A stretch of 64,000 nt of DNA from Marsupella aquatica (lineage: Eukaryota; Plantae; Marchantiophyta), in NCBI GenBank assembly GCA_973895155.1, contig OZ316893.1, forward strand, positions 8,743,839 to 8,807,838, written 5' to 3'. The position numbers were made by a program, and so were the translations under genes. Positions within the stretch are counted from its first letter, which is position 1. The number at the start of each line of letters is the position of its first letter. A model generated the notes under the pieces. That model did not search any database and had not been told where the DNA came from. It saw only the letters and a list, made by a program, of their open reading frames with translations. This document shows positions 1 to 64,000 of the stretch, in pieces.

Positions 1-109
1 TGAGGCACAGAATTTTCATAGTCATTTATTTTTTCCGCTAACCGAGATGTCACTATGGTACAGTAAAGTAGGAAAGGGTGGTCCTAGAGAGGACCGGAAG
101 CGGGGGGCA

Positions 110-580
110 AGCAACTACAGTAGTTGCCATCATTTGGGGGGTGTGTTTCTTCGTGGAAATCTCGTGACGATATCTGTTCGTAGAGTACTGCGCCGTATTC
201 TGCGCAATCTCGCGGTGCGGGATTGGGTCCACTACGATATGGTGAGGTGTGGAAAATGAGGCCACTCGCTCATTTAATGCGTGCCTGCCCAGAGCCATGA
301 TTCGGTGGCCATCAATCCAATACCACCATCCACTTTCTTTATCAAAACATGATACTGTAGTTTTTCGTATCTTGCTTTTCCTGCCTTGCCCGTGGGGCGC
401 TGACTTTGCAACTCATATAGTTGTTTTGACACTTTCCACTTTCTCTTGTTCCTTTTTTAAGTTTGCACTTGCTTTTTGTTTTTCCTTGTTTGGTGTTTTT
501 CCTTATTTGGTGTCTTCTTTGGATCTCTTTTTCTTTCCTTTCATTCATTGCACTTTGTTTTATCCTAATTTATAAATTTT
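110..580 (+). mobile_element. Possible decayed 3' end of a LINE-like element
   Basis: Fragmentary IIWGV..WKSRDDIC resembles the L1 C-terminal W-x-x-R-N-x-x-x-F motif and is followed by a long T-rich tract. It is heavily degenerate. Confidence 0.2.
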
Positions 581-3500
581 GGTGGAAGTTTTATTCGTTG
601 AGGGTTGATGAATGACAAACTCTCATGATAGCAAGGGGAGTCCTCCAAACGAAGCATGGGACATGCGGTTGAGTCAGACAATTTTGTTGGGGATTTATTT
701 TAAAGAAGGGAGGCACTGTGTCTCCCTGCAAGTCCATGAAATAAGGAAAGGTGACGACTATTTTTTTGTTGGGCTGCAGCCAGGGTAGAATTTTAATTTT
801 CTTTTTTGCACTTATATTACTATCCTGTCAAAAGAACTATGACTTGTCAAAATTATTAACCTGCCATGAAAAGTGATTTAACCAGGTTGTGACCGAGCTA
901 CTGTAGTGCTGTTACAAGAGATTCGCCATTTTTGGGCCACCATTACTTCAAGCAAACTGAAGTCCCCCTGGTTTGTATTGTCCCCCCTAACTAGTCAAAA
1001 TTATTGACCTGTCCTTAATGCTAATTTTAGGGACCATAGGTTTGTCGTCACACCCGGCTGAACACTATACATTGATTGCTTTTTTATAATACTTTGTATT
1101 GTACAGTATTTTTCATAATCCACAAGAGACAATACACAACAGGGAGCACTGTTTGGGGCCAATTTTCGGGCCCCTATCACAACAAGTGAACAAAGTTCAG
1201 CCAATTATCACCTTGCCCCCTTGGTTTGCATATGGGTTGGTGTACTAGACTAGACTAAGCCACAATGGCACACAATTCATCTGGGGACAGCTGGAGCTCA
1301 TGACTTGTCCGAGCTACTCCTTTTTGAGCAAAAGTGTGGAAATTTGAGGGGGACAAAAACACAATATTTTTTGGATGTGCCCTAGGTTGAAAGTATCTTT
1401 GAAGAGGGTTAGCACTAGAAATTAGCAAGTTTCCAGGTGTTTCCGCACCAATAGGGTGCACTATCGAGTTGGCTTAGTCTCTTTTTCACAAAATTCCCCG
1501 AATACCATGCTAGCTCCTCGCTGGAGGTAAGATGATGGCGAGTTTATGCCTATTAAATTATTATTTTTTGAAATGGTTTTGTAGAGCCGTCATTATGAGT
1601 AGTAAATTAGTAAATGTGGTTACAGAAGTATCACGTAGCTCATACTTCGTAGACTTGAAAGGGTCATTCCTACTGTACCCATTGATTCTATACTTAAAAC
1701 ATCTAACTAGCCAAGCGGTAAGGAATAAGCGACACTTGTAGAGATAAGCACTGACAGAATTTTTTGCGTGAACTTGATGAAAAATTGTTGTACACTTGTA
1801 CAGTTGTCCGAGTATTCTATATTTGAAGGAAAAACAAAAAGACATTGATAGCCTGCCTGACTGAGCCTACAATGTGAAGTCAACGGTTGGATCCAGCAAA
1901 GGCAATCAAGGAAACTAAAAAGGCACTTGAGGAGGGTAAATTGTAAGGTTTTTCATTTTTTAGTCATGGGGCCAAGTGTCACGTTGTGTGAAGGAGAAGA
2001 TTATTCTTTAATAATTTTCGTATATCAATTTAGGATGGTTCGATCTCCCTAGATTTGTATAAGAGTTGGATTCTGGCTAGGTGGGAAAGGGGCTTATCAA
2101 CAAAGTAAACTTGACTAACTTTTGTCAAAAGTGGCCAAGACGGTTTAGGGAGGTGGAATTTGGCCAATTTTTGGCACTAAGAAAAACGCTAAGGTACTAT
2201 AGGTCTGGGTCGGCAAGGGCTCACACAAGAGCTACTGTAGGAAAGCCTCGCTTTTGATCTACAGTGATTTGAATTCTATCATCTTTTCTGATAAAGCTTG
2301 ATTGTCAAGGCAAAAAAGAGCAAGGGCAGCCTCATGCGGGGCCAAAGTGAGCAAAGCCCCAGAAATGGTCCAGGCAGAGGCTCCACTAATTTGGGGTCTA
2401 TTGGATTATTCCACAACTAGCCTGAGTGCCCGTTCCTTGAATGCAGAAGGCTGAAGTGAGCGGACATTCAAGCCTGCTGCACCATATACAATCCTTTGCT
2501 TGGGTCCGTGCTTTCACCTATTCAATTTGTTTGCATCCTTTCGCTTGCTTTGTTCCAGTTCACAGGTACCTCTTTTCCCCGCCACCGTCTCATAAGCTGT
2601 TTAAAGTTAGGTCTGTCAATTGTTGGATTGGAATGTGAAGTTGTGATGAAGTAGAGGATGAGGTTAACTCTGTATGGTCTTTTAGCTGATCTTTCATTGT
2701 AAGTTTCAATTGCGGTGGCAGCATCAAACAGAGCATACTATGATTTGTAATTATTTTCTTATTGTACACAGACATGTGGCAAATTGTACACTTGGATAAC
2801 TGGAACTTCAATTGAGGGGAAGGGTTTTGCTCTAAAGTGAGCTTTGCTTAGGCTATCCCAGTCAGTCAACTTTGAAGTCAGAGAAATAGTGACTGATAAT
2901 AGTCTACCAAAGCTTGTCTTTGAGGATGAAGCTTGTCTTTGAGGATGCAACATCACTTTAAACAGACTAATGTGGAATGGTGATTAACAGATTTTTCAAA
3001 AAGATTATGGTGAACAATACCAAAATTGAGACCCGGCATAGTGAAACAACCCAGAAGAGAACCTCACTGAAACAATATAACAATTATTGACAAAAGTGGT
3101 GACAGATACCTTTTGTTCAAATAGGATTTCTAAGCTTTAAGGGTCTCTGTGATATCTTGACGACCCTGTGAACTGTGGGCACACACAACTAAAAACCTCC
3201 ATGGGATTATGGACGTGTGCAGTTGATCAAGGATGACATACCTTTAATGTAAGGGAGCATAATAGCAACAAGAAAATAAATCCAAACCAAAACAAACAAA
3301 GACTATAAGACTGGATATGTTGTTGGAATCTCTCATAGTGAGTCAATTTTTTTGCAGAATCAAGACAGGTACGGGTCAAGAGGATGTGATTGTGCTATGG
3401 ACATATGAGTCATGGAAACTTAATGTGTCCATTGCATATTATAGTACAGCTACCCTATCTATGTAGCTACCTAGGAGATTAAGGGTGAAAGCCAATCTCA

Positions 3501-3601
3501 AGGGTGATTAAATGTTAATCCGCATTAATTATCCCGTAAGTGCTGCCCATTGCCCGCGTGTGCTAAATCTGATTACATGAATTGGGGAAAGACTCACTGA
3601 T

Positions 3602-3652
3602 AGCACAGCTCAGTGGGGAATGGGAGGTTGTGAGTTCAAAACTTGCTGTGCT
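3602..3652 (+). mobile_element. Degenerate tRNA-like / SINE-head sequence
   Basis: AGCACAG...CTGTGCT terminal stem, A-box-like GCTCAGTGG and T-arm/B-box-like GTGAGTTCAAAACTTGC. There is no anticodon arm, so it is not a functional tRNA. Confidence 0.25.
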
Positions 3653-6012
3653 CCTGAAAGTGGGGACCATTCATGCTTGTAAAATTAAATAAAACTGTGA
3701 AGGGAGCGGGTGGTAGGCACGAGCAAGTGTAACCGAGAGCAAGTGTAACAGAGGCTCCTCATGAGCAGTCAAGATTGCCCCTTCGTTGTGAATCCTAGGA
3801 TGGTACATGCATTTACTCTGCCATAATAGACTGCTTAAAAAATGAATTAATATGCTTTGGAGGGTGACTGAGACCATGGACAACTCTCGGGTAAATCCCA
3901 CCACTACCTCTCTCCCAACAATATTCCAAAGTGAGGTTCACCAAAGCACTTTGCACACAAAATACCACTTTTTGCACATAGCCCCATTTCAATGTGGGGT
4001 TCACCATAGAACACAATCTCGTTGATACTCTGAAACTTTTGTGTTTATTTTCCTACCCCCTACATGGAAACTGCAGTAGGTAGGGTGAGGGCAGCGTCTA
4101 AAAGTGAGCCTGATCCAAGCTATTGTAATAAATGAGTTTTTGGGAGCACCTGAATCCATTTTGGGGTCCAATGGGGTGAGAGCCCCACCAAGTAGCCTCA
4201 AATCTAACAGTATCAGCCGCAGCACATTCTGGGCTGGCTGGCCTTGCTTGATGGGAAGCCCATCCAACTGGCAGCTGGCTAGATCTTGATGGAAGCTTCA
4301 CAAATCCTGGAAGAGTCCGTTCTCCCTCTCTCTTTCTCTATTTTTTGGAACTAGTCTTTATTTTAGCAAAAGTACTCCCTGGGTTTGTTTTGCAAATTTG
4401 AAGGGCCCATGGATCACATTTCCCAAAATTTGAGTTTAATTACAATAACTTGATATATACAATTTAAAAACATAAATTAGTTCGGGATATGCTAGAGTAG
4501 TAGGGAGGTTACACTTCCATTTAAGCGATAGTGAATTTTTGGTTATTTGGGTTGAATATTTCATCATAGGGGTTAAATTTCAGAAGATTGATTTTCATTG
4601 TGTTTACATGAAATAGTTGGGTCTACTCCTTCTCTAGTTGCCTTGCAGGTAACTAAGAATTATTATGAGATTCATAATCTTCCAGTTATATACCCCACAC
4701 TCTCATGGACCACAAAAATGTGATGCATGGGAGCACCATGTTGGACATGGTGCTCCATTCTAGCTTCACATTCTGGTGTTGCATAAATCATTTCAGTTTT
4801 AGTAAAAGCAGAGGAGAAGCTTCCCCAAGAGGTGATTCAAATCTTGAGTGGGCAATCTTCGCCAAGAATTTACCGCCAAATAAAAAGTAAGGGGAAAATC
4901 GCGAACGTTGCGAAGGGGCAGTAAGATAGCGAAAATGGGGCGCTGACTTCCGAGTCCGTCAACGGGAAATGATATGCAAAAAGGCATTATGGAACGCAGT
5001 ATCTGGAGAACGAAACGGAACGGATTCGTTCGGGGAAGGTCTGTTCTCCACAGCGCGATGGCAGCGGAGCAGTTGTCTGTCGTCCATTGGTCTCGTCCGA
5101 GTCACCGACTCTTGTCCTCCGGCGACGGAAAAGAACAAAGCAAATCACAGCTGAGCAGCGAGCATCAGCGAAAGCACTCGAAGCAGCTTCCCCGTTCAAG
5201 CGTCTCGTTGTGATCTAATCCTCTCTGGAGTCTTTGGCGAACTCAAAACGACCGAATCGCCTGTTCAGGTCAGGTGCTGGGCAAATGAACAGCAGCGAGC
5301 TCTACAGTACTACTTCTCGTGTGTTTCCGGCTGCCACTCCCGTGGTTTGTGCTGCCGCCATATCGCCCCGCTTGCTTGCTTTGCTTGCTTGCTTGCTGCT
5401 CTATAGCTGATTTAGAATAGAACGATCGATCCTACTGCGCGTCCTTCCCTTGCACCGCCAAGCTTTGTCGCGCTGCCGTCGATCGAGGATTCGAGGTACA
5501 GTTCCTCCGCTTTGTTCGCCCGGCTTGGCCCGGCGTTGCGAGCGAGAGAGCTTTTCAGGAGAAGTAATTAATAGCTTGTGACATGACACTCTTGGGCGCT
5601 GCTGAGGGGGTGCGTTGACAAGTTGCCTTGTCGAGTGTCTTGCCACGCGAACTGTGTGCCAGCGAGCGTGGGCACCACCGGCGTGAAGGTCTGAGCGCTC
5701 GTCTGTTTGATGCCTGCATGCAAAGCTTAATTGCTTTCTGATCGGGCTGATCGACCCCTCTTTCTAGACAATTGACGGGGCACACTTCTCCAGCTTCTTT
5801 GTTCTGGGAGTCAGAGCGAGAGCCGGGCGACGGCTGCAGCGAGATTCATTGATCGAGTGATTAACGTAGATACGAAGTAGCACGAGTGAACATTCGATTG
5901 GCTGACACAGGCAGGAGTCGAAATACTGGTTGCCACCGAGGAAAGGAAGGGCCCGTCTCTTGTCGTTCTAAAGCGAACCCAACTGACCTAACTGAACTGC
6001 AGCGCGATACAT

Positions 6013-8285
6013 ATGGCGAAGCTTGTGTTGGTACTTCTGGTTTACTTCCTCGCCTGTGCGTTGACGTCCTGCTCTGCTTATCGACCGCTGCCTTCTGAAA
6101 CAGAAACTGCGTTGTCAGCAGGTATCCATCGTTTTCCATGGACGATTAGTATCCCGTCTGTGATCTGTCCACTCATGCATGTTGTGCGGGCGTGTAGTAG
6201 TACCGCGGTTTCTCTCCATCTCACTCTCCTTCTCAGCTTCTCACGTAAGTACTGCTGGCCTGCATGAACTGATGGCTCTGCACTAGCACTTTACTGTTGA
6301 TCCACTAGTAGCTACGTCCCCATGCTTGATTCGTTTTGCAATTTGCGAAGCGAGTTGAATGCCGTGGAACTTGCCTCCGTAGCCGAAGCTGTCAGTTAGT
6401 TAGTGTGTATCCTGAAGGAAGACAGTGACCAGTGCCTTACTGGTCACTGTACTCTACACTGGTCATCACCTCCAGACTCGTCACTATGGTTTGGGAGATC
6501 ATGTAGTTTTTGCAATGTTGGGTGTAATGGACCTTCTTTACTGCAACGGACGATACATGTTAAATTCTGTGGTATATTTAATTTGTATGACGAGAGCGCG
6601 AAAGCCTTCGAATCTGACTTTGGCTCCTGGATGTTATTGTTCAGCTAAGACCGATTCGACCACTGCTGACTCCAAGAGTAGTTTCTCGTCCGCATCAGCT
6701 ACCCCCGCAACGGAGTCTGGTAATGTTGAGCAAGAAGAAGCGCTGACTGAGTCCGAGACAGGAGAAAATTTTACGGTAAGTCATTCCGATTCACTTGTTT
6801 TTCATGTTTAACTTTCGCGAATGCCTCTCTATAACGTTTATGGACGGTATGATCGAAGTAGTCCGAGAGGTGTTTTCGGTATTCTCGTATGTATTTAGTC
6901 TGATTGAAGTTCGTCTGACTAAAGAGTTTGGAAAAGTGTTTGCGTTCCTTCTCGGATCAGCGCAAGGGTTATGGAGCTCTCTCTGTGCTCTTCATAAGCG
7001 CGCTGGGACTTCGACCTGCTGTAATCGTCTTATGAACGAGCATTCGCTCATCTAGTTTTGAGTGCGAGAGCGAACTTCGGTTCGCAAAGAGAAGATCTTG
7101 TGTGTACCGTCATCTCAAGGGATTGAGAACATCCTACGCCAATAGTGACAGTGGACTTCTTCAAAAGAGTAAAGTTGTTCACAGGGCGTTGAACAGCGGT
7201 TCCCGTTCTTGAGGCAGTGCGTGGGAGCGGTCGAGAGTACTCAGTTGAAAGCGTCCCTAGCTATATTTGGCTATCTGAGATGGGATGCCTTCGGCATTTT
7301 CTGAACGAGAAACGTCGATGTTTGCTCACTAGCTGCGTGACGATGAGTTGTTCCATGTGCGTGCAGTTGGATTAGGACCCGCGTACAGCCTTTGGGTCCC
7401 GTTCTGAAGGCGCTTCATCCGATAGCACCCTGAATTAGTGAGGACTGTAAGTCTGAGGCTATTCTTGACCCCTGAGGTTTCTCCATAGAGCCTCAAACTT
7501 CATCTCCAGGAATGGGGCCAATCCATCTCATCCCAACTGCACTTTGAGGTTTGGAAGTGCGACCTCAAGTTGAGCCGCTAGAAGCCAATAACACCCTCGT
7601 ATGGACGTTCGTCCATAGAAACCATAAGAGAAACCTTTAGTCATATACTCAGATCAATGGGAACCGGTTTAGCATGAAGTGACGACTTCAGAGTTATTTT
7701 CCAGCCCTACGGCCGATGTGTATTCTTTCCATTGTGCGGTTCCCTTCGCGGCCTTTTGTTCATTGTGCTCTACATGCCGAGCGTACACAAGACCTGCGCT
7801 ATCGCTGTCCCCCACTCTGTCTGGACTAACGAAACAAGGGCCTATTTAACGTTTACTAGTCGAGGATAAGCACTTGCGGCCGTAAATTGCTGAACCTGCG
7901 TCAGAGTGACCTAACTCAAGTATTTGCAAGGGCAGACCTAACTCAAGTGTTTGCAAGGGCATATATCATGTAGAAACGTTGATTCGAATCCCAAACTGAC
8001 CAAGTGAAGAAGATCGAATGTTTAGAAAATCTGAGAGGAGAAATATTCGAACGAGTCTGCTTCACCTTGTAGTCGAAATTACTTCTATGAAGAGATGCTG
8101 ATCGGGTGGTATATGTTTTTGCGCCGCTGCAGGGTGTTGCACCTCCGTGTATGGAGGAGGATCTTGAGGATTCCAGCGTTGGTGGGGGAGAGCCTTGCCA
8201 TCGCAGGCTAGGAGATGGCACATCGTTTGCCATGCTAGACTACGGAGGCACGGGAGGGTCAAATCCTAACCCCAAGTATCCATGA
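6013..8285 (+). CDS. Secreted tyrosine-sulfated peptide precursor (PSK-like scaffold, PSY-like C-terminal DY peptide), 130 aa, 3 coding exons
   Basis: Exons 6013-6121, 6645-6775 and 8133-8285 are joined by phase-compatible GT-AG introns. Protein: signal peptide MAKLVLVLLVYFLACALTSCSA, then YRPL, an acidic Ser/Thr/Glu-rich linker, and ...PPCMEEDLEDSSVGGGEPCHRRLGDGTSFAMLDYGGTGGSNPNPKYP*. An acceptor AG at 6001-6002, 10 nt before the ATG, implies a 5'UTR intron. Confidence 0.85.
7908..7961. repeat. 27-bp tandem duplication (intronic)
   Basis: GACCTAACTCAAGT(A/G)TTTGCAAGGGCA x2. Confidence 0.85.
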
Positions 8286-8379
8286 CACCGTAAGTGATTG
8301 CATCTATCATGGCGGACGGAGGGAACAGGAAAAGACCCTAACAAATTCGGCTGTGTCGGGAATGTCACGTTGTTTGTTA

Positions 8380-8552
8380 GGTAAGAGCAGCCAACAAATT
8401 TGGCGACTCGGTCGTAGCAATAGCACATCCTTCGCAAAGTAACATCCTTCGCCAGGTAACAGCAGCCAACAATTTTGGCTGGTCAGTCGTTGAAACATCA
8501 CATCCTTCGCAGGGTAACATCCTTCGCTAGGTAACATTCTTCGCTTGGTAAC
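8380..8552. repeat. Short degenerate repeats in the presumed 3'UTR
   Basis: Repeated ~18-bp GGTAACATCCTTCGC-like units and AGCAGCCAACAA x2. Confidence 0.6.
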
Positions 8553-10789
8553 TAGCAAACATGCACATTATTGTGACCCAGAGATCTCTTGAGATATGTT
8601 TGCTATATCAAGCCCCATATAATGTAGTTAGACGGTACCGTGACTCTTTTTGTATTATAGGGGATCTGATCGGGGCATGGATGGACGCGATGGTACGTAT
8701 CCTCCATCCCTCGATGCCTCAAGACTACATGGGCCATGGAAGGCCATTGAAGTAAAAAGTGGTTTGGTCTTATTCTCGAGTTTTTTGTCCGTGCTTCAAA
8801 AGCTCCAGAATAAACTAGGCTTGTAAAGGTACTACTGAAGTCAACGTGTTAAAGTTTTTCCTTTCGTACTCTGGTGAAATAATGAGTACAACAATGTGCT
8901 TTCTCACGTTCATGCAATATAACTTTCGCAATGTGCTTTCTCACGTTCTCGCAATATTCTTTTCTCAAACATGTTCCTGAGCGAGCTTTGAAATCTTGGG
9001 CACTGCGCTGCACAGCACAGAGCAGGACGACAAATCTTGTGAGGATGGTCAACTCGAAAGGAACTTCATCCTGACATGCTCGATTCTCGAAGCTTGATTT
9101 GTCGAAGCTCGTAGCCATAATCGCGTACATCTCAGTCGTTTTTCAACTGTAGCTGCAGCACGAGGGATTTGTGCTCGGTGTTGCCGAGGGACGGTCGGTG
9201 GTACGCGCCGTACTTTCTGACCAGTCCAGTGTACTTTGAACGAGCATCCGATCTCAGATCGTGGATGTCCTGAGAGTGTCACGGAATAAAGTCTATCCAC
9301 ACATGAAAACCTCTTTGGAGAGAACTGTCACATAAGACGGCGGAGCTCATCAGGAGCTTCCGAACAAATCCTTATCGAGGAGGGAGATTAATCACTGTGC
9401 AGCGTTGGTGATTTATGCGACATAATCGCCGTGAACTGTTACAAAGGGTTGAAGTCTTGAACGACTGTGAGAAGTTAGTGCAATCACTACGTCAAGTCCT
9501 TGTTTTCCTAGGCAGTCCAGATCGATAACCCAGAAAGATTTCTTGATTGAAGCCGTTTCAAAGGTGGATCGATGAACGGATAGTTCAAGGTACTTGCATT
9601 TCCACGAAGAGAGTGCGATCGCACGAGATAACTGCAAGTGGACACTCGAAGTAAATCATCGCTTGATCCTCAAACTAGTGATTAAAGATGCCAAAGGAAT
9701 GCGCAAAGGATGTCGTTCAATTATTATGACTTAACTTTCGTCCCATTTCATCGTTTACGAACGTGATCAAAGTGTCCACACCAGAAAACTTCAACTACCG
9801 TAAATCGATTTTACCAGAAACCAGTAAGTGTTGATACCAAGGGCCGCTTGACCTTATTGCGCTACTGTATCTGAACTCCAAAAAGTGTTCTCGCTGCATG
9901 GTGAGTTCCGCTCCCACGCAGGCAAAGATCGAAGTTAGCCAACCAGCCGTGTATACAACGTTGAACTAACTGTACAGATAGTGCCATAGTAAGTGTCTCA
10001 AAATTCATTTGGCTTACGATGCCGGGTAATCTTTCTCACAGTTGCTCTATTTTCTTGTCTCACATGAACGTAATACATCACGACGTCAAGGCCCGTAGCA
10101 AGCTCTGGGTCTGCCGAGCCCCATCGATTGGCCCGATGGCGCTCCATGCTCGATGCAACATGACATGATAGGAAAGTTGAGCAAAGTTCGCCCCTTGCCT
10201 GAGCAACGAGAATCATTCGAAGATCAATACAGTCCAGCATCGAGCCGTCGAGGTGATAGTCTTGATCAGAACTGCGTCGGACTTAACATGATCTGGGTAA
10301 ATTATGTGACAGAGAGCAGAAAGCAAGCAAACTGTCCACGAAAAATGAATCCAAAGCCCAAGAAGAACCGTTGCAGTGATAGATTTGGGTCCACCTCAGT
10401 TGGGCCACTGTGGGAGGTGGTTCACCACCGACTTCCAAGTACATGCGATCCGGTGGGAGATCGGTTTACTCCTTCAGTCCATCCCTCCATTCTTCCTCTC
10501 CTCGTTGTTCGCGGCACCGGCTTGAGCTTCAGAGCACTAGCAGCCCCAGGCTTGCTCTCCTGTGGTCTGTTTAGCTCGCAGACCAATGTCACCCACACAA
10601 TTTAATCAGGCCTGAGTATTCTTCTTCTTCTTCAATTACCAATGTCACCGACACAATTTAATCAGGCCTAAGTAATCTGATTGTTCAATTATAATGCTAA
10701 GATTGTCTGCTAAAGATTAAAAATAGCTCGCAGACGATTGTCACGAATTTCATCAGCCGTGTGTATTCTACTTCGATTGATGTAACACT

Positions 10790-11150
10790 GCCAAAAATAA
10801 AAAGAGCCAAACTCTGAGACAAAACCCAGAAGGCAAGAGACCCCAATAAACGGAAGAAAAATAAACGGAAGAAAACAAGGGGGGAAATCCTTAAGAAGTC
10901 ACAAGAGCCAAGGGCCCAAGAATCATTTAAAGCCCTCCTCCTAGGAAAGTGTAAAGCCTGGTAAGGCTCTGAAGTAAACAGCATAGGAGGGTAGGCTCAC
11001 AAGAATGAATTTGTGGAAAGGCCCTAAAACCAACAGCCTTGTCTGGACTAACAGTAGTAGTGAATACTTGAGCCCTCTGAAGAGCAACAAACACCTGTTC
11101 TTTAAAGGACACACTGAGAACCCCAAACTCCAGGCACACCTGCAAAAGTA
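10790..11150 (-). mobile_element. 5'-truncated relic of a CRE-family non-LTR element
   Basis: The minus-strand peptide LSVSFKEQVFVALQRAQ aligns with LSILTTHFRQRISVTLQRAQ at the C-terminus of the element at 48.4-52.1 kb. A T-rich 3'UTR-like tract follows. Confidence 0.55.
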
Positions 11151-12904
11151 ATACACATCTTCCTTGTCATCACAAGATTACATTTCTTGATATAATTATG
11201 TTAGTTCAAGAAGGGCAGAGTAAGACTTCTACTTGTGTTTTAGTCTCGATTATTATCCTAGGTTTTAGAATGTTCTCAACTGTCGGTGCCTTGGGGATTT
11301 TCCCAGTCCACTTGGCACATTCCTCTATGTATCCACAGAGAAGCGGAATCTAGGGGTGTCTAGAGCCCCCCACACGCTTGGGAATGAAGCTCCTCTTGCT
11401 GGAGCTCTTGTGCAAACTTCATTTTTGTATAGAGAAATCATCTGACCTGCTCAGAATGAACATTTTTTAATTGCTGTTATGTAAATTTTGATTTGTTGAG
11501 TTTATAGATGTTGATGCTCGGATGGACCACCCAAATCCATCCTGATGTCAGAATTACAGAAGTTGATGCTTGGATGGACCACCACTTTTATTGACCAAAG
11601 ACACCAAAAAATTGTGAGTATATAAAAGATACAGATTGGTTCATACAACTTATAACTTGAACCATCCATCCAAGCATTTCATCAAACATTGTGGCCTGAT
11701 CCATGCATGTAAGCTTGAGTTTCTAGACTAATACCCTATGGAGAAAAACTCATATCCTCGGTTGTGGCACCCATGGTCATAACTCGTTTTTAACGTGGAA
11801 AGAAGTGAAGCTGATCGTGCAGGGGCTCAAAAAGCACTTTGCAATTGATAGGGCCTTTCTCCTTAATAGCTACAAGAATCTACTTGTGGTTTTTCCAAAG
11901 TTGTTGCACGTATTTTAATGGTTTGACTTATGGGGCTGCTTTCGATCTTGTGGGGACATTCCCTTGCCCCCACCTTACCCCACCCCACCCCCCCCCCCCC
12001 CACTCCACCCCCCCCCCAAGCCTCTTTCTTTCCCAAGTGGGTCCTCCTCCCTTGAACAACACGAAAGATAATGTACAGTGATATTTGACTAAGTTACAAA
12101 TCAGATTTTTTGGATTTTTGCAATATCCATGCATATAAATATTCACATCACATCATTGATTGTGTATTTTTTTTTTTTAAATTCCCACGCTAGTTAGTGA
12201 GGGCTCTAGAGTAACATTAAACCACATTTGATCTATGTTTTGAGTAAGCAATTGGCACCTGTGATTAACAGATGATATGACAACCGGGACGACAACAAGG
12301 GCTACCCAAACAATGACCATTCTGAGTGGATTCCCTGCGCACAGAATAAAAGATATGGGTAACCAGTCGTTTAAATAATGTGGGCAGCTGGCAGTGGTTC
12401 AAATACTTTGGTATGTACACAGGGAGGACATATCAGTCAGCCTGAAGAATCCACTGGTCATCAGTTGTTTCCCACAATGTCTGGCTTGGGGCCGAATCAG
12501 GTTAGGGCAAAGGGTGCAATTGCACCTCCAAGACCTCCCGCAAGACCTGAACCTTGGGCCATCTAATCAACACGTCCCCCTTTCCTAAATCTCTATCTTG
12601 CAGTGTTCCTTGACTTAATAAACAAAGAGAGATATGTGGATCCACCTATTCAGAGTACAACTTCTATGGGCATAAATCCAATGTCAAATTCAACCTCAGA
12701 TGTACGTGGGATTCTGGAAGGATAAAGACGGATTGGGGTTTTGCAATCTGATTTGCTAGACAAAGTCTAAGTTCGAAGGTCTTGAGAATTATAAATCAGA
12801 TTAGCTCTTAAGTAGGAATCTAAAGTGCACATGTGCAATGTCAATAACAAACGCACAACTATTGTTGATAAAATTATTGTTGATAAAAGAGATATATGAT
12901 TATT

Positions 12905-13150
12905 ATTGTTGATAAAAAAGATACATGATTCACCTCACTAGGAGCTATATCTATGGGAACACACTGACAAGAGAACTTTACTATTTTACTATTTAAACTC
13001 CAAATCAGTTGACCATATGGAGTTTCCACAGACTAAGCTCTCCCCATCTCTTAGCCTACTCCCGAGCCTACTCTTTGACAATGAACCTAGGTTTCACTCA
13101 CAAGTTGAGTCCTGCTAGTGAATACATTAGTGGCACATCTAACCTTAACC
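12905..13150 (-). mobile_element. Decayed LTR related to the solo LTR at 36183-36525
   Basis: Reverse-complement similarity (AGATACATGATTCACCTC, ACAAGAGAACTTTACT, TCCACAG, AAGCTCTCC, ACAATGAACCTAGGTTTCACT) to 36300-36460. Confidence 0.55.
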
Positions 13151-13329
13151 AAGTAGCTTACTATGGCTAGACTAAATGCAGTTGATTTACATAGTAAATG
13201 ATCTAGACCCAAGAAAAAAAATTTTAATGTTCACCACACATCTCATTTCATATTCAAAGTCAAGATTTGGCTGAGGGTCTTGAGAGGAAAGAGGCCATTT
13301 TGTACTTAGGCACTTATGAATCCAAAATG

Positions 13330-13830
13330 AGATCTGTGAATCTCTTTCTGTATTGGTTCTTAGAGTTTGTTGGTCTTGAGGGGAAAGGGAAGGAAAGGAA
13401 TCAAGCTTTCAGCTCAAAGTGCAATACATGCAACTTAGGTTTGCGGAAAGGAAAGACATTTATTTGAGTCTTACAATTATTTTGGATACTTGGGTCAAAC
13501 TTAATATTCAATGGCGCTTTTGAGGTCCCTCATTTTGGGAATTTAGCTAGAGAGAAATGGGATCGAAGTATATGAGTTTGCATTACCTATTGTTAATCCC
13601 ATAAAAGTTAAATACAAGATTGGATACTTAGATACTTCACTTACTGGTTCTTGTCTAAAGAAGTTTTCAGATTAAGTTAGCCAGTAGTGTTTGGAGAATG
13701 TGGTTGACGGTAGCTTTTATGTGGTAAGATATTCTAAAATTGTGTTGTGAATCCAAAATTGGATATGGCATATTTGCTTTTGGGAAGCCGATTTTGGGAG
13801 AAAGCAACTGATTGGTCCATTTTGCATTTT
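13330..13830 (+). mobile_element. Highly decayed L1-type 3' region with RNase H-like remnant
   Basis: Fragments KERNQAF and a frameshifted WVKLN-F-NGA resemble the L1 WKERN and RNase H W-K-N-DG motifs. Confidence 0.3.
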
Positions 13831-14416
13831 TGTGTTCAACTGAACTTCTCTCCTATAGACGCTACAGGTGAAATTTAAGTTTCCTCGACTTTGGAGATAT
13901 TCACTTCTAGAATGGTTGAGTGTTTGGCAACGGCAACTTTAATTTAAGGACCTTCAACTTTTTTCTGTTTGAACTCATTCAATGTTGGATCGGATTTAGG
14001 ATTCTTTTGAGGATAAGTATAAGTTTTAAGAAAAATTTTAAGTGACCATTTTTGCAAAAATCCAAACCATACTTCTGGTTTTCCATTTGAGCTCATTCAA
14101 TTTTAAATTCAACTAGCTTCGACTACCCATTCTTTGAACGTGAATAACAGAGAGTACAATAAAAGTGTCACTCACCAAAGTAGATTTCCTATTCACAGTT
14201 TTTACATGTTAATGAAATAATAAAAATTAATCATGCATGTCATCATTTTAATAATCATACATAGCATACCATTCTACTCTCTATATACATTCCTCTTTAT
14301 ATGCACATATGTTACAGTTATGGTGGGCCCATAGAGTATATTTTTTGAATGTAAATAGAAGTCATAACAAAAAGCATGCATGATAATTATCATTTGACAT
14401 ACATCATAGTCATAAA

Positions 14417-15029
14417 TTTTCCCATTCATATGGTGGGCCATGGAGTTACTTTCTAGAGGCTTCACTCTACAAACTTAGCGTCCAACTCTAGGTTGTAGTT
14501 GCCGGTTTATAAATAAGATGTTGATTGCATTTATGATTCTTTTGAGGATAATTATGCGTAGAAACATTTAAGTCAAAAATTTTGCAAATTCCAAACCACA
14601 CTTCTGGTGGCTGGTGTTTTCCCATTCACATGGTGGGCCATGGAGTTAGTTTTCTAGAGGCTTCACTCTAGACACTTAGCCTCCAACTCTAGGTTGTAGT
14701 TCACGTTTTATAAGTAAGATGTTGGATTGGATTTATGATTCTTTTGAGGATAATTATGCGTTTTGAGAAAAAATATAAGTCAAAATTTTTGCAAAATCCA
14801 AACCACACTTCTGGTGGCTGGTGTTTTCCCATTCGCATGGTGAGCCATGGAGTTAGTTTTCTGGAGGCTTCACTCTAGAAACTTAGCCTCCAACTCTAGG
14901 TTGTAGTTGACCCTTTATAAGTAAGATGTTGGATTGGATTTAGGATTCTTTTGAGGATAATTATGCGTTTTGAGAAAAATTTTAAGTCAAAATTTTTGCA
15001 AAATCCAAACCACACTTCTGGTGGCTGGC
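14417..15029. repeat. Tandem repeat, ~200-207 bp unit x3, with a partial copy at ~13980-14085
   Basis: Units start TTTTCCCATTC at 14417, 14617 and 14824 and end CCAAACCACACTTCTGGTGGCTGG. Confidence 0.9.
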
Positions 15030-15504
15030 GACACTTCTCATTTGCTCGGACATCATTGTGCTTTTAGCTTGTGTATGTTTTCAGATAGCACATGCAATAG
15101 TGACAACACTCTAAGTATTCATATTTAAAATTTTAAATGAACATCTTGATGCTAGAAGAGGTATTGAATAAGAATATTCTATATACTTATGTTTGCTAGA
15201 GAAGGTATGGAATAAAGAATATTCTATATAGTTATGATTTAATAGGTTATTTTAACTCAGGTTTAAATCATCTAGTTGTGGTTGAGAGGCGTGGTCACTT
15301 GGCGACTCTTTAGGATTAGATAGATTACAATTTTCATGAAGATGATCGTGCAGTGATGGATTTATGAGTGTAGATGCCTTGCTGGTTTTCACGCATGGGT
15401 GCCTTGGACTTGACTTTCCGCGCTGTCTCTTTTTCTTCAAGTAGATTGTAGGTGATTAAACAAGGACTCTTGATATTACCAAATACAACCACTACAGAAA
15501 AAAG

Positions 15505-15622
15505 TTGAGCTACAACTCTTCCCACAAGGCCACCCATTCTAAGGCACCCGGAATAGTTGAGAAATTTGAGCTACAACTCTTCCCACAAGGCCACCCATTC
15601 TAAGGCACCCGGAATAGTTGAG
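15505..15622. repeat. ~61-bp tandem duplication
   Basis: TTGAGCTACAACTCTT(T)CCCACAAGGCCACCCATTCTAAGGCACCCGGAATAGTTGAGA x2. Confidence 0.9.
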
Positions 15623-17117
15623 ATTGTAGTTGAGTGATGGAACTCAGTAACTGTGCATGAGCAAGCAGGCAGGCAGACAATTAAGAGCACGGAGACAAGT
15701 AGGCAGACACGCAAGTAGGCAAGAATTCCAATGAGACCATTTCCAGAAACGCATTACTGTTACACGGAAAATAACTCCACTTCTTCAATGCCATTGCATT
15801 GATTGACGTAAGTGTTAAGAAACACAGTCTATGTGAAAGACTCCAAATAGAAAATAGAACACGCGAGTGATCAAGTCCCTTTGTTGAGTGTTATTCCAAC
15901 GGGAAAGCCGATAATAGATACATCTTAATTGCGAGCCCCAACAGGGAGCTCAACTTCGTCACCTTGGCTTAATTTTAGCCCAAGTATTCCAAGCAGATAT
16001 TTGGAATCCTAATAAAATGCTTCAGGTGGTTTCACTAAGAAACAGTTACCGGGAACTCGTTTTCCTATTGGCCTTGTAGTTTGATTGGCATAACCAACAT
16101 ACCAGTTGGGCCCTCTGCCCGTTCGTTTGATCATGATAGAATTAAGATCACCCCAAACCTTCAGATTTGGGCCTGGGAGAATCAAATTTGCCAAGACATC
16201 TGAAAAATGAGCATTGCATCTGTTGACCTTGGCATCGAAAATGGACAAATTGTAGACGGTCATGTGAATCTACCAAAACTGTTAGCCCCAGCTTGCTACC
16301 ACACAGAACCTCGCTCCTCCAAGCCAGTCTCCAAACTGGGCCAGGACTTCCCCAACCCTACCCAAGTCCTCAACCAATCTCAAGCCCCAAACTCCTAATC
16401 CTTCATCTTTATCCAAGCCACCCCGTCATCTTCTTTTCCTCGAATCAGCTGTCGCAATTATATGAGGTATCAAGAGTAGACAATTAGATTGCTCTTGAAG
16501 GACGTCGCAACATGAGGGGCATATTCCATCAAAACGATAACAATGACTTACAAGCTTCTCCGAGAATGCCACCTGTGGTCAGAGAACTCAATCTCCCGTT
16601 ACAACTGGGCCAAGTAATGAACCTGTACTGGGTCGCTTTCATTGCATTTCAGACCCATCATGGCTGCAGTCGACATAAGAGCGCTATGATCATGACCGCT
16701 AAAGAGAAAGTGACCCCTCCATCCTTTTGAAGGTCCTCGAAATGACATCTCTTGCCGGATCAGAGCCCTCTCTTGTCAAAGCTAACAGCAATAACTTCTA
16801 GGGACAAGCCCAGTCTCTACTACATCTGTGGGTTTCAAGTTTGAAAATCACTTTATGACCATTGTGCAAACTTCACTGAAAAAAAATGATGGGTAAAACA
16901 AGTGATGAATGACCTGAATCGAAGTAATATACATGCCCCTGATTGACAAATCACTATCTAGGTGACAGCAAGAAAATCACCATGTGAGCCTAAATCAGGC
17001 TTGGAGATTCCAAACAACCAAATATGGCGTGCCTTCTTGCCTGTTCAATCAGTTTTCCATAGAATTGGCGCCGCCCCGCCCCGGCCCTCGCCCCCCCCCC
17101 CCCCCTTCTCAGAATAG

Positions 17118-20100
17118 CTAACCAATGTATCCGAGACGGTGCAGAATGAGGGCAAGGATGAGCATCACAAGAGCAAGAATCAACCCAGGTCTTCCTAGCA
17201 ACCAGTTTTTGGCCTGCCGTGCTTGCTGAGCCACTCTCTGAGCACGGTCGGCCCATTTCATCTGTGATAAAGTCCACAAACAGCCGAAGTTCAGATATAC
17301 TGATGAATTGAAGTTCTTTCAAAGTGCTGCAAAGACTAATCGAACTGCTGATTGAGACTATGACCACATCAAATCGGTCGAGTAAGCTTAAATTTCCTAA
17401 GAATCCATCCCCAATCACTTCCCAATCACCAGGTGGGCTTTAAGTACAAAAACTGACAACCATGAACTGGTTCTATTACAAATGACAAGTAAGATGATCT
17501 CCATTTTCAAAGTAATTTGGCAGTAGGCATCGACTATCGAGTTAGGACATTACGATTCGATCAAGATCATCAGGACTTAGATTGGCCATCGCTTGCTGTG
17601 CTTTTGCTGCCTCTTCAGGTGATAATTTCATGCCAAGTTGCTCACTCATACTTGCCATTGCCTCGGGAGTCATGTTCTTCATCATTGATGCCATCACCTG
17701 TTTAGCAAAGACCGGGAAGGAAGATTGTGATACACAATTCAAAAACAGAGTAACTATCGCTAAAGAATCAAGTTACACGTAACACCCATAGAGATGCAGA
17801 CAACTGGCTAGCATGACACTCAACAAACCGTGAGGGTTCTAGGGGGTCACTCCAAGCTGTATTTTATGCTAAAAAGGGGAAATATGCGAATTGACTTGCA
17901 CACTGTCAACATTGCATGCTTGATGTCATGCTCGTAGTTATTTGGATACAAGAAATATGTCCACCGGTTCCTCACAGCCTTGACAAAGTGGTGATTGGAA
18001 TCTATTGTGAACAACAAACCCATAATCATCTCCCTAAACATGTGAATTCAGAGATGTCTCTAGTGACTAAAAAACAAAGTCAAGTAAAAACATCACCTGC
18101 TTCATGGCTGGATCCTTCATTTGCTTCCGCACTTGCTCTTGCATATCTGGACTAAAATCAGCCATGCTAGGCATACCTTCCCCAGAATTTAGGCCGACAC
18201 GTTGACTCAAGTTTTGAGTGCTTGATGGTGTCTCCAATGTTGATCTAGGAACTGATCCATTTGAGTTATTTGTCTCGTTTGATCGTCCTGATTGTCCTCC
18301 AGAGGATGGTTGCGTTTGAGGAAATGCTCCACCTGGAGCCTGGAACTGACTCGCCATGCCCATCATCTTTTCTAAGTCCTCTGGCCCCATGTTTTTAACC
18401 ATGTCTGCTGCCAGTTTAGCCATGTCAGGAGTCATTCCGCCTCCGCTCATGGCAGCCAGGTGTTCAGGGTTCATTGTTGACATCATTGTATGCATACCCC
18501 TGCATCATATCAATGGCATATTCCCCAGATCAGGCACAGTTCAAAGCTGCACAGAACTCAAGTGGGTAACACAAATTGCTCTCTAGTCTGTTCAGAGTAT
18601 ACTTCCAGAGCTAGTGGATAACTCACAGTTCTGGGCAACAAGGAGGTGACAATTTAATCAGCTCACCCTCATACCCATAAATACCTGATTATCTCCGGAT
18701 TTTGAGTAAGTGAACTTAAGCTCTCTCCCATTGGGTTGCCATTTCTCAATGCTGACCATGCACCACTGGTAGATGATTGGTCCCCATTTTCAGTCACCAC
18801 ACTGCCGTTTGAGGATGAGTCCACAGCATTAACCCGTGTTGTTGATGAAAATCTTTCTGCTTCTTCATCAGTTATCTCCTCGATGATTGGACCTGGATGT
18901 GAACGGTCAGTAATAGGTGACTACTAGTCTGGGGAACAAGGTTCTGTATCACTGGTATCATAAGCTTAAGTGTCATGACATCTCATAAATGCGAGGAGCC
19001 ACCATTATCAGCTACACTGTTAGAGTCGGTCATCTCAACAAGATAAGCTTGGCAAACAATCCAGAAATTGAATGAAAAAGTAGGATGCAGGAGCTCAACC
19101 ATTACTGATTAATTCTTCTTGGTCTCCCTGTTGTTCCAGCTCTTCCCTCGCTTGTCTGTAATCAACAAATCAGGTGCACAGAAACCCTTTAATCATGAAG
19201 TAATCAAAAGGATTTGACGTCGGGGCCGGCTCCAGGCCACAAGACACCAAAATACCTTTGCAATTTGAGAATAACAAGAACGAGAATGCATGATGTGCCC
19301 CAAATCCTTCATCTGTGACCAATGACTCATTCCGCACTCATACATCTAAGTGTATATGTAATACCAATCGCTGTTTCTTCCTGAGTTCACCAATGGCTCC
19401 CAACAAACTCATCTTTCTCGTGACCTCGCTATTTCAGAATTAGTTGTTTAATGATCCCAGGACAAAACAGTACCTCAATGTTTCTGCGATAGTCACATCC
19501 TCAGGAGAAAGCTCAGCAGCCTTCTCCAAATCTGAGACAGCCAACTGCATTGCATACAGTGAGGAATGATTTTAGGTCATGGAGAAAGCACCGCAAACGT
19601 ATTGAGAAGGACTAGCGAATCCCATCGTGAGTCCCCGGCTTACAAGGAGAGGAGTTTTCTATTCAACTCCTTCAAAGAAAGACGCATCATCCCATAAAGC
19701 TGTAGAGTACCAAGGGTGCCAGTCCAAACTTTCTTTAATATCAAGTGTCCAAACGGAAAATATAGCAAGAAATACGATAATAATCTTTGATAATCTCGGT
19801 TCCAGGAATCCTTACCGCGAATTTTTTCAGTTCTTTGTAAGCTTGTCCTCGGCGATAAAATGCTTTGACGTTCTGCATATTTCCTTTCAGCACCTGGTCA
19901 ACATGCAACTCATTGAAATTTTAGAGAAAATGGTGCTCGAAGTTACATCACAGCCACGAGGGGAACAAAACAAGCTGGGCTTCCCAGCAGTAGTTGCAAG
20001 TGGACACAAGCAAAAAGAGACGAGCCCGGAGCATTGCACTGTATGAATAAAATCTGAGGCGAACAGGATTGTTACAGAACTATCTGGAGATACCTCAGTT

Positions 20101-22372
20101 CCTTCAGTAATCACATGGTCGTACTGCTTGGTCTTCAGGTAACATGACATGAGATTGAGAGAGCAGGTCAGCTGCAGACTCTTTGCTTCTGGCGTTATGT
20201 TCTCCAAAAGATTGGTCTTTGCCTGAGATAGAAATGGAGCACACTTTATCAAAACGAAATCCTCAAAAATTAAAGACGCAGTAATCACAAACTACTCAAG
20301 ATACCCTCTTCGCATCAGATACCATGTGATCTACCCCATTTTCAAGATGTTATTGACCCGTGCCTGATCCCACTCTCTTAAGGCCCCATTACAAGTCAAT
20401 TGACTAAACACGTCAATCTACAAACGAATCTGAACTTCAAGAATGCAACATTCACTTCAATCCTTCAGAAAGTAATCGGAAGGTCTGCCAATCGTTCCCA
20501 GATACGTAAGTATAAGCTCCTTGCGTCTCAAAAATATATGGAAATCAGGCATCAATTAACTCCGATGATATTCAGGACGTCTCGCTAAAACTCACCCGAA
20601 CATACTTCTCAGCTGCTTCCGAATACTTGCCGATTCCATGAAGTTGATTACCCTGTCAGACGTTAAACAAAGTGTCATACAGAAACAATCTTTGCAGAGA
20701 AGAGTTTACTGAGCACCCGTATGAAAGAATATGGGACCATAAGGTTCGCCCCGTAAATTTCAGTACATTGGTAACTTGAGGAAGACGGTGCAGATAAAAC
20801 CGCTCTAGAAGATGACCGAACCAAAACTTACTTGAGTTTTCAAATTAAGAGCTCCTTGATATGAATAAGAGCGTTGAGCCTCAGTTTGAGCTCTCATCGA
20901 CGCGATCTCCTCAGGAGATGCATTTGCCATACGGGAGCTCATATCAGCAATTTGTTCGGGAGGAATGTTCTTCATTTGTTCAGCTGCCATGCGGAGATCC
21001 TCTGGTCGTATATTTTTCATTCCTTCTGATGCCATGCGCAGCAAGTCTGGGTTACTCATCATCTGAAAAATCCAACCATTCAAGCTCATCAGCATGGTGC
21101 ACAGACAACGCCAGACTGTACGGCGGTTTGTATGAATTGCACGTGTACACGTCACAACATGGGATTCCAAAATAAATTCCGTAGAATCTAGAATGGACAG
21201 GAACCTTTGGCTTTTTGGAGAACCTTCATGACTAACATTTTAGAAGATTAAATTTCGAACTTCGACGATTCATTTTGACGTGGAATCGTGCCATCTTTTA
21301 AACAAAGATCATGTCATCTCTTAAAGGAACATGCGTGAACACCCGGAGACAAAAAGTTTGCGGGTTAGCACTTTCGTATTCCTAGCTTTCTTCTTGGGTT
21401 CGAACTGCAGCCTAAATGTACCATCTAGGATCAAGAATATGTCTGCTTCAATCCGCAAGGTGCGTAGGTCCATTGCAGCAACTGAACAGACATTAATTAC
21501 AACTCTTCTCTTCATCACGCGAAAGGACACAGGACCATATGCTTGTAACGCTGAAATTTATATGGCCTTAAAATAAAAGAATAAGCAGCCTCAACATACC
21601 GACGATTCCATGTGCACCTCAGCAATCATGGCAATTACCCTTATTCACCGAAACGATGGAAAAGATGGGAGTCTCGATCCCCTGACGACCTAAGGAATTA
21701 GGTCAACAAGCTGAAGCAAAGGTTATCGGTGATCTCACGTTCCCCTTAGGGTAACTTATCAAATATTGATACAATCCTTACAATCGATCCTTACGGACGA
21801 CACGATAGAGAAGGGCCGCACTCCAGTCGATTTGAAAACATCAGATATATTCCTCATCGTCCTAGACATGGCCCTTCTATTTCACAGTAAATTACCATCC
21901 ACGGCAGCTCATGTCCTTGCCGACTCAGCTTTGAAGCTTAATCTTCGGTCCAAGTACACTACACATCCAATTCTTAAGACATTGCTGCCAGTTCCACGAA
22001 AACTTCCTGCTTGCAACCCCTACAAAGCCATGCTCTGCGTTGATTGTTGTCTCTCTTTTCTAAAGGATTTGAACTGCTCCAGACGGTGTCAGCGCAAAAA
22101 TTCTGAGCCAATTTGTCAGAAGACTCCCGGGGGGTAGGGGCAAGGAAGGCGAGGGGATGGAGGGATTTCTGAAACTAATGCAACGAATGACATGAGGAGC
22201 GTCAGAAACTGATCAGAACAGGCTAAGAGAATGACATTATTTACATGCACTTTATGTAGTGAGGGAAAAGTCACACCTGCTGCTGCATTTTCTGCAGATC
22301 TTCGGGTCGCATCCGGCTGATTTGCTCTTGAGCTAACCTCATCGTCTCTGGATCCATCATGCCCCCGAACAT
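17118..22372 (-). CDS. OEP61: Outer envelope protein 61 / TPR7 (TPR chaperone receptor, tail-anchored), 11 exons
   Basis: Starts [21 protein letters not shown]...[26 protein letters not shown] exons include [39 protein letters not shown] and [18 protein letters not shown]1-like QMKDPAMKQ. The last exon (17118-17261), MKWADRAQ...[30 protein letters not shown], carries the C-terminal TM anchor. All introns are GT-AG. Confidence 0.95.
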
Positions 22373-23194
22373 TGTGTCGCCCTCGTCTGTCTCTTTCTTC
22401 CTCTAGCAATCTCTCTCGTTCCCGCCTGGAATCAAGTCAAGGACTTCGCTTCTTCAACGAACTGAAAAATCAACCCTCTCTGCTCGGCCCAGCGGGAACG
22501 TAAAGGCCAGGGGCACCTTCTTCTCCTTCTCCCTGGCGATCACCTCCAAAATTCCATGCTACACACCACAACAGGGCACGCAAATCCGAATTCCCCAACC
22601 CCGCGGTCTCGTCTTCACACCACTCCACTTCACCGACAAGCCGACAAACAGATAAATCAAAGCACTGAAACCAAAGCACAAGAAACAAATTGGCCAACGA
22701 AATTGCGTTTCCACAGGTTGACCAAGTCCACTCCGAGAGCTTGACAAAACGCTCTGTCTCAGTCCCGTCCTCTAGGAGCTGCTGCCACTGTTGCCGCCGC
22801 TGCTGAAGCTGCTTCCGGGATCGAAATGGCTGCCAACATCAAAATTCCCAGCGGACTAGTATCGACTCAAACAGCAGGAGCAAGAGAGGGACTCAAACGC
22901 CCGTCACTAGGAATTTACACCCGTTTTCTGTCACCACCTCCACGAAAGCCGAAGGCGGGCGAGGAATGAGGCGATCTCTCTACAGATCTACAGTGAGTTC
23001 GCTGCTCATCAAAATTGAGCGCACTTTCTACGCATCCAAATTCCAGCCGACTGTTTGAGCGAACTAGGCAACAGCGTCAGTGGAGCAGAATGACGAGGGT
23101 TTTACATCAATTCATCCCCTAAAAAGGAGAAGAAGACGAACTCCACCACGAGAGACGGAACGATGACATCTACGGGACAGTCTGGTCTGTTATA

Positions 23195-23888
23195 CGGCCC
23201 TACCGTCGGACCTAGTTAACTAACCATAGTCATTAGTCTGACCAAGGTTAGAGAGTTTGTGCCGGTGTCCAAGGTTAGAGAGTTTGTACTGGTGACCAAG
23301 GTTAGAGAGCTCGTACCGGTCACGACATTCAAAGTGCGTTATTGGCAAGACCTCGTAAAATAACCAGAGTCATTAGTCTGACCACGTACCGGTCACGATA
23401 TTCACAGGTGTGTTTATTGGCAAGACCTCGTAAACTAACCAGAGTCATATTAGTCTGACCAAGGTTTGAGGGTTTGTACCGGTCATGATATTCACAGTGC
23501 GTTATTGGCAAGACCTTGTAAACTAACCAGAGTCATTAGTCTGTCCAGGGTTAGATTATTTGCACCGGTCACAATAAGTTGTACGGCCCTACCGTCAGAC
23601 CTCATAAACCAACCAGAGTCATTAGTCTGACCAAGGTTAGAGCATTGGCACCAGTCAACCATAAGTTGTACGGCCCTACTGTCTGTCAGACCTCGTAAAC
23701 TAACCAGAGTCATTAGTCTGGCCAAGGTTTGAGCATAGGCACCAGTCAACCATAAGTCCCTACTGTCAGACCTTGTAAACTAGCCAGAGTCATTAGTCTG
23801 ACCAAGGTTAGATAATTTGCACAGGTCACAATAAGTTGTACTGCCCTACTGACTGTCAGACCTCATAAACTAACCAGAGTGATTAGTA
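23195..23888. repeat. Degenerate tandem (satellite-like) array, unit ~65-90 bp, about 8 copies
   Basis: Recurring core GACCTCGTAAACTAACCAGAGTCATTAGTCTGACCAAGGTTAG with two alternative spacer types. Confidence 0.9.
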
Positions 23889-24034
23889 TATATATCTAAT
23901 TGCAATTGAAGAGGAATATAGAACGCCAGCCCCCTTTGCATGGTATTGGCCAAGGGGTCAATAATGCTATACCCCTTCTTTGTCATGAAATGTTGCCAAG
24001 CAGATGGTACACTAAATGTAAGAAAACAAGAATA

Positions 24035-24225
24035 TGTTGATCAAGTAAATAACCTCTACTCAAAGTCAACATGACCATGTGTAACATCCAAAGAACTTAC
24101 GGGGAGTCAACATAGGAGATATGTGGTTCATCTCTTTAGAGGCTACGTCCACGGGACAAGAGAACTTTATTGAATTTTAAACTCATCAACCATACTGAGT
24201 TCCCACAGACTATGCTTCCTATCCC
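24035..24225 (-). mobile_element. Decayed LTR fragment of the same family as 36183-36525
   Basis: GAGATATGTGGTTCATC..GAGGCTACGTCCACGGGA.CAAGAGAACTTTA is the reverse complement of the motif block at 36398-36457. Confidence 0.6.
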
Positions 24226-24479
24226 TCAATAAATTGGCTCAAAACAAGAATACATCCCCAACAGGATATGGTTGAAGAATCACAATAAACAAGATCAAAT
24301 TAGAGAAGCAAATGTGAATGAACAAGAGTTTCATTGCTTTGGAAGAAAGCCCCAAAAGGTAATAATTATGGTGGAACCTGAAAATAAACCAAATACAACT
24401 ATTAATGAGTTTCACTTTTGTACTAGGAAAGAGAGACCAAACAATTGACATATTTTGGATCCTGTAGTCTAAACCTGAG

Positions 24480-24712
24480 TGGTTGAAGACCACCTCTGTT
24501 GTTAACTCACCCTAAAATCAAGTTATATTGTTAACTCACCCTGAATTCAAGTGAAATATTCCATATGTGAGTGGTTATAGGTGAGTTACAATGTTAGCTA
24601 ACCCTGTGTTTAGGGTGAAAATATTCTCAACACGAGTGGTTATTAAAGGTGAGTTCTAATGTTAACACACCCTAAATTGAAGTGAAAATAATGGTCAACT
24701 CACCACCACTTT
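24480..24712. repeat. Cluster of direct and inverted AACTCACC/GGTGAGTT repeats
   Basis: AACTCACC occurs near 24504, 24533 and 24697, and GGTGAGTT near 24580 and 24648. Possibly a MITE relic. Confidence 0.4.
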
Positions 24713-24867
24713 ACAGAATACTCGATTGTCTTATCGATTGGTTATGATGACATGCAAGAAGCACATGACTGTGTGTCCTGCCACCTTGGTCATTGGGGGA
24801 CATATGTTTCTACCATTGCTCCATTCGTGAAACTTTAACGAGTCAATTCCTCGAAAGTGCATGTGAA

Positions 24868-26181
24868 ATGGAAGGGGAACCCCACGGAGACGAGGTTCGC
24901 AGAGATGGAAAATCGCCCAGCTGGCCAGGTTTGTGAAAATCTCCATCCTTAAAGAAGTAACCCAGAATTGTCTGCAACTTGGTCTGCATATTCTCGAGGG
25001 TTTGAGCACGTTGGGATCTCTAATAATTTCCTTGTTGTGAAGTTCTGAATCCTGCTTCCCAACTGGCGCTGTGATCATGCCCTGCATGTCTAGCTTGGGG
25101 GGATCTGGTGCAAGCGAGGACTTCGTTTGGCTGGTCCTGTCTGTAGTCAACATGTTGGAGTCTTGCAGCTGTATTACATATGCTGAAGAAGGGCCACAGA
25201 ATCGGAGGGGACGAGATTTTTAACAACAGATTCGGTTTTTACATTGTTGCAGGTTTTGCCATTGTTGTCATGGGTGTCTCGGGTTCTGGAAAATCGTGAG
25301 TACTTTTCATCTTGCCAAAGTAGTTGTTGACGCCCGAGTTTACTTTGTTGAGCGGCTTTCTATGTTGGACTTGTAGCATTTGCGTTGCTTTGTGGAGATT
25401 ATATTCAATTCTTGCAGAATCGAACCTCAAGGGCTGTCATAAGGGGATTGGCACACATTTCCACTAACTTCGAAGATGGTGGGTGTGCTGCACAGGACCG
25501 TGGGGGAGCTGCTCTCCAAGACAGTGCCTTGCCCGTTCATTGATGCAGATGACTTTCACACAGAAGAGAACAAAGGTGGGCTCCTACCCAACCAGAAAAT
25601 TGTTTCTTCGCGTTGAACTCATGGACAAGTCTTGGACATTATCAATATGGTAATCATCATCACGACACCCACCCTTCATGTTTTTCGCTTTGCCAGAGAA
25701 AATGAGAAACGGTATTGCTCTGACGGAAGAGGATCGGCTACCTTGGCTAGAAGACCTGCGCAATGAGCTGGGCAAGTACACCGGCAAAGGAGAGTCAGTA
25801 GTGCTAGCTTGCTCAGCTCTCCGACCTCAATACAGAGACATTCTTCTCACTGCTGATTATCCCAATCACGTTCAAGATAGGCAGCAAACTGTCATAAAGG
25901 AAATTCCAGAAGGGAATGTGCACTCAGAGATCAGTAGGTCCACCTGGCGCACAGGGAAGGTTGTGTTTGCATATCTTAAGGGTTCTGCAGAGCTTTTTGC
26001 TTCCAGGCTTGCGGCCCGACACAAGGAAGGCACACATTTCATGCCCCCGTGTTTGTTGCAATCTCAGTTGGACATTCTAGAGATCACAAAAGGGGATCAT
26101 GATATTATAACTTTGGATGCAAGCTTGAGCCCCAAGGAAATTGTAGACTCCCTAAGTAAGAAATTGCTTGAGTTTAACTGA
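24868..26181 (+). CDS. GNTK: Gluconokinase (thermoresistant glucokinase family), 4 exons
   Basis: Exons 24868-24928, 25253-25295, 25496-25575 and 25697-26181. Motifs: Walker A GVSGSGKST, FIDADDFH, KMRNGIALTEEDRLPWL, VVLACSALRPQYRDIL and HFMPPCLLQSQLDILE. The first exon is the least certain. Confidence 0.93.
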
Positions 26182-27858
26182 ATAAATTCAAAGTCCATGT
26201 ATTGTTACTTGCAAAGGTGCATTACACTGATCGGATTTATAGAAATTAAGAAAATCAGCTGCCCCCGTTACTGGGGGAAATTCTTGTAAGAGTCTTGTAT
26301 AAAGGTGTCGGTACAGCCGAGATGCTAAGTTTTAGAAGTGATGTTAATGCTGTCAATCTGTGCACGCATTCTTGCTTAAGCAATTTTCTACAGTGATACA
26401 CAGCAAGCCTGAACAGGAATGGCCGTTGTTTTAGTCTCAAGGGACGATTCGTTCTCGACGTAGTGATGAGGAGGTGTTGCTTACCTAACTGCTTTCAGAA
26501 AATTGATGCACTCATCAGGGACAAAGATGAGCTTTCAATCAATACGTCGGGTCTCTAACCCTCGGGATCTAATCAGGTTTATTGATCGCCAGAAAGAAGG
26601 TTCTCAGTTCGTTGTCTGGATAGCTCAATGAACCACACGGTTCTAACAGCATTTTATTGTCAATGAGTACATTCTATGGATCAAAGGTAAAGAGGCCGAT
26701 CGCGGTGTTTGTGATGAGATCTAAGAACATGGGCTCGCTCGAACTAATATGCCTTTTGTCAAGAACAGCAAAATAGGAATTACGGCAATGGATCATCAAA
26801 AAGTAACTGAATTGGGTGCCTTTGTCGAAAGTTGTAAACCCCACCAAGGAGATCGTGTCACAAATTAAGGGAAGAAACACCTCTCGTACACTTTCGAGTG
26901 CTTTCGCATATTGGTGGGGATTTCCAACGAGCCGATTTGGAGAAAACTATAAGGGAAAAGAGCATGTGATTCATGTAGTTTGTAAACACTAAGAGTATAC
27001 GCCTTGACAGTCGAATCGAGGTCGTGTTCAGTTAGTTCAAATCCGTGGTTGGCTGGATTTGGACTATCTGAACTTTGTGTAAGGCGGTTTTACAGTTTTT
27101 AGATGATTTAACGTGATGTCAGACTTTGATTAAATTTATACCATCAATTTCTGTTGTCTTGTCGTGGATCTGTGCACGAATGAACTAATGAATGGCATTC
27201 CAATGTAATGTGCATACTTCGCGAGTAGTCACGTTTTACTTTCTTCCTCCGACCCTCAATTCTGTAACTTGGTTCATCTTACACGTAAGTTTTTTGTAAC
27301 AACTGTGGCAATTAGCACCCAGTCCTTGGTCTCAGTGTTGAGAAGAAACTCGGGATGGACCCTTCTTCAAAGTAAAGACCTGTCTCGAACTCTACTTCCC
27401 TAAACTCTACAAATGTCACCAGACAGCTGGAGGAGATGCTAAAGCACAGATAGGTTGCCTGCATACCAAGTAATTTACCTGCTCCGGCATAGACCACACT
27501 GCCGGATAGATGACGCTGCATTGCTCAAGCTCAGTAAACGCTAACATTATGATCAAAATATCCCTCCCGGACACCGGAACAGCAATCAGTACGACGCGGG
27601 CTCAATACCCCTTTCTTTATTTCTGTTGATTATTAACATCTACAAAAGTAGTGACTTCGCTCAATTGTCTAAATGTACAATGGCCTGCCAAGCATCATGA
27701 ATAGTGGAGGACATCCTGCTGTCTACGTCCGACCTATAATGGTGGGGATTCCTTCTTAATCAGGAAGAATCAACAGTCCTTCGCAACTGAAAACCGATTT
27801 CAATGGAATCCCGTGAAGTGGGCTTTTAAGATGAACCCATAAAACGACTACGCGCTGG

Positions 27859-30800
27859 TCAATGGAGCTCTCCCACTGGTGCCTCACTGAGCCATAAAAA
27901 GTGGATAAAGTCATACAGCTTCCCACTGACGCTAACCTGCACATCGACACATAAAATGTCATTCTTGGACATACCACACACCACAGTGATGATCATTCTC
28001 GCTAAATTTGCTGAGCATGTTGTGAAAGAGAATATTTCTACGAGTCTTATGATCTCAGTCACTAGTTTTCTGGTCTGTTGATTAAGAGTGAATATCAGAG
28101 AAAGCATAAATTGCTCTCGACCAAAACCATGTTCTTTAGCAAGATATCTTAGTCTTCGGCAGGAGTGAAGTACACAGCTTCGTTAAGACTGCTCTCCATT
28201 TCAGGTCGAGAGTATTCGACACTCAGTACCATACCTTGTATGGGGTGGGATTCATTGGACGCAGATGATCACTACGCTGAGCGGCCAGTTGTTGTCGGCA
28301 CTGTTCCCTTTGCTCTTCAAGTGTCGGTAATAATTCCCTAGTCTTGCCTGCAATTACATACAATTCACCAATAGGAATGTCAGAAAATGTCTTGCACGTT
28401 AATGTAATCTAACGAACACCCAAACCGCAAAACCGACAAACGATGATAATAAGAACCTGGATTCTTAGAATAAAACAGCCAAACGATGTATATAGCTTCA
28501 AACTCTAAAGTTAAGCCAGCCAGACAAACACACTCATTACCAGATGAGCCAGGTAAGTAGCATTTATAAAGAGGCTCAACCCGTTGAGGAATGACATACG
28601 CCCTTTTGGATTCATTGAAGGGATGTCGACAGAGTATGCGCCCTCCAGCCTGCTTCCATGAACAATTTAGTCAGACCTAACGTAGGAATCTGGCAACTTG
28701 CAACCCTCTCAGCCGGATGCGACACTTTCGCAAAGGTGTGCTGAATTGAAGGTGGATGAAAATTACCACAGTAAAAGTGGAGCCATATATATTCAGGAGA
28801 AGAAAAAAAGGAGAATGACAGGTTAAAAAAACATGTAAAGAAAATCCTGCATCTTGAAGACGATCACCTTAGGTGGGGCTTCATTCTCTCCAACCATCAA
28901 GTCCAACAAAGCATATCCCTCTTTACCATAGAGCCGATAAGCTTGCTTTTTGCATGGGATTGTAACCTGTGAGAAAAAGAAATAACCTGATGATAACGAA
29001 CGAATAGAAAGCTTGTTGACAGCTGCTTGGATAATGGAAATACTTTGCGCAAGATGTCCAGGGACAGACCTTTACTATATCTTCTGAGAGCTTGATTCGG
29101 GGCTGACCATTAATCTCTACAAGTTTGTAGACACAACCCAATGCTGGCTGTTCGTAGCATGTGATTAGATTAGTTCCAATCCCGAAAGCATCTATCTCAT
29201 GCCCCTGATTGACGAAAACCATTAGTGCCATGCAGTGCGACCGGTCAGCCATATACAAGCCTGAAGAGGTGAATTGAAATCAACAGTACACGACAATCTC
29301 CCAATAATCCATAAAATTCTGTTGGCCATTTTCCCACGAAGACAATTCTCAACATCCAGTTATTAAAGGTCTGAGGTTTTGTATGCAAATGGAAGGATAC
29401 TTCTGAACGCAGGTTATATGAAAGCCCTCTCTTGAAGGGAGAAGGTGATCCTCATGCTGATGGCGACAAAAAATGGCTGACAAGCAGAACTTCCTGTGCA
29501 ATATATATATATATCTGACACGGAAGAATTCTCCGTGACAGACGGACCCAAATGAGTAGAACAAGTGCCCTTGGTCACCTGCTTATTTAGTGCCTCCAGT
29601 GTGCCATGACTTATGTCGTTACTTGCAGTGATGACCAATCTTCCGAAGCCCTCTACTCTAAATTCTCGTTCTGCTAGTTTGAAGAAGTTGCGTGTCTCTA
29701 CAGAAAAGTATGACAGATCACCCGAATCCAAACGGACTCCAAGAGCTTTGTACCTGAAATATACACAACCCCGTCATAAAAGCAACACACCACCACGAGA
29801 ACATTCCAAATAAAGGAGGGTCAGAACTTGTACAGTAAAGAAGCTTTGTTCCAAACTAATATTTTTTCTACCCACAGCAATGGATATAAATTCAGACATA
29901 GTCAACCACTTTGGATCCAGCATTGAACTGTTTTCCAAAGAGGAGACACTATGAACGCTACCGAGATACATGATAAAAAGAGAGAATTAATACATCAATT
30001 TACCTCAACTCAGAATGGTCGAAACAACAACGATAAAAAAAACGTACTCCACGACGGTAAGCGGACGACTACATACCCTAAATCATGAAGGGCAAGGGCA
30101 ACAGCGCAAAAGTTGGGAACTCCACTTCTCAACACCTGTGAAATAACCACCCGAGATTTTGTTGTGAGATGTGCCAGAAAGCCCACTATAAGGATTTCCA
30201 GTAGAAGGGAGCACGGCTGTAATACTCCCCAATCTGTTGCCACAAAAATGTGTTCCTGGCCGAATCCTAACATAAACGCCTTGCAATTCTATAAAGATTA
30301 AAAATTCAATCAAAATCGGAGGCCGTCAACATACGTACTTTACGGATACTATCCATGCCAGAACATATCTTCAGAAACAGAAGTCTTTTATCTTTTCTAT
30401 CCTGTTTAGTATTTTTGTTTTTCGATGATTAGAAGGACCCTCACAGACACCACACTCAACAGCATCAGGTGCATTTTGAGGTGAAGCAATTGGCCTGCCA
30501 CAGCTTGAACTTAAGACCAATGGCTCATGTACCAAATGCTCAACTCCGACACACAGCGGACATGGGAAAGCCAGTTCTAAGAGATAGGACCGTCTGACAG
30601 TGCTGTCTCATCTATATTTTGTGGCAAAATATAAGGACCGACATTATGCAATAGATCTAAAACATACTGCTGCCAAATAATAGCTTCGAGAGCCTTGACT
30701 CTTGACATACTATCGTTCGTTATGCCTCAGACAGTTGATAGTCTCACCACACCAGCAATACACGAGACTTACATCATACGTGTCGACAAGTGCTTGGAAT

Positions 30801-33800
30801 GCAGTAGGGAAAGCCAATGCATAAGATGTGAAGGCTGCCAGTTCGCTGTGATTTGTTTCCGAGAACAATGAACTAAAAGCTGGGAGTTCCTGCAAAGAGA
30901 TCAAAACAGTCAATTTTATCACCTTGCTGAGTGAGACAGTAGTCCATTAAACGATAAAAAAGCGTGTCATAGAGAATTTAGAAAGGGTCTGCTACAAGAA
31001 GTTTCAGGTTTGGTGTAAAAGATTGCATAGACCATCAAGAGCGAAGGTTTGAAGGTAGAATGGTCAGGGATGAGCACCAATCAGTTACAAAGAGCAGAGA
31101 ATACAAGACAAAGCGATCAGTGGAAGTGAAGCATAACATCTCTCCAGCGACAACATGCCAAAACAATTGGTTCCAACCAGAACAACTGGTCCCAACCACA
31201 TCTGTTGTCAGCTTCCGTATGAACAGGTCAACCATCTATTAAGGATAGTAGCACTACCTGCATTCGAGTCAAGTACTGCATTGTGAGGTGCGCAAAGTCT
31301 TCGCATTGGCTGGAGCCATTGATGTGCTTCAGTCTTCTGTCCGTTATTTCATCAAAGCTCTGCACCCATCCAAAAAAGTACCTTTATTGTTGCTTCTTTA
31401 AAAGTAAAGGTGCAAACGCTTTTCATGCCAACGGGTAATGGAGAATTAAAACAAAATGGCGGGGTCAAGAGTCAAAAATTTCCCACGAACCATGAATGAG
31501 CTGACAAATGCATGTGAGTGTGTCCCACGTACAGGTATTCCAAACCTTTGCCCTGCAGCAAGATTGCTGCACATCAAGCAGTTTGCTTTCCTTACTGGAA
31601 TGGATTTAGAAACCTAAATCACTAATACCACATCCTCACCCTATTTACTAACTTATGTTCGCGGTAGAAACAGCATTGCCCTTAAATGGACAAGAAACGT
31701 GCTTTCAGGTAAAACCTAGTTATCTTCGATATAACTAAGACTAATCCAATGGCCCACAGCAAATCGCTCAAGTTGAGAAGCTAAGGTGAGCTTGGGAATC
31801 ATCTTCGTCTAGCATGACTTCCTACGGCGACTTTCATTCTCCGGGAACAGATTCCTACTTTTCTTTTTCCTGCTTACTTCCAAAGTTGTACACCGCAATT
31901 GAACATCATTCACTACAGAATCATTCAATAAGTTGTCTACAAATGTAAAACGTGAAGAGAACTACCTGGTTGCATCAAAACCGCCCAGGTAACAATACTT
32001 TGACCCACATATACCACCATCGGGTCCCTGGCAATTCAGACAGGTAATGTCCGTCAAATACGTAACCAGGAAATTTGGACAGTTTTGCAAATAATTTGAG
32101 TGGGTTCACAATATAGAAAACTAACCACGATCCATTTGGTCACTTCGATGTCAAAGCACAGAGGTGACCCTACATCCAGTGTGCGGATTTGTGCACAGGG
32201 CATTCTTGTCACAGGTAAGAAATTGCCGTTTCTTAGCATATATCCTCGTGCACCCTAATTTGGAACAAAAAGAACGGAAATTTTGCAATTCTCAAGAAAC
32301 AACAATGAAGGTGAGAATCCCTACCTGTGCACGTCGCAATCCGAATTCAAGCAGCAACTTATCACCGCCTGCAACGCGCCTGTATCTGGCCGCGTTTGTG
32401 GCCACCAACGACGCATAGTTGACTAATGTCAAAAATGTGGTCTCCAAGAGCTGCACAATCTGCTTCCAGTACGATGCAGAGCTTCAACTTGTTGTCATTT
32501 TGACTTGAAGTAATTCCACAACAACAACAACAACAACAACAACACTTGTGCAGAAACTTTTTCACAAGTGTGGCTGGATGTGTTCCATTATCAATTCAGA
32601 AAACCTTTACGACAAATCCAATGCTGTGCACTGCAACTGAAGTTGATGTCGATCAAGGTGTACCAGCAAAGGTCCTTCCACCCTAATAAGAGGTACTCGG
32701 GGAAACACAACGGAGCCTTCTGCAATTGCATGGATTTCAACTTGGGAGCAATCCACAGTTTTCAAGTAGTCGAAGAAAGCTTCCTGCCGAATCAACATCA
32801 ATCACATTATGCTTCCTACATCTGGAAACGTCTGCGATAGCTCTCTCCCACAAACAAAGATATCAGAGACCACCTGACGCCTATGGTAAGGTACTTTGCC
32901 TCAGGTAAAACGATCACTTCAGACCTACTAATCGACTTAGAGAAGGATAATCAAGAGAACTGGAGTGAGATGCGATGTGCTGACCTACCTCACACCCGGG
33001 AGGCAATATGCTTTTTAAGTAGTCTATTTCATCATTACTAAACGAGAAATGTGCAGCAAACTTCACACATTCGTCAAGACCTGCAAACACGGTATATTCT
33101 CCACCGAATGGATTTTTTCGATGAAGTAGATCAAACCTGTCACAGATAGCCAAGAGCCATCAAAAGATGCAGGTCATACGGCAGAGAATTGACAAGTCGA
33201 AGTGACACTGATCAGCGTGCTTTCCATAGCTCAACCACCTCTTAAACCATACTCATCGATGGACGAACAGTGTCTCCACGTCATTCTCTTTCTCCCTTGT
33301 CTGCCTTGTGGCCAAGTGAACTTTGCTTCACATTGCTTAATTCTCTGTCCTAGCATTACTTAGGGCGAGTTGGTAGCCTGGTGAGCACACGAGGTCCACC
33401 ACAAGCAAGCTTCTATTTCTCTAAAATTGATGTAGACGGCGAATCTAGGAAGAATATGGCGAAAAGATCTAGGAAGTTCATTTTCAGGCCAGGTTTTGCT
33501 GAAGCACCCCGACAAAATCAACCAACGAATTACAGAATTTTGAGACACAGAAGAAAGTCACAAGTAAGAGCGGGATGAATGCTTACACTGCAACGTCTTC
33601 TTGCTTTCCTGCCTTCCAGTACGCGTACGCCATTGTCAGCTGATACATATCCGTCAACAACGGGGTGACCATGGGGTTGGTAGGAGGCGCCAGGGAACTA
33701 TCCTCCTCCCTCCCCGTCGTCACTCCTCCATCACATTCAATCTTCTGCTGAATTCCATGATTGGCCCTTGCCGGAGTCCCCATGGCGGTCTCCTTCGAAG

Positions 33801-33816
33801 TGAGAGAGCGCTCCAT
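27859..33816 (-). CDS. NAPRT: Nicotinate phosphoribosyltransferase (NAD salvage), about 15 exons
   Basis: Exon motifs [109 protein letters not shown] and [14 protein letters not shown]. Confidence 0.96.
32517..32543. repeat. (CAA)n microsatellite in a NAPRT intron
   Basis: About 8 CAA units. Confidence 0.9.
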
Positions 33817-34577
33817 GTTCGCAACGCTTCTGTCTGACCTCCCTGACGTTCCCCTCCGTTCCTCCCGGAACCGTAGCGCAAAGCTAATGTGAAAGTGCTG
33901 CAGATTCAATGTTCAAAAGTGGATCCCTCCACCTCCCCTCCCTCCCTCCTTTAAAGACAAACAAGACCACGCCAGCCAGAGACGGAAATTGCCACGACAA
34001 AGTGCCGGTCCTGAAATTGATGACCTCTGCTTGGTAGCGTTCCCACATTTGAGGTCGCAACTACCTCGTGCATGCGGACGAAAGCAGAACTAAAAATTAC
34101 AGTCCGGTCCTCATATTCAACCAGTCTCCTCCCTTTCCAGAGCTGCCCCTACAGTACCTGCGGACATGTTGCTTTGTGCACTGCTTTGTCACCCATCAGC
34201 AATTCAGCATGCTCCGGCGGCAGGAGAATCATCATCTATCTGCCTTGCTTCTCTCGATCGGTCGATCAATCCTTCGACTGTTTCTTCGTGTATCGAACGA
34301 AGCACAGCTTGCTTGCTTGCTTGCTCGCAGGCGGGGTGTCCCACCAGCGAGGCCACAAATCAGCACCATGTACTACTACAGCAGTGAAGTGGAAATCTTT
34401 CGAAGGAAACAAAAATCAGCGGCATCGTCATGATTTGCTGCGAAACTGGGAAACTGCAGCAGCAGCAGCAGCAGAAATGTCCAACGCAATCGAATTTCGC
34501 AGATTGAGGTACAATCTTGCGTCAGCCTCTGTGACGGTCGAGGGGAGAGGGCTTTACTAGTATGGGCATTTACTGTT

Positions 34578-34717
34578 AAAAAAAAACAAAGTACAAGGAA
34601 ACGAAGGAAAAGTGGTCCAAAGCGAACTAAACACGAAACAAGGAAAATGAAGGGAAAAAATGTCAAACACCATGAGTGCACATTGAAAAATGTGACAAGA
34701 GCCAATGGTCCACATCC
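34578..34717 (-). mobile_element. Short 3'-end fragment of the CRE-family element
   Basis: Minus-strand GATGTGGACCATTGGCTCTTGTCACA matches GATGTGGACCATTAGCTTTTGCCACA, the end of the ORF at ~51884-51910. A T-rich tail follows. Confidence 0.6.
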
Positions 34718-34723
34718 GATTTA

Positions 34724-34894
34724 CTAACTAAATTACCAAGTATAAGATGAATGTACTCTAGGGGGCTAACTAAATTACCAAGTATAAGATGAATGTACAC
34801 TAGGGGGCTAACTAAATTACCAAGGATAAGATAAATGTACTCTAGGGGGCTAACTAAATTACCAAGTATAAGATAAATGTACTCTAGGGGGCTA
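34724..34894. repeat. 42-bp minisatellite x4
   Basis: CTAACTAAATTACCAAGTATAAGATGAATGTACTCTAGGGGG, near-perfect and head-to-tail with no spacers. Confidence 0.95.
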
Positions 34895-36182
34895 GCGTCT
34901 AGGGAGGCACAGTGGCGCCCACTATGTAGGGGGTTTCAACCTGGGGTCCTGAAACTTTCGCAATGAAAATCAGGCCGATTTTTTAGAGGTTGATATTGGA
35001 GTTGATATTCAAACTTCACAGTGTCCAACAAATAAAAGAATCAGGTCAAAGAGAAAGAATAAAGACAAAGTGTGAATTTTTTTAAGTGGGAATGAATGAG
35101 CTAGCATGGCACCGTTGTCCAAGGAGGAAAGAAATGGACAAACAAACAAAAACAAAAAAAACAACCTAACACAATGCAGGATGATCAAGGAGGATCCTCC
35201 CTCCATGATCCATGCAAGGAAGTATTTATACATATTCAATACCTCAAAATACATAATTTCATGTAATATTATATATATCAAACTGCCCAAGGGCAAAAAA
35301 CGCCTAACTGGGAGACATGATCCCAAAGGCAAAGCAACCCAATGAAGGGAAGGAAAAAGGGGGAAAGGGCCCCAAGAAAAACAAGCCAAGGGGACCCCAA
35401 CCAAAAGCCAATGAAGAAGCAAGGGGCAAAAAAGAGGGAACCAACAAAGGAGCCATGAAGGCAAACACCCTTTTTTATTGCATATACTAATTTAGTCAAT
35501 ATTGTACTACATTCACTAATCAAATCAAAAGTATTCTCTGAATTTTGCACTGATTATTACAATCATTTTCCTTGTCATTTTCAGTGCCAAAAACCAAAAA
35601 CAAAAGGCCAAAAGACACAGTAAAGAGCAGGGCACCGGTGTTGATGGCAAGGTGTCAGGTGAGGGCACACTTGCAATGCAGGGGCAGCACCTCGAAGGGC
35701 TCCAGCTTTTCATGGGTGGGCCAGGCAGGAGCAAGTGGAAGGAAGGTGAATGAGAAAAAGAGAACACCAAGAATATTGAAAAGGGGGAGTTAAGGTTCAA
35801 AAGGAAAAGAAGGGGGAAAAGGTAAAAGAACAAAGAAAAAAAAGCCCCAAAGAAAAAAAGCCCCCACTCATTTTGTCATGCTTTTATGGTGGTCATCTCC
35901 AGTGAAAGGTGACACTAATTTTTCTCAATGATACTTTTTTCCTTGACTACTTCCTCACAACATCTTTTGCAAAACAAAATCTTCCATTCAAAGACTTCTT
36001 TTGCAGCATCTTTTCCATAATGATATCATATGCACAATGACATTTGTTTGGCATGGACAGCTTTATGCAATGACATCTCAAATTGTGCAACGCATGGGTA
36101 TTAAACACGACCACAATGACTTTAGTCATGCAAGTTGACACATAACATGCCTCAACAATTACTTTGCAATTAATGCCTAGAT

Positions 36183-36525
36183 TGTTAGGTATTTACTCAT
36201 GGTCTAGGGTTACGACATGTAACCGTAGTTAGGCTAACCATAGTCGGAGACGTGGTTAGGTTAACTAGGATGCACACTATATGCCAAGCGGTGTTTGCTT
36301 GGATAAGTGGAACTTAGGCTCATTGTTATGGAGCCACTTGAGAGATGAGGAGAGCTTACACTGTGGAGACTTGGTATAGCCGACGGGCTTAGAGTTCAGT
36401 AAAGCTCTCTTGTGTGTTCCCGTGGACGTAGCCTCGAGGAGGTGAACCACGTATCTCTTGTGTCGACTACTTGCGCGTTGGATGTGTCATGTGCTTACCA
36501 TTACGAGTGTCGTCTATACTCAACA
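36183..36525 (+). mobile_element. Solo LTR (Ty1/Copia-like), 343 bp, 5-bp TSD
   Basis: TGTT...AACA termini flanked by TAGAT on both sides (36178-36182 and 36526-36530). Contains CCCGTGGACGTAGCC...GAACCACGTA, typical of the U5 region of plant Copia LTRs. Confidence 0.85.
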
Positions 36526-36559
36526 TAGATTTTTTTCCCTTGGCTTGAGATCTCTGCTT

Positions 36560-36780
36560 AACCTTGACATGCTTTTCTTTTCTAGACATATTTTTCTTTC
36601 CTCAACATCTTTTCTTCATATTGACAACTTTATCTCAAAATCATTATTTTTATCACTTTGACGTCTTTATCCCACCTTGACATCTTCGTCTGACCTTGAT
36701 ATCTTTTTTCTCACATCAACATCTTTTCCTCAGGTCAACATCTTTTCTCATGTCAACATCTTTTCCTCACGTTGATATTT
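36560..36780. repeat. Degenerate ~20-bp repeats
   Basis: Recurring (T)CAACATCTTTT(C)CTCA / TTGACATCTT units. Confidence 0.6.
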
Positions 36781-36959
36781 ACAGACCTCCATAGCTTTCT
36801 TAAATAAATAAATAAAACTACAAAACCTTCATGTGAAGTGATGGCTCGTCCTTTTTGTGTGTTCTTCCCACCAAAATGACACACGCTCTTTCACCAGTAG
36901 TTGAGTGTTGTCTTCCAGTCTGTCTTGTGACGGTAACGCTCAACATAACTCACAAATGA

Positions 36960-37450
36960 TCAATAAGGAATGGTAGAAACATGATTTCTCCAATGTGTAA
37001 GCAAAAACCGTTCTTCCACATTCAACTTTCCGTTTGATAAACCAGAGAGATTATCTCAACGGGATCTATCTCCTCTATCTTTTGAGCATTATTTTTTGTA
37101 TGAGCACACACCAAGATCATCGGGAGACTCAAAACCATAAGTTACCACCTTGCTAAAAATTGATTTCACTTTATCAAACACACATTCCTTGGATGAACAT
37201 GGGGTTCCACGGATTAATTTCTGTGCAATGCATGGGCATTGGGCTAGTGATTTCTATAAAAAAAAGTGAATCCTAAGTAAATGAGTGGAAACCAGAATAT
37301 ATAAGCCCCGATGGAGGAGGGGTTTGTTCTGCCCATCTCCATCGACTATGTAAAGTCATCACTCATTTTACATGGGGGAAAAAAACAACTCATTGCTTTT
37401 GGGTGGATGATTCACTTTTGCAAAAGGACACCTCAAGTACTTTTCCTGGC
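36960..37450 (+). mobile_element. Decayed L1-type reverse transcriptase fragment
   Basis: Frameshifted remnants resembling RGLRQGDPLSPYLF (~37045-37085) and THCFWVDDSL, which resembles SHLxFADDxL (~37388-37418). Confidence 0.4.
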
Positions 37451-38458
37451 ACCCTAGCCTAGTGGAAACTATTGGTTTTGGGAGGTGTGTATTTATTTGG
37501 GCAAGTTTTGGATCTTTGTTTATTCTCAAATTTTGCTAGTATGGTATCTTGCTGGCTCCACTTTGAGGTCCTCAAGCTCATAATTATGTAGGGACTCACC
37601 TGAAGCTGAGAATTGCTTGCTTTTCTATGGGTACTGGCAGGACTGACTTGGTAGACTGGAGTTAGCTATGGTTGGCAAGGAAAACATACTCTGAATGTAA
37701 GCCCAAATATTTTGTGCAACAAAACTGTTGACATGTTAATTTGCACCATCCCTCTATACGTGCATAATCTTCCAAAATAAGACAAACCAAACAGTGTAAT
37801 TCCTTGATAAGTGCAAAGTCCATTAAAACTGCACTTACTACTAAGTGCAATATTGCTTAGAAATTGCAGAACTTATCAGTGAGTGCAAATATTGAATTGT
37901 CCTATTATGTGTTGGACATATTGAGGTTTTGGTGTATTGAATTTTTTTGAAGTTTATGCAAGAATTGCTCTTATCAGGATTCTGATAAGTGACAAGCCCT
38001 CCTTAGGTTGTACTTACCAACCACTACCTACAATGGTTACTACATATTGAGGTCAATACATCATGCCGTCACCTCCACTTTTTATGAAGCGGGGATGGAC
38101 TGGCAAAGCTTGGATAGACTTGCTCAGAATATTTAAGTTGACTCAAATAACACTGTTTACACTTTTGACTGAAATGTGACGTGTAAACGGTCTCCTTACC
38201 CGTTGCAGCCAGTTTCGATTACATTATCAAACTGGGTCTCTCAGTAACTTGAAGACTTGATGACCTTGAACCTGAAAGACATCAAGACGTCATGCTGTTA
38301 CTCAGGATCACCATGACGACTTGATCACTTTCTCCCCCAAGGTAGTCAAAGTTGTCAAATGCGACCTGCCCTTTCTCTTTACGGTGTACAAACAACGACA
38401 ATTGCTCTAAGCAATCCATGGGGATGGGCAGGGACAATGTCTTGGTCCATGGGAGTCT

Positions 38459-38544
38459 GGACCAATGGAATAAATCTGAGGTCATTGCAATTACCCATCA
38501 AGGACCAATGGAATAAATCTGAGGTCATTGCAATTACCCATCAA
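38459..38544. repeat. 43-bp tandem duplication
   Basis: GGACCAATGGAATAAATCTGAGGTCATTGCAATTACCCATCAA x2. Confidence 0.9.
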
Positions 38545-38642
38545 GAAGCTGACTCTAAAACCACGCCTTTCCACTTACCGAGGTCTTACTGTAGTCTCTT
38601 ACCGCACCCACCCTTAAACCCCAGCCAAGGCGCAGACGCTCT

Positions 38643-38671
38643 AAACCCTGAAACGCAAACCCTAAACCCTT
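38643..38671 (+). promoter_or_regulatory. Telo-box cluster upstream of RRP9/YAO
   Basis: AAACCCTAA at 38657-38665 flanked by AAACCCT variants, about 240 bp upstream of the ATG. Telo-boxes are characteristic of plant ribosome-biogenesis and translation gene promoters. Confidence 0.65.
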
Positions 38672-38897
38672 GAGACAGAGGAGAGACGCCCCCGTCTGAA
38701 CTCTCGAACACTCCCAACGATCTAGTAGTTCAGTCCTATGTGCCATTCCGGCCTGCACCCTCTGCTTGCTCGGCTCTGCTCCGCTCCGCTCCCATCCAAT
38801 CGACCAAGCTCCGAATTTGCGGTGCAGAAAATCGATTACAAGCGAGGAATAGCAATGTGAAGTTCGGTGTGACCGATAAGGTTTGTGGATTGATTTG

Positions 38898-41800
38898 ATG
38901 GCGAAGCTGGGAAAGAGGAGGGGAGCGCAGCAGCAAGGAGGAGGAGGAGGAGGAGGAGGAGGCAACAAGGGGAAAAAGAGGGGCAAAGGGGAATCGTCAT
39001 CGGGCGGTGGGAGTGGCGGGGATTTTGGGAGGGATTCATTTTTCGAAAGAGATGGGGATGACAGGAAGAAAAGGAGGCGAGCTGGTGATGAGGAGTTATT
39101 CAGTAGTGAGGATGATGACGAGGGCTTAGATGGAGTGTTAGGCAGAGGGAAGGGTTCAGATGGTGAGGATTCTGTGGAGGAGGACGAGGAGAATGCAGAG
39201 ACTGCAGATGAGAAGAGATTGAGGGTTGCTAGAGCCTATTTGGATAAAATCAGGGATTCCACAGCACTTGAATCGGACGAGGATGGTGCTGAGGAGACCG
39301 AGGAAGGAAAGAGAGGGGCGAGAGACACCCTCGTCGCTGACTTGCTGAAGCAACAGCAGCTGGAAGATAGCGGACGCGCTCAACGCAAATTTGCGTCTAG
39401 GTATTTTGTTGTAGATGCCTGCATCGTACCTCAATCATCCAATGCGTTGTCTTCATTTAGAGAATGGCTACTTTCGGGCATTACTCCTCTTCCAAGTCTG
39501 ATCAAGTACTTGCATTTCCCTTCTACTCTCAGAATTTCTGTTGAAATGAAGTAGTCCACATTGCTTTCTCAGAAGTCGCTTGGATCTGTCCGGTTTTTTG
39601 ATGTGCTTCCCCGGAATCCTCATTTGTCAAAGTCTAATCTGTCTCACTGCCGCCATTCTTCCTCTTCCTCTTCCACTTCACTTCTTTACTTGGTTCGAGT
39701 TTTTCCTTAAGCTTACCCTAAGCAGAAAGAGATGCATAGACGGATCAATCTGTGTCTTGCCATCTTCGATTTCTGTGATGATCTATGTTTAGACTATCCG
39801 TAGTCATGGTCGAGGGTAGCGCGTGCATGTGGAGAAATCGATTCAGTGGTGATGAGCCGGAATCTCTTTTAATCCGGTGCTTGGCTTTGTCTAGTGCATT
39901 TGAAGGAGAATCCTTCTGAAAGGTCAGATTTCTTTTTTGAAGTCTCTGGGGTTCAACAGACTCTTCATATCAAACTCTGATTGGAGTGGTTTTTGTTCTT
40001 GCAGAGTCATCAAGCCTTCCCCTTCCGTAGAGGGGAAGAATGTTAGCCGAAGGCACCGGCAGACTGTTACGGCTGTGACATTGACAGAAGATGATTCGAG
40101 AGGTTTCTCTGCTTCGAAAGATGGTTTGCTTGTGCATTGGGATGTGGAAAGCGGTCAGACTGTGAAATATGCCTGGCCAACTTCAGAAGCTTCAACTTCT
40201 GGTAGTGGTGGCGGTGGAAACAATTCCCGGTCTAAAACGAAAAAGTTGGGAAGCAAACACATTTTAGCTCTAGCCGTCAGCTCTGATGGGCGATATTTAG
40301 CAGCAGGGGGACTGGATCGGACAGTTCATTTGTGGGATACTAGAACGCAGGAACACATTCAGGTTTTTGACTCTACCAAATTCATATCCCAGAGTGTATC
40401 TAATCCTTGCGTTTGGGATTCCCACTTTATCTGGATACCAATATCTCCTACTTTTTGTGGTACCGAGAGGCACCATTTATAATAGGGTTTCATAGTTATC
40501 CAGCTACAGAGTGGTGTAGAACTTTGTCCTCTCTATGACGGCCGTAGTCAGGTAATTCTATTTTAGCAAATAAGATGTAGTTATGTGCAGACCCTGAAAG
40601 CCGAGTTTGGAAGGATGATTGTAAAACCGATCTTGAGAGGCTGAAAACTCAGCAGTCAATTGTTGAAGGTCCCTTGTTTATGAATTTTGGAATCACGCAC
40701 AAACTTACGTGAATTATAGCACGTCCATCGTGGAAAATTCTGACCTCAATGTAGTTGTTTGCAGGCATTTCCTGGTCACAAAGGAGCAATCTCATCTCTA
40801 GTATTTAGGCAGGGAACTCAACAGTTAATGTCAGGCTCACTCGATCGAACGATCAAATTGTGGAGCGTAGATGACAGGTCGTACATTGACACACTGTATG
40901 GACATCAAAGTGAGGTTCTTGCTATTGATTGCCTTCGTCAAGAACGAATTCTATCAGCTGGGCGCGACCGGACTCTGAGAGTGTGGAAGGTATATATGAA
41001 GAACCGACCTATTCTCTTCCTCTCGTATTAGAGAGTTGAGGCTTCCTTACTTGCAGAAGCTCATCTAAATTTTCTTCTACTTACTGTGATGGAACTACCT
41101 TATCTAAGGAACGCTGTTTTAATAATTTGTAGGTTCCAGAAGAAACTCAGTTGGTATATAGGGGTCATGCGGCATCCATGGACTGCTGCTGCTTCTTGTC
41201 GAATGGAGAGTTCCTTTCGGGCTCAGATGATGGCAGTCTTGCCCTTTGGAATACCATTCGCAAGAAGCCGCTTTATGTCGTGAAAAATGCGCATGGAGCC
41301 CTAAGTCCGCCGGAGGCCGGTGAAGACTCCAGTGATGATGAGAAGCATGATGAAGAAATGGGTCCAGACACGATAGCAAATGGTCATATAAATGGTATGT
41401 TATATATGTCTCAGCTTCTCAATGGACCTGTTCAATCTCTGAAATTTATGTATCCCCGAAGGACGATGTATGCCAATATCGGACGTTCATGATTGAGACG
41501 CATCTTTTACTTAACCTGTGGCCGTTAGATGCCAAAGCACTACGGAGAGAGATTGACTGTGTTCCCATCACCGATCAGGAAATGGGAATCTAGACAAGAT
41601 ACCATGTTCACCCGCCAACCTGGCCGGTGGAGCTGGCGGAGCTGCAGAGTCATGGATTGGCGCAGTAGCAGTGTGTAGGGGAAGCGATTTATTGGCTAGT
41701 GGTGCAGGCGATGGGATGGTTAGACTGTGGGCCCTCGAGGAAACCAACAGAAGCTTAAGAGCTCTGGGGAGTCTTCCAGTGGTTAGTTTCTGCTCCCTGT

Positions 41801-42313
41801 TGATCTCAAGAGATATCTGCATTGTTATCCTCGTGCAAATAAAAATAAGGACTTTCGCTAACGTAGCAATAAGTGTATAAGAACTCCGATTAAGAATCTG
41901 TATTGGTCTTACTCTGTCCTGAGGATATTTGTTGTTTGCAGAAAGGGTTCGTCAACTCTCTTGCATTTGCACATAGTGGACGCTTCATATTGGCTGGAGT
42001 CGGTCAGGTAAGCCACAAATGTTTGTAATTTAGCACGCTTTCGAGGTTTGCCAGACAGTCTGGTCGTTCACTGGATTTAAAGGACCTGTGTTTTTTTTTC
42101 TCCCAGTTAAGCTTAATTAAACTTCTTCTCACAGCAGATTTTGGTTAGTTCTCAGCTGCTCCATGAAGTATATCTGTCCGTTCTTTCCATAGTCGGTGTG
42201 TTTGTAACATTAGTCCTTGTCATTTTTCTCAGGAGCCTCGCCTGGGAAGGTGGGGACGTATTCCACATGTGCGCAATGGAGTTGTGCAACATATGATTGG
42301 CCTCTCTGAATAG
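38898..42313 (+). CDS. RRP9: U3 snoRNP-associated WD40 protein (RRP9 / U3-55K / YAOZHE), 7 exons
   Basis: Exons 38898-39400, 40005-40362, 40765-40989, 41133-41394, 41529-41781, 41942-42007 and 42233-42313. Acidic N-terminus with ETADEKRLRVARAYL, WD40 repeats (LAVSSDGRYLAAGGLDR, FPGHKG, TLYGHQSEV) and C-terminal AGVGQEPRLGRW. Confidence 0.95.
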
Positions 42314-43552
42314 TCCTTAGTGTACTCGAATTCTTTGATAGATACCCAATTTTGTAGGTAGATTATGAAGCTGCGGATTGTGCTCAAATCATGTGAGGAT
42401 CTCGTGTAGGCCGTGATATTCCGCTGTCCGGGATCGTTGGGTCAAATCTTTTTCTTGGTCAAGGTCAAGATCAGTTGCTTCATTAAGCTGGTCACTTTCG
42501 AAGCACACTACGAAATAGTAGCTGGCCATTACTGGAAAACTGTCCGGCAGCTGTGAGATGGTTTATTAAATCGTCCATTCTTTAGGAGCTGTCCAAGCCT
42601 GCTTAAAATGTATTTCAGATCCCTTCCGGGATGAGCGCCAGGTTGTAAAAGGTTGAGTCACTATAATAGTGAAAGAAAGAAACCTATATTTCTGTGGGGA
42701 ATGCATCACTGTATTGTTCTCACACTCTAGTGTTTTCTTGGACACGAATAACTCCTTCGGGTAATTAACGTTGTTCTCACAACTGAAGTATTGCTTGGAC
42801 ATGAACAACTACTTTAGGTAATCAAAGGTTTGGCCCTGAGTGCAAGAAGAGGTTTTATGGTGGTCTAGTTAGGTTGCACTAGCTATTGTTTTAGTTATTT
42901 GTCAGAACAGAAAATCAACTCAGTTGTTTTTGAGTCAGTTATCCCAATAGAAATTCAATTCAACCACTGTTTTAGCTGCTTAATAGGTATAGAAAGTCAA
43001 ATTGATGGGCCACTTAATTGGAACAGGGGTTCTAGGAATTGTCCATGTGAATGATGTAAGTATTTACCTCGTCCATATATCTCTTACTTTAGAATGTTTG
43101 TCCATTGGGCTACAGTTTTTTGTAAATTCAATTCAAATATTACTGCACTGATGCTCGCCCTTCCGACCCTCTGAGTATGGAATGGGACACCTTTTTGCTC
43201 TGACCCTTCTTCTTTTCCTGAGCAAGCGGAAGTTAGACCTCACACATTTATAAGACATTTAGAAGTGGCTTGTAGAGTTTTTTCCAATCCATCTTCAATT
43301 TTCATCAGTAATTGGAAAACTTGCTTAAATTTCAAAGATTAAAAAGACCATTGTAGAGGTGGCTTGTATAGATATTTCCAACCAATATAATATATCTAGT
43401 TTCATGAATAATCGAGAGATTTTACTAAATATTACTAAATTTGTGAGTTTACTCAGTCAAGTTTTCATGATGAATAGAGAAGTAAACAATTTTTAATGAA
43501 TACTCATCAATGTTATTTTTTGTCTTGACTCCCCCCACCTCAATGTGACAAT

Positions 43553-43798
43553 TTTTCTGTAGGGAACCCAGACCAGGGTGAGCCCCAACGGATCCGACAG
43601 GGACCCGCACCAGGAAGGAGAGAGGATTATATCAGGGCCACAAAGTTGGGCAACCAGGGGCTGAGCAGATAATCAGAACTCCAATCCATTACCCACAAAA
43701 CCCATCCCACACATATAGTGTGTGGAGGGGGGATTAAACCTGGGACCTCTCAGTTCCTCTCAGTTCCAGGCAAATCCCCTAGCCAATAGACCTAAGCC
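43553..43798 (-). mobile_element. tRNA-derived SINE, ~245 bp
   Basis: The minus strand begins GGCTTAGGTCTATTGGCTAGG (A-box-like) and has GAGGTCCCAGGTTTAATCCCC (B-box/T-arm-like), an unrelated body and a short A-rich end ACAGAAAAA. Confidence 0.55.
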
Positions 43799-44519
43799 AA
43801 TTGATTTCATCACTCTTATAGGCGACTGATTACTTGGTCAACTTCCTGCCAGCCAATTGTATTTAACTGGCTCAGGCAATGGAATAATGGATTCAAGGGC
43901 ATAGTGAATTTCTTGAACAACTGCCCACCACACATTGCCCTCTACCTATTGCCTACTTGAGAATTGCTAGTGCACGCTTTCTGGCTTACAATTGGTGTTT
44001 GAATTGAGCATCATTTGCATTGCTATGATCGTCCTCCTTCTAGAGAGGAGGTTTATATTGCTGTCAAAGGTAGTACAACATCAATTGTGGTGGTATCTTT
44101 GGGTTAGAACTCCCCAGTGCAAATTCACCCTTCCCTTTGGCCCCTAAGCCAATCCCAGTTGAAAATTCCAATTTAATTAAACCACAAATTTGAGTTTCTA
44201 TTGCATTCCCTCTCCATTGCGCCGGTACCTCTAGTACTATTTTTCATCTCCAATCACTCCCTTCCCCTAGTTGGACTGCTTTCTTGTAGAAGTAAGTTAT
44301 CTATCCTACTCCATGCCCATAAGTTGGAGCACAAGCCAGCTTAACAATCCACGGTCTCACTCTTGTTTGTTCCATGCCTCAATGCTCTGGTGTTCCCACT
44401 AGCTTGTAGCCCTTGGGTGAAACATGGCAATTGAACCAAATTTGTAAAATCCTGCCGAGATGGCTTTTATGCTATGGCATTCAACCTTTTTTACCTAGAT
44501 ACTCTAAAACACTAGAAGT

Positions 44520-44860
44520 AAAAAATTACAATAAATATAAACAGGATTTTATACCAAAGTTTAATGCAGATGAAATGCCCACAAGCATTTGTTGAATGTG
44601 AGGTTTCCTAGTTGATAAGATAATGTTTCGAGCCTGGGCAGCATGAGAGTGACAAAGTTCCAGGGGTTCAACAAACTGGTACTCCTTCTCAACATCATCC
44701 TTGACTGGTTCTGTCGCAGTTGCGTGGATGAACTTCCATGCACTGAAGCCTTGAGGGTTGACTTGCATAGAATTTTCCATGTGGAGAAATTCTGACTACC
44801 TTTGAGCTTTGGTATGAGGTGGTTGTTGTAGCCAATGGAAGTACTACCTATCAAAACCAA
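44520..44860 (-). mobile_element. Copia-type gag relic (frameshifted)
   Basis: IPKLKGSQNFSTWKILCKSTL / GFSAWKFIHATATEP...AQARNIILSTRKPHIQQML..SSA fits the Copia gag N-terminal pattern (KL-G--N---W) across two frames. Confidence 0.65.
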
Positions 44861-46689
44861 ACAAAAAGAGATTTTGGACTTTGAGAGAAAGAAATGTAGA
44901 ACTTAGATAAATTGGATCGAGGTGATAAAAAGAGATCAGGACCGAGAGTAAAATTGACTATCAAGACGGAAACATCATGAATTGTAGTTAGAGTTGAAAA
45001 TACTGCCCATATTAACCTGGCTGTTAAACTACGGACACACTCACACATGAGACATAGAATGCATGCACACAAGACTCAGATCTGTTCTCAAAGATTTGCG
45101 ATAGATTCAATTAACTGCAACAGCAGGAGCATATATCATGGAACAACATCAGCGGCAGATCGGGGCCAGAGAAGATAGGGCGCAACCCAAGTGAGCTGGA
45201 ATGTGCAGGGCGCAAACCTGCTGGCAACCAAGTGTGAACGCCGCCGATAGCTACAACAACTAACTAGGTGAAAGAAAAACAACAGCTAGCTAGGTGTTGT
45301 CAAATTTGAATGTAGCCTAAACTGTCCACGTATATATCTACATATATTTATATGGTTACGGCATGTCAGTCCCTTCAAGCCGTATGTCAGAATTAAAGAA
45401 TGTTAGAGTGACAAATATTCAGAGTGGCACAACTTCACTTAGTGGCACCCTCATAGGGTTTGAATTTCAGCCCCGGTTTCAGCTCTAAGTTTATTCCAAC
45501 AAGTCTTGGGTGATGTATGTATATTTCACAAAACTTGTAGTAATTGCAGGAATTTATGTGATTGAAGAATACAAAAAATATATGATTGATCCATGGAGTT
45601 TGCCATATTTTAAACAAGCTAGAACTGATCTATGTCTTACAACTTTCCTTTCAATTGCATCTCTCCAACATAGCCTTGTCCTCTTACCGGGTAGTCTTGT
45701 ATTGAACTGCTATGGTAATGCAGATTTAAGTCTTATTGGTGAGGTGAGTTATCTCCACAGTCATGTTCATAGTTTGATTTGATAGCTTCCATGGTGCTCT
45801 AGTAAGTGTATGTATTGTAGTTTGAAAATCAGATTAGATCTTCACTTCTTCCCGAGATCCCCACTAGACCATGGAGAATTTAAGCCCAAGCTCCAGGCCC
45901 GCCAGACAGTGCCTCATGCATGCCAGAACTCATGAGTCCGAAGTCTGTTGGGGAGCGGAGGAAAAGCCCACAAGCAGTCTCACCAAACTGTGTGTGAACA
46001 ACAACGATCGTGCAATCTTGTTTATGCACACATTGCTTGTCAATGTTCACTTGTCATTGTATCCTATAGCTGCAAGGGAGCTCATCGGGGAGCTCATCAT
46101 TGTTCACTCATGCATCACAATTGATCATTGGGATCAGGTTTGGGTGTGATTTACCAAAGACAACCTCAAATGCCAACAGCCTTACCATTGTCCTGATACC
46201 AAGTTGCGCAAAGTGTGACTTGTGCGGTTGCTCCAAGGGAGCTTTACATATTGAGTGCATGAGTTGGTAGGGATTTTCAGATGCAAAACATGAACCAAAC
46301 ACACCGCCCAGCTGAACCAGAACCTTTTGTACCGCCACTGGCTTTCTGTGCGACTGGCTTTTTAATAGAAATTTCCAGGTACATGGCAGGATCTCATCAA
46401 AGTGATTGACTTCTAGCACTTCAATTGGTGACTTGCGATTTGGTGGGTCCTGAATTCAATGTTGCTTTTGATCCCAAAACATACATGGATTTGGTGAAGG
46501 GTGGCTTCATGAGGAGTCACAACTAGGCATTTGTGACTTTTTTCACCAATTAAGCAAACTAGAGAGCCACAAGAACTTTCGATTCAACTGAACCAAAACT
46601 CTATTGATATGAAGTAAATGAGATCAAATCCCCTCACTTTTTGTCCTCAGACTCTGTTTATCTTCCATTTGACGTAGGCAAGCATGTGC

Positions 46690-47800
46690 AAGTTTTCACC
46701 TCAGCTAGCATCCTTGACAAGGCACCAGTAACGGATCAAGCTTGGATATTTCCTCAAGAGGGCGGGTAAGCAGTGAGGCAAGAGGGAAGGATGCATGGGG
46801 ATTGCCTTTAGGCTAATTTTGTCATCCCTCATAATTATGTGGTGTCTTCAGAGAAATTCTCAATAATCATGTGTCTTTGCATGAAGGTACCACATCAGTT
46901 CCACTCCCATATCATTCCACTTCTTGTGGACCTGCCTACTTCTGGTACCTGTAGGAAGCCTTGTGATGATAGAGGGGCCCACCATTTTTGGTGTAGTATA
47001 GGGACCGACAAGACCATAGTTGTTCATAATGCTCTGATGGATGTTACTACTCAAGTTCTCTCTAGGACTTTGATAGACGTGTGGGAGGTGGTCCTTGATT
47101 TTCCTTGTCGTCCACCATAGAGCTTACGCACTGATTGTACCATGGTACACAATGACAGACAAACGTACCTTGGCTGGCGACCAACCCTTTGCATCAGGAC
47201 ATCTTTGGGATAGCCACAACACAAGCAGGGACTAAAGTAACACCAGGAGCAACACGAGTGATAACGACCAAAGAGGCAAAACATGCAGCACAAGCTTCAA
47301 TGAAAAACTTCCTCCCCCTTGTTGTTGAGATCCCTGAGAGACTCCATCATCACTTGATGGGCTCATGTGACAGGTAGCTTAGGACATTCATAGACAGACC
47401 GGCTCCTCAAGCTACAACTATGCAATTTGACAATGCACTTTTATCAGAAAAATTCAGTGATGTTACAACATGCTCCAGCTCAAGCAATCTACACTAAATC
47501 TCTAGACATGGGTACTAGTGTGCCTCACTAGAGGCTCTTCCCACTTGCAAACTTAATTATGACATTACATGTGGACCTTAGCTCATCACGCCTATTGCGC
47601 AGGTGTGGACCAGTAGCTCATTACACTACAGCAATGGTAGATCTTTTCCCCCCTTTTTGGTCTTTTTCTTTTTCTAAAGTTTTCTAGATGTTGGGGGTTT
47701 ATAGCTGCACACTTGTTTCAAGATTGGTGCTTGTTTGCTGTGGACCTCATTTGCTTTTTCTTCATTGTGTTTTTTTTTGGTCCCTTGTTTGTAAATAACT
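46690..47800 (+). mobile_element. Old, 5'-truncated decayed copy of the CRE-type element (zinc knuckle, RLE and 3'UTR)
   Basis: SSEKFSIIMCL..PLLVDLPTSGTCRKPCDDRGAHHFWC..VHNALMDVTTQVLS and QDIFGIATTQAG..TTKEAKHAAQAS..FLPLVVE are colinear with 51050-51900, with many stops and frameshifts. Confidence 0.9.
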
Positions 47801-47962
47801 TATAGTGATTCACTTCAATTGAATGAAGGAGCCAAAGTTCAGAAATGATTGGACCACCTCTCAGAGGTAGTCTAAACTTGTAGACAAAACAAACACTCCA
47901 CATCAGCATTTACTTGGGTCTACTCATTGCCATGTAACATAGGTCGACACCATTATTTAATG

Positions 47963-48334
47963 CCCCCTAGTTCTTGTAATGCCAACTGCAGCCACTACTA
48001 CCACTCATGATGTGATCCAGATTTAATCACACAAGGAATATAAAAAACAATGGGGCCACTTTCCTGTAACTCCACCCTAAGTTGTTTCAGGGGTACCCTC
48101 AGTTGTTTCAGTGAAAAACTCTGTTGGAGCCACCTTTATTGAATGCCACCCCCCCCTCCCCTAGTTGTTGTAATGCCACTGCAGCCACTACTTTCACTCA
48201 TGATATGATCGATCCAGATTTAATCTCACAAGGAATATAAAGAAACATTGGGGCCCCCTTTCTTGTAACGCCACCCTAAGTTGTTTCATGAGCCACTCTC
48301 AGTTGTTTCAGGAAAAACCTTTGTTAGAACCACC
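47963..48334. repeat. ~190-bp imperfect tandem duplication
   Basis: CCCTAGTT.TTGTAATGCCA..CTGCAGCCACTACT...GATCCAGATTTAATC.CACAAGGAATATAAA...CCACCCTAAGTTGTTTCA x2. Confidence 0.9.
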
Positions 48335-48370
48335 CAGGCTAAAATGGGGACCCAGTGTAGCCTATCTAGG

Positions 48371-51300
48371 CTAGCGGTGGCGCCGTTTCTCGACCTGATG
48401 CGGTGGGCTCTCTCCATCGCCTCCCCTTTCTTTTCACATGCCTCGGTTGGGCCTTTTGTCGCTTCTTGATGCGTTTTTGCTTTTATCGGGTTGCGGCCTG
48501 TCATGTCTACGTTGAGAGTGTTGGCGCAGGGCAAGCGCCCAGCCCCACCCCACACTTCTCCCCCATCCTCCCCTCCCCCTCGTGGCCGTCTTCGTGTTTG
48601 CTCTTCTTCACTGGATCTCTCTCATCTTCGTGATGATCCCATGCCCGATGCTCTGCCAGTCCCCCCCGTCTACTGCCCACCCCATCGTCGCCCTGGCTCC
48701 TCTCCCCACCCCATTCCCCCTCCACCCATTCATCATCCTCCTCCGGCCTCCTCGTCCACATCTGTTCCACCCCCACCTCCTGTCCAGTCTTTCCCTGCTC
48801 CCTCCCCGGACGAGCGTCCCCTGCATACTTGTCCTGACTGTGGATGGGTTGGCATCTCCCTCCCTCATCATCGCGGGCGGGGCCGGTGCCATCGTCGCCA
48901 GCAAGCACAATCCCAGCCTCAGCCCCCTATTGACCCGGTTAGCTCTGCCCCTCCCTCCTTGGAGGCTCCCGAGCAGGCATGGAGTTGGGTTCGCACTCTA
49001 GACCCCCTTCCAGCCTACCATCCAGGGTACATTAGACCTCGCCTTTATAACCACATTCCTCTGGCGCTGCGCCCTATAGTTCGGTCCTCCTTGTTGCAAC
49101 TCATGCAGCTTATCTTGGCGCATCCTATGGAGGTCTCCTATTGGTCTTTACTGATGCTTTTTCCACAGTGGACTCTTACCCTCCCTAGTCATGGTGGTCG
49201 TGTGGGTCACCGTGAGACTGCCTCTCGTATCCATCGTTTTTTGCGGGGAGATTGGGAGCAGCTTCAGGAAGAGTACTTTCTTCGCGCCTGGTCTTTTACC
49301 GCCCGTGCTTTGTCTGACCCAGCTCGCCACTCTCATCCCCCTGAGCATAGACGTCTTTGTCGCTCTTGTCGTTTAGCCCAGGCTGGTGAATATCGTCGGG
49401 CTGTCCAGGCCCTTTCTCCCACCACACCAGCCCCCCCTGGCGAGGTCACCTCATTGGCCCTTTAGGATCTCCATCCGCAGCCCCATGATCAGCTCCCTTT
49501 GTTTGTCGAGGATTTTGAGCCTGAGGAGGATCTTCAGTTTAGTAGGGACCACTTCACCTATGCCTTCCTCCATGCCCCGCGTTGTTCTGCTGGTGGCCCC
49601 TCCGGCTATGTCTTTGAGCATTTTCGTGATTTATTCCCCCCTGAGGATCCTCAGTTTGGTTTTCCAGTTTTCTTCTCCTTTTGCCAGTGTATTGCAGCCG
49701 GTCGTTTGCCTCCTCCCGTCTCTCGGCTCTTGAGTGCTTCTCGTTTATTGGCCATGGCTAAGTCTTCACCGGGTGTTCGGCCAATTGCTATTGGGGAGGT
49801 TTTTCTTCGTCTTGTGTCTCGCACACTTTCCTCACAGTTTCGCTCTGCACTATCGGATCATCTCTCTCCACATCAGTTTGCAGTTGGCGTTCCTGGCGGT
49901 TGTGAGACGGTTATTGCGGGTATTCGAGCTACATTGGACCTCCACCCTGATTGGGTTGTCCTCCAGGTTGATGTCTCTAACGCTTTTAATACGGTTTCTC
50001 GGGCAGCCATTTTTCGTGCTTTGAGGGCGGCGGATCCAGACATCCAGTCCCTGATCCCCTTTGTCCGTTGTTTTTATGGACTCGAGGCCCCACTCTTCTA
50101 TAGTCATCACTCCTCTACAGGTGTGTATACCACTCTTTCCTCTGCAGAAGGTACACGTCAGGGTGACCCTTTGGGTGGGCCTCTTTTTGCCATTGCCCAT
50201 TTTACAGCTTTACGGGAAGCTGCCATGGCCCACCCCCAGTGTATCTTCCCCTCCCTTTCAGATGACACCCACATCATTGGTCCTCCTGCCGCGGTTACTT
50301 CTGCCCTCGCCACTCTTTCCACCCATTTGATGGGCCTCGGTTTACGAGTTCAGCCTGTGAAGAGTCGTGCATGGAGTCCAGCTGGGTTACCCTCTGATCT
50401 TGTGCTTCCCCCAGGGTTCTTACGTCCAGCCGATGGTCTTCGGGTCCTTGGCTCCCCAGTCGGTACCGCCTCCTTTTGCTCATCTTTCATCGCTGACTCT
50501 ATACAGGCTGCCTTAGCCCATACTCCTATGCTCCCTAAGTTAGCAGATTCTCAGGCAGCATTTGGGATGTTGTTGAGGTGCATCCACCCTCGTGCGTCTT
50601 ATCTGGCTAGGACGCATCCCCCTACCGAGGATCTTTGTCTCCACCTTCGAGCATTTGATGTCTCCATTCGTCAGACCCTGGCCTCTCTTTTAGGTCCGGG
50701 TACGTTGCTCTCATCTCCGTGGCTTCATCGACAACTCAGTCTTCCTATCTCGCAGGGTGGTTTTGGGCTTACTTCCATTGAGAGCCTTGCACCTTTGGCC
50801 TTTTTGGGTGCATGGGCGGCCGCCTTCTCGTTGTTGGCCGATCGTTTTCTTATTGAGGATCGCCCTTTTTTACTTTCATCTCTCATGGAGGTAGAGGAGG
50901 GTTCCCTCCCGTTTCAGGTTCATTTGCGCGCAGTGCGGTCCTCATTACCACATCCCGTTCGCGCCGCGTTACCTTCTTTCCAGGAGTTTTTATCCTTGGA
51001 TCCCGTTCGTCTTCAGGCAGACCTCGCTGGGCGTATGCACACTTTCACCCTTTCCAGCATCCTCTCCGAGGCACCTGACACGGACTGAGCTCGGATTCTT
51101 TCTTCTGGAGGGAAGGGCGCAGGTGGATGGCTTCAGGCCAATCCAGTCATTCCTCATTTGCGGATGTCTTCAACGGAGTTCTCCACAGCCATGCGTCTTC
51201 GTCTGGGGCTGCCCCACCCACTTCTTGCAGGTTTACCTCCTTCTTGCACTTGTGGGAAGCCTTGTGATGCCACAGGTGTCCATCTTCTTCGGTGCAGTTT

Positions 51301-52145
51301 GGGAGGTGAAACCATTATTGTTCACGACGCTGTGCGAGATGCGACTGCTCAGGTTCTCTCTGGCTCTTTGGTATGCGTGCGGCGGGAGGTGGTACTCGAG
51401 TTACCTGGTCCTCCATCACAGCGGTTACGGGTGGATCTTACCATGGTCCGTGAGGGTCAACGTACTTTGGCAGATGTTGTGGTGGCAAACCCATTGCGCC
51501 AAGACATCATTGGGACAGCGGCAACTACGGCAGGGGCAGCAGCGTCACGTGCGGCAACAACGAAGGAGGCCAAATATGCTGCACGAGCTTCATCCGACAG
51601 CTTCCTCCCCCTTGTTGTGGAGCTATTTGGGCGTCTTCATCCTCAGTTTGATGGGCTTCTTCGGCAAGCTGCCCGGGATGTTCATGGCCGAATGGGTCCC
51701 ACCGGACCCCCGCTTTCTATTTTGACCACGCACTTTCGCCAACGCATTTCAGTCACCTTACAGCGTGCTCAAGCTCGGGCCATCTATCGTCGATCTCTTA
51801 CAGTGGGTGCTAGTGTGCCTCCGCAGCGGCTAGCTCCCCTTGAGGATGTTCCAATCCCACTTGCCGATCTAGTTTTGACTCTTGATGTGGACCATTAGCT
51901 TTTTGCCACAATCGGTAGGAATGATGAGGACCTCGGTCCGCTTGGGTTAGTTTTAGTCTCTCTCTCTTTCTTGGTTTTTAGGGGTTCCCTATTGTTCATT
52001 TCTTACTTTTAGTTCCTCTTTCTTGGTGTTTAGTGGTTCCCTTTTGCTCACTTCTTTTTCGATTGGTTTTGTCCACTTGGGCCCTCTTTTGTTTGTTCAT
52101 TTGTACTCTGTTTGGTCCCTTTGTATATAAAAAGTGTGTATATTT
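48371..52145 (+). mobile_element. Full-length CRE-clade (R2 superfamily, RLE-bearing) non-LTR retrotransposon with 9-bp TSD
   Basis: CTATCTAGG is duplicated at 48362-48370 and 52146-52154. The element has a single long reading frame with RT and RLE domains and a T-rich 3'UTR. Confidence 0.9.
48503..51898 (+). pseudogene. Retrotransposon ORF (~1130 codons: Pro-rich region, zinc finger, RT, CCHC knuckle, restriction-like endonuclease) with two in-frame stops
   Basis: The three track ORFs (48491, 49499, 51158) share one frame, with stops TAG 49463-49465 and TGA 51086-51088. Motifs: CPDC..H..C, RPIAIGEVFLRL, VDVSNAFN, GTRQGDPLGGPLF, SLSDD, LSLPISQGGFGL, CTCGKPCDATGVHLLRC, HDAVRD, RVDL..LADVVV..KEAKY..FLPLVVELFG. 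Confidence 0.92.
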
Positions 52146-52325
52146 CTATCTAGGATCAGACAATCATTTCACAAAAGAATGGGCCATATAGTTTTATTAT
52201 CTAAAGTTCTGTATGCATCTATTGCGATTGATTCATCAATAGGAAAGATAGAATCAAAGTGATGCGGCGCTCTCTCATAAAGACACCTAATTGTTCATTC
52301 CTGTCGGGTATATAATATGCAGGTT

Positions 52326-52680
52326 TGTCACACCCAAGATTTTTGGCCTGTTGATTGGCCTTCTTCTTGGATTGTTCCTTCCAATGTTGAAATTCTTTTC
52401 AGAAATGATGATTGAATAACAATGGATAGGGAATCTCAAAGGAGAGATATCATAAAATAAATCAATGTATTGGGATTGGCAACCATATATAATCAACTTG
52501 ATATCTAATTACAATACTAGCTTGTCTGTCGGTTCTTTGAATATAAATAGAGGTTAGGGCACTACTACTCACGCTCATCAGACTTGCCCGAATCCCTCCT
52601 TTCTGTATCCCCACTTTTCGTTATACTTAAAGTTAAGGTCTAGATGTTTCATTGTAGACAGGAGGCCCAGGCCCTTGACA
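52326..52680 (+). mobile_element. Probable solo LTR (Gypsy-like), 355 bp
   Basis: TGTCA...TGACA inverted termini and an internal TATAAATAGAGG box. No matching TSD seen (AGGTT versus ACAGC). Confidence 0.5.
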
Positions 52681-54336
52681 ACAGCTTTCGATTGCTATTA
52701 TAGCATGTTCATCTTGAAACATGCCCTTCTTTTTGTCTTGTAGTGATATGTAATTCATCTAATTTATTTATAATAAAAGAAGACAATAGATGTAAAGTAA
52801 TTGCCAAGAAGATAATATATGTTAATTAAGAGTGAATGAGATAATACACTTAACTATAAGTACACATGCAAAGAAAAGCCCATAAAAGAGAAAGTTGAAA
52901 CGTATTGAAGAGTTGTGTAGATAAGGTACATATTTTCACTTGCTTCTAGGTAATGACAGTCAGCTCAATTAAAACCATAAATTTTGTGAAGAAAAACACA
53001 AGGGGAACTTAGTACACAAATGTGTACATTGCTCAAAATTATTTCTCTCACTCTCATGAGAAAGATAGAATTCACTAAGGAGTGATTGAAAAGTAAAGAT
53101 TAAACATTTATGAGGTGAGCCAAAATATATTCAAAATACTCTAATTTAACTAAAATTAAAATGAGTCCAAAAGTTAATTCAAAATCTAATTATTACAAAT
53201 GTTCCACCTTGTTAAGGCACATTAAAATCAAAATACTGGACACAAAATCTGAATAAGACAAAACATGAAAGTTGTATTCACCATATAGGAGTGTCAAAAT
53301 TTACCATTATATGGTCACTAGCCTGACTACCCTTGTTTGAAGGTAAATAGAGGTGAGGACTAAACAGAGCTAGGGAAAAAACATTCCCCACTAATTTTCA
53401 CATGAGTTGCCACCTAATTCCTCTTGTAATGTGCCTGTGGCCCCAATTTCATTTATGCCAGGTCAGAGTATAGAGATTCACTCTAGACAGTAGATTCAAG
53501 GGTAGGTTTTTATTGCAACTATATAGGTATCTTACTAGCTAGTAAATCGCAATCAAAATCTTTTTTTTAAGGTGATGGTCTAGAGTGAACCCTCTAGTAA
53601 GACTACGACTGGGGGCCTAACCAAACTTGGGGTGAGGGTGACAAGGGGGCAGTGGGGTGAGCTAGTAGGCACAGTGACTAAATTAAGGTTAAATGCAAGT
53701 ATGTGAATTAGATGGATTGAATGCAATTAGCTGAATGGGCAACCAATCGGTCTTGACATTCAATTATTGGGGATAACTAAAGCCGCCGTCTTTGCACTCC
53801 TATCTTCTTAACCCTACAACTCAGTGGTCATTTTGGGCAGGGGCCTTAGCTAGTGATCTGGGCTGTTTCCCTCTTGACAATGAAGCTTATCTATGACATT
53901 GAGGAGTAGCTGGTGCTAGGGAGTTGGCAATGGAGCTGTGTGATAGAGCTGGTGACTTGGGGAATGCATGGGAGATGCATTTTTTTGTCATCACCTTTAT
54001 TAATGTTTCTATTATTAATTAATGTTCAAAGAAGGGATATTTGGGCTAGTAGATAGATAATGGATAAAAGCTATGTTCTAGAGTGAAGCCTCTTACTAGA
54101 CTTGACTTGCTAGGGGCAGGGGCGTAAAGGTACCATCATGAGAGTGTCAACTGAAACTTTGTTTTTTGGTTCTCATCAATTATTGATCTCCAAAGCTACC
54201 TGCGTTGGACTAGACATTATATAGTATTTTTGTATCAAGTTTACTAGTGCTACTATATATATATGCTACTCTAGATACCACAAGAGTCATGTGCAAGCCA
54301 GGAAGGATGGAATTTCTCGGGAAAGCTCAAACCCTC

Positions 54337-54480
54337 TTATTTTTTTCTCATTTTTAAGGTCTTTCGAGTTTGCATTTTTGCCCTCTTCTTTTGAGTTTGG
54401 TGTTTTGTACTCTCTGTGGGCCTCTTTTGCTGTACTTTTGTTTGTACTTTTGTTTGACCCTTTTTAGTAATTTGGTCATT
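54337..54480 (+). mobile_element. 3'UTR-like fragment of the CRE-family element
   Basis: TGGGCCTCTTTTG...TTTGTACTTTTGTTTGACCCTTT resembles TGGGCCCTCTTTTG...TTTGTACTCTGTTTGGTCCCTTT at ~52078-52122. Confidence 0.4.
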
Positions 54481-56796
54481 TTTCCGCCCAGATGATGTAC
54501 TGTACTTTTTTGGGCATTTTGAGTACATTGTTCCTTTTTGGCCTAGATGCTGGTGATAGCCTTTTCTTTATCCACAGTACTTGCGTATGTGTACATTGCT
54601 CCCACATAATGATAGAGGCTGTCATTATGTTTGAAAAGGAGCCACAGAATTGTCTCTGTGCATTCCAGAGCATTCGTGAAGTGAATTAAAGTAAAGGTCA
54701 TCTGCAGAAATAAGCACTTGGGCTCTTGTTGATTGATAGGAAATAGTCGAATGACAAGCTGAGAATTGGATCGATACTTACAAGTTAGAAGAGTTGTAAA
54801 TATTGAAATGGTGTCGAAATACATGGTGCAATTCCCTTGCTACAGTTTCTGCGTGACTGGCGTTGTAAGGAAATATCGTGGTTTTTAGTCGTCAGGCAAT
54901 GCGGATCAACTGAGTTGTGTTCAAATGAAACTAGTTTTCGTACCCCATAGTTCCAGACAATCCACAGTGCAAGCAGCATGATCTTGAAACCAAGCACAGC
55001 TTGTGAGCATGAGTATGAGTTCACGACCTCTTACTCCACCAACTCCTTTCATTGTACTGAACTCGATTCCCCTAGTTCGGACAAATGATCCTTGCATTGA
55101 GCAGGGTTGTGCACTCAGTAGGATGAGCGGGAATAGTTGATCCAATGGAACAGGATATGCAGTTGACTACGACTTGGCTTCACTACCGCCAGTGTCACAG
55201 AACTGGGCACTTACGTACCGGCTGTCTAAATCATTGGTGATAGATAAATTTTCCTGTAGATGATCTTGAATTCCTGAAGTTGGTGTAAATTGTACAGATA
55301 CTTCCAGCTTTCAAGTTCTTTGGAGCGAGAAGCACCCATCACCCAGCTTGATCGCGCGAAGTGTTACTAGTGCCAGGTGCAAGGGCGCTGTCTATGGATT
55401 GCAATGAAACCAAGGACCGAAATAAGTGTGATAATCCAAGAACCTCCATCAAGGTCTCGCTAGCTGGACAATTTGATCACGAGGTAGCAAGAAACAAAGA
55501 TTCCTTCATGAACAGAAGCGACCGATTAGTAAAAGGACATTCCTGCGAAAAAGGGAACCGTGCACAATAACTGTATTTGCCCTTATTCAAGAGACTGACT
55601 CTTTCGAGATCGATTCTAAAATCATAAGTTCCCAAGCAGTCTGGTAACCGGCAGTACTCATTTCACATACACCTTTCACATACATTCTTACTCTGGGTAA
55701 CCAGTGCATAAAAGTCTACATTATATCTTAAAGAATTTTAAATTATCAGGCTCATCTTGTTGCCTCACCCTAGGGGGTGAAAAAGTATATCTACGTTCAC
55801 CAAAACTAACATCTGAAAATATTTAATATCTCTCAAACGATTACCGAAATATCTTTTTTTGAGGTGAAAGATCCTATGATGAAAAGAGAATGGGAGAGCC
55901 TTCACCCAGACAAATGAGTAGGGGCAGCTTAGGGGAAGGTCGGGGGGGGGGGGGGGGGAGGTCCCCGTTTTATAGCGGCAGCTGGGGTTAAATTAAGTGC
56001 ATTGCTGACATGCAGTTGGGAAACTTATCGTTGCCACGCTAGCTTGTGAAATGGCTTTCCCTTTGGAACCTGCCTCTATGACCGTCATGATGTAGCCAAA
56101 TTTTGTCTGCCAAATTGAAAGCGACGGGCAGTGTTACATTATACACAAATTCTAAGCTGACTGAGAAAGACGTTTGTATTTTTCCAATTCTGCAGTCAGT
56201 GCTGCAGCTAATTTCTGGGGAGACTTCTAACTTGTGCATATGATGACGAAGTGCTGATCAGCTGCCGAGAATTCTCACGCAGGTGATGTGTATATTCCAT
56301 CAGTGTGGTCAAGATCGGTGCTCACAAATTTTCCCTCTGAAGTAACTGCAAGTCAGATTAATCATTGTACCCTTGATCTGTTTCACACTAAACAACTGAA
56401 TTAAATCAAGTATCAATAGCTCTGCATCACTGATCATTATAATAAGTGGACTCCATCAAACTTTCAGCAAGTTGGATCCGGCAGAATTATGGCGACACAT
56501 GAGTTCCATTGGCCAACATTTGCAGCTCAGATGACGTTTACACGATGGAACCCAACAAGCCACTAATCTTCAGAAGTTGGATGCACTGTTATTACTATCA
56601 ACAGAAGCCACATTACAGGAATGACAACAACTCAGTGGATAAATTAATACAATTCAAACTCTCCCAAATACTTATTTCAGATCAGTACCATAGCCATAGT
56701 AAGTCTCGATCTCTCAGATGAACCCGTACACGGAAATAAAAACGGCATACGTCGTAATCATGATTATTTTGATTCTTGCCTACCTGACCATGTCGG

Positions 56797-56900
56797 ATTG
56801 ACGTGTCCTGCGTGGCACCCTGAACGCCAGCTGCGGAGCCTCTCAATAAGTTTGACAAGTTTCTCAAGTGGCATACAGGGAGCCAGGCAGAGACGGCATT
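56797..56900 (-). ncRNA. MIR160: MIR160 precursor hairpin
   Basis: Minus strand 56889-56869 reads UGCCUGGCUCCCUGUAUGCCA, the canonical miR160. The 3' arm 56829-56809 (UGGCGUUCAGGGUGCCACGCA) pairs at 18 of 21 positions, including one G:U. Predicted miR160* is 56827-56807. The arms are 39 nt apart. Confidence 0.95.
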
Positions 56901-59681
56901 ACGCATGGTACGGATCCAACAGTCTCGTTCGAACCAAATGCATATTGCTTGTACAATCTTGAATCTCTTGAATCCTTTGATACAACCCGCTCTCCAGACT
57001 TAGCTAACTTTCTCCAACCGCTTACAAAATCGGCTGAGCTCTGAGCCGCAAGCGTTCACCTCAATAGACAGCCTTGAGACAAGGAGCACCGCATCCTTGC
57101 ACACAGCTGATCCGATACTTCATCCTGCTCCACGCCATTCATCCACATTTCCAAGATGATTGGATCGAGCCCCGTCACTCACCTGCAGCTTGTCAGGTCA
57201 ATCCCTTTGGCCTGGACTCTACAACTAATAATGATATATTCATTTGCATGATCCTTCACTATGCAGCTCAACGTTCGACACGGAGCTGAAAAATCAGCAA
57301 TGATTTTCCGTCCCATGCAGTCTGACGCCTAGATTAGACAAACTGTTATAGTCATCAATTTGCTTCACCGATCCCAGTCGTTCTCGCTTCCACTGAATTT
57401 TACAACGGACGCCGACCTGGGGACCTAATGATGAGCTCCACATATATGACATCAATGCCGCTGATCGAGGGAAGAAAGCCGGAGCTCGAGTGATATATCC
57501 CGAGAGCTACCCTACCAGAGTCAACGACACCACACGTCGATCACTGCACTACCGTAAGCATTGGCAGCATGAATTTGACTCTCCCGCTACACTCATAACT
57601 AATCATTGTAGATACAAGGGAAGTCGGACTTTCTACCTGTCCTGGCGCTTTCTATCTATGTTTCCCTTTCCTCCGTATATTAGCCGCGTGACTTCACAGT
57701 CAGACACGTTACTCGGGTGTCACAGAAACCGAACGACCTTTTCGGCTATAAAGGAGCCGCAACTGCAAAATCTAGATAGCTCGTCAACTCCAGGCGGGCA
57801 CGCGAGTTCGCGACGTCTCAATCACATGCGCATAAAGTGCGCTTGCTTTGGAACACCTGGAGAAGTTCTCACGCAGTCACGCGTTGATGTTGCGGAGTGT
57901 GACGGCCTCTGTGGCAGCAGCACCACTAAGGGCAACAGTGCCAGTGCCGCTCGTGAGTCGCTACGGGTGACTAGTGTTCGTGAAGCTCAGGTGCTTGCAA
58001 GATTCAAGCAAACAACTGATTGCCACTGATAATCCGAGTGCTGAACCAGGCACGGGGCTCCTGGCTCGACCTCCGAGCCCACTTTCACGCATTTGCAGTG
58101 AGTTGCTGTCATGAACTTATAACATTCATCTGAGCCAACACAATGTTCATGATTGCCAGTCAGCCAGCGAGCCTTTGTCACGGTTGGAATACAGAATTAT
58201 TCCAAGGCACTTGAGTGTTTGCTTCTCGACACATTTGAAGTAAATGCAAAGGAAAGCAAACACCAAGGTTTACAGGCGCAAGGATCGTCATTCGGCACGT
58301 GGAGGGACTTTGTACATAACTTGGACTAAAACTATGCTGTCTTCCACTACCTATGTCTGTCCCACATTGGGCAACTTTTTAGGGTAGGCGGGCAAGCTAG
58401 GGACTAATCCAAAGTCTAGCAATTAAAAGAACCAGTGAGTACAGTCCAAATTTATGAACCTAAGGTTGGCAAGCGAGCACATGACAGCAATTCAGCTGGG
58501 TTTCTGTAGAAAATCTCGATGTATTTGCAATCGAGTTGAATAGAAGCAAAACAAAACTCCCTGGCTTGAGGAGTTGGACCACTTGAGGGCAACGACATTG
58601 CATCGGAGTCGATCCCCATGCCATGAGAACTAATTGAACCGAGGCTGTTGGTATGGATGCAATCTACAGAATAAATCTAGTGCAGGGATAAATAGGTACT
58701 CGGACCCCTTGAGACCTGGTATTTTAAATTCAGAGTCAGTCCATTGTTTGGCACATGTAACGAATGTCACAACGTAGGATGATGGACGCAGCCAGTACGT
58801 GGTAGAGGTTGACATATCGTTGGGATCAAAGCTGCCAGCCAAAAGCAAGCCCGCGCCGGCAGATCTGATCTTTGAGTCAGCCGTCACTATGATCCCCCAA
58901 TCTGATCGCTCAACATCAGACCGATCGTCCATTCCGCGTTGCAAAAGCGAAACTCGATCTGATCAACAGCAGACTCCAAAACAAGCAATGTGCAGAGATA
59001 TTTGACCGAAAATCTAGGATTCAGACAGACCAAGAGCAATATGAAGATTGGGCTTACTTTCTAGGACTGTATAGGCCGGACAGGTCTGCTAAGTCTATAA
59101 CAGATGCATGGACTTCTGTAGGTAGCATGCCCTTACTAACAAATTCTCCGGTTCTACCTACTACTCGAACTGCAAGTGCAAGTACGGTTTTGGAACAGTA
59201 TGATCATTGTCAATTATTTAGCATTTAAGCAAATGAGTTCAGTTTATAACAAACCCCTCGAGTCGTTAGGATTGCAAACACTCCCGATCTGCCGCTGTAG
59301 GGAAACCTTTTCCCCCCATCTTTTTCTATTAAAAGTAAGTAGCTAAGCCACGACACTGGGCTGGAGTACCTGGGAACCGAAAAGATACACCTAAGATGTA
59401 TATCTGACATCTACAGCCCTAGAGTTGTAGACTAATCAGAGTAGCTGGAACACCTGTTGCAACCGACTGATTTGTGTAACCCAGCAGAGGGAGCACACAT
59501 GGGCGAACGAAGTGCTTGTCAGCTATGGAGTGTCTGAGTGTCACCTGAGCCTTAGAGTGGCAGCAGGTACGTCCTACAATGGCGATTCCCAATTGGGCAG
59601 GCAGACGACAATTCTGCTGGCCCTGTCTGCCCCCAGTCTCCCCTATCCAGCCGCCCTCTCCATCGGCTCCCCTCGAATTCT

Positions 59682-59758
59682 GGGATTTTCATTTCAATTC
59701 AACACCCCACGTCAGACTAGGATTTTCATTTCAATTCAACACCCCACGTCAGACTAGG
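59682..59758. repeat. ~38-bp tandem duplication
   Basis: GGATTTTCATTTCAATTCAACACCCCACGTCAGACTA x2. Confidence 0.9.
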
Positions 59759-59979
59759 AACGACTAGCCCTACCAATGTCACTCCACCATGCATCACCTT
59801 CGATTACATAGCACTACATGTTCAATTCAAGAACTCACTTATGGCTAGGAGTGACAAGCTCTACCAATGTCAAGTCATAACTTACTCACAAGCCTCCATG
59901 ACCTTCCAATATATTGGACTGATGTAAAAAATAAATTCATCTTATTTTTTTCTCATAAATACATCAATTCAACCCTGGT

Positions 59980-60130
59980 TTTGAATCTAGATATCTAGTT
60001 TGAAATAAATTGGTTCTAAATCTAGATATATTATATATCTAAGTATCTAATTTGAAATAAATTGGTTCTGAATTTAGATATATGATATATATATATATTT
60101 AAGTATCTAATTTGAAGTATATATTCTAGA
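59980..60130. repeat. AT-rich degenerate tandem repeat
   Basis: TATCTA(G/A)TTTGAAATAAATTGGTTCT..AT.TAGATAT units x2-3. Confidence 0.6.
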
Positions 60131-60589
60131 ATGCTTAAAAAAATTTTACTTAGTAAATTCTAACTAAACATGACTAGAAATTTTAAAGTGTTTAGAACAT
60201 TTAAAACTGTCTAAACATTTGGTATTTTTGAATTAGATATGATTATAATATAAAATATTGAAAATTGTTCAAAAAACCTAGTCATAGATTGAAAGAAATA
60301 GAATCAACAAAATTACTGCAAAAAATAAGTTGCCTCAGATTGAAGTACACCAATGGACAGGGAGATTGGTGGTCTAATATGAGACAACTTATGGTCACCT
60401 AATCTGAGACAACTTATTTTTGCAATAATTATTGTTGATTCTATTTCCTCGAACTCCGCCCAAGTTTTCTGAATAATTTTAAATACCCTCAATAATTTCA
60501 TATCCTGATCAAGTTCACTCCTAGATAACACCATTTCCCTTAACCCAAAAGCTCATCATTTCTCCAGGATCCAAAAGCTCAGTCATAGC

Positions 60590-61025
60590 TCATCAAGCAT
60601 GTCATGCACTATTATATCTATGTACTAGAATTTAGTGGTTACACTATTACATCTATATACTACAACTGGACCTGGAGAAACTCAGACATATATGGAAGCA
60701 GAAACTCAGTCTTCAAGCATGCCAAACAAGCACTATTCTATCTATGTATAAGGTAATTATCTACCTGTATCCTACATACAGTCATCCAAGCATGCCATGC
60801 GCTATTCTATCTATGTATAATTTAATTGTCTATCTATATCCTGCAACGTGATTATCTAGTCATCAAGCATGCTATGCACTATTCTATTCTATCTATATAT
60901 AACTTAATTATCTACCTATATCCTGCAACGTGTTTATGTACCTGTATCCTACAGAGGTCATCAAGCATGCCATGCACTATTATATCTATCTATAACGTAA
61001 TTATCTATCAGTCTATATCCTGCAC
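60590..61025. repeat. Degenerate tandem repeat, ~5 units
   Basis: Recurring CATCAAGCATGCCATGCACTATT(A/C)TATCTAT...TAATTATCTACCT.TATCCT.CA. Confidence 0.75.
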
Positions 61026-64000
61026 AGAGAAGCACAGGCATGAACGACCGCCTGTAGCAACGCTAGCTACAGTCCTGGCCCAGTGGGGATGTGGGTCTTT
61101 TCGAAGCAACGGTGTACGTTGTTCTGTCTGACGCCAGGGTGGTTGGTTGCGCATGCCTCGGAGGCGATGGTTCAGGTGAAGTGAGAGGAGGTGGGGTGGA
61201 GTGAGGCGGGAACTGTGAACGGCTCCTACTGTAGAACTCTCCAGATCCACGGCTTGTTAGCCAGCAAGTTTCATAAGCGAACCGAACAAATTATAGGATC
61301 CGCTCAGGTTCCGAGAGAAAAATTAAATTACTTCACTATGGGGTCCACATATATATAGTCCGTCGTTTCAAGACAATTAAAATCACATAAACAAATGCTC
61401 TATGGATTTATTTATTCTTCTCGAGTGCCGAGTCTGCGGCCTGTCGAAAGTGAGGTTCTGGAGTTACCCCAGTATCCAACCCAAGAGAACTCCCGGACAT
61501 TAGAAGGCAGCATGGAAGCCACAACAAGTGCTATACAACTTACTGTGCGAAACGTGAATCAATCCGGACGTTATGATATGAGTTGATGGTCTGGGTAGCG
61601 ACCATATAGTGATCTAAGAATGCCCTAGTTTGTACCGTGGCTCGAGGCAGCACGGGATCGTTGAGGGGTCACCTTAACTTAACAGCAGGTGGTACAACAC
61701 AAACTTGTCCCCTAACGCAGTCTGACCAATATGCAGATCATCGCTACTGTACTGATCGCGAATTCATCATTCTCCACCCTGAATCGGGTGTTAAAAGCAT
61801 CTACTGTACTTCGTTGCGTCCAGCCGACCTAGGAAATCACATCGTAGCTAATACCTGAAGCAAATTTGTTGAAGTGTCCAAATAGAGATATATAAGCGCT
61901 CTTCTCCTCACAGACCCCTAGCTTCCTGCAATTTGACAATAGCTCCGTTACGATACTTGTCTTGTGGGCAAGCTAATCATTTTGTACAACAGGCAGGGGG
62001 TATTATGGATCACAGTGACAATGGACAAAACGCCCAACCTAACGCCCAACCTGGAGACAGGGTCCCAATGGCAAATCAACCCAACAAAGAAGAAGAAGGG
62101 AAGAAGGGAAGAAGAAGGGGAAGGGACTCAAGAAGACCAAAGAGGTACAACAAGCCGTGCAATCCCCCACAACAACAAAGGAACAAAGACAAAACAAAAA
62201 CAGGCCGGGCGTATTCCTTGAGTGGTGGGCCGATCCAGTGTGACGGTTGCTCCAGTTTAGGGTTTAGGGTTTCGATTCTCGAGGAGGAGCTGGAGCAGAT
62301 TGCATTGCAATCCACGACTTAGTATACGGCATAAACTGGTCTAGTTCGAACTCTGGAGCAGACAGTTACTGTATCTGAGGCATATCTGAGGCATGGCATT
62401 GAAACAGCCATGTCATTGAATCCAGCATAGTATTCGGTTAGATTTTCCTCAAGTTGCAGTCTGCCCTGCCCTGCCTAATCTCTATGTAGATATGCAGCCG
62501 GAAATAATGTCCAACGTACCTTCTAGGTGAACTGACCAAGCATGCCTGATCATTTGCCAATTGTCTGGAGATACTGCGCATGTAGAGCAGGTCTATGGTG
62601 ATAATCAGTACATGCGAAATCTCCATCGTCGTCATTGTACAATCCTACCTGCCATTCTGAATCCTTGGTATCATGGGGTTTCGATATTGGAGAGCCGCAT
62701 GAGCTCTCAATCTTTCATTGATATCTTTTAAGATTTCAATCGCTTTAGCCAGGCTGTACCTATCAGGATCTACTATCTGACGAACGTATGTAGACCCATT
62801 GCTCAAATCAACTGTTCAACTGGATCCTTCATCAAGTCCTTCCATCATTCACGCCGAAACCATATACACGATCCATTCGAAGTTTTCAAGTTAGTAGACT
62901 TTTGCGCACTACCATACTACTTTATGACAGTAACGCAGGGAGAAAGTTCGATTCGAAATAATGATCAACCACATCTGCGCTGCTGACCCGTGAGGCCGCT
63001 TTTTCCTTTTTGTGGAGCAGGACACGAGATCTAGAGTACTGCCAGAATCCAGCACATGGTAGGCTAAAAGGTCTACTCACAGTTAGCCTCGTCGTCCAAA
63101 ACCTATTTCACGGATCCGGCTGGCCGAATTGAGGGAGGACTACAAGATCGTATGAGATTCTAAATCAATCAATACTGTCCCGAAACGAAGGTAGCTAGCA
63201 GTTGAGCGGCTCAAAGCGGATGTGGCAATCATACGTATCAACCCTGGAGCTTGCAGATTGGAAGGATTCATCACTGTTCGTCAAACGCGAGCATCTAAGC
63301 TAGAGTTGATCTTCTGAATGAGTCAGTGTACTTCATTATCCAGGACAGGAACATGGAGTACAGGACCCAACTTCGAGGTCTAGCTAGAGGTACCGGATCA
63401 TACGTAAGCAACTGAGTTGCAACGAGAAAGATGACCATGACGACCTGATTACTCCAACGACAGGCACCTACATATCATGGACAGCAAGAGAGAAGGGGAA
63501 GAGGAGCAAACGAAATATCTAAATCATTCACAGGTGTATGGTCTCCTTCACTTCTGAGTAAAACTTCCTGTTCGATACAAAACAGAAAAATCTATAAATC
63601 AATCATGATCACCTGTCTTGATAAGTGAGTAAGCTACAGCAGCTTCTGTAACCACTCAGAATCTCTCGATTAGATTACTCCTGCACATTGCACACTCAGC
63701 TATTCTCGAAGAGTGTCTGCATGCCATCTGATGAGCTGTCTATACCGAGCTTCAGTCTAGTACTAGTTACGCGTAGGTACAGGAAGGGCACTCGCAGTCC
63801 CTGTCTGTCTGTCGGAGGGTCAGTCAGTCACGGGCGCACCATCCGATGGTACCTGTAGTGTTTGTCGACGAAGGATGCAATTGCGTCGATCTGAACAAAG
63901 GCGTTTCGAAACAAGATGTCCGTTCCCGAGCCTCAACTCGCATTCAGCACGAACGCCCTAGCCTCGATCCGTGTACAACTCTGCAGCAGCAGCAGCAGCT

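What the first reader, a model, noticed from the sequence alone, without database searches (positions are those of the whole stretch)
6013..8285. Hidden secreted sulfopeptide precursor combining a phytosulfokine-type scaffold with a PSY-like mature peptide
Seen in sequence: splicing three short exons gives a 130-aa preproprotein that is absent from the ORF track. It has a signal peptide followed by RPL, an acidic linker, a Cys pair (C-M-E-E...E-P-C), a dibasic RR-L site, and AML-DY followed by GGTGGSNPNPKYP*. Established knowledge: PSK precursors have RP after the signal peptide, C..EE.C..RR.L..AH.DY and then YIYTQ. PSY peptides are DY-x5-N-x2-H-x-P (AtPSY1 DYGDPSANPKHDP). DY is the TPST sulfation motif. 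Inference: this precursor has the PSK processing architecture, but its 15-aa terminal peptide is not YIYTQ and is PSY-like with the Asn shifted by one and no His. It could be a link between the PSK and PSY families or a lineage-specific sulfopeptide hormone with its own LRR receptor. It is the best candidate for an undescribed signalling system in this window.
Basis: partly seen in the sequence, partly recalled or inferred. Interest (0 to 1): 0.85.

Follow-up and report, generated by a model that had tools for sequence, protein, structure and literature searches.

The report
Unassigned liverwort PSY-like sulfopeptide precursor
A predicted three-exon gene, with close relatives in the leafy liverwort Calypogeia fissa, codes for a likely secreted protein that is probably cut to release a 15-residue, likely tyrosine-sulfated signalling peptide; the peptide resembles the PSY growth hormones but fails their motif, and its likeness to phytosulfokine is only loose.

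Summary
The gene is real. The exons 6013-6121, 6645-6775 and 8133-8285 join through GT-AG sites into a 130-aa open frame. Three full-length homologues cover all three exons at 82-89 of 130 identities: two in Calypogeia fissa, one on an unnamed 1053-base contig. No RNA run was listed. All four proteins keep a signal-peptide-like start, C-x15-C-H-R, SFAMLDY and a 15-residue tail ending PNPK-(x)-P. The PSK reading weakens: RR is present in 1 of 4, Cys spacing is 15 against 7-8 in five PSK precursors, AH-x-DY and YIYTQ are missing, and Pfam PSK hits 0 of 4. The PSY reading needs re-aligning: the invariant Asn is the one in PNPK (spacer 3-4 residues longer than PSY, His lost), not the Asn 'shifted by one'. 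PSY, PSYL, RGF and CIF motifs all fail. Verdict: an undescribed DY-type peptide precursor, so far seen only in a leafy-liverwort-like group, most likely a divergent PSY. Sulfation, processing and receptor are untested. A PSK-PSY link is not excluded but has little support.

The parts
6013..6121 (+). Coding exon 1: start codon, predicted signal peptide (residues 1-22) and start of pro-region
   Evidence: hydropathy; 26 of 36 identical to P0002; 17 of first 22 residues invariant in three proteins. Cleavage after Ala22 is inferred from the -3/-1 rule; SignalP was not available
6122..6644 (+). Intron 1, GT-AG, 523 nt, phase 1
   Evidence: homologues run without a gap across the junction
6645..6775 (+). 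Coding exon 2: Ser/Thr-rich then acidic linker
   Evidence: 20 of 44 identical to P0002; 3 of 3 listed substitutions synonymous
6776..8132 (+). Intron 2, GT-AG, 1357 nt, phase 0
   Evidence: junction lies in a variable part of the alignment, so homology fixes it less tightly
8133..8285 (+). Coding exon 3: Cys pair, pre-peptide segment, DY peptide, stop
   Evidence: 35 of 50 identical to P0002; fewer changes than flanks in a second haplotype
8148..8204 (+). C-x15-C-H-R segment with invariant EDLED; possible disulfide loop (untested)
   Evidence: both Cys invariant by chance has p about 0.22 at the mean conservation rate
8223..8243 (+). Invariant SFAMLDY: predicted sulfation site (DY) and predicted cleavage site before Asp
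   Evidence: longest invariant run, 9 residues, p 0.045 by shuffling
8238..8282 (+). Predicted mature 15-residue peptide, DY-x7-PNPK-x-P, ending at the stop
   Evidence: 15 residues in 4 of 4 proteins, DY-to-PNPK spacer 7, 8, 7, 7

Best explanation
The locus is a conserved, predicted three-exon gene whose product is likely secreted, likely sulfated on the Tyr of its terminal DY motif and likely cut before the Asp to release a 15-residue peptide that probably acts as a divergent PSY-type growth signal. Shown: the open spliced frame, the homologues, the conserved blocks and signs of constraint on exon 3. Inferred from known DY-peptide biology: signal peptide removed in the ER; TPST sulfates Tyr117 in the Golgi, helped by the upstream acidic stretch; an Asp-specific subtilase of the SBT3.8/SBT1.8 kind cuts at the L-D bond; no C-terminal trimming is needed because the peptide ends at the stop; the Pro residues of PNPK-x-P may be hydroxylated. 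Most weakly inferred: the receptor is a subfamily XI LRR kinase, most likely the PSYR clade, and the Cys pair forms a pro-region loop that aids processing. About 0.8 for 'DY sulfopeptide precursor', about 0.5 for 'PSY-derived'.
For: Homologues over the whole length. Exon 3 is more conserved than the linker, 29 of 50 against 22 of 58 invariant, p 0.03; the longest invariant run covers the DY. Tail is 15 residues in 4 of 4 and ends at the C-terminus. A second haplotype in run X3 has 4 substitutions in 153 exon bases against 18 in 216 flanking bases (p 0.025), 0 against 5 indels, none in the last 19 codons. 6 of 8 listed exonic changes are synonymous against 25% expected (p 0.004; only 40 of 98 rows were shown). 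It meets the loose PSY screen of Tost et al. (60-200 aa, DY motif in second half). PNPK equals the core of AtPSY5, and a spruce PSY has both C-H-R upstream of DY and NPNPKP after its core. No liverwort row stands among the 15 PSY rows of Furumizu 2021, though TPST is reported in Marchantia and PSY-PSYR signalling works in moss. The model is a signal helix plus disorder, as expected of a prepropeptide (pLDDT 49).
Against: The PSY motif DY-x4-[AP]-N-x-x-H-x-P fails in 4 of 4: spacer 7-8 instead of 4 and no His after DY, while all 14 tabulated PSY sequences keep spacer and His (by eye). None of those 14 has an acid-filled Cys pair. Only one acidic residue lies within 5 of the Tyr. Only three independent sequences at 63-68% identity, so short invariant motifs are weak evidence (p 0.24 for four runs of 4 or more). 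No homologue outside this group. No RNA, peptide or receptor evidence.
Confidence: 0.5

Rival explanations
1. It is a sulfopeptide precursor of a separate, lineage-specific class, or a short CIF/TWS1-like ligand, read by a receptor other than PSYR (GSO clade or an orphan subfamily XI kinase).
For: Fails PSY, PSYL, RGF, CIF and PSK motifs. Hornwort 'CIF-like 1' has DY-x8-PDPK-PP, the same spacing as P0002, and F-T-M before DY (by eye). No Pfam family and no Atlas cluster at 0.9 or more.
Against: The hornwort peptide runs on for 14 or so more residues and is Pro-rich where this one is Gly-rich; CIFs are about 20 residues. The PNPK block matches PSY sequences letter for letter.
Confidence: 0.25
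2. It shares ancestry with PSK precursors: the Cys pair, acidic stretch and A-x-x-D-Y are an inherited processing module that carries a PSY-like tail here and YIYTQ in seed plants.
For: Cys pair with acidic filling, a basic residue after the second Cys, and Ala three residues before DY are kept in 4 of 4; none of 14 PSY precursors has such a pair. C. fissa has A-A-R-P after the signal peptide, as oil palm PSK does. True PSK is reported absent from non-vascular plants, so a precursor form could hide there.
Against: Both spacings differ from values fixed in 5 of 5 PSKs (15 vs 7-8; 13 vs 10); RR in 1 of 4; no His; Pfam PSK 0 of 4 at E up to 10 (with HMMER filters); Atlas named-cluster search of the C-terminal part gave no usable hit; Cys invariance has chance p 0.22.
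Confidence: 0.12
3. It is a small secreted Ser/Thr-rich wall or apoplast protein that works whole, and the DY is not a hormone site.
For: Linker is rich in Ser, Thr, Ala and Glu and is itself fairly conserved (17 of 44 in exon 2). Atlas leads are unnamed small plant proteins and an organ-specific-protein cluster at 0.81-0.88, below the reliable range.
Against: Conservation peaks at SFAMLDYGG and the terminal PNPK; the tail length is fixed at 15 despite offsetting indels; this is the usual pattern of peptide precursors.
Confidence: 0.13

Closest known systems
PSY family (AtPSY1-8, PpPSY1; receptors PSYR1-3)
   Same: Signal peptide, size, DY start, [AP]-N-P-K block (identical to AtPSY5 core), upstream R-x-L/H-R in some members
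   Different: Spacer 7-8 not 4, no His, Gly-rich, ends at the stop, acid-filled Cys pair upstream
PSK precursors (Pfam PF06404)
   Same: Signal peptide, Cys pair around acidic residues, basic residue after it, A-x-x-D-Y near the C-terminus
   Different: No YIYTQ-type pentapeptide, Cys gap 15 vs 7-8, Cys-to-Asp 13 vs 10, RR not conserved, no His, no Pfam hit
Moss PSYL1/PSYL2 (Lyapina et al.)
   Same: Bryophyte-restricted DY peptide with shifted PSY residues; precursor about 110-118 aa
   Different: PSYL keeps Asn-His; this family has no His after DY. The PSYL alignments are images or closed supplements and were not seen
Hornwort 'CIF-like 1' and CIF/TWS1
   Same: DY-x8-P-[ND]-P-K spacing; F-x-M before DY
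   Different: About twice as long a tail, Pro-rich, no Cys pair
Liverwort RGF
   Same: DY start, Pro at 10 in 3 of 4, at the C-terminus
   Different: 13 residues ending in Asn; C. fissa has its own separate RGF gene

Membership tests
PSK | Mature pentapeptide YIYTQ (or close variant) after Asp | tested here: not met
   tail has a single Tyr in 3 of 4 and no pentapeptide
PSK | C-x7/8-C, then 10 residues with RR and AH to DY | tested here: not met
   15 and 13 in 4 of 4, RR 1 of 4, no His against 5 PSK rows
PSK | Match to Pfam PF06404 | tested here: not met
   0 of 4 members at E up to 10; weak matches are filtered by HMMER
PSK | Signal peptide and Asp-Tyr near the C-terminus | tested here: met
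   (hydropathy, not SignalP)
PSY | 60-200 aa secreted precursor, motif starts with DY in the second half | tested here: met
   criteria
PSY | DY-x4-[AP]-N-x-x-H-x-P | tested here: not met
   0 of 4; a relaxed DY-x4..8-[AP]-N-x-K matches 4 of 4
PSY | Tyr sulfation by TPST and binding to PSYR | not testable with these tools
   needs peptidomics and binding assays
PSYL (moss) | DY...N-H...P with His | tested here: not met
   no His after DY in 4 of 4; motif, where wildcard signs are partly lost
RGF/GLV/CLEL | 13 residues: D1, Y2, P10, N13 | tested here: not met
   definition; 15 residues ending in Pro
CIF/TWS1 | About 20-residue Pro-rich peptide with PF near its end | tested here: not met
   (window protein); lengths
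CIF/TWS1 | Relation to hornwort CIF-like 1 | tested here: inconclusive
   by-eye likeness only; no scored comparison was made

The most novel reading that the evidence does not exclude
A fifth class of plant sulfopeptide hormone, kept in leafy liverworts, whose Cys-bracketed acidic pro-module is homologous to that of PSK while its 15-residue ligand is PSY-related: a living relic of a common PSK/PSY ancestor in a lineage thought to lack PSK, with its own receptor.
Probability: 0.12. Interest if true: 0.8.

Novelty: new variant of a known kind. Interest (0 to 1): 0.5.

Why it matters
Liverworts have TPST, but in what I read their only well-supported sulfopeptide is RGF; the PSY table of Furumizu 2021 has no liverwort row and its 'MpPSK' is a 257-aa protein without the Asp. 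This family gives a concrete, synthesizable candidate ligand. It tests how far PSYR tolerates a longer spacer and loss of the His, and whether bryophytes hold sulfopeptide classes beyond PSK, PSY, RGF and CIF. If the Cys module proved homologous to PSK, it would bear on the open question of where PSK came from.

Tried and rejected
No whole genome was held, so paralogues, TPST and receptors in this organism could not be searched. No RNA holder listed; the four runs laid cover the introns and show no splice joints, so they behave as DNA. Exon 3 alone against longer proteins found 0 of 19 candidates and missed the known homologues, so that search is uninformative. The profile search added nothing (2 of 3612 candidates). 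Metagenome scan: 0 of 109 pattern matches confirmed. Pfam gave only a sub-threshold TMEM52 match on the linker (E 0.0045), rejected. Atlas: no hit at 0.9 or more; queries with P0001 and P0002 did not complete. AlphaFold model too poor (pTM 0.17) to judge a disulfide; no fold search run. No second copy in the window by tblastn. Earlier scan findings: none in three look-ups. Paper search for MpPSY/MpPSK names returned unrelated papers in the 20 of 390 listed. Rejected: conserved dibasic site; 'Asn shifted by one'; liverwort RGF. A scored alignment against real PSK or PSY precursors was left out, so PSK homology rests on Pfam and on spacing counted by eye.

Full report
Observation. The three exons join through canonical GT-AG sites into a 393-nt frame of 130 aa. 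Joining exon 1 to exon 3 directly breaks the frame; among 21 phase-compatible middle exons, 6645-6775 ties for the best acceptor. The motif pattern alone is weak evidence: DY near a stop is at chance level (35 vs 32.6), and the fuller pattern appears in 14 of 100 shuffles.

Homologues. A full HMMER scan of 1.84 billion representatives with exon 3 gave one hit, P0002 (E 2e-12), a 125-aa protein on an unnamed 1053-base Logan contig. It matches all three exons in order. That contig is shorter than intron 2 here, so it is likely a spliced transcript; I could not see it. P0002 retrieved P0003 from Calypogeia fissa (E 3e-32), and the cluster holds a second C. fissa copy, P0004, on another large contig. 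These are predicted, unnamed proteins. Identity to the window protein is 82, 88 and 89 of 130. The window is therefore inferred to come from a leafy liverwort or close relative. A profile search and a metagenome scan found nothing further; both need short exact words, so the true range is unknown.

Constraint. The four runs laid behave as DNA, and no RNA holder was listed. Runs X3 and X4 carry a second haplotype. In X3, exon 3 has 4 substitutions in 153 bases against 18 in 216 flanking bases (p 0.025) and 0 against 5 indels; none falls in the last 19 codons (contigs are unphased). Of 8 exonic changes among the 40 of 98 rows shown, 6 are synonymous (p 0.004). Across window, P0002 and P0003, exon 3 is 29 of 50 invariant against 22 of 58 in the linker (p 0.03), with blocks EDLED, PCHR, SFAMLDYGG and PNPK; only the 9-residue run is beyond shuffling (p 0.045), and both Cys being invariant has chance 0.22.

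The PSK claim. The five seed-plant PSK precursors in the supplement of PMC8462819 have Cys gaps of 7-8, exactly 10 residues from the second Cys to Asp, and A-H-x-D-Y-I-Y-T-Q (counted by eye). This family has 15, 13 and A-M-L-D-Y in 4 of 4; RR occurs only in the window protein, and R-x-x-L or R-x-L after the Cys in 2 of 4. RP after the signal peptide is in 2 of the 5 PSKs and in AtCIF4. Pfam PSK is not hit. What remains in favour is real but loose: an acid-filled Cys pair followed by a basic residue and A-x-x-D-Y, which none of 14 tabulated PSY precursors has.

The PSY claim. The PSY motif of PMC7913133 fails in 4 of 4. The Asn at position 9 is Lys in P0002; the invariant block is PNPK, which equals the AtPSY5 core before its His and also follows the core of a spruce PSY that has C-H-R upstream of DY. 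The better alignment is thus a PSY with 3-4 extra spacer residues and no His. The tail is 15 residues in all four, through offsetting indels in P0002. Moss PSYL keeps His. The liverwort RGF is a different gene in C. fissa. Hornwort CIF-like 1 shares the DY-x8-P-[ND]-P-K spacing but is longer. No family's defining motif is met, so I do not file it as a member of any.

Mechanism. Shown: gene model in frame, homologues, constraint, a signal helix plus disorder. Inferred from DY-peptide biology: TPST needs Asp before Tyr and uses nearby and distant acidic residues; Asp-specific subtilases cut before DY in RGF6 and TWS1; the peptide ends at the stop. The receptor is a guess: PSYR exists and works in moss, and I could not search for it in this organism.

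Novelty. Nine paper searches and motif searches in three supplements (the last held only 2,408 characters) found no description of this family. The library lacks most subscription papers; Furumizu and Aalen 2023, Furumizu and Shinohara 2024 and the journal version of Lyapina et al. were not read, and the PSYL alignments (images, closed bioRxiv supplements, including one liverwort orthologue) were not seen and could bear on the claim. PMC8462819 says in text that PSY was found in Marchantia, but its PSY table has no liverwort among 15 rows. Two 2026 papers report PSK absent from non-vascular plants or first seen in gymnosperms.

What I saw of each paper. PMC8462819: passages, one section, supplement parts 7, 12, 13 and searches. 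PMC13618415: abstract, introduction, passages. PMC12637578: passages. bioRxiv 10.1101/2024.05.13.593875: passages and section 3.5. PMC7913133, PMC8708909, PMC13082318, PMC13091385, PMC10796568, PMC6698702: passages. PMC8329595: passages and supplement search. PMC13074997: abstract, section 2.1, supplement search.

Verdict. A real, conserved, apparently undescribed DY-peptide precursor: new variant of a known kind, most likely a divergent PSY (0.5), possibly a separate class (0.25), less likely a PSK relative (0.12) or a non-hormone secreted protein (0.13). Interest 0.5.

Noticed in passing
window 5496-6002: Possible 5' UTR intron: GT donor at 5496 and a branch-point-like stretch with CAG acceptor ending at 6002, ten bases before the start codon; would imply a non-coding first exon. 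No RNA check.
   Followed up: partly
window 48470-51900: LINE-type retrotransposon frames; reverse transcriptase domain RVT_1, E 7e-11, with a stop at about 51088 splitting the frame.
   Followed up: no
window 38880-41900: Multi-exon WD40 gene; looks like the U3 snoRNP 55K protein (name recalled, untested).
   Followed up: no
window 17000-34000: Housekeeping-like exons: a TPR-like Met/Pro-rich gene (17-22 kb, minus), a gluconokinase-like frame (25.7 kb) and a nicotinate phosphoribosyltransferase-like gene (27-34 kb, minus); names recalled from the translations, no Pfam hit at 0.001 for the pieces tried. No receptor kinase frame was evident in the ORF list.
   Followed up: no
window 5400-9000, runs X3 and X4: Two divergent haplotypes of the locus (about 8% different in non-coding DNA), and C. 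fissa has two 94%-identical copies on separate large contigs; would fit allopolyploidy. X4 changes the last base of exon 2 (6775) without touching the GT.
   Followed up: partly
window 7905-7960 and 8425-8550: Short direct repeats: a pair of about 28 bases in intron 2 and several copies of an 11-base unit after the stop (read).
   Followed up: no
PMC8462819 supplement, Mp3g14960 and Pp3c7_6940: The published bryophyte 'PSK' candidates are 257-aa and about 185-aa proteins with no Asp before the YIYT motif and no evident signal peptide; the Marchantia one looks like an alpha/beta hydrolase (by eye). They are doubtful PSK precursors.
   Followed up: partly
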